A stretch of 64,000 bases of DNA, from NCBI GenBank assembly GCA_963702845.1, contig OY969763.1, positions 1,728,001 to 1,792,000 on the forward strand, read 5' to 3'. The notes beneath the pieces are model-generated. The model was given only the letters and a program-made list of their open reading frames with translations. It searched no databases and had not been told where the DNA came from. The DNA is from an uncultured Verrucomicrobiae bacterium. Lineage in GTDB: Bacteria; Verrucomicrobiota; Verrucomicrobiia; Limisphaerales; Palsa-1400. Each line of letters opens with the position of its first letter. Position 1 is the stretch's first letter. The position numbers and the translations under genes were made by a program. Positions 1-64,000 of this stretch are shown one piece after another.

Positions 1-209
1 ACCAGGTAATGAATCAGAAAGCAAGTTGCTGACAAAATAATCACAATCAAGCCGTAACCAAGTGAACCGAGCATGGTGCGAAATGCAACAAATCCTGCCG
101 TTTCGCTGTCAGCGTGAGGCGAGAAGTCAAAAAACGCGCGAAAGCGAGTGATTGCATGAGTGATAATCACCGCAGACAAAACCAACAGACTGAAAGCTAA
201 AGTTTTCAT
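1..209 (-). CDS. cassette-borne membrane protein, runs off the window edge
   Basis: Not in the ORF track. ATG at 209, open frame MKTLAFSLLVLSAVIITHAITRF...LGYGLIVIILSATCFLIHYL to base 1. GTTAGGC core (228-222, minus) lies 12 nt upstream of the ATG. Confidence 0.65.
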   Translation of the reverse strand, partial: MKTLAFSLLVLSAVIITHAITRFRAFFDFSPHADSETAGFVAFRTMLGSLGYGLIVIILSATCFLIHYL

Positions 210-230
210 GCGCTCGGTGCAGCCTAACTA

Positions 231-521
231 TGATTATGCGACTGGGTGTCGCGGTGATTTTGATATACGAACGGTTGGTTCATATTGGTTGAGCAGACTA
301 TTGTTCTGCTGCCGCTGCGAATCAAGCGCAACAAAACGGATCTCTTCGCCGACGTGATCGACCGCCTGCCGCAACTGGGCGCGCGGGCCGCCTACGCCAA
401 ACAGGCCATCCAAAACAAACTCATGAAACACAAACATTACATCCGCGAGCACGGCGACGACATGCCGGAGATCCGCGATTGGAAGTGGAGCGCGTAGGGA
501 AAGTGCGAAGCAGCGTCTAAC
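231..521. repeat. spacer repeat copy 1 (attI-like end + phosphoketolase 3' remnant)
   Basis: Near-identical to 889-1134 and 3185-3408; begins TGATTATGCGAC(T/G)GGGTGTCGCGG. Confidence 0.95.
345..497 (+). pseudogene. xfp: C-terminal fragment of xylulose-5-P/fructose-6-P phosphoketolase
   Basis: DVIDRLPQLGARAAYAKQAIQNKLMKHKHYIREHGDDMPEIRDWKW matches the characteristic XFP C-terminus; the rest of the gene is absent. Confidence 0.85.
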
Positions 522-606
522 GATCCAAGCTTAGCGACCCGGCCCACGGGACGCGTGGATGGCAACCGGAGCGCACCGGACGGGTTCGCTGCGTGCATGG
601 TTAGGC
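515..606 (-). other. attC integron cassette recombination site
   Basis: Minus strand GCCTAAC (contains the stop of ORF 601-867) ... GCAGCGAACCCG / CGGGTCGCTAAGC inner arms ... GTTAGAC; 92-bp imperfect palindrome. Confidence 0.85.
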
Positions 607-867
607 CGCGTCCTCTTCAAGCTCCTGAATAAATCTCCGCATTACCTGCACGCCACCGTCGCCACAGTAATTGCCCGGTTGTTCAGGCGGAAATTCAGCG
701 TCGAGCAAGTCACACCGCTCGCGGATTGCTTCCAAGCGCGGGTCATCGAAAGTGTCATGAACAAAACTATCCCACTCCCACGGGGCTCCTGTGCCGTCCA
801 AGAATCGCACCAAAACGCCGCGAACATCTTTGGCTGTCTTCTTCCGGCGATGACCGAATAGTTTCAT
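601..867 (-). CDS. cassette-borne hypothetical protein (88 aa)
   Basis: GCTAGGC core variant 12 nt upstream of ATG; stop TAA inside the attC R'' box. Confidence 0.75.
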   Translation of the reverse strand: MKLFGHRRKKTAKDVRGVLVRFLDGTGAPWEWDSFVHDTFDDPRLEAIRERCDLLDAEFPPEQPGNYCGDGGVQVMRRFIQELEEDAA

Positions 868-888
868 GGCGTGTGCACGGCCTAGCTT

Positions 889-1134
889 TGATTATGCGAC
901 GGGGTGTCGCGGTCATTTTGAAATACGAACGGTTGGTTCATATTGGTTGAGGAGACTATTGTTCTGCTGCCGCTGCGAATCAAGCGCAACTGGGCGCGCG
1001 GGCCGCCTACGCCAAACAGGCCATCCAAAACAAACTCACGGAACACAAACATTACATCCGCGAGCACGGCGACGACATGCCGGAGATCCGTGATTGGAAA
1101 TGGAGCGCGTAGGGAAAGTGCGAAGCAGTCTAAC
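889..1134. repeat. spacer repeat copy 2 (43-bp internal deletion relative to copy 1)
   Basis: Direct sequence identity; ends GTCTAAC at 1128-1134. Confidence 0.95.
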
Positions 1135-1196
1135 GCGGCGTCGTCCCACCGTCAGATGTCATGAAGGGTTGAGTCGCAGCCCCACACGGGGTCACG

Positions 1197-2348
1197 ATGT
1201 TTTTGAAAATGAAAACATATTTACTCAAACCCCACATGACAGTCCCAACCCTAACCAGCGTGCCTGCCGCGGGCAAGCTGGCAAACGTGCCGCCGCGCCA
1301 GCCTTTGCCACGTCCTGTGCTGCTTGCCGGCAAACCGGCTCTCAAGCTTGGCCTGGACGTGCATCTGGAGTTCATCATGGCGGTAGCCCAACGTGATCAC
1401 GCTTCACCCCAAGCGCCACGCAAATTCAGCCGTGAGCAACTCATCGCCCAGGTTCAGAAGTGGACCAGCGAAGGCCTGCAAGTTTTCTGCGTGCAGGAAA
1501 GCTGTGGGTTCGGCTTCGTGCTCCATCGCGAACTGGTCGCCGCCGGTGCGCAAAGTTTTTTGATCACGCCGATTGCCCTCAACGGCCAGCGCAAGACCGA
1601 CAAGCTGGACGCGCGCGCTCTTTGCCTGCGCCTCTCTCGCTGGGTTGATGGCAACATCAACGAACTTGCACCCATCCGCATTCCTTCGGACAAAGAGCAG
1701 CGCCAGCGCGAAGGCACGCGACGAAGACAGTTCCTCAACAAAGCCATTCGCATGCTCGCCAATCGCGGTCACGGCCAAGCCGCCGAATACAGCCACGTCA
1801 AACTGCCCCATCGCTGGTGGGGAGCGCGCAACTGGAAAAAACTTTCCACCCTCGATCCGTGGCTGCTCAGTGTTCTCGAAAAGCTCCGCGAGGTCCTCGT
1901 CGCCATGGAGACACAACGGCAGGAACTGGAAGAGGAACTGATTGCGCGGGTCAAAGAACAACCACGGCCCAAGGGCCTTGGCGAGATCACTCTTGTGACA
2001 CTGGAAGGCGAAGTGTGCGACTGGCAGCGCTTCCACAATCGCAAACAGATTGGCAGCTACACCGGATGTTGCCCGGGCGAACACAGTTCAGGAGGCAAAC
2101 GGCGCGTCGGCAGCATCGATCGCATGGGCAACGGACGAGTCAGAGCGATCCTGGTGGAAGCGGTCTGGCGTTTTCTGATGTGGCAACCGGGGTGGAAGGC
2201 CGCACTTAAAATGAAAACCAAACTTGCCGCCGGCACGGCCATGAAGAAGAAAACTGTCATTGCCCTTGCCCGGCAACTGGCCGTGGACCTCTGGCGCTGG
2301 CGAACCGGCCGTTGCACCATGGCAGACCTCGGCTGGGTCGGCGTGTGA
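1197..2348 (+). CDS. IS110-family transposase/recombinase
   Basis: LGLDVH, QESCG, KTDKLDA (DEDD RuvC-like domain) and C-terminal SSGGKRRVGSIDRMGNGRVRAILVEA. Confidence 0.92.
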   Translation: MFLKMKTYLLKPHMTVPTLTSVPAAGKLANVPPRQPLPRPVLLAGKPALKLGLDVHLEFIMAVAQRDHASPQAPRKFSREQLIAQVQKWTSEGLQVFCVQESCGFGFVLHRELVAAGAQSFLITPIALNGQRKTDKLDARALCLRLSRWVDGNINELAPIRIPSDKEQRQREGTRRRQFLNKAIRMLANRGHGQAAEYSHVKLPHRWWGARNWKKLSTLDPWLLSVLEKLREVLVAMETQRQELEEELIARVKEQPRPKGLGEITLVTLEGEVCDWQRFHNRKQIGSYTGCCPGEHSSGGKRRVGSIDRMGNGRVRAILVEAVWRFLMWQPGWKAALKMKTKLAAGTAMKKKTVIALARQLAVDLWRWRTGRCTMADLGWVGV

Positions 2349-2800
2349 ACCACATTTAATTTTTTCGTGAGTAGAACCTCCAGAGTTAAGAGCGTGAAAC
2401 AATTTGCGATCGGGCGAGTCCAGTCCGTAGCTTCAGCTGGTGAACCTTGCGTTCATCCGTCCGTTAGAAGGGGCGGACTCCCCGGTCGCCGCAGTCAGGC
2501 AAGTAAGACACAGTGGGCGTTGAGTCTTATCTCAACTGTCCGGATAGGAGCTGGTGCGGGACAAACTCCCGACACACAAAACGCGGCGACACCGATGCAG
2601 CAAACTTCACGCAACCTGCTTTGAGAGAAATAAGAAAGGAACTTTGAAGAGGAACAGATAAGCGGAGACTCGAGAAGAACAACAGGTGCGGATTGAACCA
2701 ATGTCCAACCGCCTGCCGCGCGCGACTGCGCTTCGTTCCACTGCGCTCCGCGCGATCAACCCCAAAAAAACTATCATCGACGCACACTACGTATTGACAA
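2349..2800 (+). ncRNA. putative seekRNA/bridge-RNA-encoding non-coding region of the IS
   Basis: Long region with no credible ORF downstream of an IS1111-type transposase, the position where this family encodes its guide RNA. RNA limits cannot be determined here. Confidence 0.5.
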
Positions 2801-2826
2801 ACCTCATAGGCGCTGGAGCGCTCTGG

Positions 2827-3165
2827 TTAGTTTTCATCATCTGGATACTGCTTTTGCAAAAAGCAGCAGGTCAGTTGAGCAAGTACAACAGTAATACCTG
2901 CATATACCCAGCCAAATATCACCAGAGCAAAAACCGCCGGGCCTTCGGGGACCCATGACCAAACCTCGCGGGCCAGGTTGCGACTGAATGCAGCGCAAAT
3001 AAGGGGGATGCCGAGAGACCAGAGAGCAAATGTCACAATCAGAAGACCCCAACACAGAAAAAAGGCCCACTTTACAGAACCGCCACGAACGATACGCCGG
3101 AACGGGATTATGCCAGCGATGATGGCTGGTGCGTAAGCGAAAATGATCTGAGCAACAGTCTTCAT
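2827..3165 (-). CDS. cassette-borne membrane protein (112 aa)
   Basis: About three hydrophobic helices; GTTGTCG site 6 nt upstream of ATG; stop TAA in the AACTAAC box of the IS-interrupted attC. Confidence 0.75.
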   Translation of the reverse strand: MKTVAQIIFAYAPAIIAGIIPFRRIVRGGSVKWAFFLCWGLLIVTFALWSLGIPLICAAFSRNLAREVWSWVPEGPAVFALVIFGWVYAGITVVLAQLTCCFLQKQYPDDEN

Positions 3166-3184
3166 CAGCTACGACAACTAATAA

Positions 3185-3408
3185 TGATTATGCGACGGGG
3201 TGTCGCGGTCATTTTGATATACGAACGGTTGGTTCATATTGGTTGAGGAGACTATTGTTCTGCTGCCGCTGCGAATCAAGCGCAACTGGGCGCGCGGGCC
3301 GCCTACGCCAAACAGGCCATCCAAAACAAACTCATGGAACACAAACATTACATCCGCGAGCACGGCGACGACATGCCGGAGATCCGCGATTGGAAGTGGA
3401 GTGCATAG
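3185..3408. repeat. spacer repeat copy 3
   Basis: Same sequence and same 43-bp deletion as copy 2; diverges after the xfp stop codon. Confidence 0.95.
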
Positions 3409-3620
3409 CGCAGGTTTGTATGCGCGGGCATCATCGAGAGCAGAGGCAGGTGACGGGAACCAACGGCCAAAACTGGTTAGCGGAACAGGTACCGACAGAG
3501 GTTGATTACCCATCGGTTTCTTGGACCCGGATGACGTTCAAGACGCCACGGGTCGAAGGCACGCTCGATATTGTTTCAGCGAGAGCTCACGTGTTGATTC
3601 ATTAGCGATGCAGAATCAAA

Positions 3621-3782
3621 GTTCAACGACCTCAGTCGCGGGCGGAAAATGTGGCGGGTTCAAAAAAGCACGGGTGGGCATTCCGGAATCGGTATCCGGA
3701 GCTTGGGCGCGACGTGTCCTTCCTTCGTTCGTTTGTACAGATCCCTCCGTTCAATTGCACAGCGGCTCCGTACCTGTTGTAC
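3621..3782 (-). other. degenerate attC-like site
   Basis: Minus strand GTACAAC 25 nt after the stop of ORF 3808-4095 and a perfect GTTGAAC core at 3627-3621; inner arms poorly paired. Confidence 0.3.
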
Positions 3783-3807
3783 GGCGGCTCTGTAAGATAT
3801 CCCTACC

Positions 3808-4095
3808 TTATGTTCTCTTAAGGAATGAAACCTGATTCGCCTTCGCGATGTCGCCGGTTCGGAGTCGTGTAATCAACTTCGTCATTTCTGAATCTTGAAG
3901 CTCGCGGTATCCGGGGTCCTTATCTCTGATCTCCTCGTCGGCAATGTAATGATGCAAGTCGGCAAACAGATCCTTAAGTTCAGGCATCTTTAACGCCGCG
4001 AGATTATGGATCTCATCGCAAGCATCCTGACCTCCAATCTCGCCTTTCTGTAACCGGGATAGGAAGAGGCAAAGTTGTTCTATCTCGTGATTCAT
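3808..4095 (-). CDS. hypothetical protein (95 aa), probable cassette gene
   Basis: Same orientation and size class as other cassette ORFs; GTTGGCG about 25 nt upstream of the ATG. Confidence 0.65.
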   Translation of the reverse strand: MNHEIEQLCLFLSRLQKGEIGGQDACDEIHNLAALKMPELKDLFADLHHYIADEEIRDKDPGYRELQDSEMTKLITRLRTGDIAKANQVSFLKRT

Positions 4096-4248
4096 CGTTT
4101 ATACCCAGCAATTAATCTGCGCCAACAGTTCGCATATTTTTAATCGGCGAACAAGGGTTTTAGCGCAGGTTTGGTGGCACTTGCTGAAGATGGTTGCTAA
4201 CTCCTTCGTCGCGCCTTAGGCAAAGTGAATCTGCGATTGAGGCGGGTT

Positions 4249-4315
4249 ACCCAGGGTAGAGCCCCGCATCCCTCCTCAACACCTGGGCTGGATGGTTCAA
4301 CCCGCTTTGGGGTTG
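4249..4315. repeat. degenerate REP-like double hairpin
   Basis: CCCAGG...CCTGGG followed by CAACCC-GCTTTG-GGGTTG. Confidence 0.45.
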
Positions 4316-4452
4316 TCTGAAACCCTGTCAAAACTTTTTTTCGCCAAAAATTTTCGCGTTGGTTCGCGAAGAGTGTACGGAGATTCGCGTTGGTTCGTGT
4401 CGTCTAGTGGCCTTCAAAAGCTTTCTGAAAAACGTGTGCTACAAATGCGCAC

Positions 4453-6069
4453 GTGCCGGTTAACTCTACACACATCAAATATGACGCAAGCGTATCCGCA
4501 TGGATTCGGGCGCGCGATATTTTGGCTGGTGAGGATGCCGTCAAAGCTGCGGGCGAACGTTATCTGCCGAAGTTGGATTCGCAATCGGATGACGAATTCA
4601 AAGCGTATCGCGATCGCGCTTCGTTCTTCAATGCGACGGGCCGCACGCTCGATGGTTACAGCGGGTTAATTTTTCGGCGCGCGCCTTTTGTCAAAATTCC
4701 TGAAGGTCCTTCCGGACGGGCACCATCCGGAGGGGCTCCATCTGCGCTCGCTTCCGCGCTCGGGCAGTTCGTTAACGACTGCGATATGCTGGGCACGTCG
4801 CTGACTGGCTACGCAAAGGATTTGGTCACTGAGGTTATCGGCGTAGGCCGAGCCGGGACGTTGGTTGATTGGGAAGGTGATTTTGAAAACCGCGCCTATG
4901 TCTCACTGTATCAGGCTGAGCAAATCATCAACTGGCGAGTGGAACGTGTAAATGGTCGCAATTTGCCAACGTTGATCGTGTTGTCGGAAGTGTTAGCACA
5001 CGGCCACATTGCAGCCGGCGGCGTTGGCACAGATGAATTTGCTCCTGAGGTTGTGGAGCAGATTCGTGTGCTCAAGTTGGTTGGTAGCAGCGCCACGGGC
5101 CAATCAGAAAACACGGACTCACACGGACGAGCACAGACGAACACGAACAAAAAGAGTGGTAAGCGAGCGATGGCTTATCAGGTTGAGATCTGGCAGGCGT
5201 TGGCAGGTAGCCAGCAGGGGCAGAAGAAAAGTGGCAAGGCGGAATGGACTTTGATTGAGACGCGCACGCCGTTGCGCCTTGGTAAACCGCTGCCGCTGAT
5301 CCCGTTTGTTTTTCATGGACCGCGCAATTCTTTGCCGGCTGTCGATAAGTTGCCGCTGACGGATTTGATCGCGGTGAATCTGGATCACTACCGGCTCAAT
5401 GCCGATTACAAGCACGGCATGCATTTTACCGCATTGCCGACGGCGTGGGTGAGTGGTTTCGATAAAAGTGAGCCGCTGCGCATCGGTTCAAGCACTGCCT
5501 GGCATTCGGAAGCGCCGGGGGCAACGGCTGGCTTCCTGGAATTTACGGGCCAAGGGCTCACCACTTTCGAGCGCGCGATGGATCGTGATGAAAAGCTTTT
5601 GGCGGTGCTTGGTTCGCGGTTGCTGGAGTCGCAGAAGCGCGTTGGTGAAACGGCGCAGGCAATCGAGCTGCGGCAGAGCGGCGAGAACAGCGTGTTGGCG
5701 AATGTGGCGACGAGTTTGAGCGAGTCGCTGACGCAGGTTTTGCGCTGGGTTTATTGGTGGAATTCCACCGAAGAAACTCCCGAGGCGCTGACTGACAATG
5801 TTGTTGTGATGTCGCTGAACACGGATTTCACGACGGCCGGGATGGATAGTAATGAGCTGCGCGAAATTGTCGCGGCTTGGCAATCAGGCGCAATCAGCCA
5901 GGACACGATGCTGGAGCTTTTCCGGCGTGGAGAAATTTTGCCGGATGGGCGCTCGAATGAAGACGAGGTGGCTTTAATTGGGGCGGCCGAAGTTAACCAC
6001 CAAGACACCAAGGCATCAAATAGCGGTGGGAGTGAGTCTCTCAGGCCGAATGTTGGCGTCGCTGGGTGA
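4453..6069 (+). CDS. phage portal protein (DUF4055-type)
   Basis: GEDAVKAAGERYLP, YRDRASFFNATGRTL, GRAGTLVD, IINWR, IPFVF, NLDHYRLNADY, WQSGAISQDT motifs; position upstream of scaffold and capsid genes. Confidence 0.88.
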   Translation: MPVNSTHIKYDASVSAWIRARDILAGEDAVKAAGERYLPKLDSQSDDEFKAYRDRASFFNATGRTLDGYSGLIFRRAPFVKIPEGPSGRAPSGGAPSALASALGQFVNDCDMLGTSLTGYAKDLVTEVIGVGRAGTLVDWEGDFENRAYVSLYQAEQIINWRVERVNGRNLPTLIVLSEVLAHGHIAAGGVGTDEFAPEVVEQIRVLKLVGSSATGQSENTDSHGRAQTNTNKKSGKRAMAYQVEIWQALAGSQQGQKKSGKAEWTLIETRTPLRLGKPLPLIPFVFHGPRNSLPAVDKLPLTDLIAVNLDHYRLNADYKHGMHFTALPTAWVSGFDKSEPLRIGSSTAWHSEAPGATAGFLEFTGQGLTTFERAMDRDEKLLAVLGSRLLESQKRVGETAQAIELRQSGENSVLANVATSLSESLTQVLRWVYWWNSTEETPEALTDNVVVMSLNTDFTTAGMDSNELREIVAAWQSGAISQDTMLELFRRGEILPDGRSNEDEVALIGAAEVNHQDTKASNSGGSESLRPNVGVAG

Positions 6070-6132
6070 GTGAGTGGGTCGATTTCTGATTTCCTGCTTC
6101 GTGCAGTGAATGTGATGTGCCAAGCTTCTGGT

Positions 6133-7062
6133 GTGAGCAGACGGTTGAAAATGTTGGTGGTGGCCGGGTGTGCGTTGGTTGCAGTCGTTGCCGTTTGCTT
6201 TTTCTGCTTTCGCGAAAATGAGCCTTCCTACAATGGGCGGACGTTGAGTGAGTGGTTGGAAGAAATCACGGTTTCGCGTATCGCAGTGACAGAGCAACTC
6301 GAGGAGCAAAAGGCAATCGAAGCCGTGCGCGCCATTGGAACGAACGCTTTGCCATTCTTCGTGAAGTGGAGCGGCTATGGCTCTACTCCTTTGGAAGCGG
6401 ATCTGGTCAATGTTGGCCGCTGCATACCCGGAATACGCAATACTTCTGTTTTCCGCAGAATTGCCTTCCGTCACGTGAAAAAACGCTCTGCAGCTATTAA
6501 GGGATTCAGGATTTTGAAAGACAAAGCCGCGCTCGTGGTGCCGGAACTTATAACTCGATTGAATCGCACAAAAAACTATGAAAAGGCATTGGGCGTTGCG
6601 TCTATGCTCCAATGTGTCGGCGAACCCGCAGTACCCGCTCTTATTAAAGCAGCAGAATCTGGGAGTCTCGAGCACCGCAGTGCAGCAATGTACGCATTGT
6701 CGGGCATGGGAACGTTTGCCTGTGATGCTGTTCCAGCACTTTTGGAAATTGGGCGCAACCTTTCCGATCCAGCACATAACGAGGCTGCCGCGACCGTTGG
6801 GAAAATGGCAGGGTGCTCGGACCAGGCAATTTCCACCTTTTCCAACATGCTGGCGTCCGCCACACCTGGAGACCGAATTTGCGCGCTTATCGGCCTCACA
6901 ACTTTTGTGAGGTGGCAAGGAGCAACTTCTATCCAGCAAACTGTGCCGGCAATTAAACTCGCACTTGAAGACTCCGATATAGGTGTGCGGTATTGGGCAA
7001 AAGAAGCTCTGACGGTGATCGCGCCCCAAGCCCTGACCAATAGCGCATCGAGCAATAACTAG
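6133..7062 (+). CDS. membrane-anchored HEAT-repeat protein
   Basis: N-terminal TM, EPSYNGRTLSEWL motif, AVRAIGTNALP and AVPALL helical repeats. Start chosen by analogy with the paralogue (ORF track starts at 6070). Confidence 0.75.
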   Translation: MSRRLKMLVVAGCALVAVVAVCFFCFRENEPSYNGRTLSEWLEEITVSRIAVTEQLEEQKAIEAVRAIGTNALPFFVKWSGYGSTPLEADLVNVGRCIPGIRNTSVFRRIAFRHVKKRSAAIKGFRILKDKAALVVPELITRLNRTKNYEKALGVASMLQCVGEPAVPALIKAAESGSLEHRSAAMYALSGMGTFACDAVPALLEIGRNLSDPAHNEAAATVGKMAGCSDQAISTFSNMLASATPGDRICALIGLTTFVRWQGATSIQQTVPAIKLALEDSDIGVRYWAKEALTVIAPQALTNSASSNN

Positions 7063-7068
7063 GAACAA

Positions 7069-7992
7069 ATGACTGGCCGCCGAAAAAAATTTCTCCTGGC
7101 CGCGTGCGGTGTGGTTGCAGTTGTGGGTGTTTGCTTCTTCTGTCTTCGTGACAATGAGCCTTCTTATAATGGGCGGACGTTGAGTGAGTGGTTGGATGAA
7201 TGCGAGGAGCTTGGATTCCAAGAAATCGCCGACATGCCAAAGTTGAAAGATGCTGTGACTGCTGTTCGCGCGATCGGCACAAATGCTCTGCCCCGGCTGC
7301 TCGCTTGGGAGGCAAAGGACGAATCTCCGAGTCAGAAGTGGCTCGGTCGGCATATTCCCAGCCCGTTGAAGCAACCCTGGTTGGAAAAGCTCATTAGCGG
7401 CGATGCCGCCCACAAGAATATGATCGCCGAAATCGGATTTCAAATTCTTGGAACGAACGCTCTTCCCGCTTTGCCGCAATTGGAGGAAAGATTCACTAAA
7501 GGTACGAATGGGACCCAAGTTTTGGGGAGTGCGTATGCGATGGCTTACATGGGACGTAATGCGTTCGACTTCTGTCTGAGGACAGCGGAATCCGGTGGAA
7601 CGAACTTGCACGTTCGAGCAGCGATTGTGGCCATCGGTCAAATGAATTACCTGGGGACGAACGCGATGCGGGCCATGCCAGTGCTCCTTAACGCAATGAA
7701 AAATACGAATGACCTTAGAGTCGCGCGCGCTGCAACGCTCTCTGCATCGGGACTCGGTTTGATGCCAGAACGAGTACTTCCCGCAGCGACAAACCTTTTC
7801 CAATTAGGAGATGCTTCCACAAAGGCCAATGTTCTCCTCGGCATAAGGTTCCTGAGTAAGCACGTTGCAATCCCAAGGGATTTTCTTCAGCAAGCGCTCA
7901 CCGATCCTGATCAAGCGGTCCGTGGTTTCGCGACCAACGCTACACGCGAAGCCGCGCCTGAGATGCTTACCAACAGCGTCCCGGCTCGCTAG
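7069..7992 (+). CDS. membrane-anchored HEAT-repeat protein (paralogue)
   Basis: Same N-terminal motif; GTNALPALP repeats; ALTDPDQAVR. Confidence 0.78.
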   Translation: MTGRRKKFLLAACGVVAVVGVCFFCLRDNEPSYNGRTLSEWLDECEELGFQEIADMPKLKDAVTAVRAIGTNALPRLLAWEAKDESPSQKWLGRHIPSPLKQPWLEKLISGDAAHKNMIAEIGFQILGTNALPALPQLEERFTKGTNGTQVLGSAYAMAYMGRNAFDFCLRTAESGGTNLHVRAAIVAIGQMNYLGTNAMRAMPVLLNAMKNTNDLRVARAATLSASGLGLMPERVLPAATNLFQLGDASTKANVLLGIRFLSKHVAIPRDFLQQALTDPDQAVRGFATNATREAAPEMLTNSVPAR

Positions 7993-8181
7993 GTTCGTTC
8001 CATTCCGGGATTTTCATATTGGCTTCGCAAGAGCGGACTAGCGTCAACAACATTTTGCGAATTTATTGTGCGCGTCTGTGCGCGGCAAAGCGCGTACGTG
8101 CGCGCAGGTGCGTGACGAAATTTGGCTGAATCAGCCCTCCCGTAAAATTTCTAAAAACCCGTGCTAAAACTGCATCCAGTT

Positions 8182-8988
8182 ATGGCACTTAAATTCAAAT
8201 TTAATTCGAAGAGCGAAATTCCGGCTGAGTTGGCGGCGCATTATGTCGAGCGCGATGGCGCTTGGGTTTTGGAAGCCGACGGCTCTGCTGACGTGTTGGC
8301 ACACGGCCACGATGCCCTCAAAGCCCGGCTCGATGAGTTTCGCCAGAGCAATTTGGCGTTACTGAAACAGATCGAAGAGCAAAAGACCCGATTCGACGGG
8401 ATCGATCCGGATGAGGTGCGAAAGCTCACTGACGAAAAGCGCCAACTCGAAGAAGCGCAACAGTTGAAAGCAGGCGAGTTGGAAAAGGTTGTCGAGAATC
8501 GCGTCAAAGGCATGAAAGCGGATTGGGACAAGCAACTCACCACTCTCACTTCGGAGCGCGATTCGCTCAACGCGCGCCTGACTGCGATTCAGATTGATCA
8601 GGGTGTGGTTGGCGCTGCGACGAAACGCGGGCTTCGTCCAACCGCGTTCGCTGATATTACGGCGCGTGCGCGAAATGTTTTCAAGTTGGTGAACGGTGCG
8701 CCACGCGCATTCGAGGCTGATGGCCAGACTGTGCGTTACGGCAAGGATGGCGTAACGCCGATGACTTTAGAGGAGTGGGTGGATTCGCAAGTTTCCGACG
8801 CTCCTCACTTGTTCGAATCCAATGCTGGTGGCGGTGCCGCTGGCGACGCTTCCGGTGGAGGCGCTGGCTCACGACAAGGTCGGTCCGTCAAAAATCCCTT
8901 CCGCAAGGAAAGCTGGAATTTGACGGAGCAAATGAGACTGCAAAAAACTGATCCGCAACTCGCCGCGCGCTTACAGGCGTCGGCGTAA
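8182..8988 (+). CDS. phage capsid scaffolding protein
   Basis: MALKF..EIPAELAAHYVERDGAWVL, coiled coil, APHLFESNAGGGA, KNPFRKESWNLTEQMRL; directly upstream of the capsid gene. Confidence 0.82.
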   Translation: MALKFKFNSKSEIPAELAAHYVERDGAWVLEADGSADVLAHGHDALKARLDEFRQSNLALLKQIEEQKTRFDGIDPDEVRKLTDEKRQLEEAQQLKAGELEKVVENRVKGMKADWDKQLTTLTSERDSLNARLTAIQIDQGVVGAATKRGLRPTAFADITARARNVFKLVNGAPRAFEADGQTVRYGKDGVTPMTLEEWVDSQVSDAPHLFESNAGGGAAGDASGGGAGSRQGRSVKNPFRKESWNLTEQMRLQKTDPQLAARLQASA

Positions 8989-9018
8989 TTACGGGTCACA
9001 ACCGGAGAAATAACGTTT

Positions 9019-10029
9019 ATGGCAAAGACAGCAGTGGCGGACATTATCATCCCCACAGAGTTTGAAAAATATGCGATCGAGCGCACGGCTGAATTGGCGG
9101 CGTTCGGTGAGTGCGGCATTGTCGAGGCATCGCCTGAGTTCGATGCAATCGCGGCCGAAGGTGGACGCGAAGTTAAAATGCCGTTTTGGAAGGACCTTTC
9201 GGCGACGCGTCAGCTTCTGAGCGATTCGGCAACGCTCGCGGTTAATAAAATCGGCACTGATCAAGATGTCGCGCGTATTCACAATGACGCGCAGGTCTGG
9301 TCTGTGAATCACCTGGCGAAAGTCGTTTCGGGTGATGACCCGATGCAGGCGATTGTGGACCTGGTCGCGCAGTATTGGGCGCGCACGGATGAAGGCCTCG
9401 TCGTGTCGTGTCTCAAGGGCATGTTCGCGGCGGGTTCGATGGCGGGCAATTTGCTCGCGATTCATTCGGAGTCGGCGGCTGGCGCTGCTTCGTCGACGAA
9501 GTTGACTGGTGCGACGTTCGTGGATGCTTGCGCGAAGTTGGGTGATCGTGCTGATCGACTCACTGCCGTTGCGATGCACTCGGCAACTGAAGCTGCGTTG
9601 CGCAAGCTCGACTTGATCGACTTCATCCCGGACAGCGAGGGCAAGCCGCTCTTGCGCGTGTTCCAAGGTCGGCGTGTTGTTGTCGATGACAACTTGCCCA
9701 CTCGGGCTGGCACGACTGATGGCACGGTCTACACGACCTACTTGTTTGGCCAGGGCGCGTTTGCGAAAGGCTCGTCGAAACTGGATTCGACGCCGCTGCA
9801 AGGTGGTATCGGCACTGAAGGTGTCGAGATTGCGCGTGCTCCTTTGGATAGCGATACGATTCTGATCAATCGTCGCCGCTATCTCTTGCATCCGCGTGGT
9901 GTGAAGTTCACCAGCGCTTCTGTTGCTGGCGATTCTCCGACCAATGCGGAGTTGGAAACCGGCGCGAACTGGACCCGCGTTTGGGAAAACAAAAACGTCC
10001 GCATCGTCGCGGTGACTCACAACAATTAA
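9019..10029 (+). CDS. major capsid (coat) protein, HK97 fold
   Basis: T.VADIIIP.EF..Y, GGREVKMPFWKDL, SGDDPMQAI, AVAMHS, GRRVVVDDNLP, LLHPRGVKF, SPTNAELETGANWTRV.ENKNVRIV. Confidence 0.9.
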   Translation: MAKTAVADIIIPTEFEKYAIERTAELAAFGECGIVEASPEFDAIAAEGGREVKMPFWKDLSATRQLLSDSATLAVNKIGTDQDVARIHNDAQVWSVNHLAKVVSGDDPMQAIVDLVAQYWARTDEGLVVSCLKGMFAAGSMAGNLLAIHSESAAGAASSTKLTGATFVDACAKLGDRADRLTAVAMHSATEAALRKLDLIDFIPDSEGKPLLRVFQGRRVVVDDNLPTRAGTTDGTVYTTYLFGQGAFAKGSSKLDSTPLQGGIGTEGVEIARAPLDSDTILINRRRYLLHPRGVKFTSASVAGDSPTNAELETGANWTRVWENKNVRIVAVTHNN

Positions 10030-10035
10030 CAAACC

Positions 10036-10079
10036 GGGCGCCGACCCCGCACACCGCACGTGGTGTCGGGGTGGCGCTC
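10036..10079 (+). other. strong intergenic hairpin after the capsid gene
   Basis: GGGCGCC-G-ACCCCG-C-ACACC ... GGTGT-CGGGGT-GGCGCTC; no U-tract. Confidence 0.6.
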
Positions 10080-10101
10080 CTCCACCTTCGAAAGGAAATT
10101 T

Positions 10102-10335
10102 ATGGGTAAAGAGATTCCCAGGAGTTTTGAAAAGATTCGGAGCGGCGAGCAGCTCAACTTGAAAAGCCGCGGCTTTACAAATGTTGCTTCGCTTACGGCG
10201 GCGGGCGTCACTGCTGCAAAGAATGCCGGCGCGTTGATTTACCTCAGCGCGGGCGGCACTGGTTCTGTGGCGTGCCTCGCAATTTCCGACGGCACGAATT
10301 GGAAACAGGTTGCGATTGGAGCGAACGCCATCTGA
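10102..10335 (+). CDS. small virion protein, probable capsid decoration
   Basis: RBS AAGGAA; 77 aa; GALIYLS...LAISDGTNW motif typical of small head-decoration/fibre proteins; follows the MCP gene. Confidence 0.55.
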   Translation: MGKEIPRSFEKIRSGEQLNLKSRGFTNVASLTAAGVTAAKNAGALIYLSAGGTGSVACLAISDGTNWKQVAIGANAI

Positions 10336-10355
10336 GTGTTAGCACACGGCCACCT

Positions 10356-10538
10356 ATGAAAATTGAACAAGGTTTATATCCAATCATCCGGCGTGTTCGA
10401 CGGCCGCTGATTCCTACTGATGCCGGCACGGCTGCTCCTGCGGTCGTGCCGGCGAAAGTCGACGAGCCTTTCGCACCTACGCAACCGCCGAAACCTGAAA
10501 CAAAAGCAGATGCCCCGCCGACGACCTCAGATGATTGA
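10356..10538 (+). CDS. small Pro-rich hypothetical protein (60 aa)
   Basis: MKIEQGLYPIIRRVRRPLIP...; stop overlaps the next start region. Confidence 0.55.
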   Translation: MKIEQGLYPIIRRVRRPLIPTDAGTAAPAVVPAKVDEPFAPTQPPKPETKADAPPTTSDD

Positions 10539-11286
10539 TGCGTCTCCAGTTTCGGCCAAAGCCGCCGTGTGGTTTGCGATGCAGCAGCAGCGTCGGCGTC
10601 GTCGCAATTCTTTGGCGGCGGGCGGACCAGCACTGGCGAATGTTCCGGGTGATTGCGTGTTGCGATTGAAAGCGAGCACGCTGGATTTAGGTGATGATGA
10701 TTCGATTGCCTTTTGGCCTGATCTGAGCGGCAACGCAAATGACGTTTCGCAAATCACGGTTTCGCAACAGCCGACATTTCAGACAGTGACGTTCGCGGGG
10801 AAGACGTTTGCTGTTGCGCGTTTCGATACTGTCGATGATGGGATGGAGACGCCGGTCGTGATTTCTGGTGCGTTTTCGATTTTCACGTTGTGGAGGTTGG
10901 CGGATGCCGATGTGTTTAGCGGCGCGATTCTGTCGTCCGCTTCAGCCGACTGGACCGTGGGCAATATCAATGGGCAGATGCTTTGTTACTTCGAAGGATG
11001 GAGCGCCGCTACAACCGTCAACGATTCGGATTTCTATTTGGTAGAGGCGCGCATCGTTCCTGGGAGCAGTCCGGAAAACATTTATTTGAACGGTGTGCAG
11101 GTTGGGATGAGTGGCGGCGGGTCGGGGGTGCCTTATCAGATAATGTTGGGAGCATCGGGCGGCAACGGTTATCCCGGCAATTGCGATTGTGCGGAGATTC
11201 TTATTTACGATCGCTTTCTCTCGGACGATGAGGCGGCCGGCGTGCGCGCGTATTTCCAGGAGGAATACAACTACTTGAAATTATGA
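10531..11286 (+). CDS. LamG/concanavalin-A-like domain virion protein
   Basis: LRLKASTL...WPDLSGNAND..Q....QPT, RFD.VDD.M, IYLNG, CAEILIYDRFLSD.E...V..Y. Confidence 0.7.
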   Translation: MIDASPVSAKAAVWFAMQQQRRRRRNSLAAGGPALANVPGDCVLRLKASTLDLGDDDSIAFWPDLSGNANDVSQITVSQQPTFQTVTFAGKTFAVARFDTVDDGMETPVVISGAFSIFTLWRLADADVFSGAILSSASADWTVGNINGQMLCYFEGWSAATTVNDSDFYLVEARIVPGSSPENIYLNGVQVGMSGGGSGVPYQIMLGASGGNGYPGNCDCAEILIYDRFLSDDEAAGVRAYFQEEYNYLKL

Positions 11287-11600
11287 GCGTGCGCTATCTC
11301 GTCATTATTCCCGCTGCGGATCAGTCGCAAGCAAATGCTCTGTCGAAATCAGAATTTGATTCCGATGGCGGTGAGAAAACTTTTTCGATTGGTTTGTCAG
11401 TAACGGGCAAGCCGCCGGCAACGCACTATTGGTGCTCGGCTTTGTTTTTTCGAACGGGACCTGAGCGTTTGCTTGCTGCCAAAGCGATTTTTCCTGATGC
11501 CGTTGTTGTGGACTACGACGGCGCAACGGATCCCGGCTTTCCGCAACGCACGATTGCGGGGCTTGGGTTGAAACAGATTGTGACGCTACCGGATAGATAA
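11283..11600 (+). CDS. hypothetical phage-type protein
   Basis: ATGA overlap; FSIGLSVTGKPPATHYWCS. Confidence 0.65.
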   Translation: MSVRYLVIIPAADQSQANALSKSEFDSDGGEKTFSIGLSVTGKPPATHYWCSALFFRTGPERLLAAKAIFPDAVVVDYDGATDPGFPQRTIAGLGLKQIVTLPDR

Positions 11601-11601
11601 T

Positions 11602-12186
11602 ATGGCGCTAGTTCTCGTAAAAGAAGATGGGACCGGTTTGGCGAGCGCGAATTCTTACGCGAGCGCCGCCGACGGCGATGCCTATCACGATGGGCATTTG
11701 TACGCGACGGTCTGGACTGGCGCGACGACGGCGAACAAGGAAAAAGCGCTCGTGTTCGCGACTCGCGTCATTGATTCGCAGTATCGGTTCCATGGTCTTC
11801 GCACCGTTGCCGGGCAAGCTTTGCAATGGCCTCGGTCCGATTGTCCTGATCCTGATGCGACGCCTGATTCCAGTGGCATCGCGGTTTTTGCGAGCGATCA
11901 GATTTCAGTCGCGCTGATCAATGCGACCTGTGAAATGGCGCGCGCGTTGTTAGCTACGGATCGAACGGGCGCTCCGCTTGGCGAGGGAATTGATACGACC
12001 CAGACGTCGGCCTCGAGCGCGAGTAATGACGGAACAACTTCGAGCAGCGTCAGCAATAGTTCGATGACTCGATACAGCAAGGTCGACACGCGACCGATGA
12101 TTTCTCAAGCGGCACAAGCGTTTCTCTCAAAGCTCGGCGATTTGCCTGGTCGAGCGAGCGGTGCGGTGCAGTTGGTCCGAGTTTGA
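11602..12186 (+). CDS. head-tail adaptor (DnaT-like ssDNA-binding phage family)
   Basis: LVKEDGTGLASANSYAS.ADGDAYH, KEKALVFATRVID, QALQWPR, ATCEMA. Confidence 0.82.
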   Translation: MALVLVKEDGTGLASANSYASAADGDAYHDGHLYATVWTGATTANKEKALVFATRVIDSQYRFHGLRTVAGQALQWPRSDCPDPDATPDSSGIAVFASDQISVALINATCEMARALLATDRTGAPLGEGIDTTQTSASSASNDGTTSSSVSNSSMTRYSKVDTRPMISQAAQAFLSKLGDLPGRASGAVQLVRV

Positions 12187-12195
12187 AAGGAGACG

Positions 12196-12522
12196 ATGAC
12201 GAACATGAACGCAACTGAATTTTTGAAAGCGGTGGATCATGCGGCGGCGATGAATGACCGGTGGTTATTTTTGGCGGCGTTTTGCCTGCTGCTGTTGTTG
12301 TGCGGCCTGGTGATTTATTGGCTCGTGCGGCAATTGCAGAGCTTGATTGCGGACCACAAGGAGCTGCGCCATGAGCACCACGCCGCGCTGCAGCAAATCA
12401 TCAACACGCAAAATGAAACGGCGTTGAAACTCGCCGTCTGCCTGGACCGTAATACGGCCGCGTTACAGGAATGCAGTTTCGAACTTCGCAGATTTCAGGG
12501 TGCGAGCCGCACCGGCCATTAA
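12196..12522 (+). CDS. single-TM coiled-coil protein, holin-like
   Basis: RBS AAGGAG; one strong TM (WLFLAAFCLLLLLCGLVIYWLV) followed by coiled coil. Confidence 0.5.
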   Translation: MTNMNATEFLKAVDHAAAMNDRWLFLAAFCLLLLLCGLVIYWLVRQLQSLIADHKELRHEHHAALQQIINTQNETALKLAVCLDRNTAALQECSFELRRFQGASRTGH

Positions 12523-12532
12523 AAAGGAGAGT

Positions 12533-13249
12533 ATGAGAAGATTGATTCTATCGTTCGCCGCACTCGCGCTTGTCGCCTGCGGCACAACTAAACCGCTTAA
12601 GCCCGGTGTGGCGCGCATTCAATCGAACGTCGGGACCAACGGCGTTCGCGAGTTCGTCGCCGATTTGAAGCAGCCGGAAAATCCGGCGCAAAGCGCGACT
12701 CAGAATTTTGAGCGCACAACGGAAACTGAGTTGCCGATCCCGGCGCAGAGCAGGGTGCAGGAAGTATTCATCACGCCGGCAGCGCAGCCTGGTGGTGAGC
12801 CGGTGAAGCAGGAGAAAACAATCGTGCTATCTGCACCGACGGTGCAAAAAACGCGCGTCAGCGAAAAGGCGGGCACGATGATTGGTGCAGCGCAAAAAGA
12901 CACGGCGCGGGAATTCGGCGCAAAGCTCGCCAGTTTGAAAGGTGTTGTTTGGGTTGGGCTCGGTCTGTTTCTGTTCGGACTGGCATCGCTTTTCTATCCA
13001 CCTCTGCGCGCAATTGTCGGCAGCGTCACCACAAGCCTAGCGATGGTCGGCGGGGGAGTCGCTCTAATGATCTTGCCGTCACTGATCGTCGGCAACGAGT
13101 TGCTGATTCTTTCCGCTGTAGCGCTCAGCGTTGGCGGCTGGTTTTTTGCTCATCGTCACGGGCAATTGCGTGGAACAGTCGATGCCCAAAATAAAACGAG
13201 TGTGGCCGGCGTGGCGGAAGCGACCGTTTCGCGGCTGATGGGAAAATAG
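12533..13249 (+). CDS. lipoprotein with C-terminal TM helices
   Basis: RBS AAGGAG; MRRLILSFAALALVA-C lipobox; about three TM segments near the C-terminus. Confidence 0.7.
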   Translation: MRRLILSFAALALVACGTTKPLKPGVARIQSNVGTNGVREFVADLKQPENPAQSATQNFERTTETELPIPAQSRVQEVFITPAAQPGGEPVKQEKTIVLSAPTVQKTRVSEKAGTMIGAAQKDTAREFGAKLASLKGVVWVGLGLFLFGLASLFYPPLRAIVGSVTTSLAMVGGGVALMILPSLIVGNELLILSAVALSVGGWFFAHRHGQLRGTVDAQNKTSVAGVAEATVSRLMGK

Positions 13250-13450
13250 CGACGGAACACCGCTGAAAAAGCCTAACAATTCCTAACGAGAAAATTGCAT
13301 TTCGCTGTTCAAACGTGCATGTCGCCAAAAAGTTCTACGAGAAATTCAGAAACTGAAAACACGCAAAATATGCAATAAAGACGGGCCTAAATGCACGTTC
13401 ACGAAAACTAAGACACAAAATTTCTTCTTCCTAAAAATTACGGTATTGGC

Positions 13451-13473
13451 TTCAACTCCCGCCGCCTCCACCA
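13451..13473 (+). mobile_element. attR-like site: duplicated 3' end of tmRNA (ssrA)
   Basis: TTCAACTCCCGCCGCCTCCACCA = T-loop, acceptor strand and CCA of an Ala-accepting tmRNA. The 5' T-stem is missing and the site follows ~200 bp of AT-rich non-coding DNA. Confidence 0.8.
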
Positions 13474-13579
13474 TTTTCTGCGGTGGCAATTATTGCCGCG
13501 GCGTAGTTCCGCTCCACGGAACGAAGGCGGGCTAAACTTTTGAATTGTCCTGCACATCATGTGCGGCAATCTTCGCCCC

Positions 13580-13775
13580 ATGCTAAAATTCTGGTGCGTC
13601 TACATCCTACAAAGTGTATCGACCCCAGAAACCTACTACACCAGCCTCACCGAAGACCCCCAGTGCCGCTTAGAGACGCACAACCATGCGAACTTTCGTC
13701 GACTTCCGCACACAAACCCTGACGCATAAAAACCGGAATAGCTTTTACTGACCAAGAGAGTGCCCGTGATCTTTC
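13580..13775 (+). pseudogene. GIY-YIG nuclease remnant
   Basis: MLKFWCVYILQS...YYTSLTEDPQCRLETHN, then frameshifted KP*RIKTGIAFTD. Confidence 0.7.
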
Positions 13776-13803
13776 ACCAACATGACCTCAATTGGTCGTG
13801 CAG

Positions 13804-13832
13804 TTGACAACCAGTGGTTTCACACCTACAAC
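13804..13832 (+). promoter_or_regulatory. sigma70-like promoter, probably leaderless transcript
   Basis: TTGACA-17 nt-TACAAC, with ATG 7 nt downstream. Confidence 0.45.
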
Positions 13833-13839
13833 AGTTGCT

Positions 13840-14763
13840 ATGGAACTCAGACCCCGCCTGGCGTTTTCATTTTTGTTGGCAGCACTCGTTGGTTTTTCCT
13901 GCGGCCGGGCGGAGGCGCAACCGAAGAATGTTCCCGACGTAAAACTCGGCCTCGTGTTGGCCAAAACGAACGGCAATCTCGTTATTCAGGCAGTCCTCGG
14001 CCAGGCTGTCTACGACGCGGGTCTTCGGCCGCGACAGATCATTAAACAAATCGACGGACGTTCGACGGACGATTTGAGCGTTGAGCAGGCCGTTGAAGCG
14101 GTGAAAGGGCCGGTTGGCTCTCGATTGACTTTGACGATCGTGAAACCAGGACAATCGAAGCCGGTGGAGATTGAGATAACTCGCGGGCCGTATATCACAT
14201 TGAAAAGTGTAACGGACCGTGTCATCGAAGGGGGCATTGGTGTTATCGGTATCCGGTCATTTGAAATGGATTGCGGATCGAAAGTTGCGACCATTCTCGA
14301 AAGTTTTCGCAACAAGCAATTGAAGGGGCTGGTTCTAGATTTGCGCGATAATGGCGGCGGTTATTTGCAGGGAACGATGGCCGTTGCCAATCTGCTGCTT
14401 GATAAAAAATGCGTGTTATGGATCACGAAACGTAACGGCAGAGAAGAAACCGAACATTCTACACCAGTCCACGGCTGGGACGGGCCCATCGCTGTTCTGG
14501 TTAATGAGGCTACGGCAAGCGGTGCGGAAATTTTGGCTTCAGCTCTTCAGTTGAACGGGCGTGCAAAAGTTGTGGGTCAAAGGACATCGGGCCATGCTTC
14601 GATATCCACGAGATCGGCCACCGGTTCTGTCGTCAAGATTGGTGAATATTACAATTCGCGACGGCAAGCTATAGATGGCCACGGTGTTACACCAGATATT
14701 GCCTTGGATGTGAATCTTTCGGAGGACGTGACTTTGTCTCGCGCTACAACAGTTCTGAAGTGA
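13840..14763 (+). CDS. S41 family C-terminal processing peptidase with PDZ domain
   Basis: LVLDLRDNGGG, TASGAEILA, GVTPDI; signal peptide. Confidence 0.88.
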   Translation: MELRPRLAFSFLLAALVGFSCGRAEAQPKNVPDVKLGLVLAKTNGNLVIQAVLGQAVYDAGLRPRQIIKQIDGRSTDDLSVEQAVEAVKGPVGSRLTLTIVKPGQSKPVEIEITRGPYITLKSVTDRVIEGGIGVIGIRSFEMDCGSKVATILESFRNKQLKGLVLDLRDNGGGYLQGTMAVANLLLDKKCVLWITKRNGREETEHSTPVHGWDGPIAVLVNEATASGAEILASALQLNGRAKVVGQRTSGHASISTRSATGSVVKIGEYYNSRRQAIDGHGVTPDIALDVNLSEDVTLSRATTVLK

Positions 14764-14785
14764 TTCTCGGCTTCCCCAAGTTGAG

Positions 14786-16303
14786 TCAATCCCGCACAAA
14801 CACCTGCGCTTCTAAAACATGCCCCTCGCTGCCAACAGCGTGACGGCCAACACCTTTCCATCCGAGCTCCTGCGCCCAATTCCACGTTTCTTGCGGCAGC
14901 GGACTGCACATCACAATGCGACCGTGCGGCATTATTTTCGTAGCGTGTTGCAGCAGATGCCGAAGTAGCCACGCGGTATTGCCGCCTTGAATCTTTCGGC
15001 CGTAAGGCGGGTTAGTCAGCAAAACGTTCACGGCCGCTAACTTCAATTTCAATGCATCCCCAAGCTGCAATTCAACGCGCTCAACTCCTTGCAGGTTTCG
15101 GCGAGCTGCGTCTAATGTCGCTGAATCACGGTCGCTGCCGATGAGTCGGGCGTACGGCCCGGCCTTCGCGCGTTCGGCTAACTCCGTGCCCGCTCCACAA
15201 AAAGGATCCCACACAACATCATTGGCGCTCGGCTGACTCAGCGCCGCAAGAGCTGCCGCCAGTGGTGGATGGGTCATTGCCGGGATGCTTGCCTGAAGAT
15301 ACTTGAAACGGGTGTCGGGCCAAAATCGTGGCAGCAATTCGAGTTCGGTCGCTTTTGGCCGCAGTTCCCACACCGCGCGCTCCGGACTATTCGGGAGATC
15401 CGGGACACTTCCTTGCGCGGCGCGGACGTAATCGAGCAGTTCGCCGCGCGAAGCGTTCGGAATGTTCAGTCTCCACGTCGCCACGCCTTGGGTTAATTGA
15501 CGAAGCAAAGCGCCTGCCGGACCAGCAAGGGCGGCCGCGAATGCTTCCTGCCCGGACAATCCCGACTGCCACGCAACGCGCAGCACTGCTTCACTCCACA
15601 AACGACATTCAAACAAGCTGTTCAAACTCCCATGTAGTTCCGCGTCGATCTGGCCGGCGGACGATTCCCGTGCGTTACGCACAGTGGAGGGAAGATTCTC
15701 GAGCAGCAATTCGCCCAGGCCGCTACGACAACGTAAACGCACTCCAGCCCTGGCCAAAACTTTATCGCCATCCACTCGTCCTTCGCCTGAACTAGCTCGC
15801 AATTTCCGTGAGGTAATCGCAAATAAAGCGCGCGCCACTTCACGTTGCACCAACGGTGCCTGGCTCGGACAAGACTTTAAACTCGATTCGCTTTGCGAAC
15901 TCCCGACGCGACCGAGAGAGGTGGCGAGCACGCGCAATTGGTCATCACGCTTTTCATCTTTCCACAAATCGAGCAATGTCGATTCGGTCTGTGCGTTGAT
16001 GCCGAGGTGTCCGAGGCACGTGATTAAACTGCGACGTTCAGCGCCGTCGTGCGTTCCGAGATGATCGATCAGCAACAGTCGCGTAGACGTGCTGTCCTCC
16101 AAACCGCCGGCTTCGGCGATTTCACCGAGCGTTCTCAGCGCCGCGCGATATTGCGACACGTTTTCCGGAGCCTTCACCGCCGCCAGCAAGGTTGGGACTA
16201 CGGAACTTCCACGCGCCACGAGACGGCGCCGCGCACTGCCTGCGACCTTATCGTCGTCGCTGGCAAGTTCGTGAATCCAAACGCTAATCTCCGGTACGCT
16301 CAT
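14786..16303 (-). CDS. HEAT-repeat + SAM-dependent RNA-methylase-type methyltransferase
   Basis: N-terminal HEAT-like helices; VWDPFCGAGTEL and TNPPYG motifs. Confidence 0.78.
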   Translation of the reverse strand: MSVPEISVWIHELASDDDKVAGSARRRLVARGSSVVPTLLAAVKAPENVSQYRAALRTLGEIAEAGGLEDSTSTRLLLIDHLGTHDGAERRSLITCLGHLGINAQTESTLLDLWKDEKRDDQLRVLATSLGRVGSSQSESSLKSCPSQAPLVQREVARALFAITSRKLRASSGEGRVDGDKVLARAGVRLRCRSGLGELLLENLPSTVRNARESSAGQIDAELHGSLNSLFECRLWSEAVLRVAWQSGLSGQEAFAAALAGPAGALLRQLTQGVATWRLNIPNASRGELLDYVRAAQGSVPDLPNSPERAVWELRPKATELELLPRFWPDTRFKYLQASIPAMTHPPLAAALAALSQPSANDVVWDPFCGAGTELAERAKAGPYARLIGSDRDSATLDAARRNLQGVERVELQLGDALKLKLAAVNVLLTNPPYGRKIQGGNTAWLLRHLLQHATKIMPHGRIVMCSPLPQETWNWAQELGWKGVGRHAVGSEGHVLEAQVFVRD

Positions 16304-16391
16304 GTCACCGAGCCTAACACGGATCGCGCCCGCATCCAGCGAAACGACGGAATCTCTGGACGCAGTATTCTGGTCGTTGGGCGACTGATTC

Positions 16392-18356
16392 TTAACGGTT
16401 ATAAATGGGGAACGTGTTCGCTAGCAGCAGCAGTTCCGGAGGCGCCGGTGACAAGTTCGGTAACACCACGCGCACCTGTGAGCGATAGGCCGCCAGTTTC
16501 TCTCGCAACGGACCCAAATCGTCCACTTTTTCCCAGTGCAATTTGTTCAGGTCCAGGACCAGCCGGCTCTTGCTCCGCGCCAGTGAATCTCGAATGCGCT
16601 GCCCGAGTCCGTCCGCGTCCGACGACGACAAAGCGCCCTCGAGCCGCATCCAAACCTGTTGCTTCGCATGTTGCAATTCCACTTGCACCGAGAAATTCGG
16701 GCTCGCGACTTTGGCGTGAAATTCTTCCCACAAATGAAATGCGCTCCATGCTTTTTCCGGCAGACGATACGTCGTGCGAATTAATTTCGGATGTTGAAAG
16801 AGGTTCAGCTTTAAAGTCAGTCCGGTCCAGATCGCAGACGCGACTGCCATAACAGATTTGATTCTGTCTTGCAGAGTCGCGCTGCCCAGCTCGTTGTGGA
16901 TGCGCTTCTCCACATCGCCAATCCAGCGTCGCACCGCACGATTTGGCCCGAGCAATCGGCCTGGGAGAAACACCGGATAAGCGTAGCGCAATTCATGGGC
17001 GAAATATTCGGTTTTCTGCCGCAGAACCGGATTCGGCGAGTCCTTCAGTTTCAAATATCCAAGGAAACGCGATTCGAGCACGCGATAAATGCTCGGGCCC
17101 AGCCGTTGGAAATCCTGTTCAAAGCACCAGCGTTGAATGTCCTCAATCTGCTCGGGGGAGAGCGTCGGATGTTTGATCATTGTGCGAAACCCATCGGCGC
17201 GACGGTAGAATAGATCTTTGTCCGTCGTATAACAGTCGTGCAACAAGTTGTCTTTGATGATCCGTTCGTGAAACGGTGTGCCGGGCACCGGTCCGTAAAT
17301 CAGAAATTGCGCCAGCGACGGTTTGAGTTTCATCAACCCATCCAGCTCCTGCGCGACAACTTCCTGGTTCTGATAATCAAACCCGATAATCATCGAGGTC
17401 AGCACCGTGATGCCGTGCTCGCGGAACTCATTCAGAATCTCGTCAATTGGTCGACCTTTCTGCTTCGCGTAATTCGAGCGCGTGCCTTCGTAACCAATCC
17501 AAAAACCATCGATGCCCATTTCCAAAATTTCTTCGACCGTATATTGGCTGATCGCTTTGATACTGGAAAAAGCGAAGATCGACAGCTTCTTGTCACTGGC
17601 GATCACGCAGTCGCGAAATTCCATCGCGCGCTTTTTGTTCAGCAAAAAGTCTTCGTCTAAAATCAGGAACACCAGGCTCGGATCCATGTCCAGGTAACGC
17701 TCGGCTACCGCATAAATATCCTTTCCCGACGGCAAGAGCTTGATGTGTTTGCGCGAGAAGAAATGTGAGGTGCAACAAAAGTCGCAACCGTTGGGGCAGC
17801 CCAGTCCGGCAAAGATTTTTCCTGTGCCTGAAACTTTCCAGCCAAAAACTTTCAGCCAGCTCACAATCAGCGGTTGCTTGTAGGGCATCGGAATTTCCGG
17901 TTCACCCAACAGTTTCCGAAACCACGCGACACCTTCCTCGCGGCATATATAATCCGCATACGGTTTGAGCACGTCGTCTTTTGAGATCGTGCCATAACCG
18001 CCCAACACGATCTTGCTCTCTGGCGCGTATTGGCGAATCAAAGCAACCATCTCCTTCATCTTGTGCATGACCGCCATCAAAAACGAGATGCCCACATAAT
18101 CGTAGCCCTTCTTCAATTCGCGGATGAATTCCTGCTTTGACGGGTATTGCAACACGACCGTCGGCGCATCCAAATTCTCCGCGATATAATCGAGCGAAAA
18201 ATGGACGTTGACCGTGCGCGGACTGAAAAGCCCTTGCGCGCGTGTCACCTGGCGATACAGCAGTTCATAGCCGACAGACGGTGCGTCACCATATTCTGGC
18301 CCGATTGGACGGCAGATGCTTGTTAGTAGAATTCGTTTCGTATTGGACTTCGGCAT
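16392..18356 (-). CDS. B12-binding radical SAM protein with C-terminal STAS-like domain
   Basis: IVLGGYG, GCPNGCDFC; C-terminal MRLEGALS...LVLDLNKL. Confidence 0.85.
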   Translation of the reverse strand: MPKSNTKRILLTSICRPIGPEYGDAPSVGYELLYRQVTRAQGLFSPRTVNVHFSLDYIAENLDAPTVVLQYPSKQEFIRELKKGYDYVGISFLMAVMHKMKEMVALIRQYAPESKIVLGGYGTISKDDVLKPYADYICREEGVAWFRKLLGEPEIPMPYKQPLIVSWLKVFGWKVSGTGKIFAGLGCPNGCDFCCTSHFFSRKHIKLLPSGKDIYAVAERYLDMDPSLVFLILDEDFLLNKKRAMEFRDCVIASDKKLSIFAFSSIKAISQYTVEEILEMGIDGFWIGYEGTRSNYAKQKGRPIDEILNEFREHGITVLTSMIIGFDYQNQEVVAQELDGLMKLKPSLAQFLIYGPVPGTPFHERIIKDNLLHDCYTTDKDLFYRRADGFRTMIKHPTLSPEQIEDIQRWCFEQDFQRLGPSIYRVLESRFLGYLKLKDSPNPVLRQKTEYFAHELRYAYPVFLPGRLLGPNRAVRRWIGDVEKRIHNELGSATLQDRIKSVMAVASAIWTGLTLKLNLFQHPKLIRTTYRLPEKAWSAFHLWEEFHAKVASPNFSVQVELQHAKQQVWMRLEGALSSSDADGLGQRIRDSLARSKSRLVLDLNKLHWEKVDDLGPLREKLAAYRSQVRVVLPNLSPAPPELLLLANTFPIYNR

Positions 18357-18535
18357 AATGCTTGATTGAGCAAGGTGTAAGCGCCGCTCAGTGGCTCAAA
18401 GAGAGTCGTAATGGGGCAGTCACTCCAAGGCAAAACAAGCAGGCACGGAAGCCAATCAGATGTCAAAGAGTGCTTCGAAAATTTGCTCACCCTCCGTTGC
18501 TTCACGATGAACAACGCAAGTTTAGCTCTTACAAT

Positions 18536-19018
18536 TTAATGTCGCTGTATGAGCAGCTGCTCCGTGCGTTTGAGCAACTCAATCTGTGCAGGATTGATTT
18601 TCTCCACTGCCTGACGCATGCCAAAAAACTCCGCCCGATCAATTTCCGGAAACGAAACTTTTTTCCCCGACCGCGGAGGCCACTCGATCTCAACATTCGT
18701 TTTGCACTGGAACGATGCCGATTCGCAATCGCCTGCGAACGCCCAGGCGTGGACGATCTTGCCGGCTTTTTGTCTTATTGAGCCGAGTGGTTGAAAGGGA
18801 CCGGTTGGAGTGAAGCCGAGTTCCTCATGGAATTCGCGTTGCGCGGCGGTGAGTGGGTCTTCATTCTCGCTGAGCTCGCCCTTGGGGATTGTCCAGGCTC
18901 CGTCGTCTTTGTTTTTCCAAAAAGGCCCGCCGGGATGGGCGAGCAGCACCTGCAAAACGCCCTCGCGAATGCGAAACATCAGTAGCCCTGCACTTTGCTT
19001 CTTCACCGATTCAACCAT
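18536..19018 (-). CDS. NUDIX hydrolase
   Basis: HPGGPFW, WTIPKGE...AAQREFHEELG. Confidence 0.9.
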   Translation of the reverse strand: MVESVKKQSAGLLMFRIREGVLQVLLAHPGGPFWKNKDDGAWTIPKGELSENEDPLTAAQREFHEELGFTPTGPFQPLGSIRQKAGKIVHAWAFAGDCESASFQCKTNVEIEWPPRSGKKVSFPEIDRAEFFGMRQAVEKINPAQIELLKRTEQLLIQRH

Positions 19019-22000
19019 ACACGTTGCAACAGAATTTTAAATTCTGTTTACAAACCATCGCAATTTCCGTTGGATAGCGCTGTGAGGTCAACCAATAGCG
19101 GGCCGCTATTACTTCGGCTCTTTGTTATCATTTTCCTCGGCTGGACTGTTTTCAGCGCACGCGCGCAATCAAACCTGCTTCTCATGGTCAGTCCGCCTGG
19201 TGAATTGGTGGGACAAGGTTTGACATTCGTAACAACTAATCAGGCGGATTTCAGTGTTAGTATTCCGACGGGCTGGCCGTCTGGCGTTCGCGCTCACGGT
19301 TTCGGCTACGATTTTATCTTCAGCGGACCAAACGCAAATATTCCAGGCATCGCCAGCTATTCAAATGCAACGAAATGGCCAAACATTGGCAGCGCCACCG
19401 CCGGGATGTACATCGCTACTAACGCAGCAACGTGCACGAATATATGTGGAAACTTCCAGATTCTTGAGTTTCACGCCACCTCTAACGCTGTCATCGACCA
19501 TTTTTGGATCAAATTCTCCCAAGTCTGCGAATGCGGTTCGGCGCCGGCTCTTTCTGGTGAACTCCGGTACAACTCACAACTCGCTCCATCGACTCCGCTG
19601 CCGCACACGTGGCATGTCCCGGCTGAGTTCCCAACCATCCAAGACGCGATGGACAACGCCAGCATCTACGCCGGCGATACCATCCTCGTCGGACCCGGCA
19701 TCTACAATGAATCCGTCTACTTCGGCGGCAAACGTGTCCGTCTCATCAGTTCCGACGGACCGGGGCAGACAGCCATTGTGGCGCCACCAATTTATGGCGG
19801 GCCTGCTGTAACAATGGATGGAGGCGTCAACTCCAACGCACTGCTCTGTGGTTTCACCATTTCAAACAGTGACCTCGGCGTATTGATAGCGTTGGGATGC
19901 AGCCCGGTCATCTGTTCGAATCTGATTCTCGATTGCGGGTCCGGAATTGATTGTCTGGGATCGCCAATTGTTCGAAACAACTTCATCAAAGATTACTACG
20001 GGGCTACGGTAAGAATTTGGGGCGGAGAGGCGCCTGTTTTCGAAAGTAATGTTATTGAGGGTGGCCGGGCCATTGAGCAGTTCAATGGTGGTCATCCGAT
20101 CATTCGCAACAACATCATCCGTTTCACTGGCGGCGAAGGATTTTATGGCGACGGCGATCCGGACATCATTCAAAACCTTATCGTAGGAAACGGCTATTTT
20201 GCCGTGCAATACTTTAACGATCCCAACACGCGCGGCCCTTCATTGATTCAAAATACCATTGTCAATGGCACGGGGTGGGCTGTAGCGATTAACGGTAATA
20301 ATGTTGCCGTTGTTAATAACATTATTGTTAGTGCGGAGCCGTTGAATGCGGTCTCTGGAACGGTTGCCGGTAACGACCTTTTTCCCTCTAACTCGATAGC
20401 TGCACTCTATATCGGTCAAAACGGCAATATCTCGGTCGATCCCGCCTTTGCCTTCGCTCCATCGCAGGATTTCCACTTGCTACCCGATTCACCGTGCGTA
20501 AATGCCGGTGTGAATACAAATATAATGACCGCGACCGATCTTGATGGCCGACCGCGCGTCAATGGGAGCGCCATTGACATGGGCGCTTTTGAATTCCAGG
20601 CCGCACATTATGTCGCCGCCGGCGCCGGTAATCCGGTTTTTCCATACACCAACTGGGCGACGGCAGCTTTGACCATTCAAGACGCCATCGATGCAGCGAC
20701 ACCCGGCGAACCGGTCATCGTTTCCAACGGTGTTTACAACATCGGCGCAAACATCGGTCTCGACGGCCAGTCGAGTCGCCTATCGGTTACCAATGCGCTC
20801 ACACTCCGCAGCGTTTCAGGCGCGGCATCAACCATCATCGACGGCGGAAACTCCGGGCGTTGTGCCACACTCGCAGATGGAGCGGCGTTGGTCGGTTTCA
20901 CCTTGCAAAACGGTTTTGCCACAAACGGTGGCGGTCTGCTCGGTGCCAGCACGAACGCCTTTGCGCAAAGCTGCATTCTTTCTCAAAATAATTCGCTCAT
21001 AGCGGGAAGTGGCGCCTACACGTGTAGCTTGTTGGATTGCGCCCTCACGGACAACCTGTCAGCCGCCCCCACCGTCATTGGGAACGCGGCTTATGGCAGC
21101 TACATTAGCAACTGCGTCGTTTCACACAACGACGGCTCTGCCGTTTCAACCATCGATGCGAGCACGCTTATTTCGTGTGTCGTTAACAGCAATTCAGCCA
21201 CGGCCATCCTTTCTTCCACTGCCGATAACTGCACGTTTGCAGCCAATACCAATGGCGGCGCGAGAAATTCCGTGCTCCGCAGTTGTGTATTGACCGGTAA
21301 CATCGCCACCTCGGGAGGCGGTGCCGCATCATCTATTCTCACCAACTGCCTCTTGGTCGCCAATGTGGCCGCGCAAGAGGGCGGGGGAGCCGCTGATGGT
21401 TCGGTTCTTGCAAATTGTACCGTGGTCGCGAACAGCAGCGGCCAAACCGGTACCGGTGGCGCCGGCCCGTCCTGTCAGGTCTTCAATTCAATCATTTATT
21501 TCAACACCAACGGCAATTACACCGGCAACGGTGCCTCATACTCCTGCATCACACCGTTGCCAGCGGGATTCGGCAATTTCACCAATGACCCTGCTTTCGC
21601 CGATCCAGCTAACGATTGGTCGCTTCAATCCAACTCGCCCTGCATCAATTCCGGCGACAATTCCGTCCTATTGCGGCCGTCATTTCCACTAAGTCTGATT
21701 TACCACGCATGGGCGAATCCGTTTTATGACCTTACCGGCAATGTACGACTTGTGGGCGATACTGTTGACGTTGGAGCCTACGAATTCCAATCGCCTGTCT
21801 CCGCCATCAGTTATGCATGGCTGTTTAAACACGGCCTTCCAACCGACGGTTCCACCGACTATCTCGACAGCGATGGTGACGGAGCGAGCAATTGGGAAGA
21901 GTGGCGTGCAGGAACCGATCCGTTCGACCCTTCGTCTAACCTCAATATTCTTTCCATCAAATATTCTGACCTTGGTCGGACGATCACGTGGCGTACCGTT

Positions 22001-22159
22001 GTCGGGAAGAAATATTTTATTCGGTACTACTTGCCGGACCGATACATCCCGTTCCGTCCGCTCTACTCCAATATCCCCGGCCAGGAAGGCACGACCAGCT
22101 TCACCGATACAAACCAAATCTCCAATGGCCAGATGTTCTATCGTTTGGGCGTTCAGTGA
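18995..22159 (+). CDS. large secreted right-handed beta-helix protein (choice-of-anchor-Q-like repeats)
   Basis: VPAEFPTIQDA, SPCVNAG, DMGAFEFQ / DVGAYEFQ, DSDGDGASNWEEWRAGTDP, C-terminal FYRLGVQ; true start probably downstream. Confidence 0.75.
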   Translation: MLLHRFNHTRCNRILNSVYKPSQFPLDSAVRSTNSGPLLLRLFVIIFLGWTVFSARAQSNLLLMVSPPGELVGQGLTFVTTNQADFSVSIPTGWPSGVRAHGFGYDFIFSGPNANIPGIASYSNATKWPNIGSATAGMYIATNAATCTNICGNFQILEFHATSNAVIDHFWIKFSQVCECGSAPALSGELRYNSQLAPSTPLPHTWHVPAEFPTIQDAMDNASIYAGDTILVGPGIYNESVYFGGKRVRLISSDGPGQTAIVAPPIYGGPAVTMDGGVNSNALLCGFTISNSDLGVLIALGCSPVICSNLILDCGSGIDCLGSPIVRNNFIKDYYGATVRIWGGEAPVFESNVIEGGRAIEQFNGGHPIIRNNIIRFTGGEGFYGDGDPDIIQNLIVGNGYFAVQYFNDPNTRGPSLIQNTIVNGTGWAVAINGNNVAVVNNIIVSAEPLNAVSGTVAGNDLFPSNSIAALYIGQNGNISVDPAFAFAPSQDFHLLPDSPCVNAGVNTNIMTATDLDGRPRVNGSAIDMGAFEFQAAHYVAAGAGNPVFPYTNWATAALTIQDAIDAATPGEPVIVSNGVYNIGANIGLDGQSSRLSVTNALTLRSVSGAASTIIDGGNSGRCATLADGAALVGFTLQNGFATNGGGLLGASTNAFAQSCILSQNNSLIAGSGAYTCSLLDCALTDNLSAAPTVIGNAAYGSYISNCVVSHNDGSAVSTIDASTLISCVVNSNSATAILSSTADNCTFAANTNGGARNSVLRSCVLTGNIATSGGGAASSILTNCLLVANVAAQEGGGAADGSVLANCTVVANSSGQTGTGGAGPSCQVFNSIIYFNTNGNYTGNGASYSCITPLPAGFGNFTNDPAFADPANDWSLQSNSPCINSGDNSVLLRPSFPLSLIYHAWANPFYDLTGNVRLVGDTVDVGAYEFQSPVSAISYAWLFKHGLPTDGSTDYLDSDGDGASNWEEWRAGTDPFDPSSNLNILSIKYSDLGRTITWRTVVGKKYFIRYYLPDRYIPFRPLYSNIPGQEGTTSFTDTNQISNGQMFYRLGVQ

Positions 22160-22310
22160 CCGTCCCTTCGAGCGATTTCTGCCGAGCCGGACGGGAATGC
22201 CCACCCCCTCAATTGAGGGGCATCGCAGCTCGTGAGTGGGTGATTTTTGCGGTGTTTTTCCGAAAAATTTTTTGCATTCAACCGCCACTTACCCTCACGA
22301 TGTCCCGTTC

Positions 22311-23840
22311 ATGAACGACGCCAACTCAACCGATGCTCTGCTACGCGCCCGCGGTGTCAGCAAAAGTTTCCCGGGTGTGAAGGCGTTGCAGGAGGTCGAT
22401 TTCACCGTCCGCACCGGCGAAATCCACGCTCTCATGGGCGAAAACGGCGCCGGCAAATCCACATTGATCAAAGTCCTGACCGGGGTTTACCGCCGCGATG
22501 CCGGCGAAATTTATTTAGGCAACAACCTTATCGACCCGCGCACACCGGACGAAGCCCAACGCCTCGGCATCAGTACCGTCTATCAAGAGGTCAATCTCGT
22601 CCCGCACCTGTCCGTCGCCGAAAATATCTGTCTGGGCCGCCAAAGCACACGCCTGGGGTTGTTGAAGTGGAAAGAGATTCGCGAGCGCGCCGAAAAAGCT
22701 CTCGCGCGACTCGGCATCCAACTCGACGTCACCGAAACTCTCGCGAACAATTCAATTGCCATCCAACAACTCGTCGCCATCGCGCGCGCTCTCGATACCT
22801 CGGCACGTCTTCTCATCCTCGACGAACCGACCTCCAGCCTTGATGAAGGCGAAGTTGATCGCCTGTTCGGTATCATGCGCAAACTCAAGGGCGACGGCCT
22901 CGGTATCATTTTCGTCACCCACTTTCTAGACCAGGTCTACGCCGTCTCTGACAAAATCACGGTCCTGCGCAACGGCAAGTTCGTCGGCGAATATCTGGCG
23001 GCATCCCTCCCGCGCGTCCAGCTCATCTCCAAAATGATGGGCAAAGAACTCTCCGAGTTCGACCTCTCTCGTGGTAGGGAGGATCGCGCCGCGTCGTCCT
23101 CTTCGCGCGCCCCATTACTCGAACTCAAAGGAGTCGCGCGCAAAAACTCCATCAAACCCATCGACCTGCAAATCGGAGTAGGGGAGATAGTCGGCCTCGC
23201 CGGGCTTCTCGGCTCTGGCCGCACTGAAACGGCTCGCATCGTTTTCGGTCTCGATCCCGCCGAGACCGGCGAAATCCTCCTCGACGGCAAACCCGTCCAA
23301 TTGAATTCCGCGCTCGAAGCCATTTCGCACAAACTCGGCTTCTGCCCCGAAGACCGCAAACTCGAAGGCATCATCCCGAACCTGTCCGTTCGCGAAAACA
23401 TCATCCTCGCGATGCAAGCCGGTCAGGGCTGGCTAAAATATCTTTCGCTGGCGCGCCAAAACGAGATCGCCGAACAATTCATTCGCGCGCTCAACATCGT
23501 TACGCCGAGCCCCGAACAATCCGTTCGTCTGCTCAGCGGCGGCAACCAACAAAAAGTCATTTTGGCCCGCTGGCTCGCCTCACGTCCGCGCTTATTGATT
23601 CTGGATGAGCCCACGCGTGGCATCGACGTTGGCGCAAAACTCGAAATCGAAAAACTGATGGCAAAGCTCACCACCGAAGGTATGGCGATTTTATTCATTT
23701 CGTCCGACCTCGAAGAAATGGTCCGTAACAGCCATCGCGTCGTGGTGTTGCGTGACCGCCAGAAAGTCGCAGAGCTTTCGCGCGACCAAATTTCAGAAGC
23801 CAACATCATGCACGCCATTGCGGCAACGGAGGGCAAATGA
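22311..23840 (+). CDS. sugar ABC transporter ATP-binding protein (YtfR-like)
   Basis: GENGAGKST, LDEPTSSL, LSGGNQQKV. Confidence 0.92.
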   Translation: MNDANSTDALLRARGVSKSFPGVKALQEVDFTVRTGEIHALMGENGAGKSTLIKVLTGVYRRDAGEIYLGNNLIDPRTPDEAQRLGISTVYQEVNLVPHLSVAENICLGRQSTRLGLLKWKEIRERAEKALARLGIQLDVTETLANNSIAIQQLVAIARALDTSARLLILDEPTSSLDEGEVDRLFGIMRKLKGDGLGIIFVTHFLDQVYAVSDKITVLRNGKFVGEYLAASLPRVQLISKMMGKELSEFDLSRGREDRAASSSSRAPLLELKGVARKNSIKPIDLQIGVGEIVGLAGLLGSGRTETARIVFGLDPAETGEILLDGKPVQLNSALEAISHKLGFCPEDRKLEGIIPNLSVRENIILAMQAGQGWLKYLSLARQNEIAEQFIRALNIVTPSPEQSVRLLSGGNQQKVILARWLASRPRLLILDEPTRGIDVGAKLEIEKLMAKLTTEGMAILFISSDLEEMVRNSHRVVVLRDRQKVAELSRDQISEANIMHAIAATEGK

Positions 23841-24856
23841 GCGCCAAACCCGTCAATTTTTCGTCGACATGGTCGAGCCTGAAGTGGCCCGCGCTCGCGC
23901 TCGCCTTGGTGCTTGTCTTCAACCTGTTCCTGACGCCGGGCTTCTTCCACCTGACGTTTCGCGACGGCCGCGTTTACGGCAGTCTCGTTGATATCATCAA
24001 CCGTGGTGCGCCGGTCATTTTGCTGTCGCTAGGGATGACGCTCGTGATTGCAACCGGCGGCGTAGATTTGTCGGTTGGTGCAGTCATGGCGATGACCGGC
24101 GCAATTGCCGCCGTGTTAATCACCAAGAACGTAACTTCTCTATTCGTGATCATTGGACTGCCGCTGATTATTTCCATCATTGCTGGCGCATGGAACGGTG
24201 CGCTCGTTGGTTTCGTGGGTGTGCCGCCAATCGTCGCCACACTTATATTAATGGTCGCCGGACGGGGTATTGCTCAACTGCTAACCAATGGTCAGATCAC
24301 GTTCCACAACGAAACCTTCGCCTACATCGCTCGCGGCCATTGCCTCGGGCTGCCATTTCCAATCACCCTCGTCGTGGTTGCGTTTGTCATCCTGCTCGTC
24401 GCAACGCAAAAGACCGCTGCCGGTCTGTTCATCGCCGCCACGGGCGATAACGAACTCACCAGTCGCTGCGCCGGCCTCCACACACGACGCGTTAAATTAT
24501 TCGTCTACGTCGTCTGCGGTTTCTGCGCTGGTGTCGCTGGACTGATTCCAGCCGCCGACATCCAACAAGCCGACGCCACCCATGCTGGCGAATGGCTGGA
24601 ATTGGACGCGATTCTTGCGACCGTTATCGGCGGCACAGCGTTGACCGGAGGCCGTTTTTCTTTAGGTGGCTCACTGCTCGGCGCGCTACTGATTCAAACT
24701 GTTACGACCACAATTCTGACGCGCGGCGTTCCGTCCCAATTGACGCTTGTCGTCAAAGCCCTGGTAGTCGTGAGTGTGTGCCTGTTGCAATCCGACAAGT
24801 TCCGCACCTTCACGGTCGCCACCGCCCGCTTCAAGCGAAAGGCGGTGCCGCAATGA
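23837..24856 (+). CDS. sugar ABC transporter permease (YtfT-like)
   Basis: GGVDLSVGA, LELDAILATVIGGT. Confidence 0.9.
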   Translation: MSAKPVNFSSTWSSLKWPALALALVLVFNLFLTPGFFHLTFRDGRVYGSLVDIINRGAPVILLSLGMTLVIATGGVDLSVGAVMAMTGAIAAVLITKNVTSLFVIIGLPLIISIIAGAWNGALVGFVGVPPIVATLILMVAGRGIAQLLTNGQITFHNETFAYIARGHCLGLPFPITLVVVAFVILLVATQKTAAGLFIAATGDNELTSRCAGLHTRRVKLFVYVVCGFCAGVAGLIPAADIQQADATHAGEWLELDAILATVIGGTALTGGRFSLGGSLLGALLIQTVTTTILTRGVPSQLTLVVKALVVVSVCLLQSDKFRTFTVATARFKRKAVPQ

Positions 24857-25815
24857 ATCTACGCACCATCAAACGGAATATCCCCTTCGCGGCCACCGCC
24901 GTCGTGGCTCTGATTCTATATCTGGCCGCCGGCCTGCATTTTCACGGCTTCATGTCGATGGGCGTGTTTAAAAATTTCTTTTCCGACAATTCGTTCCTCG
25001 GCATCGCCTCAATCGGGATGACGTTCGTGATCCTGTCGGGCGGCATCGATCTTTCGGTCGGCGCCATTGTCGGCCTGAGCAGCGTCGTCATCGCGATGAT
25101 GATGGAAACGCACCACGTCAGCCCGGTGCTCTCGGTCGTGACCGTCCTCGGAGTCGGCGTCGTCCTTGGAACGATCATGGGCGCACTGATTCAACTGTTC
25201 GCACTGCCTCCGTTCCTCGTCACCTTGGCTGGAATGTTTTTTGCGCGTGGGCTTGGTCTCGTTCTCCAACCCGAATCAATCACCATCAACAGCTACGATT
25301 CGTTGCTGGCGCACTGGTCATTGCCATTGCCGCTCACCGCTGTGATTTATCTCGCGATGTTCGTCGTTGCCCTGGTCATTGCTCATTTCACCAAATTTGG
25401 CCGAAACGTTTATGCCATCGGCGGCAACGAGCAATCCGCCATGCTCATGGGCTTGCCCGTCGGTCGTACCAAAATCAGTGTCTATGCGTTTAGCGGTTTT
25501 TGCTCTGCGTTGGCGGGCATTGTTTACACGCTCTACAGCCCCTCCGGTTACGCGCGCGCTGCGGATGGTCTCGAACTCGACGCCATCGCCGCCGTCGTAA
25601 TTGGTGGCACGTTGCTCACCGGTGGCGTGGGATTCGTCGCTGGCACTTTTCTTGGCGTCCTGATTTTTGGAATCATTCAGAGCGCAATTATTTTCCAGGG
25701 AACTCTGAGCTCGTGGTGGACCCGTATTGCTGTCGGCGTGCTTCTGCTAGTGTTTATCCTCCTCCAAAAAGCGCTCCAGCTAAAACGCTTCACAATTAAG
25801 GCGGTGTCCAAATGA
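24853..25815 (+). CDS. sugar ABC transporter permease (YjfF-like)
   Basis: GGIDLSVGA, FGRNVYAIGGNE, LSSWWTRI. Confidence 0.9.
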   Translation: MNLRTIKRNIPFAATAVVALILYLAAGLHFHGFMSMGVFKNFFSDNSFLGIASIGMTFVILSGGIDLSVGAIVGLSSVVIAMMMETHHVSPVLSVVTVLGVGVVLGTIMGALIQLFALPPFLVTLAGMFFARGLGLVLQPESITINSYDSLLAHWSLPLPLTAVIYLAMFVVALVIAHFTKFGRNVYAIGGNEQSAMLMGLPVGRTKISVYAFSGFCSALAGIVYTLYSPSGYARAADGLELDAIAAVVIGGTLLTGGVGFVAGTFLGVLIFGIIQSAIIFQGTLSSWWTRIAVGVLLLVFILLQKALQLKRFTIKAVSK

Positions 25816-27026
25816 AAACACGAATCGCTCTCTGTTTCCTGTTTGCGACGGTGATCGCGGCACTCGCGTTGCCGCCCGTTTCCGAACTGCCGGCGCGCTC
25901 TGAACTGCCTGATGCTTTGACGATGTTCGACGGGACGAAAGTGACTTCGAAAAGTGCGTGGCTGAAAAAACGCCGTCCTGAACTGAAGGACTTATTTCAG
26001 CATTACGAATACGGCCAGCTCCCGGCTCCGCGAAAGATCACGTCGCATGTCGAACTAACCGACACCAACTGCTTCGGTGGCAAAGCGACATTGAAGTTGG
26101 TGACCATTCGTTTCGGCCAACCCGAACCGCACATCGACCTGATGGTGGTAACGCCGAATCACAATCGCAAACCCGCCCCTGTGTTTCTCGGCATGAACTT
26201 CAGCGGCAATTTTGGGCTCGTCACAAATACATACGTGCCACTCCCGCGTGGTTCGATCCGTGGCAAAGTTCCAGTAGAAGAGAACCGTGGGAAGTACGTC
26301 GACGTTTGGGCCATCGAACAATCGATCGATCGCGGTTATGCTGTGGCAACACTTTTTTGTAACGACGTCGAACCAGACGAGAAAGATCCTACGAATGGCG
26401 TTAGAGAACTGGTATTCGATCAAAACACCGGCACGATCGCCGCATGGGCCTGGGGGCTGCATCGTTGTGTCGATTATCTCGTCACCAACCAGCAAATCGA
26501 CAAACATCGCATCTTCGTCGTGGGCCATTCACGGCTCGGCAAAACAGCGATTGTCGCCGCCGCGTTTGATGATCGCATCGCCATGGCAATCCCATTGCAA
26601 TCCGGAACAGGCGGCGGCGCTCCGAGCCGAGGCAACAAGCAATCGGAATCGGTCACGCGGATAAACACAACGTTTCCTCATTGGTTCAATGCGGAGTTTA
26701 AGAAGTTCAACGATCAACCGGAACGTCTGCCGTTCGAGCAGCATTGTTTGATCGCGTTGTGCGCGCCGCGTCCGGTGTTGGTGAGTTGTGCCGCTGGAGA
26801 CCTTTGGGCAAATCCCGTTGGCCAGTTTGAAATGGTCAAAGCCGCCGACAAAGTTTATCGGCTCCTCGGCACCGACGGCTTCGTCGCGACGAAAATGCCC
26901 GAGATGAACCGCGTCATCGACAGCACACTTGGTTATTTCATTCGTCCCGGAAAACATTCGATGACCAAACTCGATTGGAACGCGTTCCTGGACTACGCCG
27001 ATAAACACTTTGGTAAGCCAAAATAA
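25812..27026 (+). CDS. secreted CE15 glucuronoyl-esterase-like hydrolase
   Basis: GHSRLGK nucleophile motif, AAWAWG, IALCAPRP. Confidence 0.82.
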   Translation: MKTRIALCFLFATVIAALALPPVSELPARSELPDALTMFDGTKVTSKSAWLKKRRPELKDLFQHYEYGQLPAPRKITSHVELTDTNCFGGKATLKLVTIRFGQPEPHIDLMVVTPNHNRKPAPVFLGMNFSGNFGLVTNTYVPLPRGSIRGKVPVEENRGKYVDVWAIEQSIDRGYAVATLFCNDVEPDEKDPTNGVRELVFDQNTGTIAAWAWGLHRCVDYLVTNQQIDKHRIFVVGHSRLGKTAIVAAAFDDRIAMAIPLQSGTGGGAPSRGNKQSESVTRINTTFPHWFNAEFKKFNDQPERLPFEQHCLIALCAPRPVLVSCAAGDLWANPVGQFEMVKAADKVYRLLGTDGFVATKMPEMNRVIDSTLGYFIRPGKHSMTKLDWNAFLDYADKHFGKPK

Positions 27027-27152
27027 GGACGAACGCATGGTATTAGCATTCATAATCCGGGCGAAGTTTCTCTTATACCTGACCAAGTTCATTGACGTAT
27101 GAGCGAATGCATAATTAGATTCCCTCACACTGATTTCGATCGGTAAGAAGAA

Positions 27153-27877
27153 ATGATAAACTTTTTGCGCAACCTATTTTGCTCGTCGCTCGGCAAGAAG
27201 TACATCATGTCGATCACCGGCTTCGCGCTTGTTGGCTTCGTGGTCGCTCACATGATAGGCAATCTTCAGGTATTCCTTGGAGCGGAAGCGATCAATCGAT
27301 ACGGACATTTTCTACAGAGCAACGTGGAACTGTTGTGGCCCGCGCGGATTTCGCTAATCGTGATTGTCTTGCTCCACATCTGGTCGGCGTCGCGATTGAC
27401 CATTGAAAATCGCGCCGCGCGTCCGGTCGGTTATGCTGAATGGAATCCGACCGTCGCAAGCTACGCATCGCGCACGATGATGATGACCGGTTTGATCGTC
27501 GCCGTTTTTCGTCATTTACCACATTCTCCATTTCACGGTGATGGTACAGGCGGTGAACCTGCTGCATAACCACAGCGATTTCGCGCACGATCCATATTTT
27601 GTCGATGCCCAAGGTCGTCACGATATTTATCGAATGATGGTCGTCGGGTTCCGCCAACCGCTGGTTGCGTTGTTTTACATCATCGCCGTTGGCTTGCTTT
27701 GCCTACATCTGAGTCACGGCATTTCTGCGATGTTTCAATCGCTCGGCTGGAAGAAGCGCGCCTACGCACGCTTCCTCGACAATGCGGCGCAAAGTTGCGG
27801 CATGGATTTTGTTCCTCGGTTACATCTCCATCCCTTTTTCGATTTTAGTGCTCCATTTCGGAGGTGACGTGCCATGA
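27153..27877 (+). CDS. sdhC: succinate dehydrogenase cytochrome b subunit (two apparent frameshifts)
   Basis: [33 protein letters not shown]; indels near 27508 and 27790; corrected frame ends ATGA-overlapping sdhA. Confidence 0.85.
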
Positions 27878-29786
27878 AGCTTGATTCAAAAATTCCCGCC
27901 GGTCCGCTCGCTCAAAAATGGGATAAGCATAAATTTGATCTCAAGCTGGTAAACCCGGCGAACAAGCGGAAGTTCGACATCATCGTCGTCGGGACTGGTT
28001 TGGCTGGAGCTTCCGCCGCGGCGACGCTCGCGGAACTTGGCTACAACGTAAAAGCGTTTTGCTATCAGGACAGCCCTCGCCGCGCGCATAGCATCGCGGC
28101 ACAGGGCGGTATCAATGCCGCCAAGAATTACCAGAACGACGGCGACATCATTTACCGGCTTTTCTACGACACAATTAAAGGTGGTGACTTCCGCGCCCGT
28201 GAAGCGAACGTCTACCGTCTGGCGCAAGTCAGCGTCAACATTATCGACCAGTGCGTCGCGCAGGGCGTTCCGTTTGCGCGGGAATACGGAGGGTTCTTGG
28301 CGAATCGTTCTTTCGGTGGTGCACAGGTCTCGCGCACGTTCTACGCGCGCGGCCAAACTGGCCAACAACTTTTGCTCGGAGCGTATCAAGCTCTTTGTCG
28401 TCAAATTGGCGCGGGCAAAGTGAAGATGTATCCGCGCACCGAGATGCTGGATCTGGTGCTCGTCAACGGTCATGCCAAAGGCATCGTCGTTCGCGACATG
28501 GTTACTGGTGAGATTTCGTCGCACGCAGCCGATGCGGTCGTTTTGGCGACCGGCGGTTACGGAAACGTTTTTTATCTTTCGACAAACGCCAAAGGCTGCA
28601 ACGCCACAGCAATCTGGCGCGCCTACAAAAAAGGCGCCGCGTTTGCGAATCCCTGCTACACGCAGATTCATCCAACCTGCATTCCAGTCAGCGGCGATCA
28701 TCAATCGAAACTGACGTTGATGTCCGAGTCGTTGCGTAACGACGGTCGGGTTTGGGTTTCGAAGAAAAAGGGTGACACGCGAACGGCAGATCAGATTCCG
28801 GAAGACGAGCGCGATTATTTTCTCGAACGCAAATACCCGAGCTTCGGCAATCTCGCGCCTCGCGATATTTCTTCACGCGCTGCCAAAGAAGTTTGTGATG
28901 AGGGCAGGGGAGTTGGTCCAGGTGGACGCGGCGTTTATCTCGATTTTGCAGACGCGATCAAACGGATCGGCGAACAGGCTGTGCGCGAACGTTACGGCAA
29001 TCTTTTCGAAATGTATGAAAAGATCACCGGCGAAGATGCATACAAAATTCCGATGCGCATCTATCCCGCGGTCCACTACACCATGGGTGGTCTTTGGGTG
29101 GATTACAATTTGATGAGCAGCATTCCCGGGTTGCTTCGTTCTCGGCGAAGCGAACTTCTCCGATCACGGTGCAAACCGTCTCGGTGCAAGCGCACTGATG
29201 CAAGGCTTGCCGACGGTTACTTTGTTTTGCCATATACGATTGGTGATTATTTCGCGACGGCGAAGCAGCCGAAGCCCAAAACCGATTCCGCAGAGTTCAA
29301 ACAGGCGGTTCAACAGGCGACCGATTTGACGAAGAAGATGCTGTCGATCAACGGCAAACGGACGGTTAATTCCTTCCATAAAGAACTCGGCACTCTGATG
29401 TGGGAAAACTGCGGGATGGCGCGAACTGAGAAGAGCCTCAAAGAAGCGCTGCAAAAAATTCCGGCGTTGCGAGAAGAATTTTGGAAGAACGTGAAGGTTG
29501 CTGGTTCGAGCGACGAATTGAACCAGAACCTCGAACACGCCGCCCGAGTGGCGGACTTCCTCGAGTTCGCCGAACTGCTATGTACCGATGCGCTGAATCG
29601 CAATGAATCCTGTGGCGGCCACTTTCGTTCCGAGTATCAGACCGAAGAGGGCGAAGCCAAACGCGACGACCAGAACTACGCATATGTTGCCGCGTGGGAA
29701 TATGCTGGGCCAGGTAAAGCCCCGATCTTGAACAAAGAACCGCTGGTGTACGAAGAAGTGCACATGAGCACGCGGAGCTATAAGTA

Positions 29787-29787
<1 letters not shown>
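27874..29787 (+). CDS. sdhA: succinate dehydrogenase/fumarate reductase flavoprotein
   Basis: [57 protein letters not shown] lies in a shifted frame at ~29134-29208. Confidence 0.93.
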
Positions 29788-30564
<777 letters not shown>

Positions 30565-30570
30565 TTCAGC

Positions 30571-30768
30571 TCAGCGGGTTAAAAGACCGTCGGCTTCCAT
30601 TTGGCGGACGAGATCCTTTTCCGCCATTACCCAATCGTCCAGCGTCAACGTCTCGGTATCGAGTTTGTCGCGGTACAGTTCGAACGCGTGCTGGCGGACC
30701 TGCCCTGCAGTGATCCCTGGTGTGAACGGTTTAGGTTGAGGAATACCTTTTTGTTCGGATTTTTTCAT
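30571..30768 (-). CDS. small DUF2934-like protein
   Basis: VRQHAFELYR...DDWVMAEKDL. Confidence 0.6.
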   Translation of the reverse strand: MKKSEQKGIPQPKPFTPGITAGQVRQHAFELYRDKLDTETLTLDDWVMAEKDLVRQMEADGLLTR

Positions 30769-30779
30769 ACCTGGACCTT

Positions 30780-31247
30780 TCATGAAAAACATACCCCCGT
30801 GCCGAAGCTTTGCAACCGCCACTTATTGTCCGCTCCAAGACATAAAAGGCGGAAGGTTACGCACGATCCCAAAAACGACCACGACAACCAGCAGCATCCA
30901 AAGCCAGTATGCGGGAGGTTGATGGATTTGCCGGTTACCTTAAGAATTCCTATCCAAGCGAACACAGGCAGCAGCACGATATACAATGGGTTGAGATGAA
31001 AAGCATTGGTCAGGTTTCCGTGTAACAGTTGATGCGTTGCGCGCAAACAACCGCACGCGGAACAAGACCAACCTGTCAGATGCTTGAATGTGCAGCCCGG
31101 GTAAAAACTGGAATGTTGCGGGTCGAATGCGAACAAAACGATCGCAGCGCCTATAAGTGGCAGTGCCGCAAGCCACACAAGCCGCCTCGCATTGTTAGAG
31201 GTCTGACTGGATTCGATCTCGGGCGGAGCTAATGGTTCAGCGCTCAT
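30780..31247 (-). CDS. DUF2752-like membrane protein (3' end probably frameshifted)
   Basis: FYPGCTFKHLTGWSCSACGCLRATHQLLHG...AFHLNPL. Confidence 0.75.
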   Translation of the reverse strand: MSAEPLAPPEIESSQTSNNARRLVWLAALPLIGAAIVLFAFDPQHSSFYPGCTFKHLTGWSCSACGCLRATHQLLHGNLTNAFHLNPLYIVLLPVFAWIGILKVTGKSINLPHTGFGCCWLSWSFLGSCVTFRLLCLGADNKWRLQSFGTGVCFS

Positions 31248-31271
31248 ACGTTCCGAGGCTCCCTTCGGATT

Positions 31272-32318
31272 CTACGAAGCGAGGTCCTTCAATTTTTGCA
31301 GTGCCTTGCCGCTGTCGATAATGTCGGCGGCGTATTCCCAGCCGACAGCAACTGACTTGGTTTTGCCGGCCACAAACAGAGCCGCTGCGGCATTCAAGAG
31401 AACGGCATCACGCTTCGGTCCGCGTTCATCCCCTCGGAATAAGCGTCGGATAATCTCCGCATTGGCAGTGCGGTCGCTACCGGCGAGGTCTTCCAATGTC
31501 GCAGGTTGGAGCGGGAGTTCGTCATGCGCCATAATCGAAGACGAGAAACCGCGTTCGTGATAAAATTCGGCGATGACGTTGTCACCAAGCGTGGAGAGTT
31601 CGTCGAGGTAAAACGACTTGAACTCACCAACGCGAATTCCGCCGGAAACAACCATTCCACGTCGTATGCCAAGAGTCTGTAACACGCGCGCCATCGGTTC
31701 GCACAATCCTGGTTGCGGGACGCCGATGAGTTGCGCAGTCGGGCGAGCAGGGTTTAGGAGCGGCCCGAGAAAATTAAAAATCGTGCGCTGACCTTTTTCG
31801 CCGCACAGTTTTCGAACCTGAGCAATGTTCTTGAAGGCCGGGTGATAGTTTGGCGCGAAGAAGAATGCAAAATGATGTTCGCGCAATGCTTGTGCGGCTG
31901 TTTCGGGTTGGTGATCGACTTTGACACCGAGGGCTTCCAGGACATCAGCGCTCCCACATTGCGAGGTGATGGCGCGATTGCCGTGCTTGGCCACCGGCAC
32001 GCCAGCCGCGGCAACGACGATCGCCACGCTCGTTGAAATGTTGAAAGTATTCAACCGATCCCCGCCGGTTCCGCAAACATCGAGAATTTCCAACGAACGA
32101 GTGTGGGCATCAATCGGAGGTTGAATGGACAACTCACGAAGTGCTTCGGCAAACGCGGCGATCTCATTCGGGGTTTCGCCTTTTTGCGCAAGGGCCGTCA
32201 GGAACTCGGCTTTAACTGCGATCGAAACTTTCTCGCCGACGAGCAACTCAACCGCGTAGCTGACCTGTTCGCGAGACAGCTCTTTGCCCGATTTGAGTTG
32301 TTCGATCAGTAATTGCAC
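31272..32318 (-). CDS. trpD: anthranilate phosphoribosyltransferase
   Basis: DVCGTGGD, NIST, KHGNR, GSADVLEALG, RTIFNFLGPLLNP. Confidence 0.95.
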   Translation of the reverse strand: MQLLIEQLKSGKELSREQVSYAVELLVGEKVSIAVKAEFLTALAQKGETPNEIAAFAEALRELSIQPPIDAHTRSLEILDVCGTGGDRLNTFNISTSVAIVVAAAGVPVAKHGNRAITSQCGSADVLEALGVKVDHQPETAAQALREHHFAFFFAPNYHPAFKNIAQVRKLCGEKGQRTIFNFLGPLLNPARPTAQLIGVPQPGLCEPMARVLQTLGIRRGMVVSGGIRVGEFKSFYLDELSTLGDNVIAEFYHERGFSSSIMAHDELPLQPATLEDLAGSDRTANAEIIRRLFRGDERGPKRDAVLLNAAAALFVAGKTKSVAVGWEYAADIIDSGKALQKLKDLAS

Positions 32319-32424
32319 TTGCGTAGTTTAAGTTGAACAACTCGGCTTTGCCAATCCTCCGTCGCTGCCAAAAATGCGGTGTGTTCAAATCGGCCGCGTT
32401 TATGTTTAGGATGAAGCTCTGTCG

Positions 32425-33432
32425 ATGAGACCAGAAATTTTGCCAACACATACGGCGGCGTTGTTTGATGCGGCGGTTGAACGAGCCGTTGATTTGTTGC
32501 GCGCGGGCGATATTGTCGCGCTGCCGACCGAAACAGTTTATGGGTTGGCTGCAAACGCGTTTAATCCGGCGGCGGTGGAGAAAATTTACCAGGCAAAAGG
32601 TCGGCCGGCCCACAATCCCATCATTGTTCACGTCGCCAGCCATGCGATGGCAGTCGAGTGCGTTGCACAATGGCCCGACTCGGCAGCGAGGCTGGCAAAA
32701 TCATTTTGGCCGGGACCACTCACGTTGGTGTTGCCGAAGGCGGAGAAGGTTCCCGACATCGTGACGGCTGGAGGATCTACAGTTGGAGTTCGCTGGCCGA
32801 GCCATCCAATTATACAAGCGGTGATTAAAAAATGTGGATTCCCACTGGCAGCGCCGAGCGCGAATCGCTCGAATGAAATCTCGCCCACGACAGCCGAACA
32901 CGTGTGCAAAAGCCTGGGTGATTCCGTGAAGTTAATTGTCGACGGCGGCGCGGCAAATGTCGGTATTGAGTCGACGGTCGTTGACCTGGCCTCTGAGCGT
33001 CCCCGAATCCTGCGCCCGGGGATGATTCACGAAGAGTCTTTGTCAGCGGCACTTGGAGATGCAGCGATCAGCTCAAACGATGGGCGCGACGAAACGCTGC
33101 GCAGTCCAGGAATGTTGCCGAAGCACTACGCGCCAAAGGCGAAATTGGTGGTGCTGAGTTGGGACTCTGCCGAGCAACTGCGCTCGCGAATTGCGAGTTA
33201 CAATTTGCCCGGACAGCTTGTGCACATTGTGGCGCACACTCATATTCCGTCCGAAGACATATTCGGAAGAGTGTCTGTCATTCCCCATGATCCCGAAGCA
33301 TTTGCACGCGCGCTTTACGGGGAATTGCACCGGTGCGACGAAGAGAGCGCAAAATTAATCGTTGTTGAAGCGCCACCAGACGAACCGGCCTGGCGCGGAA
33401 TCGCCGATCGCCTCGCTCGCGCTGCGGTTTGA
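32425..33432 (+). CDS. sua5: L-threonylcarbamoyladenylate synthase (Sua5 type)
   Basis: PTETVYGL, KGRPAHNP, AAPSAN, SPGMLPKHYAP. Confidence 0.93.
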   Translation: MRPEILPTHTAALFDAAVERAVDLLRAGDIVALPTETVYGLAANAFNPAAVEKIYQAKGRPAHNPIIVHVASHAMAVECVAQWPDSAARLAKSFWPGPLTLVLPKAEKVPDIVTAGGSTVGVRWPSHPIIQAVIKKCGFPLAAPSANRSNEISPTTAEHVCKSLGDSVKLIVDGGAANVGIESTVVDLASERPRILRPGMIHEESLSAALGDAAISSNDGRDETLRSPGMLPKHYAPKAKLVVLSWDSAEQLRSRIASYNLPGQLVHIVAHTHIPSEDIFGRVSVIPHDPEAFARALYGELHRCDEESAKLIVVEAPPDEPAWRGIADRLARAAV

Positions 33433-33514
33433 CACGCATCAAGTTTCGCCTCTACGACAGTTTGCGATGTGATTTGACGAAATGGTTGAAGTTCCGCACC
33501 CTGCCTGCCGTCAA

Positions 33515-35044
33515 ATGCGATACATGAAACTAGTTTGTTTCGCTTGCTGCGCAATTACTTGCGCGGTGCAAGCTCAAGCCCAAACGAACAAGAGCCTTTC
33601 TCTGAGTTTGCAGCAGGCCGTGGAAATGGCTGTTGAACATAACCTTGATGTCCAGATTTCCCGATATCAGCCGATCATCGATGAATTTACGGTGAGCAAG
33701 GATTATGCGGTGTACGAGCCTGCGTTCAACAGCACTTTTCAGCGAGCGTGGCAAACCAATGCGGGCAGCATTAGCCCGAGTGGCGTTGCAAATGTCGGAC
33801 AACGTTCCGACGACTCGACTGCGCAGGCCAGCATCGGATCTGCAACCGGGGGGCCAGCGGTGACACCATGGGGGATGCAGTATCAGCTTTCGACTTCTGT
33901 CGATAAAACAACTTTTTTCCGTACAAATTTTTTCGACCAGGCTAAGTCGTCAGCTCTGGCTAGTGTCACGCAACCACTGTTGCGCAATGCATGGATCGAT
34001 GCCAATCGCCAGACCATATTGATTGCGAAGGAAACAGTGAAATTCGACACGCTTGGGTTCTGCCTTCAGGCGCTCAACACCGTGGCGCAAACGGAGCAGG
34101 CTTATTACGAGCTGATTTACGATTACGAAAATGTGAAGGTGCAGCAGGCGGCGGTTGATCTGGCGGCCCAACAGGCGAGGGAAGACCAGAAACGCGTTGA
34201 AGTCGGCGCCATGGCACCGCTGGATGCGAAGCAGAGTGAATCGCAATTAGCGACCAGCAAGGCAGCGCTACTGACAGCGCAACAGACATTGGGTACGCAG
34301 GAAAATAACCTTAAGGGACTCATCACTGATAAATATCGTGATATTTACTGTCTGCGGATAGTGCCGGCCGAAAAGCTGGTGGCAGTCCCGGAGCAGATTG
34401 ATTTGCAGGAGGCCTGGCAGAACAGCGTTAAGCTGCGACCAGACCTGCTGCAGGCGAAGGTTGTTCTGGCGAAGAATGGAATCAATTTGCGCTATGCGAA
34501 AAATCAATTGTTTCCTGAAGTGGACGCTTTTGGCACCTACGGTCGGCAGGGCTTCGCGCAGGCGACTGAGCCTTTTATGCAGCCTACGGTTGGTCCTTCG
34601 CTGCAGAATATTGCCGATGATCGATTTCCAAATTATTCATACGGGTTGCAGATGAGCATTCCGCTCGGGGCAACGGGTCAACGTGCTGGGTATCGGTCAG
34701 CCAAAGCGGCCATTGAGCAAGCGAAGCTGCAGTACGAAAAAACTGAGCAAGGCCTGTTGATTACGATCCAGAACACGGTAGGAAACATTAATTCCACAAT
34801 GGAAAGAATCCGGGCGACCCGCGAAGCGCGTGCATTTGCCCAGGACGCGCTCGAGGCGGGCCAAAAGAAACTTGAAGTAGGAAAGAGTACGACGTTCGAA
34901 GTGCTGGGGCTCCAGAAAAATCTCACCCAGGCACGCACTGATGAAATTCGTGCGCTGGCAGATTACAACGAGGCTCTGTCAACGTTGGCGCTAAACGAAG
35001 GCACGACATTGCGGAACCATCATTTGAACGTCAAAGTTAAATAG
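33515..35044 (+). CDS. TolC-family outer membrane protein
   Basis: LSLQQAVEMAVEHNLD, TQPLLR, AYYEL, RPDL, two OEP halves. Confidence 0.85.
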   Translation: MRYMKLVCFACCAITCAVQAQAQTNKSLSLSLQQAVEMAVEHNLDVQISRYQPIIDEFTVSKDYAVYEPAFNSTFQRAWQTNAGSISPSGVANVGQRSDDSTAQASIGSATGGPAVTPWGMQYQLSTSVDKTTFFRTNFFDQAKSSALASVTQPLLRNAWIDANRQTILIAKETVKFDTLGFCLQALNTVAQTEQAYYELIYDYENVKVQQAAVDLAAQQAREDQKRVEVGAMAPLDAKQSESQLATSKAALLTAQQTLGTQENNLKGLITDKYRDIYCLRIVPAEKLVAVPEQIDLQEAWQNSVKLRPDLLQAKVVLAKNGINLRYAKNQLFPEVDAFGTYGRQGFAQATEPFMQPTVGPSLQNIADDRFPNYSYGLQMSIPLGATGQRAGYRSAKAAIEQAKLQYEKTEQGLLITIQNTVGNINSTMERIRATREARAFAQDALEAGQKKLEVGKSTTFEVLGLQKNLTQARTDEIRALADYNEALSTLALNEGTTLRNHHLNVKVK

Positions 35045-35074
35045 TAGAGCGCCGCCTTGAGTCGGCGAGCCTGA

Positions 35075-37621
35075 ATGCCAGAAGTCCTCACATCCAGTCT
35101 TCGGCCGAGCGTTAGCGGCAAATTCTTCCGCGTCGGCGAGAAGAAGTTTTACCTCAAGGGTGTGACCTATGGGCCATTCGCCCCGAACGCGGAGGGTGAC
35201 GCTTTTCCCACCCACAAGCAAACCGCCCGCGATTTCACCCTGATTCGGAAACTCGGCGGCAACGTGCTGCGAATTTATCAAGTCCCGCCGCGTTGGTTTC
35301 TTGATCTCGCCGCCGAGCACGATCTCAAACTATTGATCGATATTTGCTGGGACAAACACATCTGCTTTCTCGATTCTCCAGAAAAGTGCGATCGTGCAAA
35401 AAGCGCGGTGCGTCGTGCGGTGCAGAGTTGCGCGAGGCATCCGGCTGTTTTCGCTTATAGCGTCGTAAATGAAATTCCGGCGGACGTGGTTCGCTGGAGC
35501 GGCGCTGATCGTATCGAAAAATTTATCGACGAACTGATCGCCGTCGCTAAAGACGTCGATCCGGAATGTCTCTGCACATTCGGTAACTATCCCCCCACGG
35601 AATTTCTCGCGCCGCATTTAATCGATTTCTTTTGCTTCAACGTCTACCTGCACAACCAGCGTCCGTTCGAAAATTACCTCGCGCGCTTGCAGATGATCGC
35701 TAATGAGAAGCCGCTGGTGCTGGGAGAAATTGGCATCGATACCATTCGCGAAGGCGAAGGGCAAAAGTGCGAGATGCTCGATTGGATGCTAGAATCGACC
35801 TTTCGCGGCGGTGCCGCAGGAGCGGTCGTGTTTAGTTTCACCGATGAATGGTTCAAAGATGGGCGCGAGATTCTCGAGTGGGGTTTCGGACTGACAACGC
35901 GCGAGCGTCAGCCGAAAGATTCTTTTGCAGTGGTGCAGAGCAAGTTCGAAACAGCCCCGTTCTTTCCTTTGCCGCGCACGCCGAAGGTTTCGATTGTCGT
36001 GGCCTGCTATAACGGAGGCCGCACGCTGCAGGCGTGTTTGGATTCATTGCTTCTGCTGAATTATCCCGACTACGAAGTCATTTTGGTTGACGACGGTTCA
36101 ACTGACATCACACCGCAGGTTGCGTCTTTGTATAAAAAAGTTCGATACTGCCGATTGTCGCATCACGGTCTATCGGTGGCGCGAAATGCCGGGATCGAAT
36201 TGGCCGAAGGCGAAGTGGTGGCGTTTACGGATGCAGACTGTCGAGCGGACGAAGATTGGCTGTATTACATCGTCAGCGACCTTTTGAAGGGTTCGTTTGT
36301 CGCGGTTGGCGGTCATAACTTTTTGCCGCCGGATGATTCTCCATTGGCAGCAGCCGTGATGGTTGCACCCGGCGGGCCGGCCCATGTGATGCTGACCGAT
36401 CGAGTCGCTGAACACATTCCTGGTTGCAACATGGCGTTCTACAAATGGTCGCTGAAAGAAATTGCCGGGTTTGATCCAATTTTCGAAAAAGCCGGAGACG
36501 ACGTTGATGTTTGCTGGCGATTGCAACAGCGCGGATACAAGATCGGTTTTTCTCCAGGGGGGTTCGTCTGGCATTATCGCCGGTCGACAGTGGGTGCATA
36601 TTTAAGACAGCAACGCGGTTACGGAGAAGCCGAGGCGTTGCTGGTCAGGCGGCATCCCGAATATTTCAATTCGTTTGGCTCCAGTATGTGGCAGGGGAAA
36701 ATTTATTCGAGTGCTGCCAGCGGGGTCACGCTTCGTCGCCCGATGATCTATCACGGTTCCTTCGGCACTGGGTTTTTCCAAAGCGTCTACCGCGCCGCCC
36801 CAGCCTTTGCCTTAATGCTGTGTACAACGCTCGAATACCACGCGCTTGTGACGTTGCCCCTGCTGGTGCTGTCCGTCCCATTTCATTACCTGATCCCGCT
36901 GGCCGTAACGAGTGTCGCCGTTTCGCTGTTGGTCTGCATTGCGGCGGCAGCCCAAGCTGAGCTGCCGGTCAACAAATATCGATTCTGGTCGCGGCCAGTG
37001 ATTGCGTTGATGTTTTTCCTTCAGCCGATCTTGCGCGGATGGGCTCGCTATCAGGGACGCCTTGCAATCGGACCGACGCCGCAATCGGCGATGCGCGGAT
37101 TGTCTTCCCGCGATATGAAGGATCAGCCGGACGAATTCCGGAACGTTAACTTCTGGGGCGACGTTGCAGTTGATCGTCTCGACTTCGTCCGCCGAATCAT
37201 CGCGCGACTGGAGGAGCAGGGGTGGCAATTAAAAGTCGACGCAGGCTGGAGCGACTTCGATTTGGAAATTCTCGGCAGCCGTTGGGCACATCTCCAGCTC
37301 ACGACCGTCTCCGAACCACAAGGTGATGGGAAACAACTGTTACGTTGTCGCCTGCGCACCGCCTGGTCGCTCTTCGCCAAAGTTGCCTTGGGTGCAATCA
37401 CCGCTTTCGACTTTCTAGTGATTGGCTTTGTCGGCACCGAAATCTTGTGGTTGTGGACTTTGCTCCTGACGATCCCGGCGTTTGCCTGGTTTGTCCGTAA
37501 TGAACAACGCAACCTGCGAAAGTTGATTGCTGTCATTATCAACGACGTTGCGCGTCAAAACGGTTTGACCAAAGTAAATTTGGATAAACCAAAGGAAAAG
37601 ACGGTGCCGGAGCACCTATAG
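35075..37621 (+). CDS. glycoside-hydrolase-like TIM barrel fused to GT2 glycosyltransferase, membrane-anchored
   Basis: [55 protein letters not shown]-terminal TMs. Confidence 0.85.
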
Positions 37622-37707
37622 GGTGCCCGGACCTGTCCTCTGCAAAAGATTTTTCCGGCAACTACTTGACGGCACACCGAATTGTTTGCGAATGTCTCTC
37701 CGCGACC

Positions 37708-38502
37708 ATGCGGCAGTACCACGAACTTCTCCGACTCGTTCTCGAAAACGGAAAATTCAAAGAAGACCGCACCGGCACCGGCACCTTCTCGGTGTTCGGC
37801 GCGCAGGCGCGGTTTCCTTTGCGCCCTGATTTTCCGTTGCTCACAACGAAAAAGCTTCACCTCAAGTCGATCATTTACGAACTGCTTTGGTTCTTGCGGG
37901 GTGACACCAACGTCAAATACCTCAACGACCACGGCGTCACCATCTGGAACGAATGGGCGGATGAGGACGGAAACCTCGGACGCGTTTACGGTGCGCAATG
38001 GACCGATTGGACAAGTCCAGACGGCCGGCACATCAATCAAATCGATCGCGTCATCGAACAAATCAAAACCAATCCGAACAGTCGTCGTTTGATTGTGAGC
38101 GCGTGGAATCCCGGAGAATTGGATAAAATGGCGCTGCCTCCGTGCCATGCCTTCTTCCAGTTTTTCGTGCACGAAGGCGAGTTGAGTTGCCAACTGTATC
38201 AGCGCAGCGCAGACCTGTTTTTGGGTGTGCCCTTCAACATTGCCTCCTATGCGATGCTGACGATGATGGTGGCCCAGGTTTGTGGCCTTAAACCGGGTGA
38301 ATTCGTCCATACCTTTGGCGATTTGCATCTATATCTCAATCACGTTGAACAGGCGAAGCTGCAATTAACGCGTGAGTCGCGGCCACTGCCGCAGATGATA
38401 TTGAATCCGGCGGTTAGTAATATTCGCGATTTCAAATTCGAGGACTTCCAACTCGTCAACTACAACCCGCATCCCAGCATCAAAGCCCCTATCGCCGTTT
38501 AA
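37708..38502 (+). CDS. thyA: thymidylate synthase
   Basis: [40 protein letters not shown]. Confidence 0.97.
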
Positions 38503-38760
38503 CCCTGCGTTTGGAGGCTCTGTCAAATCGAACGGGTTGCTAGGTCAGTGCTGTTCGAAAAATTTTAATGGGGGCGGTTGCTCTTTGTGCTCCTCCAACG
38601 TTGCGTCGGAGTAGTCGTTCTGGCATCATCGCTCCCAATTAACACACCCATATGCTTACTTTGATCACCTTGCCTTCGACCTTGCTTTTTAGGCCAAAAA
38701 TTTGAATCATAAGTAACATGCTTGACTTACTAATGTAAGTCTGGCACACTTCCAAACACA

Positions 38761-39072
38761 TTGAACTCGACCACGACAATCGAGCCAGTTCGCCCTGCGG
38801 AAGGAACGCAACCGCCGACACCAGCGCCAGTGCAAGGCAATGTGGCGGCAGACAACGGCGAGAGTCATTGGCGCAGCGTTGCAAAGGCCATTTCCTGGCG
38901 TGCAGTCGGCACTGTCGATACGATGGTCATTTCGTTTATTATAACTGGAAAAGTGAAATTGGCTGTCTCGATTGGCTGCGTTGAGTTATTTACGAAGATT
39001 GCGCTGTTTTACGTGCATGAGCGCGCCTGGCACCGAATTCCATATGGCCGTGTGCCCGGTAGCACTGAGTAG
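38761..39072 (+). CDS. DUF2061 membrane protein
   Basis: ESHWRSVAKAISWR...FYVHERAW; typical neighbour of sulfate-assimilation genes. Confidence 0.8.
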   Translation: MNSTTTIEPVRPAEGTQPPTPAPVQGNVAADNGESHWRSVAKAISWRAVGTVDTMVISFIITGKVKLAVSIGCVELFTKIALFYVHERAWHRIPYGRVPGSTE

Positions 39073-39107
39073 GCTGATGACGACGACCGGCAACATTTAA
39101 TATCGCG

Positions 39108-39921
39108 ATGGACAACCTTTCAAAGCTGGAGAATCAGAGCATTTACATCATGCGCGAGGCATTCAACAAATTTGAAAACCTCGCGATGCTGTGGAGCATC
39201 GGTAAGGACTCGACCGTGTTGTTGTGGCTGGCGCGCAAAGCGTTTTTCGGTCACGTGCCGTTCCCGCTCGTGCATGTCGACACCACATACAAGATTCCGT
39301 CGATGATCGAGTATCGCGACAAACTCTGCAAAGACTGGGGATTGCAATTGGTCGTCGGTAAAAACGAAGAAGTGTTGAAAAGCGGTGTAACCTTTCCCAG
39401 CGGCAAAGCCACGCGCGTGGAATGCTGCGGCACATTGAAAAAAGACGCGCTCAAGGCCGTGCTCGATAAGCATCAAATTTACTGGCGTCATTGTCGGCGT
39501 GCGTCGCGACGAAGAACCGACTCGCGCCAAAGAACGTTATTTCAGTCCGCGCGACAAAAACATGGAATGGAACGTGGAAGATCAGCCGCCGGAGTTGTGG
39601 GACCAGTTCAAAACTGATTTTGCCAACGGCACCCACATCCGCATTCATCCGCTGCTGCATTGGACGGAATTGAACATTTGGGAATACATCCAGCGCGAAA
39701 ACATTCCTCTGATTCCGCTTTATTTTGCGAACGACAAAGGCGAGCGCTATCGCAGCCTTGGCTGCTATCCTTGCACGTTTCCCATCAAATCAAATGCCCG
39801 AACCGTCGCGGAGATCGTCGAAGAATTGCGCCACACCAAAACGCCCGAACGTGCCGGTCGCGCGCAGGACAAGGAAAGCGAAGACGCATTCGAGAAATTG
39901 CGCCGCGACGGTTACATGTAA
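39108..39921 (+). CDS. cysD: sulfate adenylyltransferase subunit 2 (apparent frameshift ~39479)
   Basis: [39 protein letters not shown]. Confidence 0.9.
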
Positions 39922-39942
39922 GCCGACGATTGGAATTTGTAG

Positions 39943-41814
39943 ATGAGTGCTTCCGAACAATTAAAGATCGTTATCGTTGGCCACGTTGATCATGGCAAGT
40001 CAACTTTCGTCGGCCGGCTTTTCCACGACACCGGTTCGTTGCCCGAAGGCAAGCTGGAACAATTGCAGCGCGTCTCCGAACGCCGCGGCGTGCCTTTCGA
40101 ATGGGCCAATCTGATGGACGCGCTGCAATCCGAGCGCGACCAGAACATCACCATCGACACGGCGCAGATTTGGTTTCAAACCAAGAAGCGCCAATACGTC
40201 ATCATCGACGCGCCCGGGCATAAAGAATTTCTCAAGAACATGATTACCGGCGCCGCCAATGCGGAAGCGGCGCTGTTGTTGATCGACGCAAGTGAAGGCG
40301 TGCAGGAACAATCCCGACGTCACGGCTATCTATTGAACCTGCTCGGCATTCGTCAGATTGTCGTCCTCGTCAATAAAATGGATTTAGCCGCCTATTCGGA
40401 AACCCGTTTTCGTGAAATCGAATCGGAATTTCGCGCGTTTTTAAAGAGCATCGGCGTTGAACCCAGGTTGTTCATTCCCATTGCGGCCAAACACGGTGAC
40501 AACATTGCGAGTCGTAGTGCGAACATGACCTGGTATCACGGTCCGACCGTGTTGGATTCCCTGGACGAATTTAAACGCACCGATTTGCCCGATCACCAGC
40601 CGCTACGCTTTCCGATTCAGGACGTTTATCGGTTCGACCATCGCCGAATACTTTCTGGCCGAATCGAATCTGGAACAGTGAAGGTCGGTGACCGGCTGTT
40701 GTTCAGCCCGGGAAATAAAGTGAGCACTGTCAAAACGATTGAACGCTGGAACGCGCCTGAAACGCAGTCGGCAGGGGCAGGGGAATCGGTTGGTGTCACT
40801 TTGTCGGAACAGATTTTTGTGGAACGTGGTGCTGTCGCTGCCCTCGAGACGGCTCCCCCGTATGAGCTGACTCAATTCAAAGCGCGCTTGTTCTGGCTCG
40901 GCCGCGCGCCATTCGCCAGCGGCAAGATTTACAAGCTGAAACTGGCAACGCAGGAAGTTGAATGCGAGATCGATTCAATTGAGCGACTCGTTGACTCCTC
41001 AACGTTACAGACAATCACTCGGGCCGACCAATCAGTCGCTCGTAACGAAGTCGCTGAACTAACCATTCGCACGCGCAAGCCGGTCGCTTTCGACCCGCAT
41101 TCCGACATTATTGCCACCGGGCGATTTGTCATCGTTGACGGCTTCGAAGTTTCTGGCGGCGGTATTATTGCGGCGGACAACTATCCAAAGCGCTCCTCGG
41201 ATTTGCTGCACAAGAGCCACAACATTTTCTGGAGCAAGAGCAAGGTCACCGCGCAACAGCGCGAGCTGCGCAACATTCATCGTGGTTGTGTGGTCTGGCT
41301 GACCGGCTTGTCCGCGTCCGGCAAATCGACCATCGCAACCGAACTCGAACGCGAGTTGTTTAACATGGGCCGTAACGTGTATGTGTTGGACGGCGACAAC
41401 GTCCGCCACGGCTTGTGTTCTGACCTTGGATTTTTACCTGATGATCGCACCGAAAACATTCGGCGCGTCGGTGAAGTAGCGAAGCTCTTTGCCGATGCCG
41501 GTATTATTTGCGTCACTGCATTCATCTCACCATATCGTTCCGACCGCGACCTGGTGCGCAAGATATGTAAAGAAGGACGCTTCATTGAAGTGTTCGTGAA
41601 CGCGCCGATTGAAGTCTGCGAGCAGCGCGATCCGAAAGGCCTTTACGTCAAGGCGCGAGCCAACGAGATCAAAAACTTCACCGGCATCTCCGCGCCTTAC
41701 GAGCCGCCGGCCAAAGCTGAAATCGAACTCCGCACCGATCAACTCAGCGTTGCCGAATCGGTCGCCGAGATTATCGAATTCCTAACGACCCAAGATCGAG
41801 CCGACCGGAAGTAA
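39943..41814 (+). CDS. cysNC: bifunctional sulfate adenylyltransferase subunit 1 / APS kinase
   Basis: [45 protein letters not shown]. Confidence 0.93.
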
Positions 41815-42048
41815 TCCCGTGTTCGCGTCTGGAAAGCTCTCAACGCGTAAACACAAACCTCCACAGAATTAGAGCAATGATAATTGCCGCGATGAGATAG
41901 CCGACAATTGCCGGCGTTAGGTTTTTAGTTTCAGTTGGCGGCGGTCCCGCCGGATTAGTGTCCATAGTTCCTCCTGCCTCCACCTTTCAAGCGAACGGCC
42001 GGTTCGGCAAGAGTCGCGGTCCCCCGAATTGTGTCTGAGAGATTCCAA

Positions 42049-45000
42049 CTAATTCGACGTAGCACGCAGCCGATAGAACTTCTGCTGCGAGACAATTGGA
42101 ATCGTCACAACGTTTGTCGCTCCTAACGTATTCTGAACACCGCCGACGTTCGTGCTGAACTGTGCGTCGATAGAATTGGCACATTCAAGCACAGCTCCCG
42201 GTATCGTCCATGAGAGAACGATCGAATCGTTTTGTTTGGAAATCGTAATTCCGCTGGATGAAACCGCCGCCGACTGGAACAACGGAGGAGGCGGAAGTGG
42301 CCCTGAAGGCAAAACCGGCATCGTCTGGATCACACTGATCACACCAACACCTGGCAAAATCGGAACACTTCCCGAAATGAATCCATAGTCACCACCGTCG
42401 AGCGGCGGAACTGTGACCTGTTGACTGACAACCGCACCGTAGCGATTGCGTACGATCAGATCGTATTTCTGTCGCGCTGCAATTTGTGAGTTAGCCGGCG
42501 TGCGGACGCGTAAAAACGGAGTGGTGGTAGTTTTGATGACTTTACCGTTTAGCCGCCATGAATATGACATCGGCGAACGGCCCGAGACCTGGATATTGAT
42601 AACCGAGTATTGAGGATCGTCATCGGACTGCGACTGCGGTTGGTTAAGAATTACAGGAGCATAGATCAACGCGAGAATATGGGAGCCCCCGGCTGCAATA
42701 CGAGCGACGTGGCGGAGGCCTGTTGGAACAGGAGTCGTTTTCAAGCCGGTATTTGGATTAACGTTATCGGCATCGCCCCAGGTAATGACGCGTCCATCAG
42801 ACGTTAATGCGACGCTGTGATTCCCACCAGCCGCGATAGCGACAATCTTCGCCAATCCAGCAGGAATAGTGGTCTGACCGACACTGTTGTCTCCCCACGC
42901 GAACACCGTTCCATTTCTTCGCAGGCCGAGACCATGTTTATCGCCCGCTGCTATTGCGATAACGTCGTTGAAATGCGGAGGCATCAACTGCCCTTTGTCA
43001 TTGTTACCCCAACCAGCGATCCTGCCCGATCGCATCAGAGCCAAACTGAACGCGTCCCCGGCAGCAACAGCCGCTGCTCCTTTGACATCCTGGGGAACAT
43101 CGGTCTCGCCAGAGTCATCGGAGCCCCACGCGCTAACCGTCCCATCACGATTGACCGCTACCAGATGGGTAGAGCCAACGCAAAAACTGCGCACGTCCGT
43201 AAGTATTGTCTGCTCGCTAAAGATCTCATCTGGATCCCAAATATTCAGCGAACCATTTTTCGAGAGAACCGCTGCAAAACCTGAGCCGATTCCGATCATG
43301 GTAACATCACTCAAGTCGTCTGGAACATACGCATCGGTCCCATCAGAATTATTCCAGACACGCACCGTCCCATCTCCGAGCAGAGCGATACTTCTGGAGA
43401 TGCCCGGTACTGATTGCTTTTACATCGTACAAATCTGCTGGCACGGCCATTTCACCGCCATTGGCATCGTCGGTTCCCCACCCGATTACGGCGCCCGGAT
43501 AGAGGATGCTGACCGGAGCCTGTGCCTGCCACGTATAACCGGAGTGATCATTAACTGCCGTCAGGCCGAAAGTACCGCTGTCGTATGTCGTCGTGTTTTT
43601 GATTTTCAGAACCGGGCTGGTTGATCCAACGATGTGCCCATCGTCGGTAAGCGGACTGTCATATTGTGACCACGTGTACGTAGTGGGAATTTCACCAGAC
43701 GTATTTAGTTTCAGACGAACTTCGCTGCCAGCAATCGCACGGACACCGTCCAATGCCGATTTGACGTGTAATATCGCAGAATCAATGGAGCCCCCGGAAT
43801 CGCCACCGACACTGACACTATACGTCCCGGCATCGCCGAAAGTCGCTGGTATGACTTTGAGGTCTGGACCGGTCGAAATCTCGTATCCACTAGGGTTACC
43901 CCATGAATAGCTTGTCGGCGGAACGCCGCGCGTGACAGTCTGGAACCGCGCGACTGAACCGTCGTAGACAGTCTGCTCGTGAGGAATGATTTCCACCAAA
44001 TTTGCCGGATCGGGCGTGAATTTGATGTCCGAAATCCATCCACAATCCATGCCCGCGAACGAGACTCCATCCTTCGCATACACCCATGAAACGGATTGTT
44101 GCCCGTTATAGATATGGAATGATGCGTATCGCCAGCCCGTCTCGCCCGAAATTTGAGCCATCAAAGTGCCATCGATAAAAAATTCCAGGAAGTCGAAGTT
44201 TGTTTCCGAAGAGACCTTCCACCAGAAGCTAACCATTCCAGGCCCGATGATGGAATTGTCTATCTCCGACGCACCATTATCCGGCGTCGGCATCGATTGC
44301 AGTGCCGATGACTTTCCATGTTTGATTCGATTCTGCAAAAACCATGGGGGAGCATCATAATAGTCAGACATACTCCATCCAAATCCGGGCTCACCGACGG
44401 CCGTCCCAAAATCCGTTTTCGCCGACAAAAACACAGGTATCGAATTGGTTGTTCCGAAAGGATCGGTGATACGGACGCCGTAAACCCCAATGAAATCGGA
44501 CGTCACATTCGAAAGTACCAGTGAAGCGTTGGTGGCATCGGACATATCCGAACCGTTGAAAGCCCATTGGTAAGAAGCTGGAGGAGCGGAGATCGCTTTG
44601 ACTGTGAACGTCACGGTCGCGGTCCCGTCCATATCCGCGTGCTGATCGTTTGGTTGTTCGATAATTTGTGGAGGTGAATAAGTTTTTGGCGTGAAATGGA
44701 CTGAGTCTATGAATGAGGATTCCGAATCACTAACCCATTGGACCATATGCGGGCCCGGGGTGAAGGCGATGGACGCCTGTTTCCATTCACCGCTACCGTC
44801 ATAATTGAAATAGGGCGTGATATACGTGACACCGCCATCGACAACGTAATCGGAAACCTCGATGTTACCCGCTGATTTCCACCAGAACGTCAGCAGTCCC
44901 GGGCCTACGACTGTCGTTTGCAAGGCTGATCCCAAATTGCCCTGCGCTGCGCTTCGGTGATCATGCGTCACATGGGATTCGCCAAACCATGGAACATCCG

Positions 45001-46483
45001 AGCCTGTCACCCAAACAAAATCCGGTTCATCAAGAGCGGTACGCAGCGAGATCGAAGACGGCACAACCGTCAGGTTTAGGCTCGAAAATACGGTGCCAAA
45101 AAGATTGCTGACCATCACTGAATACCCTCCTTGATCGGGAATGTTTGGCGAGATCGTCAATGTAGCATTGGTTCCAAGGTCGATCGGGTTGCCCAAGAAA
45201 AACCATTGATAGGCGAGGTTCGTTCCAGCCGCGGTGACGGAAAGCGAAACGGTATCACCCTGGGTCGCCGTTGTATCACCCGTGGCGCTCACGATCGTCG
45301 GCGGATCACCCGTCAGCGGCTCAACCGTCATTTGATCGATCCATACTGTGTCGGCTCCATAATAACCGCTGTTATATACCCAACTCACAGCATGGTCACC
45401 AGCCGGCACGAGAATCTCCTTCTGCGTCCAATCATAACTGCCGTCGCCGCCTGAATGGCTTTCAACTGTTGCGTTATCGAGAGTGGTAGTGAAGGATGAG
45501 TCGGCTATGGCTGAATACTTCGCCCAGAATTTGACCGACGCCGGCCCAGTGATCTGTGACGTTAAAACAGCGTCGTTGTAATAATTCCAACGCCCGGGAC
45601 TTTGAAGGGCATCTTCCCCGTCATGCGTTACCGCCGTTTGACGAAACCAATCGACGTCGCCGGATAGCGACCAATCAATATTCGTCGTATCGAGAGCTTC
45701 AGGAATTCCTGCAAGACTAGGCGTGAGCGTTGCCGTCCCCTGGGAACTGCCATAAAAATTCGTAACGGTGATTGTGTAGGTTCCCGCATTTCTACGGCTC
45801 ACCGGGTTGAAGACGAGATCCGGGCTATTTCCACCGACGGAAGAGTCAAAACTCGACCCGGGATAGCGCACCGTCCAACTGTAATGGAGCGGTCCATCGC
45901 CTGTGGCTGTGGCATGAAATGTTAAGGGCAGCCCCACTTCGCTTGTTGAAGCATCGGGCGAAACGGTTACTTGCGGCGCATCACCCACAAGCGGAGTTAC
46001 ACTGACGTCATCGACGATCGATAGCAGTTGGAACCCCAAGCCATAATTATTTATGGCGTTCCAGGATAAAGTATGACTGCCGTATGGCAGGTCTACATAA
46101 TTGCTCACCCAAACACTGTTCTGGGCCGTCAGCACAAGGCGTTGGTCGATGGTTAAGTTGAGGAAGGCTGTCGTCGGAGTGACCGTGTCAAACAACCACC
46201 AAAAACCGACGCGCGCCGGTCCGGTGACTGTCGTCCTCAACCATGTGGAATCGTTGCGTGAGCCGTCAAGGATGACCATCGCCGCGTCGACACCATCGTG
46301 AGAAAAGTCGGTTTGGGCATACCACGGGTGAAACGGTGAAGTCGTGACCGGCAACGCGCAATCGAGCGCTGCCGAAATATCAGGATAAAGTTTCTGCCCG
46401 AGTGACGGTCGCGGCAGAAAGAGAATAAAGCACGCTACTAAGAGAGACGACGCGGCGGTCGCCTGTTTGAGAATCGTTTTCAA
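42049..46483 (-). CDS. large secreted Ig-domain + RCC1-repeat protein (apparent frameshift ~43390)
   Basis: Repeated THDG.DA / FWWKVSSE modules, Ig domains, AAG..H.LAL..DG.V..WG repeats, C-terminal QKFYRL; start approximate. Confidence 0.75.
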
Positions 46484-46957
46484 GTTGTTTGTGCCCGAAT
46501 TTGGTTGTTGGCGTATAGAATTCGATATTACCGTAACGCGGTCAAGCAAATGCAAGTCAACCCCTTGCAATAGAATGAGAACGCCGCCCACCAACGCTAT
46601 CTGTGTTGACTCAGTAGCTACTTTATTATATTCTACAACCGTTGCTGAATACGCAGCCCTGGACCGAGGCGTTCGTTGGCCGTGCCCAAAACCTTTGCGC
46701 GGGACGCTCTTTGACAAAATGCAGCGAATTGGCCGCCGGAAAACCGCCGCCTACCGTGGAATTCCGGCCAGTACCCGCTTTTTACCACCAGAACAAAAAG
46801 ATGTTAAAGGTTGCGAGGCGGACCGCTTGCCACGTTGGTTCGGCATCACTTTGACAAACCCTTGCGAATCAAGGTTCCTAAAGGTTTATCAAGGTTCTTA
46901 AAGCTTAATTTTTTTTTGAGCCTTGTTTTGGAAGGCGCTCAAAAAGCTAAGGCGGCA

Positions 46958-47021
46958 GGAGAAACTTAGGAGAAACAATTAACGTTAAAGAGTTTCTCAT
47001 TTGTTTCTCCTAACCTTCTCC
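46958..47021. repeat. 21-bp inverted repeat in the divergent intergenic region
   Basis: GGAGAAACTTAGGAGAAACAA / TTGTTTCTCCTAACCTTCTCC (19 of 21 complementary). Confidence 0.75.
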
Positions 47022-47173
47022 ATGTTTCTCATTTGAGAAGGAATGAGAAGCAATGTGCCACAATGAGCCACTTTTTCGAAAAATCGGTTTGGTGTCATTT
47101 TCGGATCGCCAACGTGGGACTGACGCAGCGTCTTTTTTGTGTTCTTCGCAACTTTTGCGGTTAAATTCCCGCC

Positions 47174-48529
47174 ATGAACGTTCGTGTTCGATTTGCTCCG
47201 AGCCCCACCGGCTATTTGCACATAGGCGGTGCGCGCACGGCTTTATTTAACTGGCTTTACGCTCGCCACGTCGGTGGCACGTTTGTGTTGCGCGTGGAAG
47301 ACACCGACACCGCTCGCAACACCCAGGAAGCGACCGACGTCATCCTGCACGGCTTGCGCTGGCTTGGTTTGGACTGGGACGAAGGTCCCGAAACGCCGAA
47401 CCCGAAAGGCCCGAGCAAAGGCGATTACGGTCCATATTTTCAATCACAGCGCAACGACATCTATCGCAAACGCATCCAGGAACTGCGTGACAAAGGCATG
47501 GCTTACGAAAAGGACGGCGCGATCAAGTTCAAGATGGACCTTAATCCGATTATCATTCCTGACCTGGTGATTGGCGATGTGCGCCGTGAGCCAACCGACC
47601 GCGAAGCTGTCGATCCCGATTTCGTCATTGTGCGCTCAGACGGCCAGCCCGTGTTCCATTTCGTCAACGTCGTCGACGACATCGAAATGAAAATCACTCA
47701 CGTCATCCGCGGTGAAGACCACGTGAGCAACACCGCCAAACACATCGCGCTCTTTCGCGCCTTCGGTGTTGAGATTCCAAAATACGCACACATCCCGCTC
47801 ATCCTGAATCCTGATGGCTCCAAGATGAGCAAACGCGATCGCGGCGCATCGTTGCAGACTTACGTCGATGAAGGATTTGATCCAAAAGCTGTCGTAAATT
47901 ACCTGTCGCTACTTGGTTGGTCGCCGAAAGAAAACCGCGAAAAAATGCCGGTTGAAGAAATCGTCCAGCGCTTCGACTTGCCGCAAATCCTGCGTCACAA
48001 CGCGCGCTTTGACATGACAAAACTCCAGTGGCTCGACGGTGAGTATCTGCGCGAGTTGCCGGACGACAAGTTTCGGGAATTGGCCATCGACGCATTTCGC
48101 CGCGCTGGAGTCAATTTGGACAAATATCCATCCGACTACGTAAACGCCGCGATCGCGACCTGTAAGGGCAAGGTAAAACGTTTCAGTGAGTTGCCTGCTT
48201 ACGCCGGATTTTATTTTGCCGATGACGTGAAAATCGATCCAACGGTCGCGGCAAACGATTTTACACCCGACAACCTGGCGCGCCTAAAAAAGTTTCGCGA
48301 CGCGCTCGAAGCATTGCCCGAGTTCAACGCCACCACCATCGAGCAAACAATCAAAGCAACCGCAAAAGAGTTGGGCGTGAAAGTCGGCCAATTAATCCAC
48401 CCGACGCGTATGGCCTGCACCGGCAGCACTGCCGGCCCGAGTCTCTATCATCTGATGGAGATAATTGGAAAATCGACGGTGATTAAACGGTTGGACTCAG
48501 TTTTAGGTGGGGTCGTTGTATCGGGTTAA
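47174..48529 (+). CDS. gltX: glutamate--tRNA ligase
   Basis: RFAPSPTGYLHIGG, KMSKR. Confidence 0.96.
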   Translation: MNVRVRFAPSPTGYLHIGGARTALFNWLYARHVGGTFVLRVEDTDTARNTQEATDVILHGLRWLGLDWDEGPETPNPKGPSKGDYGPYFQSQRNDIYRKRIQELRDKGMAYEKDGAIKFKMDLNPIIIPDLVIGDVRREPTDREAVDPDFVIVRSDGQPVFHFVNVVDDIEMKITHVIRGEDHVSNTAKHIALFRAFGVEIPKYAHIPLILNPDGSKMSKRDRGASLQTYVDEGFDPKAVVNYLSLLGWSPKENREKMPVEEIVQRFDLPQILRHNARFDMTKLQWLDGEYLRELPDDKFRELAIDAFRRAGVNLDKYPSDYVNAAIATCKGKVKRFSELPAYAGFYFADDVKIDPTVAANDFTPDNLARLKKFRDALEALPEFNATTIEQTIKATAKELGVKVGQLIHPTRMACTGSTAGPSLYHLMEIIGKSTVIKRLDSVLGGVVVSG

Positions 48530-48613
48530 AACGGTCAGAGCCCAAGTTGCTTGCAACACCAAACCCAAGCATGTTGAATGTAGTGGATTGCGTCTCGTCT
48601 AAATAAAGGACAT

Positions 48614-49003
48614 ATGAAATTGATTGTTGCAAGGGCATTGCTGGTGGTCGCTGTCGCCGCCGGTGTTATTGGCTGTGGAACGCCCTACACCTACTCACCG
48701 TACGTTGGACAACAAAAAAATTGGACGACCAGCCCCGGCGGTTACGTCCGCAATGTTCAAGGCGTGCCATTCTACGCTCCCGGCCAATATCCAAACCGCC
48801 CCTACATGATCCTCGGCGCCGTCAGCACCGACAGTGAGGACAATATGGCTCGCGCCGCGCACGAACAACATGCCGATGCCGTCCTCGTTTCACACGACCA
48901 GATTTATCCCACCGGCTCAGTCGCGATGGCTGGAGCTGGAGTGGTTTGGTCCGAGCCGCTGACCGGCCGCGCCATCACGGCTAATTTGATTCGATTCCAA
49001 TAA
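48614..49003 (+). CDS. lipoprotein
   Basis: RBS AAGGA; VIG-C lipobox. Confidence 0.7.
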   Translation: MKLIVARALLVVAVAAGVIGCGTPYTYSPYVGQQKNWTTSPGGYVRNVQGVPFYAPGQYPNRPYMILGAVSTDSEDNMARAAHEQHADAVLVSHDQIYPTGSVAMAGAGVVWSEPLTGRAITANLIRFQ

Positions 49004-49049
49004 AAATCCGCGTCAGCAGGGCATTTTCATTGAACATAAAACGGACTTT

Positions 49050-50294
49050 GTGAGTCTGTTCTATGCCAAGATTATGTCTAATTCTCTACTGCAAACCGCT
49101 GCCAAATTTAACACGCGAATTGTTAAAATTGCCGCTGCCCTAATTCTGTGTTTTAGCCTGTGTTCTGCTAAAGCGGATCAAGCCACGCTCTCCCCGGGCG
49201 TGCAACAAGTTCTCAAATTGTCCCAGGCACACATGACCGACGACGTCATCACGTCGTACATCCGCAATTCAAACGATAGTTACAAATTGAGCGCCGACGA
49301 CGTTCTTTACCTGAGCGGGCAGGGCGTATCTCAACCGGTCATTTCAGCGCTGTTGCAGAAGAGCAGCACTGCAACTGCCACCACCGCGCCAGCACCCGCT
49401 CAACCACAAGTCGCTCCAGCGCCAATCTCAGCACCCCCTGTGACCGCGCCAACATTCGCTCCGGCGCAAATCGCGTCACAGCCACAAGTGCTCCCACCTG
49501 GAGGACTGCCACCAATGTCCGCTCAAGTCGCCGTTGCTCCCGAGACGCCGCCACCCGGTTCATCGATGGACCTGAATTACTTCCAGGCTCAACTCGCACC
49601 TTACGGTCGATGGGTTGATATGGCGCCGTATGGACTGTGCTGGGTTCCATCCATTCAGAACGGCGATCCAGATTGGCGCCCCTACTTTAACGGCGGTCAC
49701 TGGGATTACACCGACGCCGGCTGGAATTGGTCATCTGACTATCCATGGGGCGAGTATGTTTTCCATTATGGTCGCTGGGCACGCACAGCCTCAAATGGAT
49801 GGGTTTGGATTCCCGGTTATCAATGGGGGCCGGCCTGGGTTTGTTGGCGTAACGCTGAGGCTGAAGGGTATTGCGGTTGGGCACCGTTGCCGCCCGGTGC
49901 GCGTTTCGTGCCCGGCATGGGACTCATGTGGGATGGTCGCGTCGCAACTGACGTGGACTTTGGCCTCGCTCCCGATGCGTTCGTCTTCGTTCCATTCGAT
50001 CACTTCTGGGTCCATGACTACGTGCCGTGGGGCGCGCCGTATCATCGCGTGCCAATCCTTTTCCGCAGCAGCGTCGTCATTAACGGCTATGGCTTTGTCG
50101 GTGGACGCTTCTTCGTTGGCGGGCTCGGCCGCGATCGGATCGTATTGCGAACGCATCACGAAGTTGCGATTGTAACAATTGGATTCCACGATTCGCGCAT
50201 CGAACACGAACACCGGGTCGTCGAACACGAACGCGTGATTCAACGTGACCGCGCCTACGATCGCCACGATCGTCATGACCGCTTCTTCCGTTAA
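49050..50294 (+). CDS. secreted DUF6600-like Trp/Pro-rich protein
   Basis: LAPYGRWV, WRPY..GHW.YT..GW.W.SDYPWG...HYGRW, WGPAWV. Confidence 0.75.
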   Translation: MSLFYAKIMSNSLLQTAAKFNTRIVKIAAALILCFSLCSAKADQATLSPGVQQVLKLSQAHMTDDVITSYIRNSNDSYKLSADDVLYLSGQGVSQPVISALLQKSSTATATTAPAPAQPQVAPAPISAPPVTAPTFAPAQIASQPQVLPPGGLPPMSAQVAVAPETPPPGSSMDLNYFQAQLAPYGRWVDMAPYGLCWVPSIQNGDPDWRPYFNGGHWDYTDAGWNWSSDYPWGEYVFHYGRWARTASNGWVWIPGYQWGPAWVCWRNAEAEGYCGWAPLPPGARFVPGMGLMWDGRVATDVDFGLAPDAFVFVPFDHFWVHDYVPWGAPYHRVPILFRSSVVINGYGFVGGRFFVGGLGRDRIVLRTHHEVAIVTIGFHDSRIEHEHRVVEHERVIQRDRAYDRHDRHDRFFR

Positions 50295-50390
50295 ACGACA
50301 GAGCATTGGACGACGCTAACAAAGGCAAAACGCAAATTGGATTCTTGCGTTCGCGTATTTGCCTGTGATATTTGTGAGCAGCAACGTGAA

Positions 50391-50475
50391 GCCCACGTGG
50401 CGGAATTGGCAGACGCGCTAGATTCAGGTTCTAGTGAGTAACATCGTACAGGTTCAAGTCCTGTCGTGGGCACCA
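50391..50475 (+). tRNA. tRNA-Leu(CAG)
   Basis: GCCCACG/CGTGGGC acceptor stem, CTAGA-TTCAGGT-TCTAG anticodon arm, long variable arm, TTCAA T-loop, encoded CCA. Confidence 0.96.
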
Positions 50476-50482
50476 CTTCGAC

Positions 50483-51019
50483 TCACCAGTCCACATTCAC
50501 GCTCATCTTCTTCCCGAAACGATTGGTGTAAAATAATTGCTTCTGGGTTTTGCCGTATTCGTGCACGAGCTTGGTGATCTTCACGTCGTAGCAGCAATAC
50601 TCCGCGATGTCCAAAAGCTTGCCTTCCTTGTACCAATAAATCGCCTGCATGCCTTCGCTGGTCTTTTCAACGCCTAGCGTGGCGTTGGCAATCGAATCCA
50701 AGGACAGTCGATGCTGTAACGTCTTCTGCAAATCCAACATCAGGTCGAGGCTAGGAACTTGTTCGAAATCGAAGAACGGGTTGTGACCTTGCAACACCGC
50801 GAAATCGAAGCGTTCGCTGTTGAACCCAACGACCAGGTCGGCGCGGCGGAGCTCTTCGATCAAGTCATTGACCTGACCCTCACCGTAAATTTTGTAATCA
50901 CCACGAGCGGTGCTGTAGGTCACGCCGATGCTCATTCGCATGTCGCGAATTTTGTCCCATCCGCCGACTTCCGCGGCCGATTTTTGAGTTTCGATGTCGA
51001 AGTAAACGATGTTTGTCAC
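50483..51019 (-). CDS. RNase H-like (DEDD) exonuclease-domain protein
   Basis: YFDIETQK, VVGFN..RFD, LSLD, YCCYDV. Confidence 0.82.
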   Translation of the reverse strand: MTNIVYFDIETQKSAAEVGGWDKIRDMRMSIGVTYSTARGDYKIYGEGQVNDLIEELRRADLVVGFNSERFDFAVLQGHNPFFDFEQVPSLDLMLDLQKTLQHRLSLDSIANATLGVEKTSEGMQAIYWYKEGKLLDIAEYCCYDVKITKLVHEYGKTQKQLFYTNRFGKKMSVNVDW

Positions 51020-51130
51020 AGGAAGCTATTGGTTGCTGGGCGTTTTTAACACAGAGCAGCGCGCGTGAGCAAGCGGTTTGCAATGGTGGACGTCAAAAAT
51101 ATAAACCGCTTACTCACGCGCGCGGCTCTG

Positions 51131-53353
51131 TTAGCTCAATTTCTCGATGCGCGCCTGGGCGTTGTAGTCGGGCACGCCGCCGACGGCATCGTAGTTGCCG
51201 CGTCGGATAATGACGTTTCCCTCGGGCCAATGGACTTGCAGATTTCCGCGCGCGATCGGGGCGATGAACACGCGTCCTTCCAGGCGACCAAGCGTGTTCA
51301 CCAAAGCGATTCGGTCGTTCTGTCGAAGCTTCAATTGTTCGGCATCTTCAGGGCTGATGAAGATGGCATCGCGTTGAGCGCCAGTAATGGAACATGTCTC
51401 GTGGTAAATGAGCGTGTTGAATTGTTTGCCGCGACGCGTGCTGATCTCGAAAACACCTGCCGGTTTGGAAATGTTCGGGAGCGAGACGGCTTTGAAATGA
51501 GCTTTGCCGTCGAGCGTGGCAAATCTCCAATCGGCACACAAATGCGCTCCGCCGTATTGAATGGCATCGCCGGTTTTGCGCAGGTTTTGAATGCCGTCGT
51601 AAAATGGAACGACACGCGCAATTTCATCACGCATCTTCCAGCCGGTCTCGCATTTTAACAGATGCGCTTTCTCTGGATACACGGCTGCGGCGAGTTCGCG
51701 TAAAATCTTCCATTCAGCTTTCGCTTCGCCAAGTTGGCGTGGGATTTCGGGACTGAACGCGACGCGACGTTCGGTCGTTGTTTCGATGCCGCCATCGTCT
51801 TGTTCGTAACGCGTTTTGGCGGGCAGCAGAAGAACGTCTTCTTTCGCATCAATCAGCATCTGGTCGCAAAGGATGATGTCTTGATGGACGCGCATTGAAA
51901 CATTCGCCAGGGCGCGTGTGACGTAATTCGGATCGGGCAATGTGCGAAGGAAATTGCCGCCTACAGAGTAGAGCAGGTCCAGGTCCCCGTTGGCACACGC
52001 ATCGACCATCTCGGGGCTCGTCATTCCCTGCCAGTCGGGAACTTCGAATCCGTATTCCTTCGACAGGATGACTGCGTTTTGTGCGTTGATCGGTTTGCCG
52101 CCAGGAAACACGGTCGAGTAGGCACCCATTTCCGCGCCGCCTTGAACACTCGAGTGACCGCGGATCGGCATCAGTCCGCATTTGTCGCGACCGACGTAGC
52201 CTTTGAGCAGTCCAAGATTCAATACAGCCGAAACCGCATCGCCGCCATACGAGTGCTGGGTAATGCCCATGCTCCAGACCAGCACAGCGTTTTTCGCGTC
52301 GCGAATAAGCTCCGCAAATTCCTGCATCGAACTGCGCGGTAGTCCGGAATCACGTTCCAATATTGGCCATTCGATTTTTTGCGCGGCGGCTTTGAATGAC
52401 TCGAATTCAGCGGCATGGTTCTCGATAAAGTTTTTATCTTCCCATCCATTTTCCAAAATAATTTTCGCAACGCCGGTCAAGAACGCGATGTCGCCGCCTT
52501 GGGAAACGGGGAACCAATAATCCATGATGTCGGTTCCGAAAACTGCGCTCTTCGCCGTCGATGGCACCCAATAACGTTCCAGCCCGGGTTCGCGGTATGG
52601 ATTGACGACGACGACTTTCGTGCCGAGCAGTTTTGCTTCGTGCAGATATTTCGTCGTGACCGGTTGATCGTTCGCCGGGTTTGCGCCGAAGAAGATGATC
52701 AGATCCGTTCCGTACCAATCTTTGTAACTGCACGTTGTCGCCGCGACGCCGACGGCGTGCTTCATCGCACCGGTCGAGGGCGAATGACAGAGGCGCGCGG
52801 CGTTATCGACGTTATTCGTTCCAAGAAACCGCGCGGCCTTTTGAGCCATGTAATAAACTTCGTTTGTAACACCGCGCGATGTCACAAAGAACGCGAATCG
52901 TTTTGGATTACTCGAACGAATGCGCGCCGCGATGCGCGAGTAAGCGTCGTCCCATGAAATGCGCCGAAACCCTTTGTCGCCGCGCTGGCGAAGCATCGGG
53001 TAGGGGAGACGACCAAGTTCGCGCAACTGCGCATTGTCCTTCGAACGCAACTTGGACACGTCTTCCAGCAAAGACACATCCATCGCGGGCATCGTGTTCA
53101 GACGAAGCAGATTCAGCCGCGTCATGCACAGGTGAACGCCGTCGATCGTCCAATCGTGCAAGCCCGCAACGCCGAGCGCACAGCCATCGCACACGCCCTT
53201 CGTAATGACGTTCCACGCGTAACCGAGATTGTCGCGGTTTTGCCAAACGATGTTGGCCATGTCGCGAAAGTGCTTCGGCTTCGTTTGGCCAATGCCGAAC
53301 GGAACGAGCGCCTTCAACTTGTCGCGCCAGGTTTTATGTAAACGATGACTCAT
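51131..53353 (-). CDS. FdhF/YdeP-family molybdopterin oxidoreductase
   Basis: CDGCALG, NNVDNAARLCHSPS, WSMGITQH, PIRGHSSVQG, TRRGKQFN. Confidence 0.9.
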   Translation of the reverse strand: MSHRLHKTWRDKLKALVPFGIGQTKPKHFRDMANIVWQNRDNLGYAWNVITKGVCDGCALGVAGLHDWTIDGVHLCMTRLNLLRLNTMPAMDVSLLEDVSKLRSKDNAQLRELGRLPYPMLRQRGDKGFRRISWDDAYSRIAARIRSSNPKRFAFFVTSRGVTNEVYYMAQKAARFLGTNNVDNAARLCHSPSTGAMKHAVGVAATTCSYKDWYGTDLIIFFGANPANDQPVTTKYLHEAKLLGTKVVVVNPYREPGLERYWVPSTAKSAVFGTDIMDYWFPVSQGGDIAFLTGVAKIILENGWEDKNFIENHAAEFESFKAAAQKIEWPILERDSGLPRSSMQEFAELIRDAKNAVLVWSMGITQHSYGGDAVSAVLNLGLLKGYVGRDKCGLMPIRGHSSVQGGAEMGAYSTVFPGGKPINAQNAVILSKEYGFEVPDWQGMTSPEMVDACANGDLDLLYSVGGNFLRTLPDPNYVTRALANVSMRVHQDIILCDQMLIDAKEDVLLLPAKTRYEQDDGGIETTTERRVAFSPEIPRQLGEAKAEWKILRELAAAVYPEKAHLLKCETGWKMRDEIARVVPFYDGIQNLRKTGDAIQYGGAHLCADWRFATLDGKAHFKAVSLPNISKPAGVFEISTRRGKQFNTLIYHETCSITGAQRDAIFISPEDAEQLKLRQNDRIALVNTLGRLEGRVFIAPIARGNLQVHWPEGNVIIRRGNYDAVGGVPDYNAQARIEKLS

Positions 53354-53416
53354 GGACGTTGCGCTCTAGCTCAACTTCCTAAAACCGTTGCGCGTCTTTG
53401 CGTCCTTTGCGTTGAA

Positions 53417-54295
53417 TTATTTATGCAAATGGCGACCTTTGAAGGTCAGTTCGGCGATGCCGGATTTGTCCAACTCGCCCAAATCTTCGGCGGTCATCTT
53501 GTCGTATTGTTTCTTAGTCGCAGTCGCGAGGGGCAGGTTCAAGCCCTGTTCCTTCGCGAGTTTGAGTGCGATGCCGGAATCTTTGGCGGCGTGTGATGCC
53601 GAGAAAAAACAGCTATGGTCGCGGTTCTGCATGTCTTCACCGTCCGTTTGCAGGACGCGAGAGTTGGCGCCGGTTTGAGAAAACACTTCGCGGAGCATGG
53701 CGAGATCAAGACCGAGCGCGGCGCCGAGGCCGAGGCCTTCAGCGAGACCAGCAGTGTTGATGTTCATGACCATGTTGACCAGCGCTTTGACTTGGGCCGC
53801 TTTGCCGGAACCGCCGACGTAACGCATCGAGGCCGCGAGTTTTTCGAGCACGGGTTTGGCGCGATTGAAAGCTTCTTCTTTGCCGCCGAGCATCAAATAC
53901 AACGTGCCTTCGCGCGCCTGGGTGATGCTGGAAGCCATACAGGTTTCGAGCGATTGCGCGCCGATTTTTTCGGCCTTTTGTTCGACCCAAACGTGAGTCG
54001 CGGGACTGACCGTGGCGCAATTGATGAAGAGTTTTCCTTTAGCGCGGCTGAGCAGACCTTTGGTGAAAATGGTTTTCATCGCCTTGTCATCGGTGACGAC
54101 GGTGATGATCACGTCCGAAGCGCGGGTGACATCTTTGAGGTTTTCAAAAGATTGTGCGCCGAGTTCTTTGGCCAACTCCGCGGCTGCTTCAGGTTTCACG
54201 TCGTAAAGAGCGGTGACGTTGAAACCTTGTTCTTTGAGGCGGCGGGCCATGTTGGCACCCATTCGCCCAACTCCGACAAATCCGATTCGTTCCAT
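53417..54295 (-). CDS. NAD(P)-dependent beta-hydroxyacid dehydrogenase family
   Basis: IGFVGVGRMGANMA, VKALVN, AAKD. Confidence 0.9.
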   Translation of the reverse strand: MERIGFVGVGRMGANMARRLKEQGFNVTALYDVKPEAAAELAKELGAQSFENLKDVTRASDVIITVVTDDKAMKTIFTKGLLSRAKGKLFINCATVSPATHVWVEQKAEKIGAQSLETCMASSITQAREGTLYLMLGGKEEAFNRAKPVLEKLAASMRYVGGSGKAAQVKALVNMVMNINTAGLAEGLGLGAALGLDLAMLREVFSQTGANSRVLQTDGEDMQNRDHSCFFSASHAAKDSGIALKLAKEQGLNLPLATATKKQYDKMTAEDLGELDKSGIAELTFKGRHLHK

Positions 54296-54520
54296 AGCAA
54301 TTCTCCAGGTTAAAGGTTATTAAACAATGCGTGGCTGCGCGTCGGCAAAGTTACACGCTGAGCCGCAGCGATGAAAAGGTTTTTTGGGCCTATTCGGAGT
54401 GCGAAATGCGAGGCCGACGTTCGGCTCTGCCACCCGCAGATCGTCAGAACGCGAATTGAATCTCCGAGCATGTTCAATCGTTCCCATTCGCATTCCGACT
54501 TAGGCACCTTCACCCTTTCC

Positions 54521-55403
54521 CTACAACCTCGCCATCGCCGCTTCAATCTGCTTCAGCGTCTCCGGCGTCAGCCCTTGTTTCATTTGGGGTTCAACACTCG
54601 CCTTCTTCTCCGTCTGTACGTCATCATACTTCCGCACCAACAAATTCGCCCGCTTCCTCCTCGCCCGATCCTGCGCTTGATCACTCGCCACCCGCGCAAT
54701 TCGGAAAACCAACTCTGGCTTCGCTTCCACTAACTCCTTCAACGTCCCCCGATGCAAGTCCTGCAACGAACGCACAATCTGCATCCCAATCAACATCTCA
54801 TTAAACCGTTCAATTCCTTCTGCCTCATTCCGACAACTTCTCCACCGCCTTAACCACTCGGCCAACATCATTCCGAATCGCCGCCATCCGTTCCTGGTCG
54901 CGCAACCAATCCTGATGCCCGCCGCGTCGCCACGTCGACAAATCAAACTTCGTCACCCCATCAAACCCCTTCTTCTTCAGCGCCGCCGAAATCTCCACAT
55001 ATTTCATTCCATCCCGGATTTGTTCATTCAACCATTCCCGCGTCTCAAACGGCATCCGCGCAATCTTCCCCCACCGCTTCCTTCCCGGCAAAACCCCCGC
55101 CACCTCACCACAAACCGACTCCCTCGCCACGGCTGTAATCCGTGCTCCGCGTTTCTTCCATCGAACTTTACTTCCTCCCTCCACTGCAACCCGTGAACCC
55201 TCCGCCACCACCGTCACCGCCGCATCCCCAACCGCCACAGCCTCCGACGTAACCCCAACCGCGCCCGCCGCGGCATTCCCAGCCTCGACCGACGCTTCTT
55301 TACGCTCTAAAACCTGCCCCTCTTTCAAATCCGAAATTTCAAATTTGAAATTCTCTCCGTCATTGTTCTCGCTGGCATTCATATCAATCCAAAAACAATA
55401 CAA
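54521..55403 (-). pseudogene. split hypothetical gene with GKIAR.P...RE.LN motif (Mu gp27/DUF3486-like)
   Basis: WGKIARMPFETREWLNEQIRDG...LSTWRRGGHQDWL in one frame and ...GLTPETLKQIE in another; junction ~54830. Confidence 0.55.
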
Positions 55404-55637
55404 ATGAAGTGACTACCCTGTCAACACTGCCGCCAAACTATTTGTTATGCTACATCCTATTGACAGACCGCTACTTCCCGCCTAACATCTCAACCATGGT
55501 CGCCGGCCAAGCCGGCCTCGAGCCCAAAACGGCCCGATTCGTTCTTTGAAATAGCAACAAATACCTCGGCAAAGGCGCAACCAGTTGCCGCCAGTAGTGA
55601 CTTGTAGCAACTAGTAGCAACATTCCCGCGCATTTTC

Positions 55638-55750
55638 CGGAGTGCGGACGTCCTCGCCCGCAGCAACGCACGATTGCAACCTGCGCGCCAGGAGATCCGC
55701 AGCGTCGACGTTGCATCCTGCCTTGCTGCGCCCGAGACTGGCGCACTCCG
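55638..55750. repeat. REP-like long imperfect palindrome
   Basis: CGGAGTGCG..CCTCG...GCAGCAA / TTGCTGC...CGAG...CGCACTCCG. Confidence 0.7.
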
Positions 55751-55792
55751 AAGAAACTGGATTAGTGCCCATGAATCACACCCCGTTTTTGA

Positions 55793-56338
55793 TCAAAGCG
55801 CGGGCGATGTAGCGTTGGAGGATGCGATTTGGCGATCGTGTAATGCACGCCAGATGATGCAGGCGCAGGCGATTGCGATGCCAGTCCATGCGATGATGTT
55901 GAGCGCTGCGGCTATGCGCGTATCGTATTGCAGCAGACCCCAGCGCCGCAGAATGGTGTGCCAGTCGTGATCGCCACCACCGACGAGCGGCAGCGCCATG
56001 GTGCGCGCGTCAGCCATGTAACGGGCAATGTTGAGCCAGTTTTCGAAAAACCAAATGGCAGCCGCGGCGACCGCCAGGGGATTGCCTTTGCGCCAAAAGC
56101 TCACGGCTAAGACGCACGGAAAAACTAATTGGCCAATCGTGCCGCCATAAGGTTCGAGGCGCGAACTGAACAGACCGATAATTGGATGACCAGCTTCGTG
56201 GAAAAGCAGGTTGGCGTGGTCGAGCACGAAAATAAATCCGCGTTCCGACCGGAACAATAGAACGAGGAAAAGGGCTAGGCCGGCGGCGAAGCCGGCAAGT
56301 CCTTTGGTCGTTATACGATCCCATTCGCGTTCTTCCAT
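55793..56338 (-). CDS. membrane protein with HExxH motif
   Basis: LLFHEAGH, YMADA, GGGDHDW; 3-4 TMs. Confidence 0.75.
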   Translation of the reverse strand: MEEREWDRITTKGLAGFAAGLALFLVLLFRSERGFIFVLDHANLLFHEAGHPIIGLFSSRLEPYGGTIGQLVFPCVLAVSFWRKGNPLAVAAAAIWFFENWLNIARYMADARTMALPLVGGGDHDWHTILRRWGLLQYDTRIAAALNIIAWTGIAIACACIIWRALHDRQIASSNATSPAL

Positions 56339-56469
56339 GAAGGCGAATTAAGCAGGATTTCAGCCAGAAAAGAACGGTTATTGATATGCTGCCGGACGTA
56401 ACAACTTCGCTGCACGCCCCAGCATTCATTGCCAGCTATCGTGCTCTTATTGCGCCAGTGCAAGGATAC

Positions 56470-56850
56470 CTATTTAGGCTTGGTATATACTCCGTTCGGT
56501 GTGCGGACGGCTGTTCCGTTGGGGGTTTCAACCGCGGTTCGGTTTTGCGTGCGATTAACCGATCCATTATCTGACGGCTCTGTATAAACGTTTCCGTTTC
56601 GAGTCTGGACAGCTGTTCCGTTTTGCGTTTGGACGGCTGTGCCTCCCCTTCGAGTGGTGACAGCTCCTCCGTTCTTGGTCTCGACAGCACCAGCTCCGTT
56701 ACGTGTCTCCACAGCGCCACCATTTTGTGTCTCGACGCCCCTGACACGACGCCCTTCATAAGTGTTGGGCTCAGCCTGAACCGTCAAGGCGGCGACGCTG
56801 AACAGTGTCAGGACTCCGCTCACGATTTTTAATTTGAATGTGGTTTTCAT
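56470..56850 (-). CDS. secreted repeat protein
   Basis: RBS GAGGAGG; signal peptide; about 9 (A)V.T.NG repeats. Confidence 0.75.
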   Translation of the reverse strand: MKTTFKLKIVSGVLTLFSVAALTVQAEPNTYEGRRVRGVETQNGGAVETRNGAGAVETKNGGAVTTRRGGTAVQTQNGTAVQTRNGNVYTEPSDNGSVNRTQNRTAVETPNGTAVRTPNGVYTKPK

Positions 56851-56994
56851 TTAATCCTCCTCACTCAACCTAGGAGCGAAATAGTTTATCGGTAAGGGGA
56901 ATTGTTTAGCCAACAAGTCACCAAGGGGCTGGGTGTGGAAACTTCAAATTCCAAAACTTCAAACCGCCGTGCTCCGAGACCAGTCGCGAAATCT

Positions 56995-59040
56995 CTAGCG
57001 ATCGGGGGTGTGGAAGGGTTTGGATTGGTGGTAGAGGGTGATGCGTTGTTCAGCCATCATCGCCGCGTTGGTGTTGCCGGATTGCATATATAACTCACGC
57101 TCATGGTCAGCAGCGGCAATTGCGTCGGGGAAGCGTCCGGCTTCGGCGTAGGCCACGTCTAAGACGTTGAGGCATTGCGGGTCGTTATTACGAGTGATGT
57201 GGCAGGCGCGTTCGGCGAGGGAGACGGCTTCGGGGCCGTTGCGGATTTCGGGGCGCGGACAGGTGGCGAGGAGCCAGGCCATGTCTTTGAGCGCGGGCAG
57301 GAAATGTGGATCGTAGTGCAGGACGGTGCGGTATTGGTCGAGCGCTTCGGGCAAGTGGTCGGCGGCAACGAGGGCGTGCGCTAGTTCGTAACGGTATTCG
57401 GTGTGTGAAGGGCGGGCGTCGACGGCTTTGCGAATGAGGTCGATGCCTTCGTTTATTTTGCCGCTGCTGACAGCGAGTGTGCCCAACGTGCAAAGGGCCT
57501 GGGCGTCGTTGGGATTTATTTTCAAAACTTCGTGAAATTTCTCCTGTGCTTCGGCGGTGTGGCCTTGAGTCATGAGAACCCAACCGAGAGCGTTTAGGCC
57601 ACCGGGATCGCCGGGGTGCAAGCGGTCGGATTCGCGCAATAGTTGGAGCGCGAGGTCCGGGCGGTCGTGGCGAAACCAATACATACCGAGGTTTTGGTGG
57701 ACGTAGGCGTTGTGCGGGTCGATGTCGATGGCGTGCTGCGCGAGGGTGGCGCTGTTTTGCCAATAGCTGATTTGTTTGTGTGCGGCAACGGCGAGCGTTG
57801 CGCTGGCGGCGATTGCGGCTGCGCTCAGAAAGATGGCGCGCGCGGAGCGACGCGCGCTACCGGAGCTGAGTTTTTGGGCGAGTTCGCAAATGGTCCAGGT
57901 CACGGCGATGAAGAGGCCAATGGAGGGCAGGTAAGAGTAACGGTCGGCCATGCCTTGCCGGCCGACTTGCACGATACCGATGACGGGCAGCAACATTCCG
58001 ATAAACCAGAACCAGCCAGTGGCAGCCCACGGGAATTTGCGCCAGGCAGCGAGGACGAGGGCCGAGACGATGACGAGTAGCGCGATGGATGGGACGACGA
58101 GGTCCCATGGAATGGGTTTTGGGAAGACGTAGAAAAATGTGAGGTCAGCCGGCCAGAATAGTTTTTGGATGTAGCGGACGTAGGAAAGGAGTGCGTTGCC
58201 GAGGCGGTCGTGCAGAGGCAATCGTTCCAATGGCGCGACGCTACCGCCGGTTTTTTGAGCGATGTAAGTGACGACGCTCAAGGCGGCGGCGAGCGCGAAG
58301 AACGGAATTTTTTCGCGAACCAACCGAACGATCGTTTGTTTGTCGGCTTTAAATCGGCCAAGTGGCCATCCGTCCAACAGCAGCAGGACGAAGGGCAGGG
58401 TGACGAGCATGGGTTTGGAGAGGAGACCGAGCGCGTAGAGAATAATGCTGAGCCAGTAATATCGGCCGAATCTCGGCTTCGCCTGGTGAGTCGGTGAGGC
58501 TGAGTTTGTCCGTTCGACATAGCAGGCGTAGGACATCAAGGTGAGGACGAAGAACAAGGCGCTCAAAACATCTTTGCGTTCGGAAATCCACGCGACGGAT
58601 TCGATGTGCATCGGGTGCCAAAGAAACAATGCGGCGACAAATGTGCTTCGCCACATCGCGCCAGTTACGCGGTTTAAGAACAGGAACAGCAACGTTCCGG
58701 TGACAGTGTGAAGCAGTAGGTTGATGATATGATGGCCGCCGGCATCCAAACCGAACAGCTGGCAATCGATCATGTGCGAGATCCATGTGAGCGGATGCCA
58801 GTTGGCCGAGTGTTCGCGCGCAAAGGCCCAAACGATTCCGGGCCAGGTGACGCCCTGTTGCACGACATCGTTTTCGTAGACGTAAGCGGGATCGTCGAAG
58901 TTGATGAAGTCGAAATGCGCGACCTGATAATAGATGCCAAGGGTGATGGCGATGAGGATGGCGCAGATGATGAAACGCGTGCGTTGGTCGCGTAGTCTGC
59001 TTGCATCGATTTCGCCGTTACTCACGAGCTTATGATTCAC
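56995..59040 (-). CDS. TMTC-like membrane glycosyltransferase with TPR repeats
   Basis: FDDPAYV, NWHPLTW, HPMHIESVAWISERKD, ADRYSYLP, C-terminal TPRs. Confidence 0.85.
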   Translation of the reverse strand: MNHKLVSNGEIDASRLRDQRTRFIICAILIAITLGIYYQVAHFDFINFDDPAYVYENDVVQQGVTWPGIVWAFAREHSANWHPLTWISHMIDCQLFGLDAGGHHIINLLLHTVTGTLLFLFLNRVTGAMWRSTFVAALFLWHPMHIESVAWISERKDVLSALFFVLTLMSYACYVERTNSASPTHQAKPRFGRYYWLSIILYALGLLSKPMLVTLPFVLLLLDGWPLGRFKADKQTIVRLVREKIPFFALAAALSVVTYIAQKTGGSVAPLERLPLHDRLGNALLSYVRYIQKLFWPADLTFFYVFPKPIPWDLVVPSIALLVIVSALVLAAWRKFPWAATGWFWFIGMLLPVIGIVQVGRQGMADRYSYLPSIGLFIAVTWTICELAQKLSSGSARRSARAIFLSAAAIAASATLAVAAHKQISYWQNSATLAQHAIDIDPHNAYVHQNLGMYWFRHDRPDLALQLLRESDRLHPGDPGGLNALGWVLMTQGHTAEAQEKFHEVLKINPNDAQALCTLGTLAVSSGKINEGIDLIRKAVDARPSHTEYRYELAHALVAADHLPEALDQYRTVLHYDPHFLPALKDMAWLLATCPRPEIRNGPEAVSLAERACHITRNNDPQCLNVLDVAYAEAGRFPDAIAAADHERELYMQSGNTNAAMMAEQRITLYHQSKPFHTPDR

Positions 59041-59253
59041 GCTGTTGGCTGAAGGCGCACGAAATATTTAAGGTCCGTCTCCAGTGGTGGCCTATTCGAT
59101 AAAGAATTGGTGCTTGACACTTTTGCCGGGCTTTCGGAAGCTCGCGACATCCCATTAGAGCGGTTGTGCCCCCGCGGTTTTATCCGATGACGGATGGACT
59201 ATGCCCATCCTTAACTCGGCACTCCCAACGGTGCCGCAAACAGAAAGCTCATT

Positions 59254-60888
59254 ATGACCGCGTTTCGAAACCGAAAGTTCGGATCCTCGCTGGCGTTGGC
59301 AGTTGGCGCCGCAGTGTCCATCATCTCGCTCAACACATTTGCACGCCCGATTGGTATCGACGTGTCGTCGTACCAAGGCTCTCCCAATTGGGCGAGCATC
59401 AAGAGTTGCGGCTGGACGTTCGCGTGGGCGAAAGCAACTGAAGGCGCGACGATCAACGATGGCAGCTATCGCTACAACATCAACAATGCGAAAGCCAATG
59501 GCGTCTATGTTGGCGCGTATCATTTTGCGCATCCAAACCTGAACTCGCCCGGAACTGAATCAAGTCATTTTTGGAGTATCATCAGCGGGGATATCGCCAA
59601 GGATGGCAAGAGCTTGCAGCCGACTTTGGATTTTGAAGTGTTCAGCGGCGTCACAGGCGCGAGCAGTTATACGACGTGGGCTGATGCATTTAATAATGCG
59701 ATCGTCAGCAGTGCCAAGGCGAAGGGAGTAACGGTGAGTCCGGTTCTTTACACGAGTTCGTGCAGCGCCTGTAATTTTGGTAGCGGCATCGGTTCGTGGA
59801 TTCCGTGGATCGCCAACTACAACGGGCAAAGTTCGCAAACCGGCACTCCGTGGAGTGTGTGCAGCAGTTGCGATATCTGGAATAAATGGACGGCCTGGCA
59901 ATATAGCAGCAGCGGCTCTGTTTGCGGCATCAGTGGCGCGGTTGACGTGGATTCGTTCAACGGCACTTCGGCATCACTCGTGAACACGCTGGTGATTGAT
60001 GGCGATGGTGCGGCTTCGTTCGCACCGGCACCGGCGGCTGTATCGTGGGGTTCCGGACGTCTCGACGTCATTGTTCGCGGTGGTGGCGATGCCATTTATC
60101 ACAAATATTATGTCAGCGGCACAGGTTGGTTGCCGAATGGGGCGACTGGAAGCTTTGAAAGGCTTGGCGGCGTTTCGGAATATGGACCTGGCATAGCTTC
60201 GTGGGCGGCAAATCGCCTTGATGCCTTCTGCATCGCGACGGACGATTCTCTGCAACACAAGTATTGGGACGGTTCGAACTGGCTTCCTGATCCGCATTGG
60301 GAAGATATGGGTGGCACGGCCACCTCCAGCCCAGCAGCGGTTTCGTGGGGTAGTGGTCGCATCGACGTGGTTGTGCGCGGTGGATCGAACCATATCTATC
60401 ACAAGTATTACATCAGCGGCCAAGGATGGTTGCCGACCAACTTTGAAGATATCGGCGGCAACTCGACTTCCAGCCCGGCTATCTGCTCGTGGGGTGCGGG
60501 TAACCTGGATGTGTTCTATCGCGGCACGGACAACACCTTGAAACACCTCTATTATCGCAGCGGAGCGTGGAGTGGGCCGGAAGATCTGGGTGGCACGTTG
60601 ACTTCTGGTCCGTGCGCCGTTTCCCCGAGCTCTGGTCGCATTGACGTCTTTGTGCGCGGTGGTTTGAATCACATTTATCACAAATATTACATCACCGGCC
60701 AAGGTTGGTTGCCGAGTGGTTCGTTCAACGACATCGGCGGCGACGCGACTTCGCCACCGGGAGCTTGTTCGATGGGTGGGGATAGTTTCGACGTGTTCTA
60801 TCGCGGCACAGACAACAACTTGAAGCATCTGTATTGGCGCGGCAGCAGCTGGCTCGGTCCTGAAGACCTCGGCGGTACGTTGCAGTAA
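59254..60888 (+). CDS. secreted GH25 muramidase + six-repeat lectin-like beta-propeller
   Basis: GIDVSSYQG, KATEG, GAYHFA, LDFE, WQYS; six SWG..R.DV..RG.....H repeats. Confidence 0.88.
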   Translation: MTAFRNRKFGSSLALAVGAAVSIISLNTFARPIGIDVSSYQGSPNWASIKSCGWTFAWAKATEGATINDGSYRYNINNAKANGVYVGAYHFAHPNLNSPGTESSHFWSIISGDIAKDGKSLQPTLDFEVFSGVTGASSYTTWADAFNNAIVSSAKAKGVTVSPVLYTSSCSACNFGSGIGSWIPWIANYNGQSSQTGTPWSVCSSCDIWNKWTAWQYSSSGSVCGISGAVDVDSFNGTSASLVNTLVIDGDGAASFAPAPAAVSWGSGRLDVIVRGGGDAIYHKYYVSGTGWLPNGATGSFERLGGVSEYGPGIASWAANRLDAFCIATDDSLQHKYWDGSNWLPDPHWEDMGGTATSSPAAVSWGSGRIDVVVRGGSNHIYHKYYISGQGWLPTNFEDIGGNSTSSPAICSWGAGNLDVFYRGTDNTLKHLYYRSGAWSGPEDLGGTLTSGPCAVSPSSGRIDVFVRGGLNHIYHKYYITGQGWLPSGSFNDIGGDATSPPGACSMGGDSFDVFYRGTDNNLKHLYWRGSSWLGPEDLGGTLQ

Positions 60889-60899
60889 AATCGTCATGT

Positions 60900-60927
60900 T
60901 GCCCTTTCCTCGAAAGGGGAGAGGGCA
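60900..60927 (+). other. intergenic GAAA-tetraloop hairpin
   Basis: TGCCCTTTCCTC-GAAA-GGGGAGAGGGCA. Confidence 0.6.
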
Positions 60928-60985
60928 TCGTTCATCACTCTCCGAAACATAGCGCTTATCCAAGGCGCATCACAAAAAACAAACC

Positions 60986-62605
60986 ATGAAAAAGTTAATT
61001 ATCCGATCAGGTTGGCGTCATGCCATTACGGCGAGCGCCATGATGTTTGCCATCGAAACCATTCACGCCAGACCTTTGGGGCTGGACGTCTCGTCGTTTC
61101 AGGGCTCACCCAGTTGGAGTAGCATCGCCGGTGCGCGCGACTTTGCTTTCATCAAAGCAACGGAGGGCGCGACCATCAATGATGGCAGCTATAGCTACAA
61201 CATCAGCCATGCAAAATCCGCCGGCGTTTTGGTCGGCCCGTATCACTTCGCGCATCCGAACTTGAACAGCCCCGGCACTGAATCCGGTCATTTCTGGAGC
61301 ATCATCGGCGGCAACATCCTTGGCGATGGCAAGACTCTCCAGCCGGTGCTTGATTTTGAAGTGTTCAGCGGTGTGACTGGCGCCAGCAGTTACACCGGTT
61401 GGGCAAATGCGTTCAATGACGACATCAAAAGTAAAGGAAGCGCAAAAAGCCTGATCCTGAAGCCGATGCTTTACACCAGCGCGTGTAGCGCATGTAACTT
61501 CAGCTCGAGCATTGATCAATGGATTCCGTGGATCGCCAATTACAACGGCCAAAGCTCGCAGACTGGCACGCCTTGGAGCGCGTGCAGCAGTTGCGATCAA
61601 TGGTCCGATTGGACGGTGTGGCAATACAGCGACAGCGGCTCGGTTCCGGGCGTGAGCGGCGGTTGTGACGTGGACGTGTATCACGGTAGCAGCGTCGCTG
61701 GACTCACGGATGAACTTGTCATCGATGGCAATGGCACGAGTTCATACGCGCCGGCTCCCGCGGCAGTGTCGTGGGGCGTCGGTCGTATCGATGTTGTCGC
61801 TCGCGGTGGTGGCGATGCTATCTATCACAAGTATTACATCAGCGGCCAGGGATGGTTGCCGGCGGATCACTTCGAAGACATCGGAGGTATTGCCAACAAC
61901 GGACCGGGCATCGCGTCGTGGGGTGTCAACCGTCTGGATGTTTTCTGTCCTGATACGAGCGATTCGCTCCGCCATAAATACTTCAACGGAACTGATTGGT
62001 TGCCGACGCCACACTGGGAAGACATAGGAGGCACGCTGACCTCAGCGCCCGCCGCGGTTTCGTGGGGGCCCAATCGCATCGATATCATTGTTAAAGGCGG
62101 TCAAAACAATCTGTATCACAAATGGTGGGATGGCAGCTCATGGCAGCCTAGCACTGGTTTCGAAAACATCGGTGGCACGGGGGTAAATCAACCGGGCATT
62201 TGCTCATGGGGAACGAACCGGCTGGATGTTTTTTATCGAGGCTCCGACAACGCATTGCATCATTTCTGGTATATCAGCGGTGTCTGGAATGGTCCTGAAA
62301 ATCTCGGTGGAACTTTGACCGGAGGTGTCTCTGCCGTGTCGTGGGGTAGTGGCCGTATCGACGTCGTCGTTCGTGGCGGACAAAATCACATCTACCACAA
62401 ATATTATATTAGCGGACAAGGCTGGCTGCCGAGCGGCGGCTTCGAAGATCTCGGCGGCAGCGCCACATCTGCGCCGGGGATTTGTTCGTGGGGTTCAGGC
62501 CGTCTGGATGTGTTCTGCCGCGGCACCGACAACGCACTTTGGCATAACTGGTACGACAGTGGCACATGGAATAGCTGGCAGAGCCTCGGTGGCACGTTGG
62601 AATAA
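60986..62605 (+). CDS. secreted GH25 muramidase + lectin-like beta-propeller (paralogue 2)
   Basis: GLDVSSFQG, KATEG, LDFE; six SWG repeats. Confidence 0.88.
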   Translation: MKKLIIRSGWRHAITASAMMFAIETIHARPLGLDVSSFQGSPSWSSIAGARDFAFIKATEGATINDGSYSYNISHAKSAGVLVGPYHFAHPNLNSPGTESGHFWSIIGGNILGDGKTLQPVLDFEVFSGVTGASSYTGWANAFNDDIKSKGSAKSLILKPMLYTSACSACNFSSSIDQWIPWIANYNGQSSQTGTPWSACSSCDQWSDWTVWQYSDSGSVPGVSGGCDVDVYHGSSVAGLTDELVIDGNGTSSYAPAPAAVSWGVGRIDVVARGGGDAIYHKYYISGQGWLPADHFEDIGGIANNGPGIASWGVNRLDVFCPDTSDSLRHKYFNGTDWLPTPHWEDIGGTLTSAPAAVSWGPNRIDIIVKGGQNNLYHKWWDGSSWQPSTGFENIGGTGVNQPGICSWGTNRLDVFYRGSDNALHHFWYISGVWNGPENLGGTLTGGVSAVSWGSGRIDVVVRGGQNHIYHKYYISGQGWLPSGGFEDLGGSATSAPGICSWGSGRLDVFCRGTDNALWHNWYDSGTWNSWQSLGGTLE

Positions 62606-62629
62606 TCTAATTTGTTCCTAGCCACCTCG

Positions 62630-62669
62630 CGCCCGCGCAGTTCAACACCCTGCGCGGGCGTTTTTGTTT
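62630..62669 (+). terminator. rho-independent terminator
   Basis: CGCCCGCGCAG / CTGCGCGGGCG stem followed by TTTTTGTTT. Confidence 0.85.
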
Positions 62670-62982
62670 CGAAACTGCGCGTTTGAAATTTCTTCGTAAT
62701 AGCGGGGCAAATACAGTCTGCGTTTTCGTTCGAAATCGAAATTATGCTGTTGACAGCTTTTTCTGATTAGGTAAGTCTCGGCTCGTTCCCAATTAAGGCG
62801 GTGACCCGCCAGCAATTCAATCGAGTTGGTATCTGCCTACCTCAGATTGACGCAGAACATATGAACGCGTTTAACCGATTGCACAGGACCACTGACGAAC
62901 AGGTGTAGCGGAACATCATTTCCCCGAAACAATGCTCATCAACCGCACTTCAAACGAAACGCAAAAAACGAAAGAAACGCAA

Positions 62983-64000
62983 ATGATCAAAACAACCGAT
63001 CAAAAGTCCAGCTGGTGGCGAACGCTTTTTGCGTCTACCGCAGTTCTGGGAATTCTCACATCCGCACACGCGCGAACCACAGGTATCGACGTCTCGTCGT
63101 TCCAAGGCACTCCCAGTTGGAGCAGCATAAAAAGCTGTGGCTGGACTTTTGGTATTGCGAAAGCGACTGAAGGCCAGACCACCGACGATCCAGACTTTAG
63201 CTACAACATGAGCAATGGTAAAGCGAATGGTGTTTACATGGGTGCGTATCACTTTGCACATCCCGAACTGCACTCGCCCTCGACCGAATCCAGCCACTTC
63301 TGGGGTACGGCCGGTGGAACGCAATTGGCAGATGGCAAAACTGTTTCGCCGACGTTGGACTTTGAAGTGTTCAGCGGTGTCGTGGGTGCGAGCAGCTACT
63401 CCGACTGGGCCAACCAATGGTTCAATGACATTTTGAACGACCTTGGCGGCAAAGAATCACAACCGATCCTCTATGTCAGCGCGTGTAATGCTGCTAATTT
63501 CAACAACAGCGTTGACGCGTGGTCACCGTGGATCGCGAACTATAACGGGCAGAGTCCGCAAACGGGCACACCATGGAGCGTTTGCAGCAGCGGCAATGTG
63601 TGGGGCAATTGGTCGATGTGGCAATACAGCAGCAGCGGCTCTGTTTGCGGTGTCAGCGGTTCTTGCGACGTGGACGTTTATAATGGCACCACTGCGCAAT
63701 TCACCACGGAACTGCTCATCGACAATCCCGGCGGCACGACCAAGCCGACAACATGGTCGTCCGTGAATGGCGGCCCGATTGCGATGAACACGGATGGCAC
63801 GCTTGAAATTTTCGGCGTGCAAGGCACGACAGCAAAGCACGAACATCAGAACACCCCTAACGGCACATGGACTGCATTGATCAACATGGGTGGAATCACG
63901 GCGATTCCGGGTGTGGCTGTCGCACGCAATACCGACGGGCGCCTGGAAGCGTTTTGCTACAATACCGGCGATGGCACAGTCTATCACCAATACCAAACGG
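62983..64000 (+). CDS. secreted GH25 muramidase + PLL-type lectin repeats (paralogue 3, truncated by window)
   Basis: Not in the ORF track. MIKTTDQKSSWWRTLF...AHA-RTTGIDVSSFQG, KATEG, LDFE, then NTDGTLEIF / NTDGRLEAF repeats. Confidence 0.85.
   Translation, partial: MIKTTDQKSSWWRTLFASTAVLGILTSAHARTTGIDVSSFQGTPSWSSIKSCGWTFGIAKATEGQTTDDPDFSYNMSNGKANGVYMGAYHFAHPELHSPSTESSHFWGTAGGTQLADGKTVSPTLDFEVFSGVVGASSYSDWANQWFNDILNDLGGKESQPILYVSACNAANFNNSVDAWSPWIANYNGQSPQTGTPWSVCSSGNVWGNWSMWQYSSSGSVCGVSGSCDVDVYNGTTAQFTTELLIDNPGGTTKPTTWSSVNGGPIAMNTDGTLEIFGVQGTTAKHEHQNTPNGTWTALINMGGITAIPGVAVARNTDGRLEAFCYNTGDGTVYHQYQT

What the first reader, a model, noticed from the sequence alone, without database searches (positions are those of the whole stretch)
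4453..13473. Head-only phage module: portal, scaffold, capsid, adaptor but no tail, ending cleanly at a tmRNA att site
Seen: an uninterrupted plus-strand run of portal, scaffold, major capsid, small decoration-like proteins, LamG protein, DnaT-like head-tail adaptor, holin-like protein and lipoprotein. Several genes have good RBSs or overlapping stop/start codons, and the run ends ~200 bp before the att fragment. In tailed phages, closure, terminator, tail tube and tape-measure genes normally follow the adaptor; none is here and I see no remnants. The terminase slot upstream of the portal holds the cassette array instead. Inference: this is a capsid-forming satellite that borrows tails, a tailless or membrane-associated particle, or a domesticated capsid. 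It uses a DUF4055-portal/scaffold head rather than the protease-type head described for cf-PICIs.
Basis: partly seen in the sequence, partly recalled or inferred. Interest (0 to 1): 0.85.

Follow-up and report, generated by a model that had tools for sequence, protein, structure and literature searches.

The report
Tail-less virus-head island, stopper lost
This is the head-building end of a 55-kb mobile island that can copy and package its own DNA into a virus-like head but has no tail and no tail-docking stopper; four relatives sit in the same genome, so it looks like a maintained way of spreading rather than a broken phage.

Summary
The head-only module is real, but two HEAT-repeat cargo genes interrupt it, and the terminase pair is not missing: it lies 15 kb upstream. 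The module ends a 55.4-kb element bounded by a 24-nt tmRNA repeat, with integrase, primase, helicase, TerS and TerL, and no tail or endolysin gene. Four more att-bounded copies (29-49 kb) in this genome are also tail-less; dN/dS is mostly 0.03-0.33. No tailed module was seen in 53 judgeable loci of 80 from other genomes, or in 37 of 79 from metagenomes; tailed siphoviruses appear at 58-72% capsid identity. A minority keeps the stopper; its C-terminal repeats are predicted to carry Mtd-type fibre trimers (0.83 against 0.00 for controls). Most, this copy included, lost it, and their adaptor hairpin turned polar and sometimes longer. Best reading: a self-packaging, helper-dependent element whose particles stay tail-less and attach by their own adhesins (0.45); borrowing a helper's stopper and tail is the close rival (0.33). 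It is not a cf-PICI. No particle or excision evidence was obtained. The scan had found this family on other genomes.

The parts
1..4452 (.). Right end of the 15.4-kb cargo stretch between TerL and portal (short ORFs on both strands, repeats, IS110 at 1197-2348). Integrase, replication genes, TerS and TerL lie left of the window (G000:C1:1686153-1717052).
4453..6069 (+). Portal protein, DUF4055 / phrog_145, 538 aa
   Evidence: dN/dS 0.16 and 0.33 against copies A and D
6070..7992 (+). Two inserted HEAT-repeat cargo genes with an N-terminal hydrophobic helix (6070-7062, 7069-7992); not structural, absent here in copies A and D
8161..8988 (+). Head scaffolding protein (phrog_206); likely start 8182
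9019..10029 (+). HK97-fold major capsid protein, phrog_247 / Gp13-like, 43% identical to the SPP1 coat protein
   Evidence: dN/dS 0.03-0.07
10102..10335 (+). Conserved 75-77-aa protein (cluster c5, 52 loci); probable capsid decoration (inferred from position; no family hit)
10356..10538 (+). Small protein with a conserved PIIRRxRRPL start and a Pro-rich tail (cluster c4, 62 loci); function unknown; weakest constraint (dN/dS 0.63-0.69)
10531..11286 (+). Candidate virion adhesin: Trp/Arg-rich N-terminus then a LamG-like domain; the same slot holds LamG, Fn3, LamG-metallophosphatase, SdiA-like or Ig/RCC1 domains in relatives
11283..11600 (+). 105-aa ORF that travels with the LamG gene; function unknown; dN/dS 0.03-0.04
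11602..12186 (+). Head-tail adaptor Ad1 (phrog_477, DnaT_2); last structural gene; no closure gene follows
11989..12075 (+). Adaptor beta-hairpin (residues 130-158): 28 residues, 57% Ser/Thr, against 12-13 hydrophobic-patterned residues in stopper-bearing relatives
12196..12522 (+). One-helix membrane protein, holin-like by position only
12500..13249 (+). Lipoprotein (invariant Cys in 24 aligned homologues) with two or three C-terminal hydrophobic helices; u-spanin-like layout, role untested; likely start 12542
13451..13474 (+). att direct repeat: 24 of 24 nt identical to the tmRNA 3' end at G000:C1:1686067-1686090; element length 55.4 kb

Best explanation
The window holds the right end of an integrative element descended from an SPP1-like siphovirus that kept integration, replication, packaging and head genes, lost the tail, and carries cargo in the freed space. 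Shown: gene content, att repeats, five copies at five tRNA/tmRNA sites, purifying selection, tail-less order across the family (about 0.85 that it is a maintained mobile element). Inferred: it excises, replicates with its own primase and helicase, and fills a phage-sized head with its own terminase. The portal is capped by the adaptor ring alone; in this copy the lengthened Ser/Thr hairpins would form a short plug or nozzle. The particle stays tail-less and attaches through its own variable adhesin (LamG here; Mtd-type fibres hung on the stopper in a sister subgroup). With no endolysin and no recognisable ejection proteins, it relies on an incoming tailed phage for release and probably for entry, by riding along as MiniFlayer does.
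For: Five att-bounded copies of 29.1-55.4 kb, each with integrase, primase, TerS, TerL, portal, scaffold, capsid and Ad1; no tail or endolysin hit among 48 + 111 ORFs scanned. Copies C and E end at Ad1 itself. Four att-bounded elements of other genomes (38.6-51.2 kb) gave no tail or lysis hit in 87 ORFs. Tailed modules in 0 of 53 judgeable genome loci and 0 of 37 judgeable metagenome loci. dN/dS 0.03-0.33 for nine of ten genes. Sizes stop at 55 kb; cultured phages with the most similar capsids are 38-64 kb. Adaptor hairpin aliphatic fraction 0.33-0.46 with a stopper gene (13 rows) against 0.04-0.25 without (52 rows); 0.38-0.46 (6 rows) against 0.04-0.31 (33 rows) in a second set; 15 of 51 stopper-less hairpins are lengthened to 19-31 residues. 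In SPP1 this hairpin barrel is the stopper's platform (PMC9701221, passages). Stoppers with C-terminal DWG repeats are followed by an Mtd_N gene in 9 of 10 loci (the tenth contig ends), those without in 0 of 5; the predicted complex scored 0.83, best control 0.00 (mark reached by 116 of 157 solved and 2 of 215 mismatched pairs; runs agree in at least 95% of contacts; partner pLDDT at least 78).
Against: No particle, excision or expression data. The hairpin change is close to a single event on the Ad1 tree (stopper-less adaptors plus two with short stoppers form one clade, SH-aLRT 93), so the counts are not independent. The SPP1 adaptor-stopper contacts are polar (Thr77), so a polar rim need not exclude a stopper. 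The 12-residue hairpin of 31 stopper-less adaptors is itself conserved (N, Q and G in 29 of 31) and may bind a helper protein. MulchRoom lists only an adaptor yet carries helper-length tails (PMC10690885, passages). The fibre complex concerns relatives, not this copy, and neck fibres are compatible with a docked tail. The adhesin slot also exists in tailed relatives. The target of the adhesin is unknown.
Confidence: 0.45

Rival explanations
1. Tail borrowing: filled heads take a helper phage's tail, with their own stopper in the minority subgroup (as cf-PICIs do) and with the helper's stopper in the majority (as MulchRoom and Ando probably do).
For: Precedent in cf-PICIs (10.1101/2025.02.11.637232, passages), MulchRoom and Ando (PMC13587820, passages). 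Ad1 is kept under selection (dN/dS 0.07-0.14). 12 of 53 judgeable genome loci keep a true stopper. Tailed siphoviruses with the same head genes exist (L114, L123, L217). Conserved short hairpin motif.
Against: This copy has no stopper gene and a 28-residue, low-complexity hairpin where a stopper would bind; hairpin length varies from 12 to 31. No resident tailed prophage found in this genome with five tail or neck families whose controls rang (one contig, 89.8% complete).
Confidence: 0.33
2. Autonomous tail-less virus: the adaptor nozzle and adhesins deliver DNA without any helper (for example through pili or vesicle uptake), and the membrane protein plus lipoprotein release particles.
For: Complete replication and packaging sets; own adhesins; conserved holin-like and u-spanin-like pair; five copies and no resident helper; lengthened adaptor barrels form the short DNA conduit in phi29 and P68.
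Against: No endolysin and no conserved large protein that could be an ejection or pilot protein. The lipoprotein is seen in only 32 of 46 stopper-less and 5 of 12 stopper-bearing loci, and not in copies C and E.
Confidence: 0.12
3. Decayed prophages that lost their tail by deletion.
For: Tailed relatives at 58-72% capsid identity; the careful capsid tree does not resolve the tail-less group as one clade (p-AU 0.07); damaged copies exist (G416, L388, G402).
Against: Same end point in dozens of elements whose capsids differ by up to 38%, no tail remnants, intact ORFs and att sites, purifying selection between tail-less copies, changed adaptor hairpin, new stopper-fibre link.
Confidence: 0.06
4. 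Host-domesticated capsid (gene-transfer-agent-like or decoy).
For: Lone terminase genes and a second head-only cluster in the same genome.
Against: Each copy has its own integrase, primase and att repeats, at different sites, with different cargo; patchy distribution: in a 401-genome phylum sample only 8 had any capsid match, and none but this genome above 39%.
Confidence: 0.04

Closest known systems
Capsid-forming PICIs (cf-PICIs; PMC10085698 and 10.1101/2025.02.11.637232, passages read)
   Same: Integrated at att sites; integrase, primase, TerS, TerL, portal, capsid, adaptor; no tail module; defence-type cargo.
   Different: 29-55 kb against 10-18 kb (median 14); SPP1-like scaffold head instead of a protease head; no HNH; no connector/stopper in this copy; carries adhesin genes and a holin-like/lipoprotein pair.
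Streptomyces satellite phages MulchRoom, MiniFlayer (PMC10690885, passages) and Ando (PMC13587820, abstract and passages)
   Same: TerS, TerL, portal, scaffold, capsid and one head-to-tail adaptor, no tail; MulchRoom and Ando integrate; MiniFlayer has its own fibre and attaches to its helper's neck.
   Different: Those lack primases and make 42-47 nm heads (Ando 13 kb); this family replicates itself and is phage-sized. No homology to them was tested.
SPP1-like siphoviruses with phrog_145 portal, phrog_247 capsid, Ad1 and Hc1 (uncultured L114, L123, L217)
   Same: Homologous portal, scaffold, capsid, Ad1, and Hc1 in the subgroup that keeps it; same order.
   Different: They continue with Neck1, terminator, tube, chaperones and tape measure; L217's TerL is 33% identical, against 63-79% among tail-less members.
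Bordetella phage BPP-1 Mtd (PF18454; PDB 1yu0)
   Same: N-terminal trimer domain of the fibres in the stopper-bearing subgroup (E 3.7e-11).
   Different: Here it is predicted to dock on repeats at the C-terminus of a head-closure protein; I found no solved complex of that kind by sequence.

Membership tests
cf-PICI | Integrase, regulation and replication modules; integrated at an att site | tested here: met
cf-PICI | Capsid, portal, TerS, TerL, adaptor | tested here: met
cf-PICI | Head-tail connector (stopper) gene | tested here: not met
   No ORF between Ad1 and the membrane protein gene; no PF05521 match in the genome; a true Hc1 stopper occurs only in a subgroup of relatives
cf-PICI | Prohead protease and HNH endonuclease | tested here: not met
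   Scaffold-type head; no protease or HNH hit among the element's scanned ORFs
cf-PICI | Size about 10-18 kb | tested here: not met
   55.4 kb; nine intact att-bounded members 29.1-55.4 kb
cf-PICI | No tail module | tested here: met
cf-PICI | No lytic genes | tested here: inconclusive
   No endolysin, but a holin-like and a u-spanin-like gene without family hits
cf-PICI | Infective only after docking a helper tail | not testable with these tools
   needs particles
MulchRoom/MiniFlayer-type satellite phages | Terminases, portal, scaffold, capsid, adaptor, no tail | tested here: met
MulchRoom/MiniFlayer-type satellite phages | No primase; replication depends on the helper | tested here: not met
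   Prim-pol/D5 primase-helicase and Pif1-like helicase present
MulchRoom/MiniFlayer-type satellite phages | Attachment to a helper virion or use of its tail | not testable with these tools
   needs electron microscopy
Complete siphovirus prophage | Closure, Neck1, terminator, tube, tape measure, baseplate, endolysin | tested here: not met
u-spanin (window lipoprotein) | Lipoprotein signal plus C-terminal transmembrane helix | tested here: met
   Invariant Cys and C-terminal hydrophobic helices; definition from PMC6139136 passages
u-spanin (window lipoprotein) | Lies in a holin-endolysin cassette and complements Rz-Rz1 | tested here: inconclusive
   No endolysin here; homologues in other phages sit among fibre genes; complementation not testable

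The most novel reading that the evidence does not exclude
A widespread lineage of HK97-fold, portal-bearing bacterial viruses of Verrucomicrobiota has given up both tail and stopper and infects without any helper, using a lengthened adaptor barrel as a stub nozzle and swappable head adhesins; the same chassis has done so with a second, unrelated head module (L189).
Probability: 0.12. Interest if true: 0.93.

Novelty: new variant of a known kind. Interest (0 to 1): 0.72.

Why it matters
Known head-making satellites are small (10-18 kb). This family is phage-sized, replicates itself, occurs in up to five att-bounded copies in one genome and moves defence-type and cassette cargo. It shows graded states of neck reduction (tail; stopper turned fibre hub; no stopper), which makes a basic question testable: how a DNA-filled head is sealed and delivers DNA without stopper or tail. 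Such elements are also scored as incomplete prophages by standard tools (CheckV 11-62% for the IMG/VR records, some of them true fragments), so similar families may be overlooked.

Tried and rejected
Rfam scan of window 1-20000: no match at E 0.1. Public sequencing runs: none was listed, so no excision or expression test. phrog_161 search of this genome: nothing rang, controls included, so uninformative. phrog_28 tape-measure search of 26 viral records: 1 hit, but it missed L215, which has a tape measure by another profile, so it is weak. A regular expression for the adhesin's Trp/Arg-rich start did not discriminate (44 of 51 stopper-less loci, but 430 of 1380 shuffles and many off-frame hits); the motif rests on reading N-termini. 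Monophyly of tail-less capsids: quick tree SH-aLRT 86 for 91 rows, unresolved in the careful 39-row tree; not claimed. A lysis role for the lipoprotein from gene neighbours in other phages: not supported. ESM Atlas gave only unnamed viral clusters for the lipoprotein and c5 (nearest named PF26696, 32% of members, a lead only). The Ad1 profile had no PDB sequence match; fold Z-scores were middling (best 6.7, rmsd 4.4, 91 aligned), though the top 15 rows were nearly all phage neck proteins. No IMG/VR record of the tail-less family checked had terminal repeats. The two HK97-type portal loci of this genome are not tailed helpers. The Phanie paper is not held; it is known to me only from citations.
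Full report
OBSERVATION. The genes are at the stated coordinates. Portal, scaffold, major capsid and head-tail adaptor Ad1 have strong PHROG hits; the LamG hit is weak; the small ORFs, the membrane protein and the lipoprotein have no family. The run ends about 200 bp before a 24-nt perfect copy of the tmRNA 3' end.

THE WHOLE ELEMENT. From the tmRNA to the repeat it spans 55.4 kb: tyrosine integrase, cargo, excisionase-like HTH, RusA-like resolvase, exonuclease, Pif1-like helicase, prim-pol/D5 primase, TerS, TerL, cargo, head module. Of 48 ORFs left of the window none had a tail or lysis hit. Genes were called with my own codon-trained script, so starts are approximate.

FIVE COPIES. The head module occurs five times in the genome, each in an element with its own att repeat: A 48.7 kb (tRNA-Thr, 21 nt), B this one, C 32.5 kb (tRNA-Thr, 50 nt), D 46.9 kb (tRNA-Asp, 29 nt), E 29.1 kb (tRNA-Met, 55 nt). 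Capsid identity to B is 98-99% for A and D and 70% for C and E. I scanned 111 of the 147 listed ORFs of at least 100 aa around A, C, D and E (left out: head genes already identified, an IS110 copy, ORFs outside the att sites; three ORFs spanning locus borders were not listed): no tail hit, no endolysin, one weak Rz-like hit in D's cargo. C and E end at Ad1. Pairwise dN/dS of B against A and D is 0.03-0.33 for nine genes and 0.63-0.69 for c4. No tape-measure, tube, sheath, head-closure or baseplate family matched anywhere in the genome (one contig, 89.8% complete), so no resident helper was found.

THE FAMILY. A capsid search gave 80 genome loci at 62-89% identity, mostly labelled Verrucomicrobiota. 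The order is portal, scaffold, capsid, c5, c4, variable adhesin slot, Ad1, then optionally stopper, a signal-peptide protein, membrane protein, lipoprotein, HTH, integrase. Of the 80, 41 have Ad1 and no stopper, 12 have a stopper and no tail, none is tailed, 24 are too short to judge and 3 had no full capsid call. Of 79 metagenome loci (79-97%), 32 lack a stopper, 5 have one, none is tailed, 42 are too short; some are duplicates, and kin are not independent. A PHROG scan of 150 of 159 non-redundant plus-strand ORFs downstream of the capsid found Neck1, terminator, tube or chaperones only in the tailed records L114, L123 and L124. Tail-class hits inside the tail-less group were fibre or Ig-type (Mtd_N, collar, and an 823-aa Ig/RCC1 protein of L061 that also hits a 'tail tubular' profile over its Ig part). 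Four elements of other genomes could be bounded by att repeats (38.6, 39.1, 48.8, 51.2 kb) and gave no tail or lysis hit in 87 ORFs. In 36 host genomes, full-length tube and tape-measure hits lay on other contigs than the capsid; one weak partial hit (G427, E 1.9e-4) lay 44 kb away on the same contig.

TAILED RELATIVES. L114 (67% capsid identity to the window), L123 (58%) and L217 (72% to its nearest family member) have full siphovirus tails. The quick tree put 91 rows without tail genes in one clade (SH-aLRT 86); the careful tree left a tailed clade (98/99) in a polytomy with tail-less groups and did not reject or show monophyly (p-AU 0.07). TerL separates them better: 63-79% among tail-less IMG/VR records, 33% for L217; other records at 48-60% carry different head modules, two with tail or neck hits. 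The number of tail losses is open.

THE NECK. The gene after Ad1 in the minority is a true stopper: its tailed homologues hit Hc1, its model matches the phage Chi neck chain 8vhx_F at Z 11.0, rmsd 3.1, 104 aligned, and its profile hits a solved 'stopper protein'. Ten such stoppers carry a C-terminal extension with DWG repeats; nine are followed by an Mtd_N fibre gene and the tenth contig ends; none of five without the extension, and no stopper-less locus, has one. A predicted complex of the extension with an Mtd_N trimer scored 0.83 against 0.00 for the best of three controls (mark reached by 116 of 157 solved complexes and 2 of 215 mismatches; counts hold only roughly for this job; runs agree in at least 95% of contacts; partner pLDDT at least 78); the closest contacts pair separate repeats with separate subunits. 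It supports binding and does not show it; the PDB sequence search found Mtd chains only. In the window's Ad1 model (pLDDT 90) residues 130-158 form a beta-hairpin; in SPP1 the equivalent hairpins build the barrel on whose rim the stopper sits. Where a stopper gene is present the hairpin is 12-13 residues with an aliphatic fraction of 0.33-0.46 (13 rows); where absent, 0.04-0.25 (52 rows matched by my pattern; one locus counts twice); the second set agrees. Fifteen of 51 stopper-less hairpins are 19-31 residues and Ser/Thr-rich, this copy's among them. Against reading too much: this is about one change on the Ad1 tree, SPP1's own contacts are polar, and the short version is conserved.

HOW IT LIKELY WORKS. 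Shown: content, boundaries, selection, family-wide lack of tails, change of the adaptor. Inferred: excision, replication, packaging into a phage-sized head (best cultured capsid matches are 38-64 kb phages including SPP1; that SPP1 is T=7 and headful is recalled), sealing by the adaptor, attachment through own adhesins, and dependence on an outside phage for lysis and entry. I put 0.45 on particles that stay tail-less and ride with a helper, 0.33 on borrowing stopper and tail, 0.12 on helper-free infection, 0.06 on decay and 0.04 on domestication.

KNOWN SYSTEMS. It works like a capsid-forming satellite but fails three cf-PICI criteria (size, protease/HNH, connector; definitions from passages) and the no-primase trait of MulchRoom and MiniFlayer. 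Papers seen: PMC12772148 and PMC12822802 (first part of the text); PMC10690885, 10.1101/2025.02.11.637232, PMC6139136, PMC9701221, PMC10085698, PMC13587820 (passages); all others as search listings only; no supplements were read, and large satellite catalogues in supplements could hold members. Nine full-text searches, of which some aimed at this family, listed no description of it; subscription journals are not covered.

VERDICT. A real, maintained, phage-sized head-making element of an apparently undescribed family; new variant of a known kind; interest 0.72.

Noticed in passing
G000:C1:5239999-5249251 (L171) and L189, L458: A second, unrelated head-only cluster (protease-like ORF, phrog_10 capsid, phrog_442 adaptor, phrog_12 portal, TerL with an internal TAG). 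L189 carries a related head (38% capsid identity) inside the same chassis as the window's family, followed directly by membrane protein, lipoprotein, HTH and integrase. Tailed relatives of that head exist (L377, L460).
   Followed up: partly
G000:C1:2302723-2305865 (L169); other TerL hits at 2183247, 2758980, 4753914, 5838799: A TerL plus portal pair without capsid, and several lone terminase genes among host genes.
   Followed up: no
L213 (G445, 23.6 kb): Divergent stopper-plus-Mtd element (capsid 51%) in which the head module is followed by replication genes, TerS and TerL, as in a tandem or circularly permuted copy; no integrase seen; classed as linear.
   Followed up: partly
L192-L205: The window's lipoprotein has about 40% identical homologues in other phage contigs (up to 74 kb), placed among collagen and fibre genes with no endolysin recognised among the neighbours scanned.
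   Followed up: partly
window 6070-7992; G000 132-133 kb, 2306 kb, 2594 kb, 2845-2847 kb, 4314 kb, 4827 kb: A family of membrane-anchored HEAT-repeat genes scattered through the genome, several inserted into these elements.
   Followed up: no
G000 element A (111-123 kb) and element C (2222952-2234334): Defence-like cargo: a Dnd-like cluster in A (cysteine desulfurase-like, PAPS reductase, SbcC-like; the label is my inference) and a helicase-methyltransferase cluster in C that recurs in G422.
   Followed up: no
L084, L318, L320, L322: Two head modules arranged tail-to-tail on opposite strands within about 10 kb.
   Followed up: no
window 13559-13729: Short GIY-YIG fragment just outside the att repeat.
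   Followed up: no
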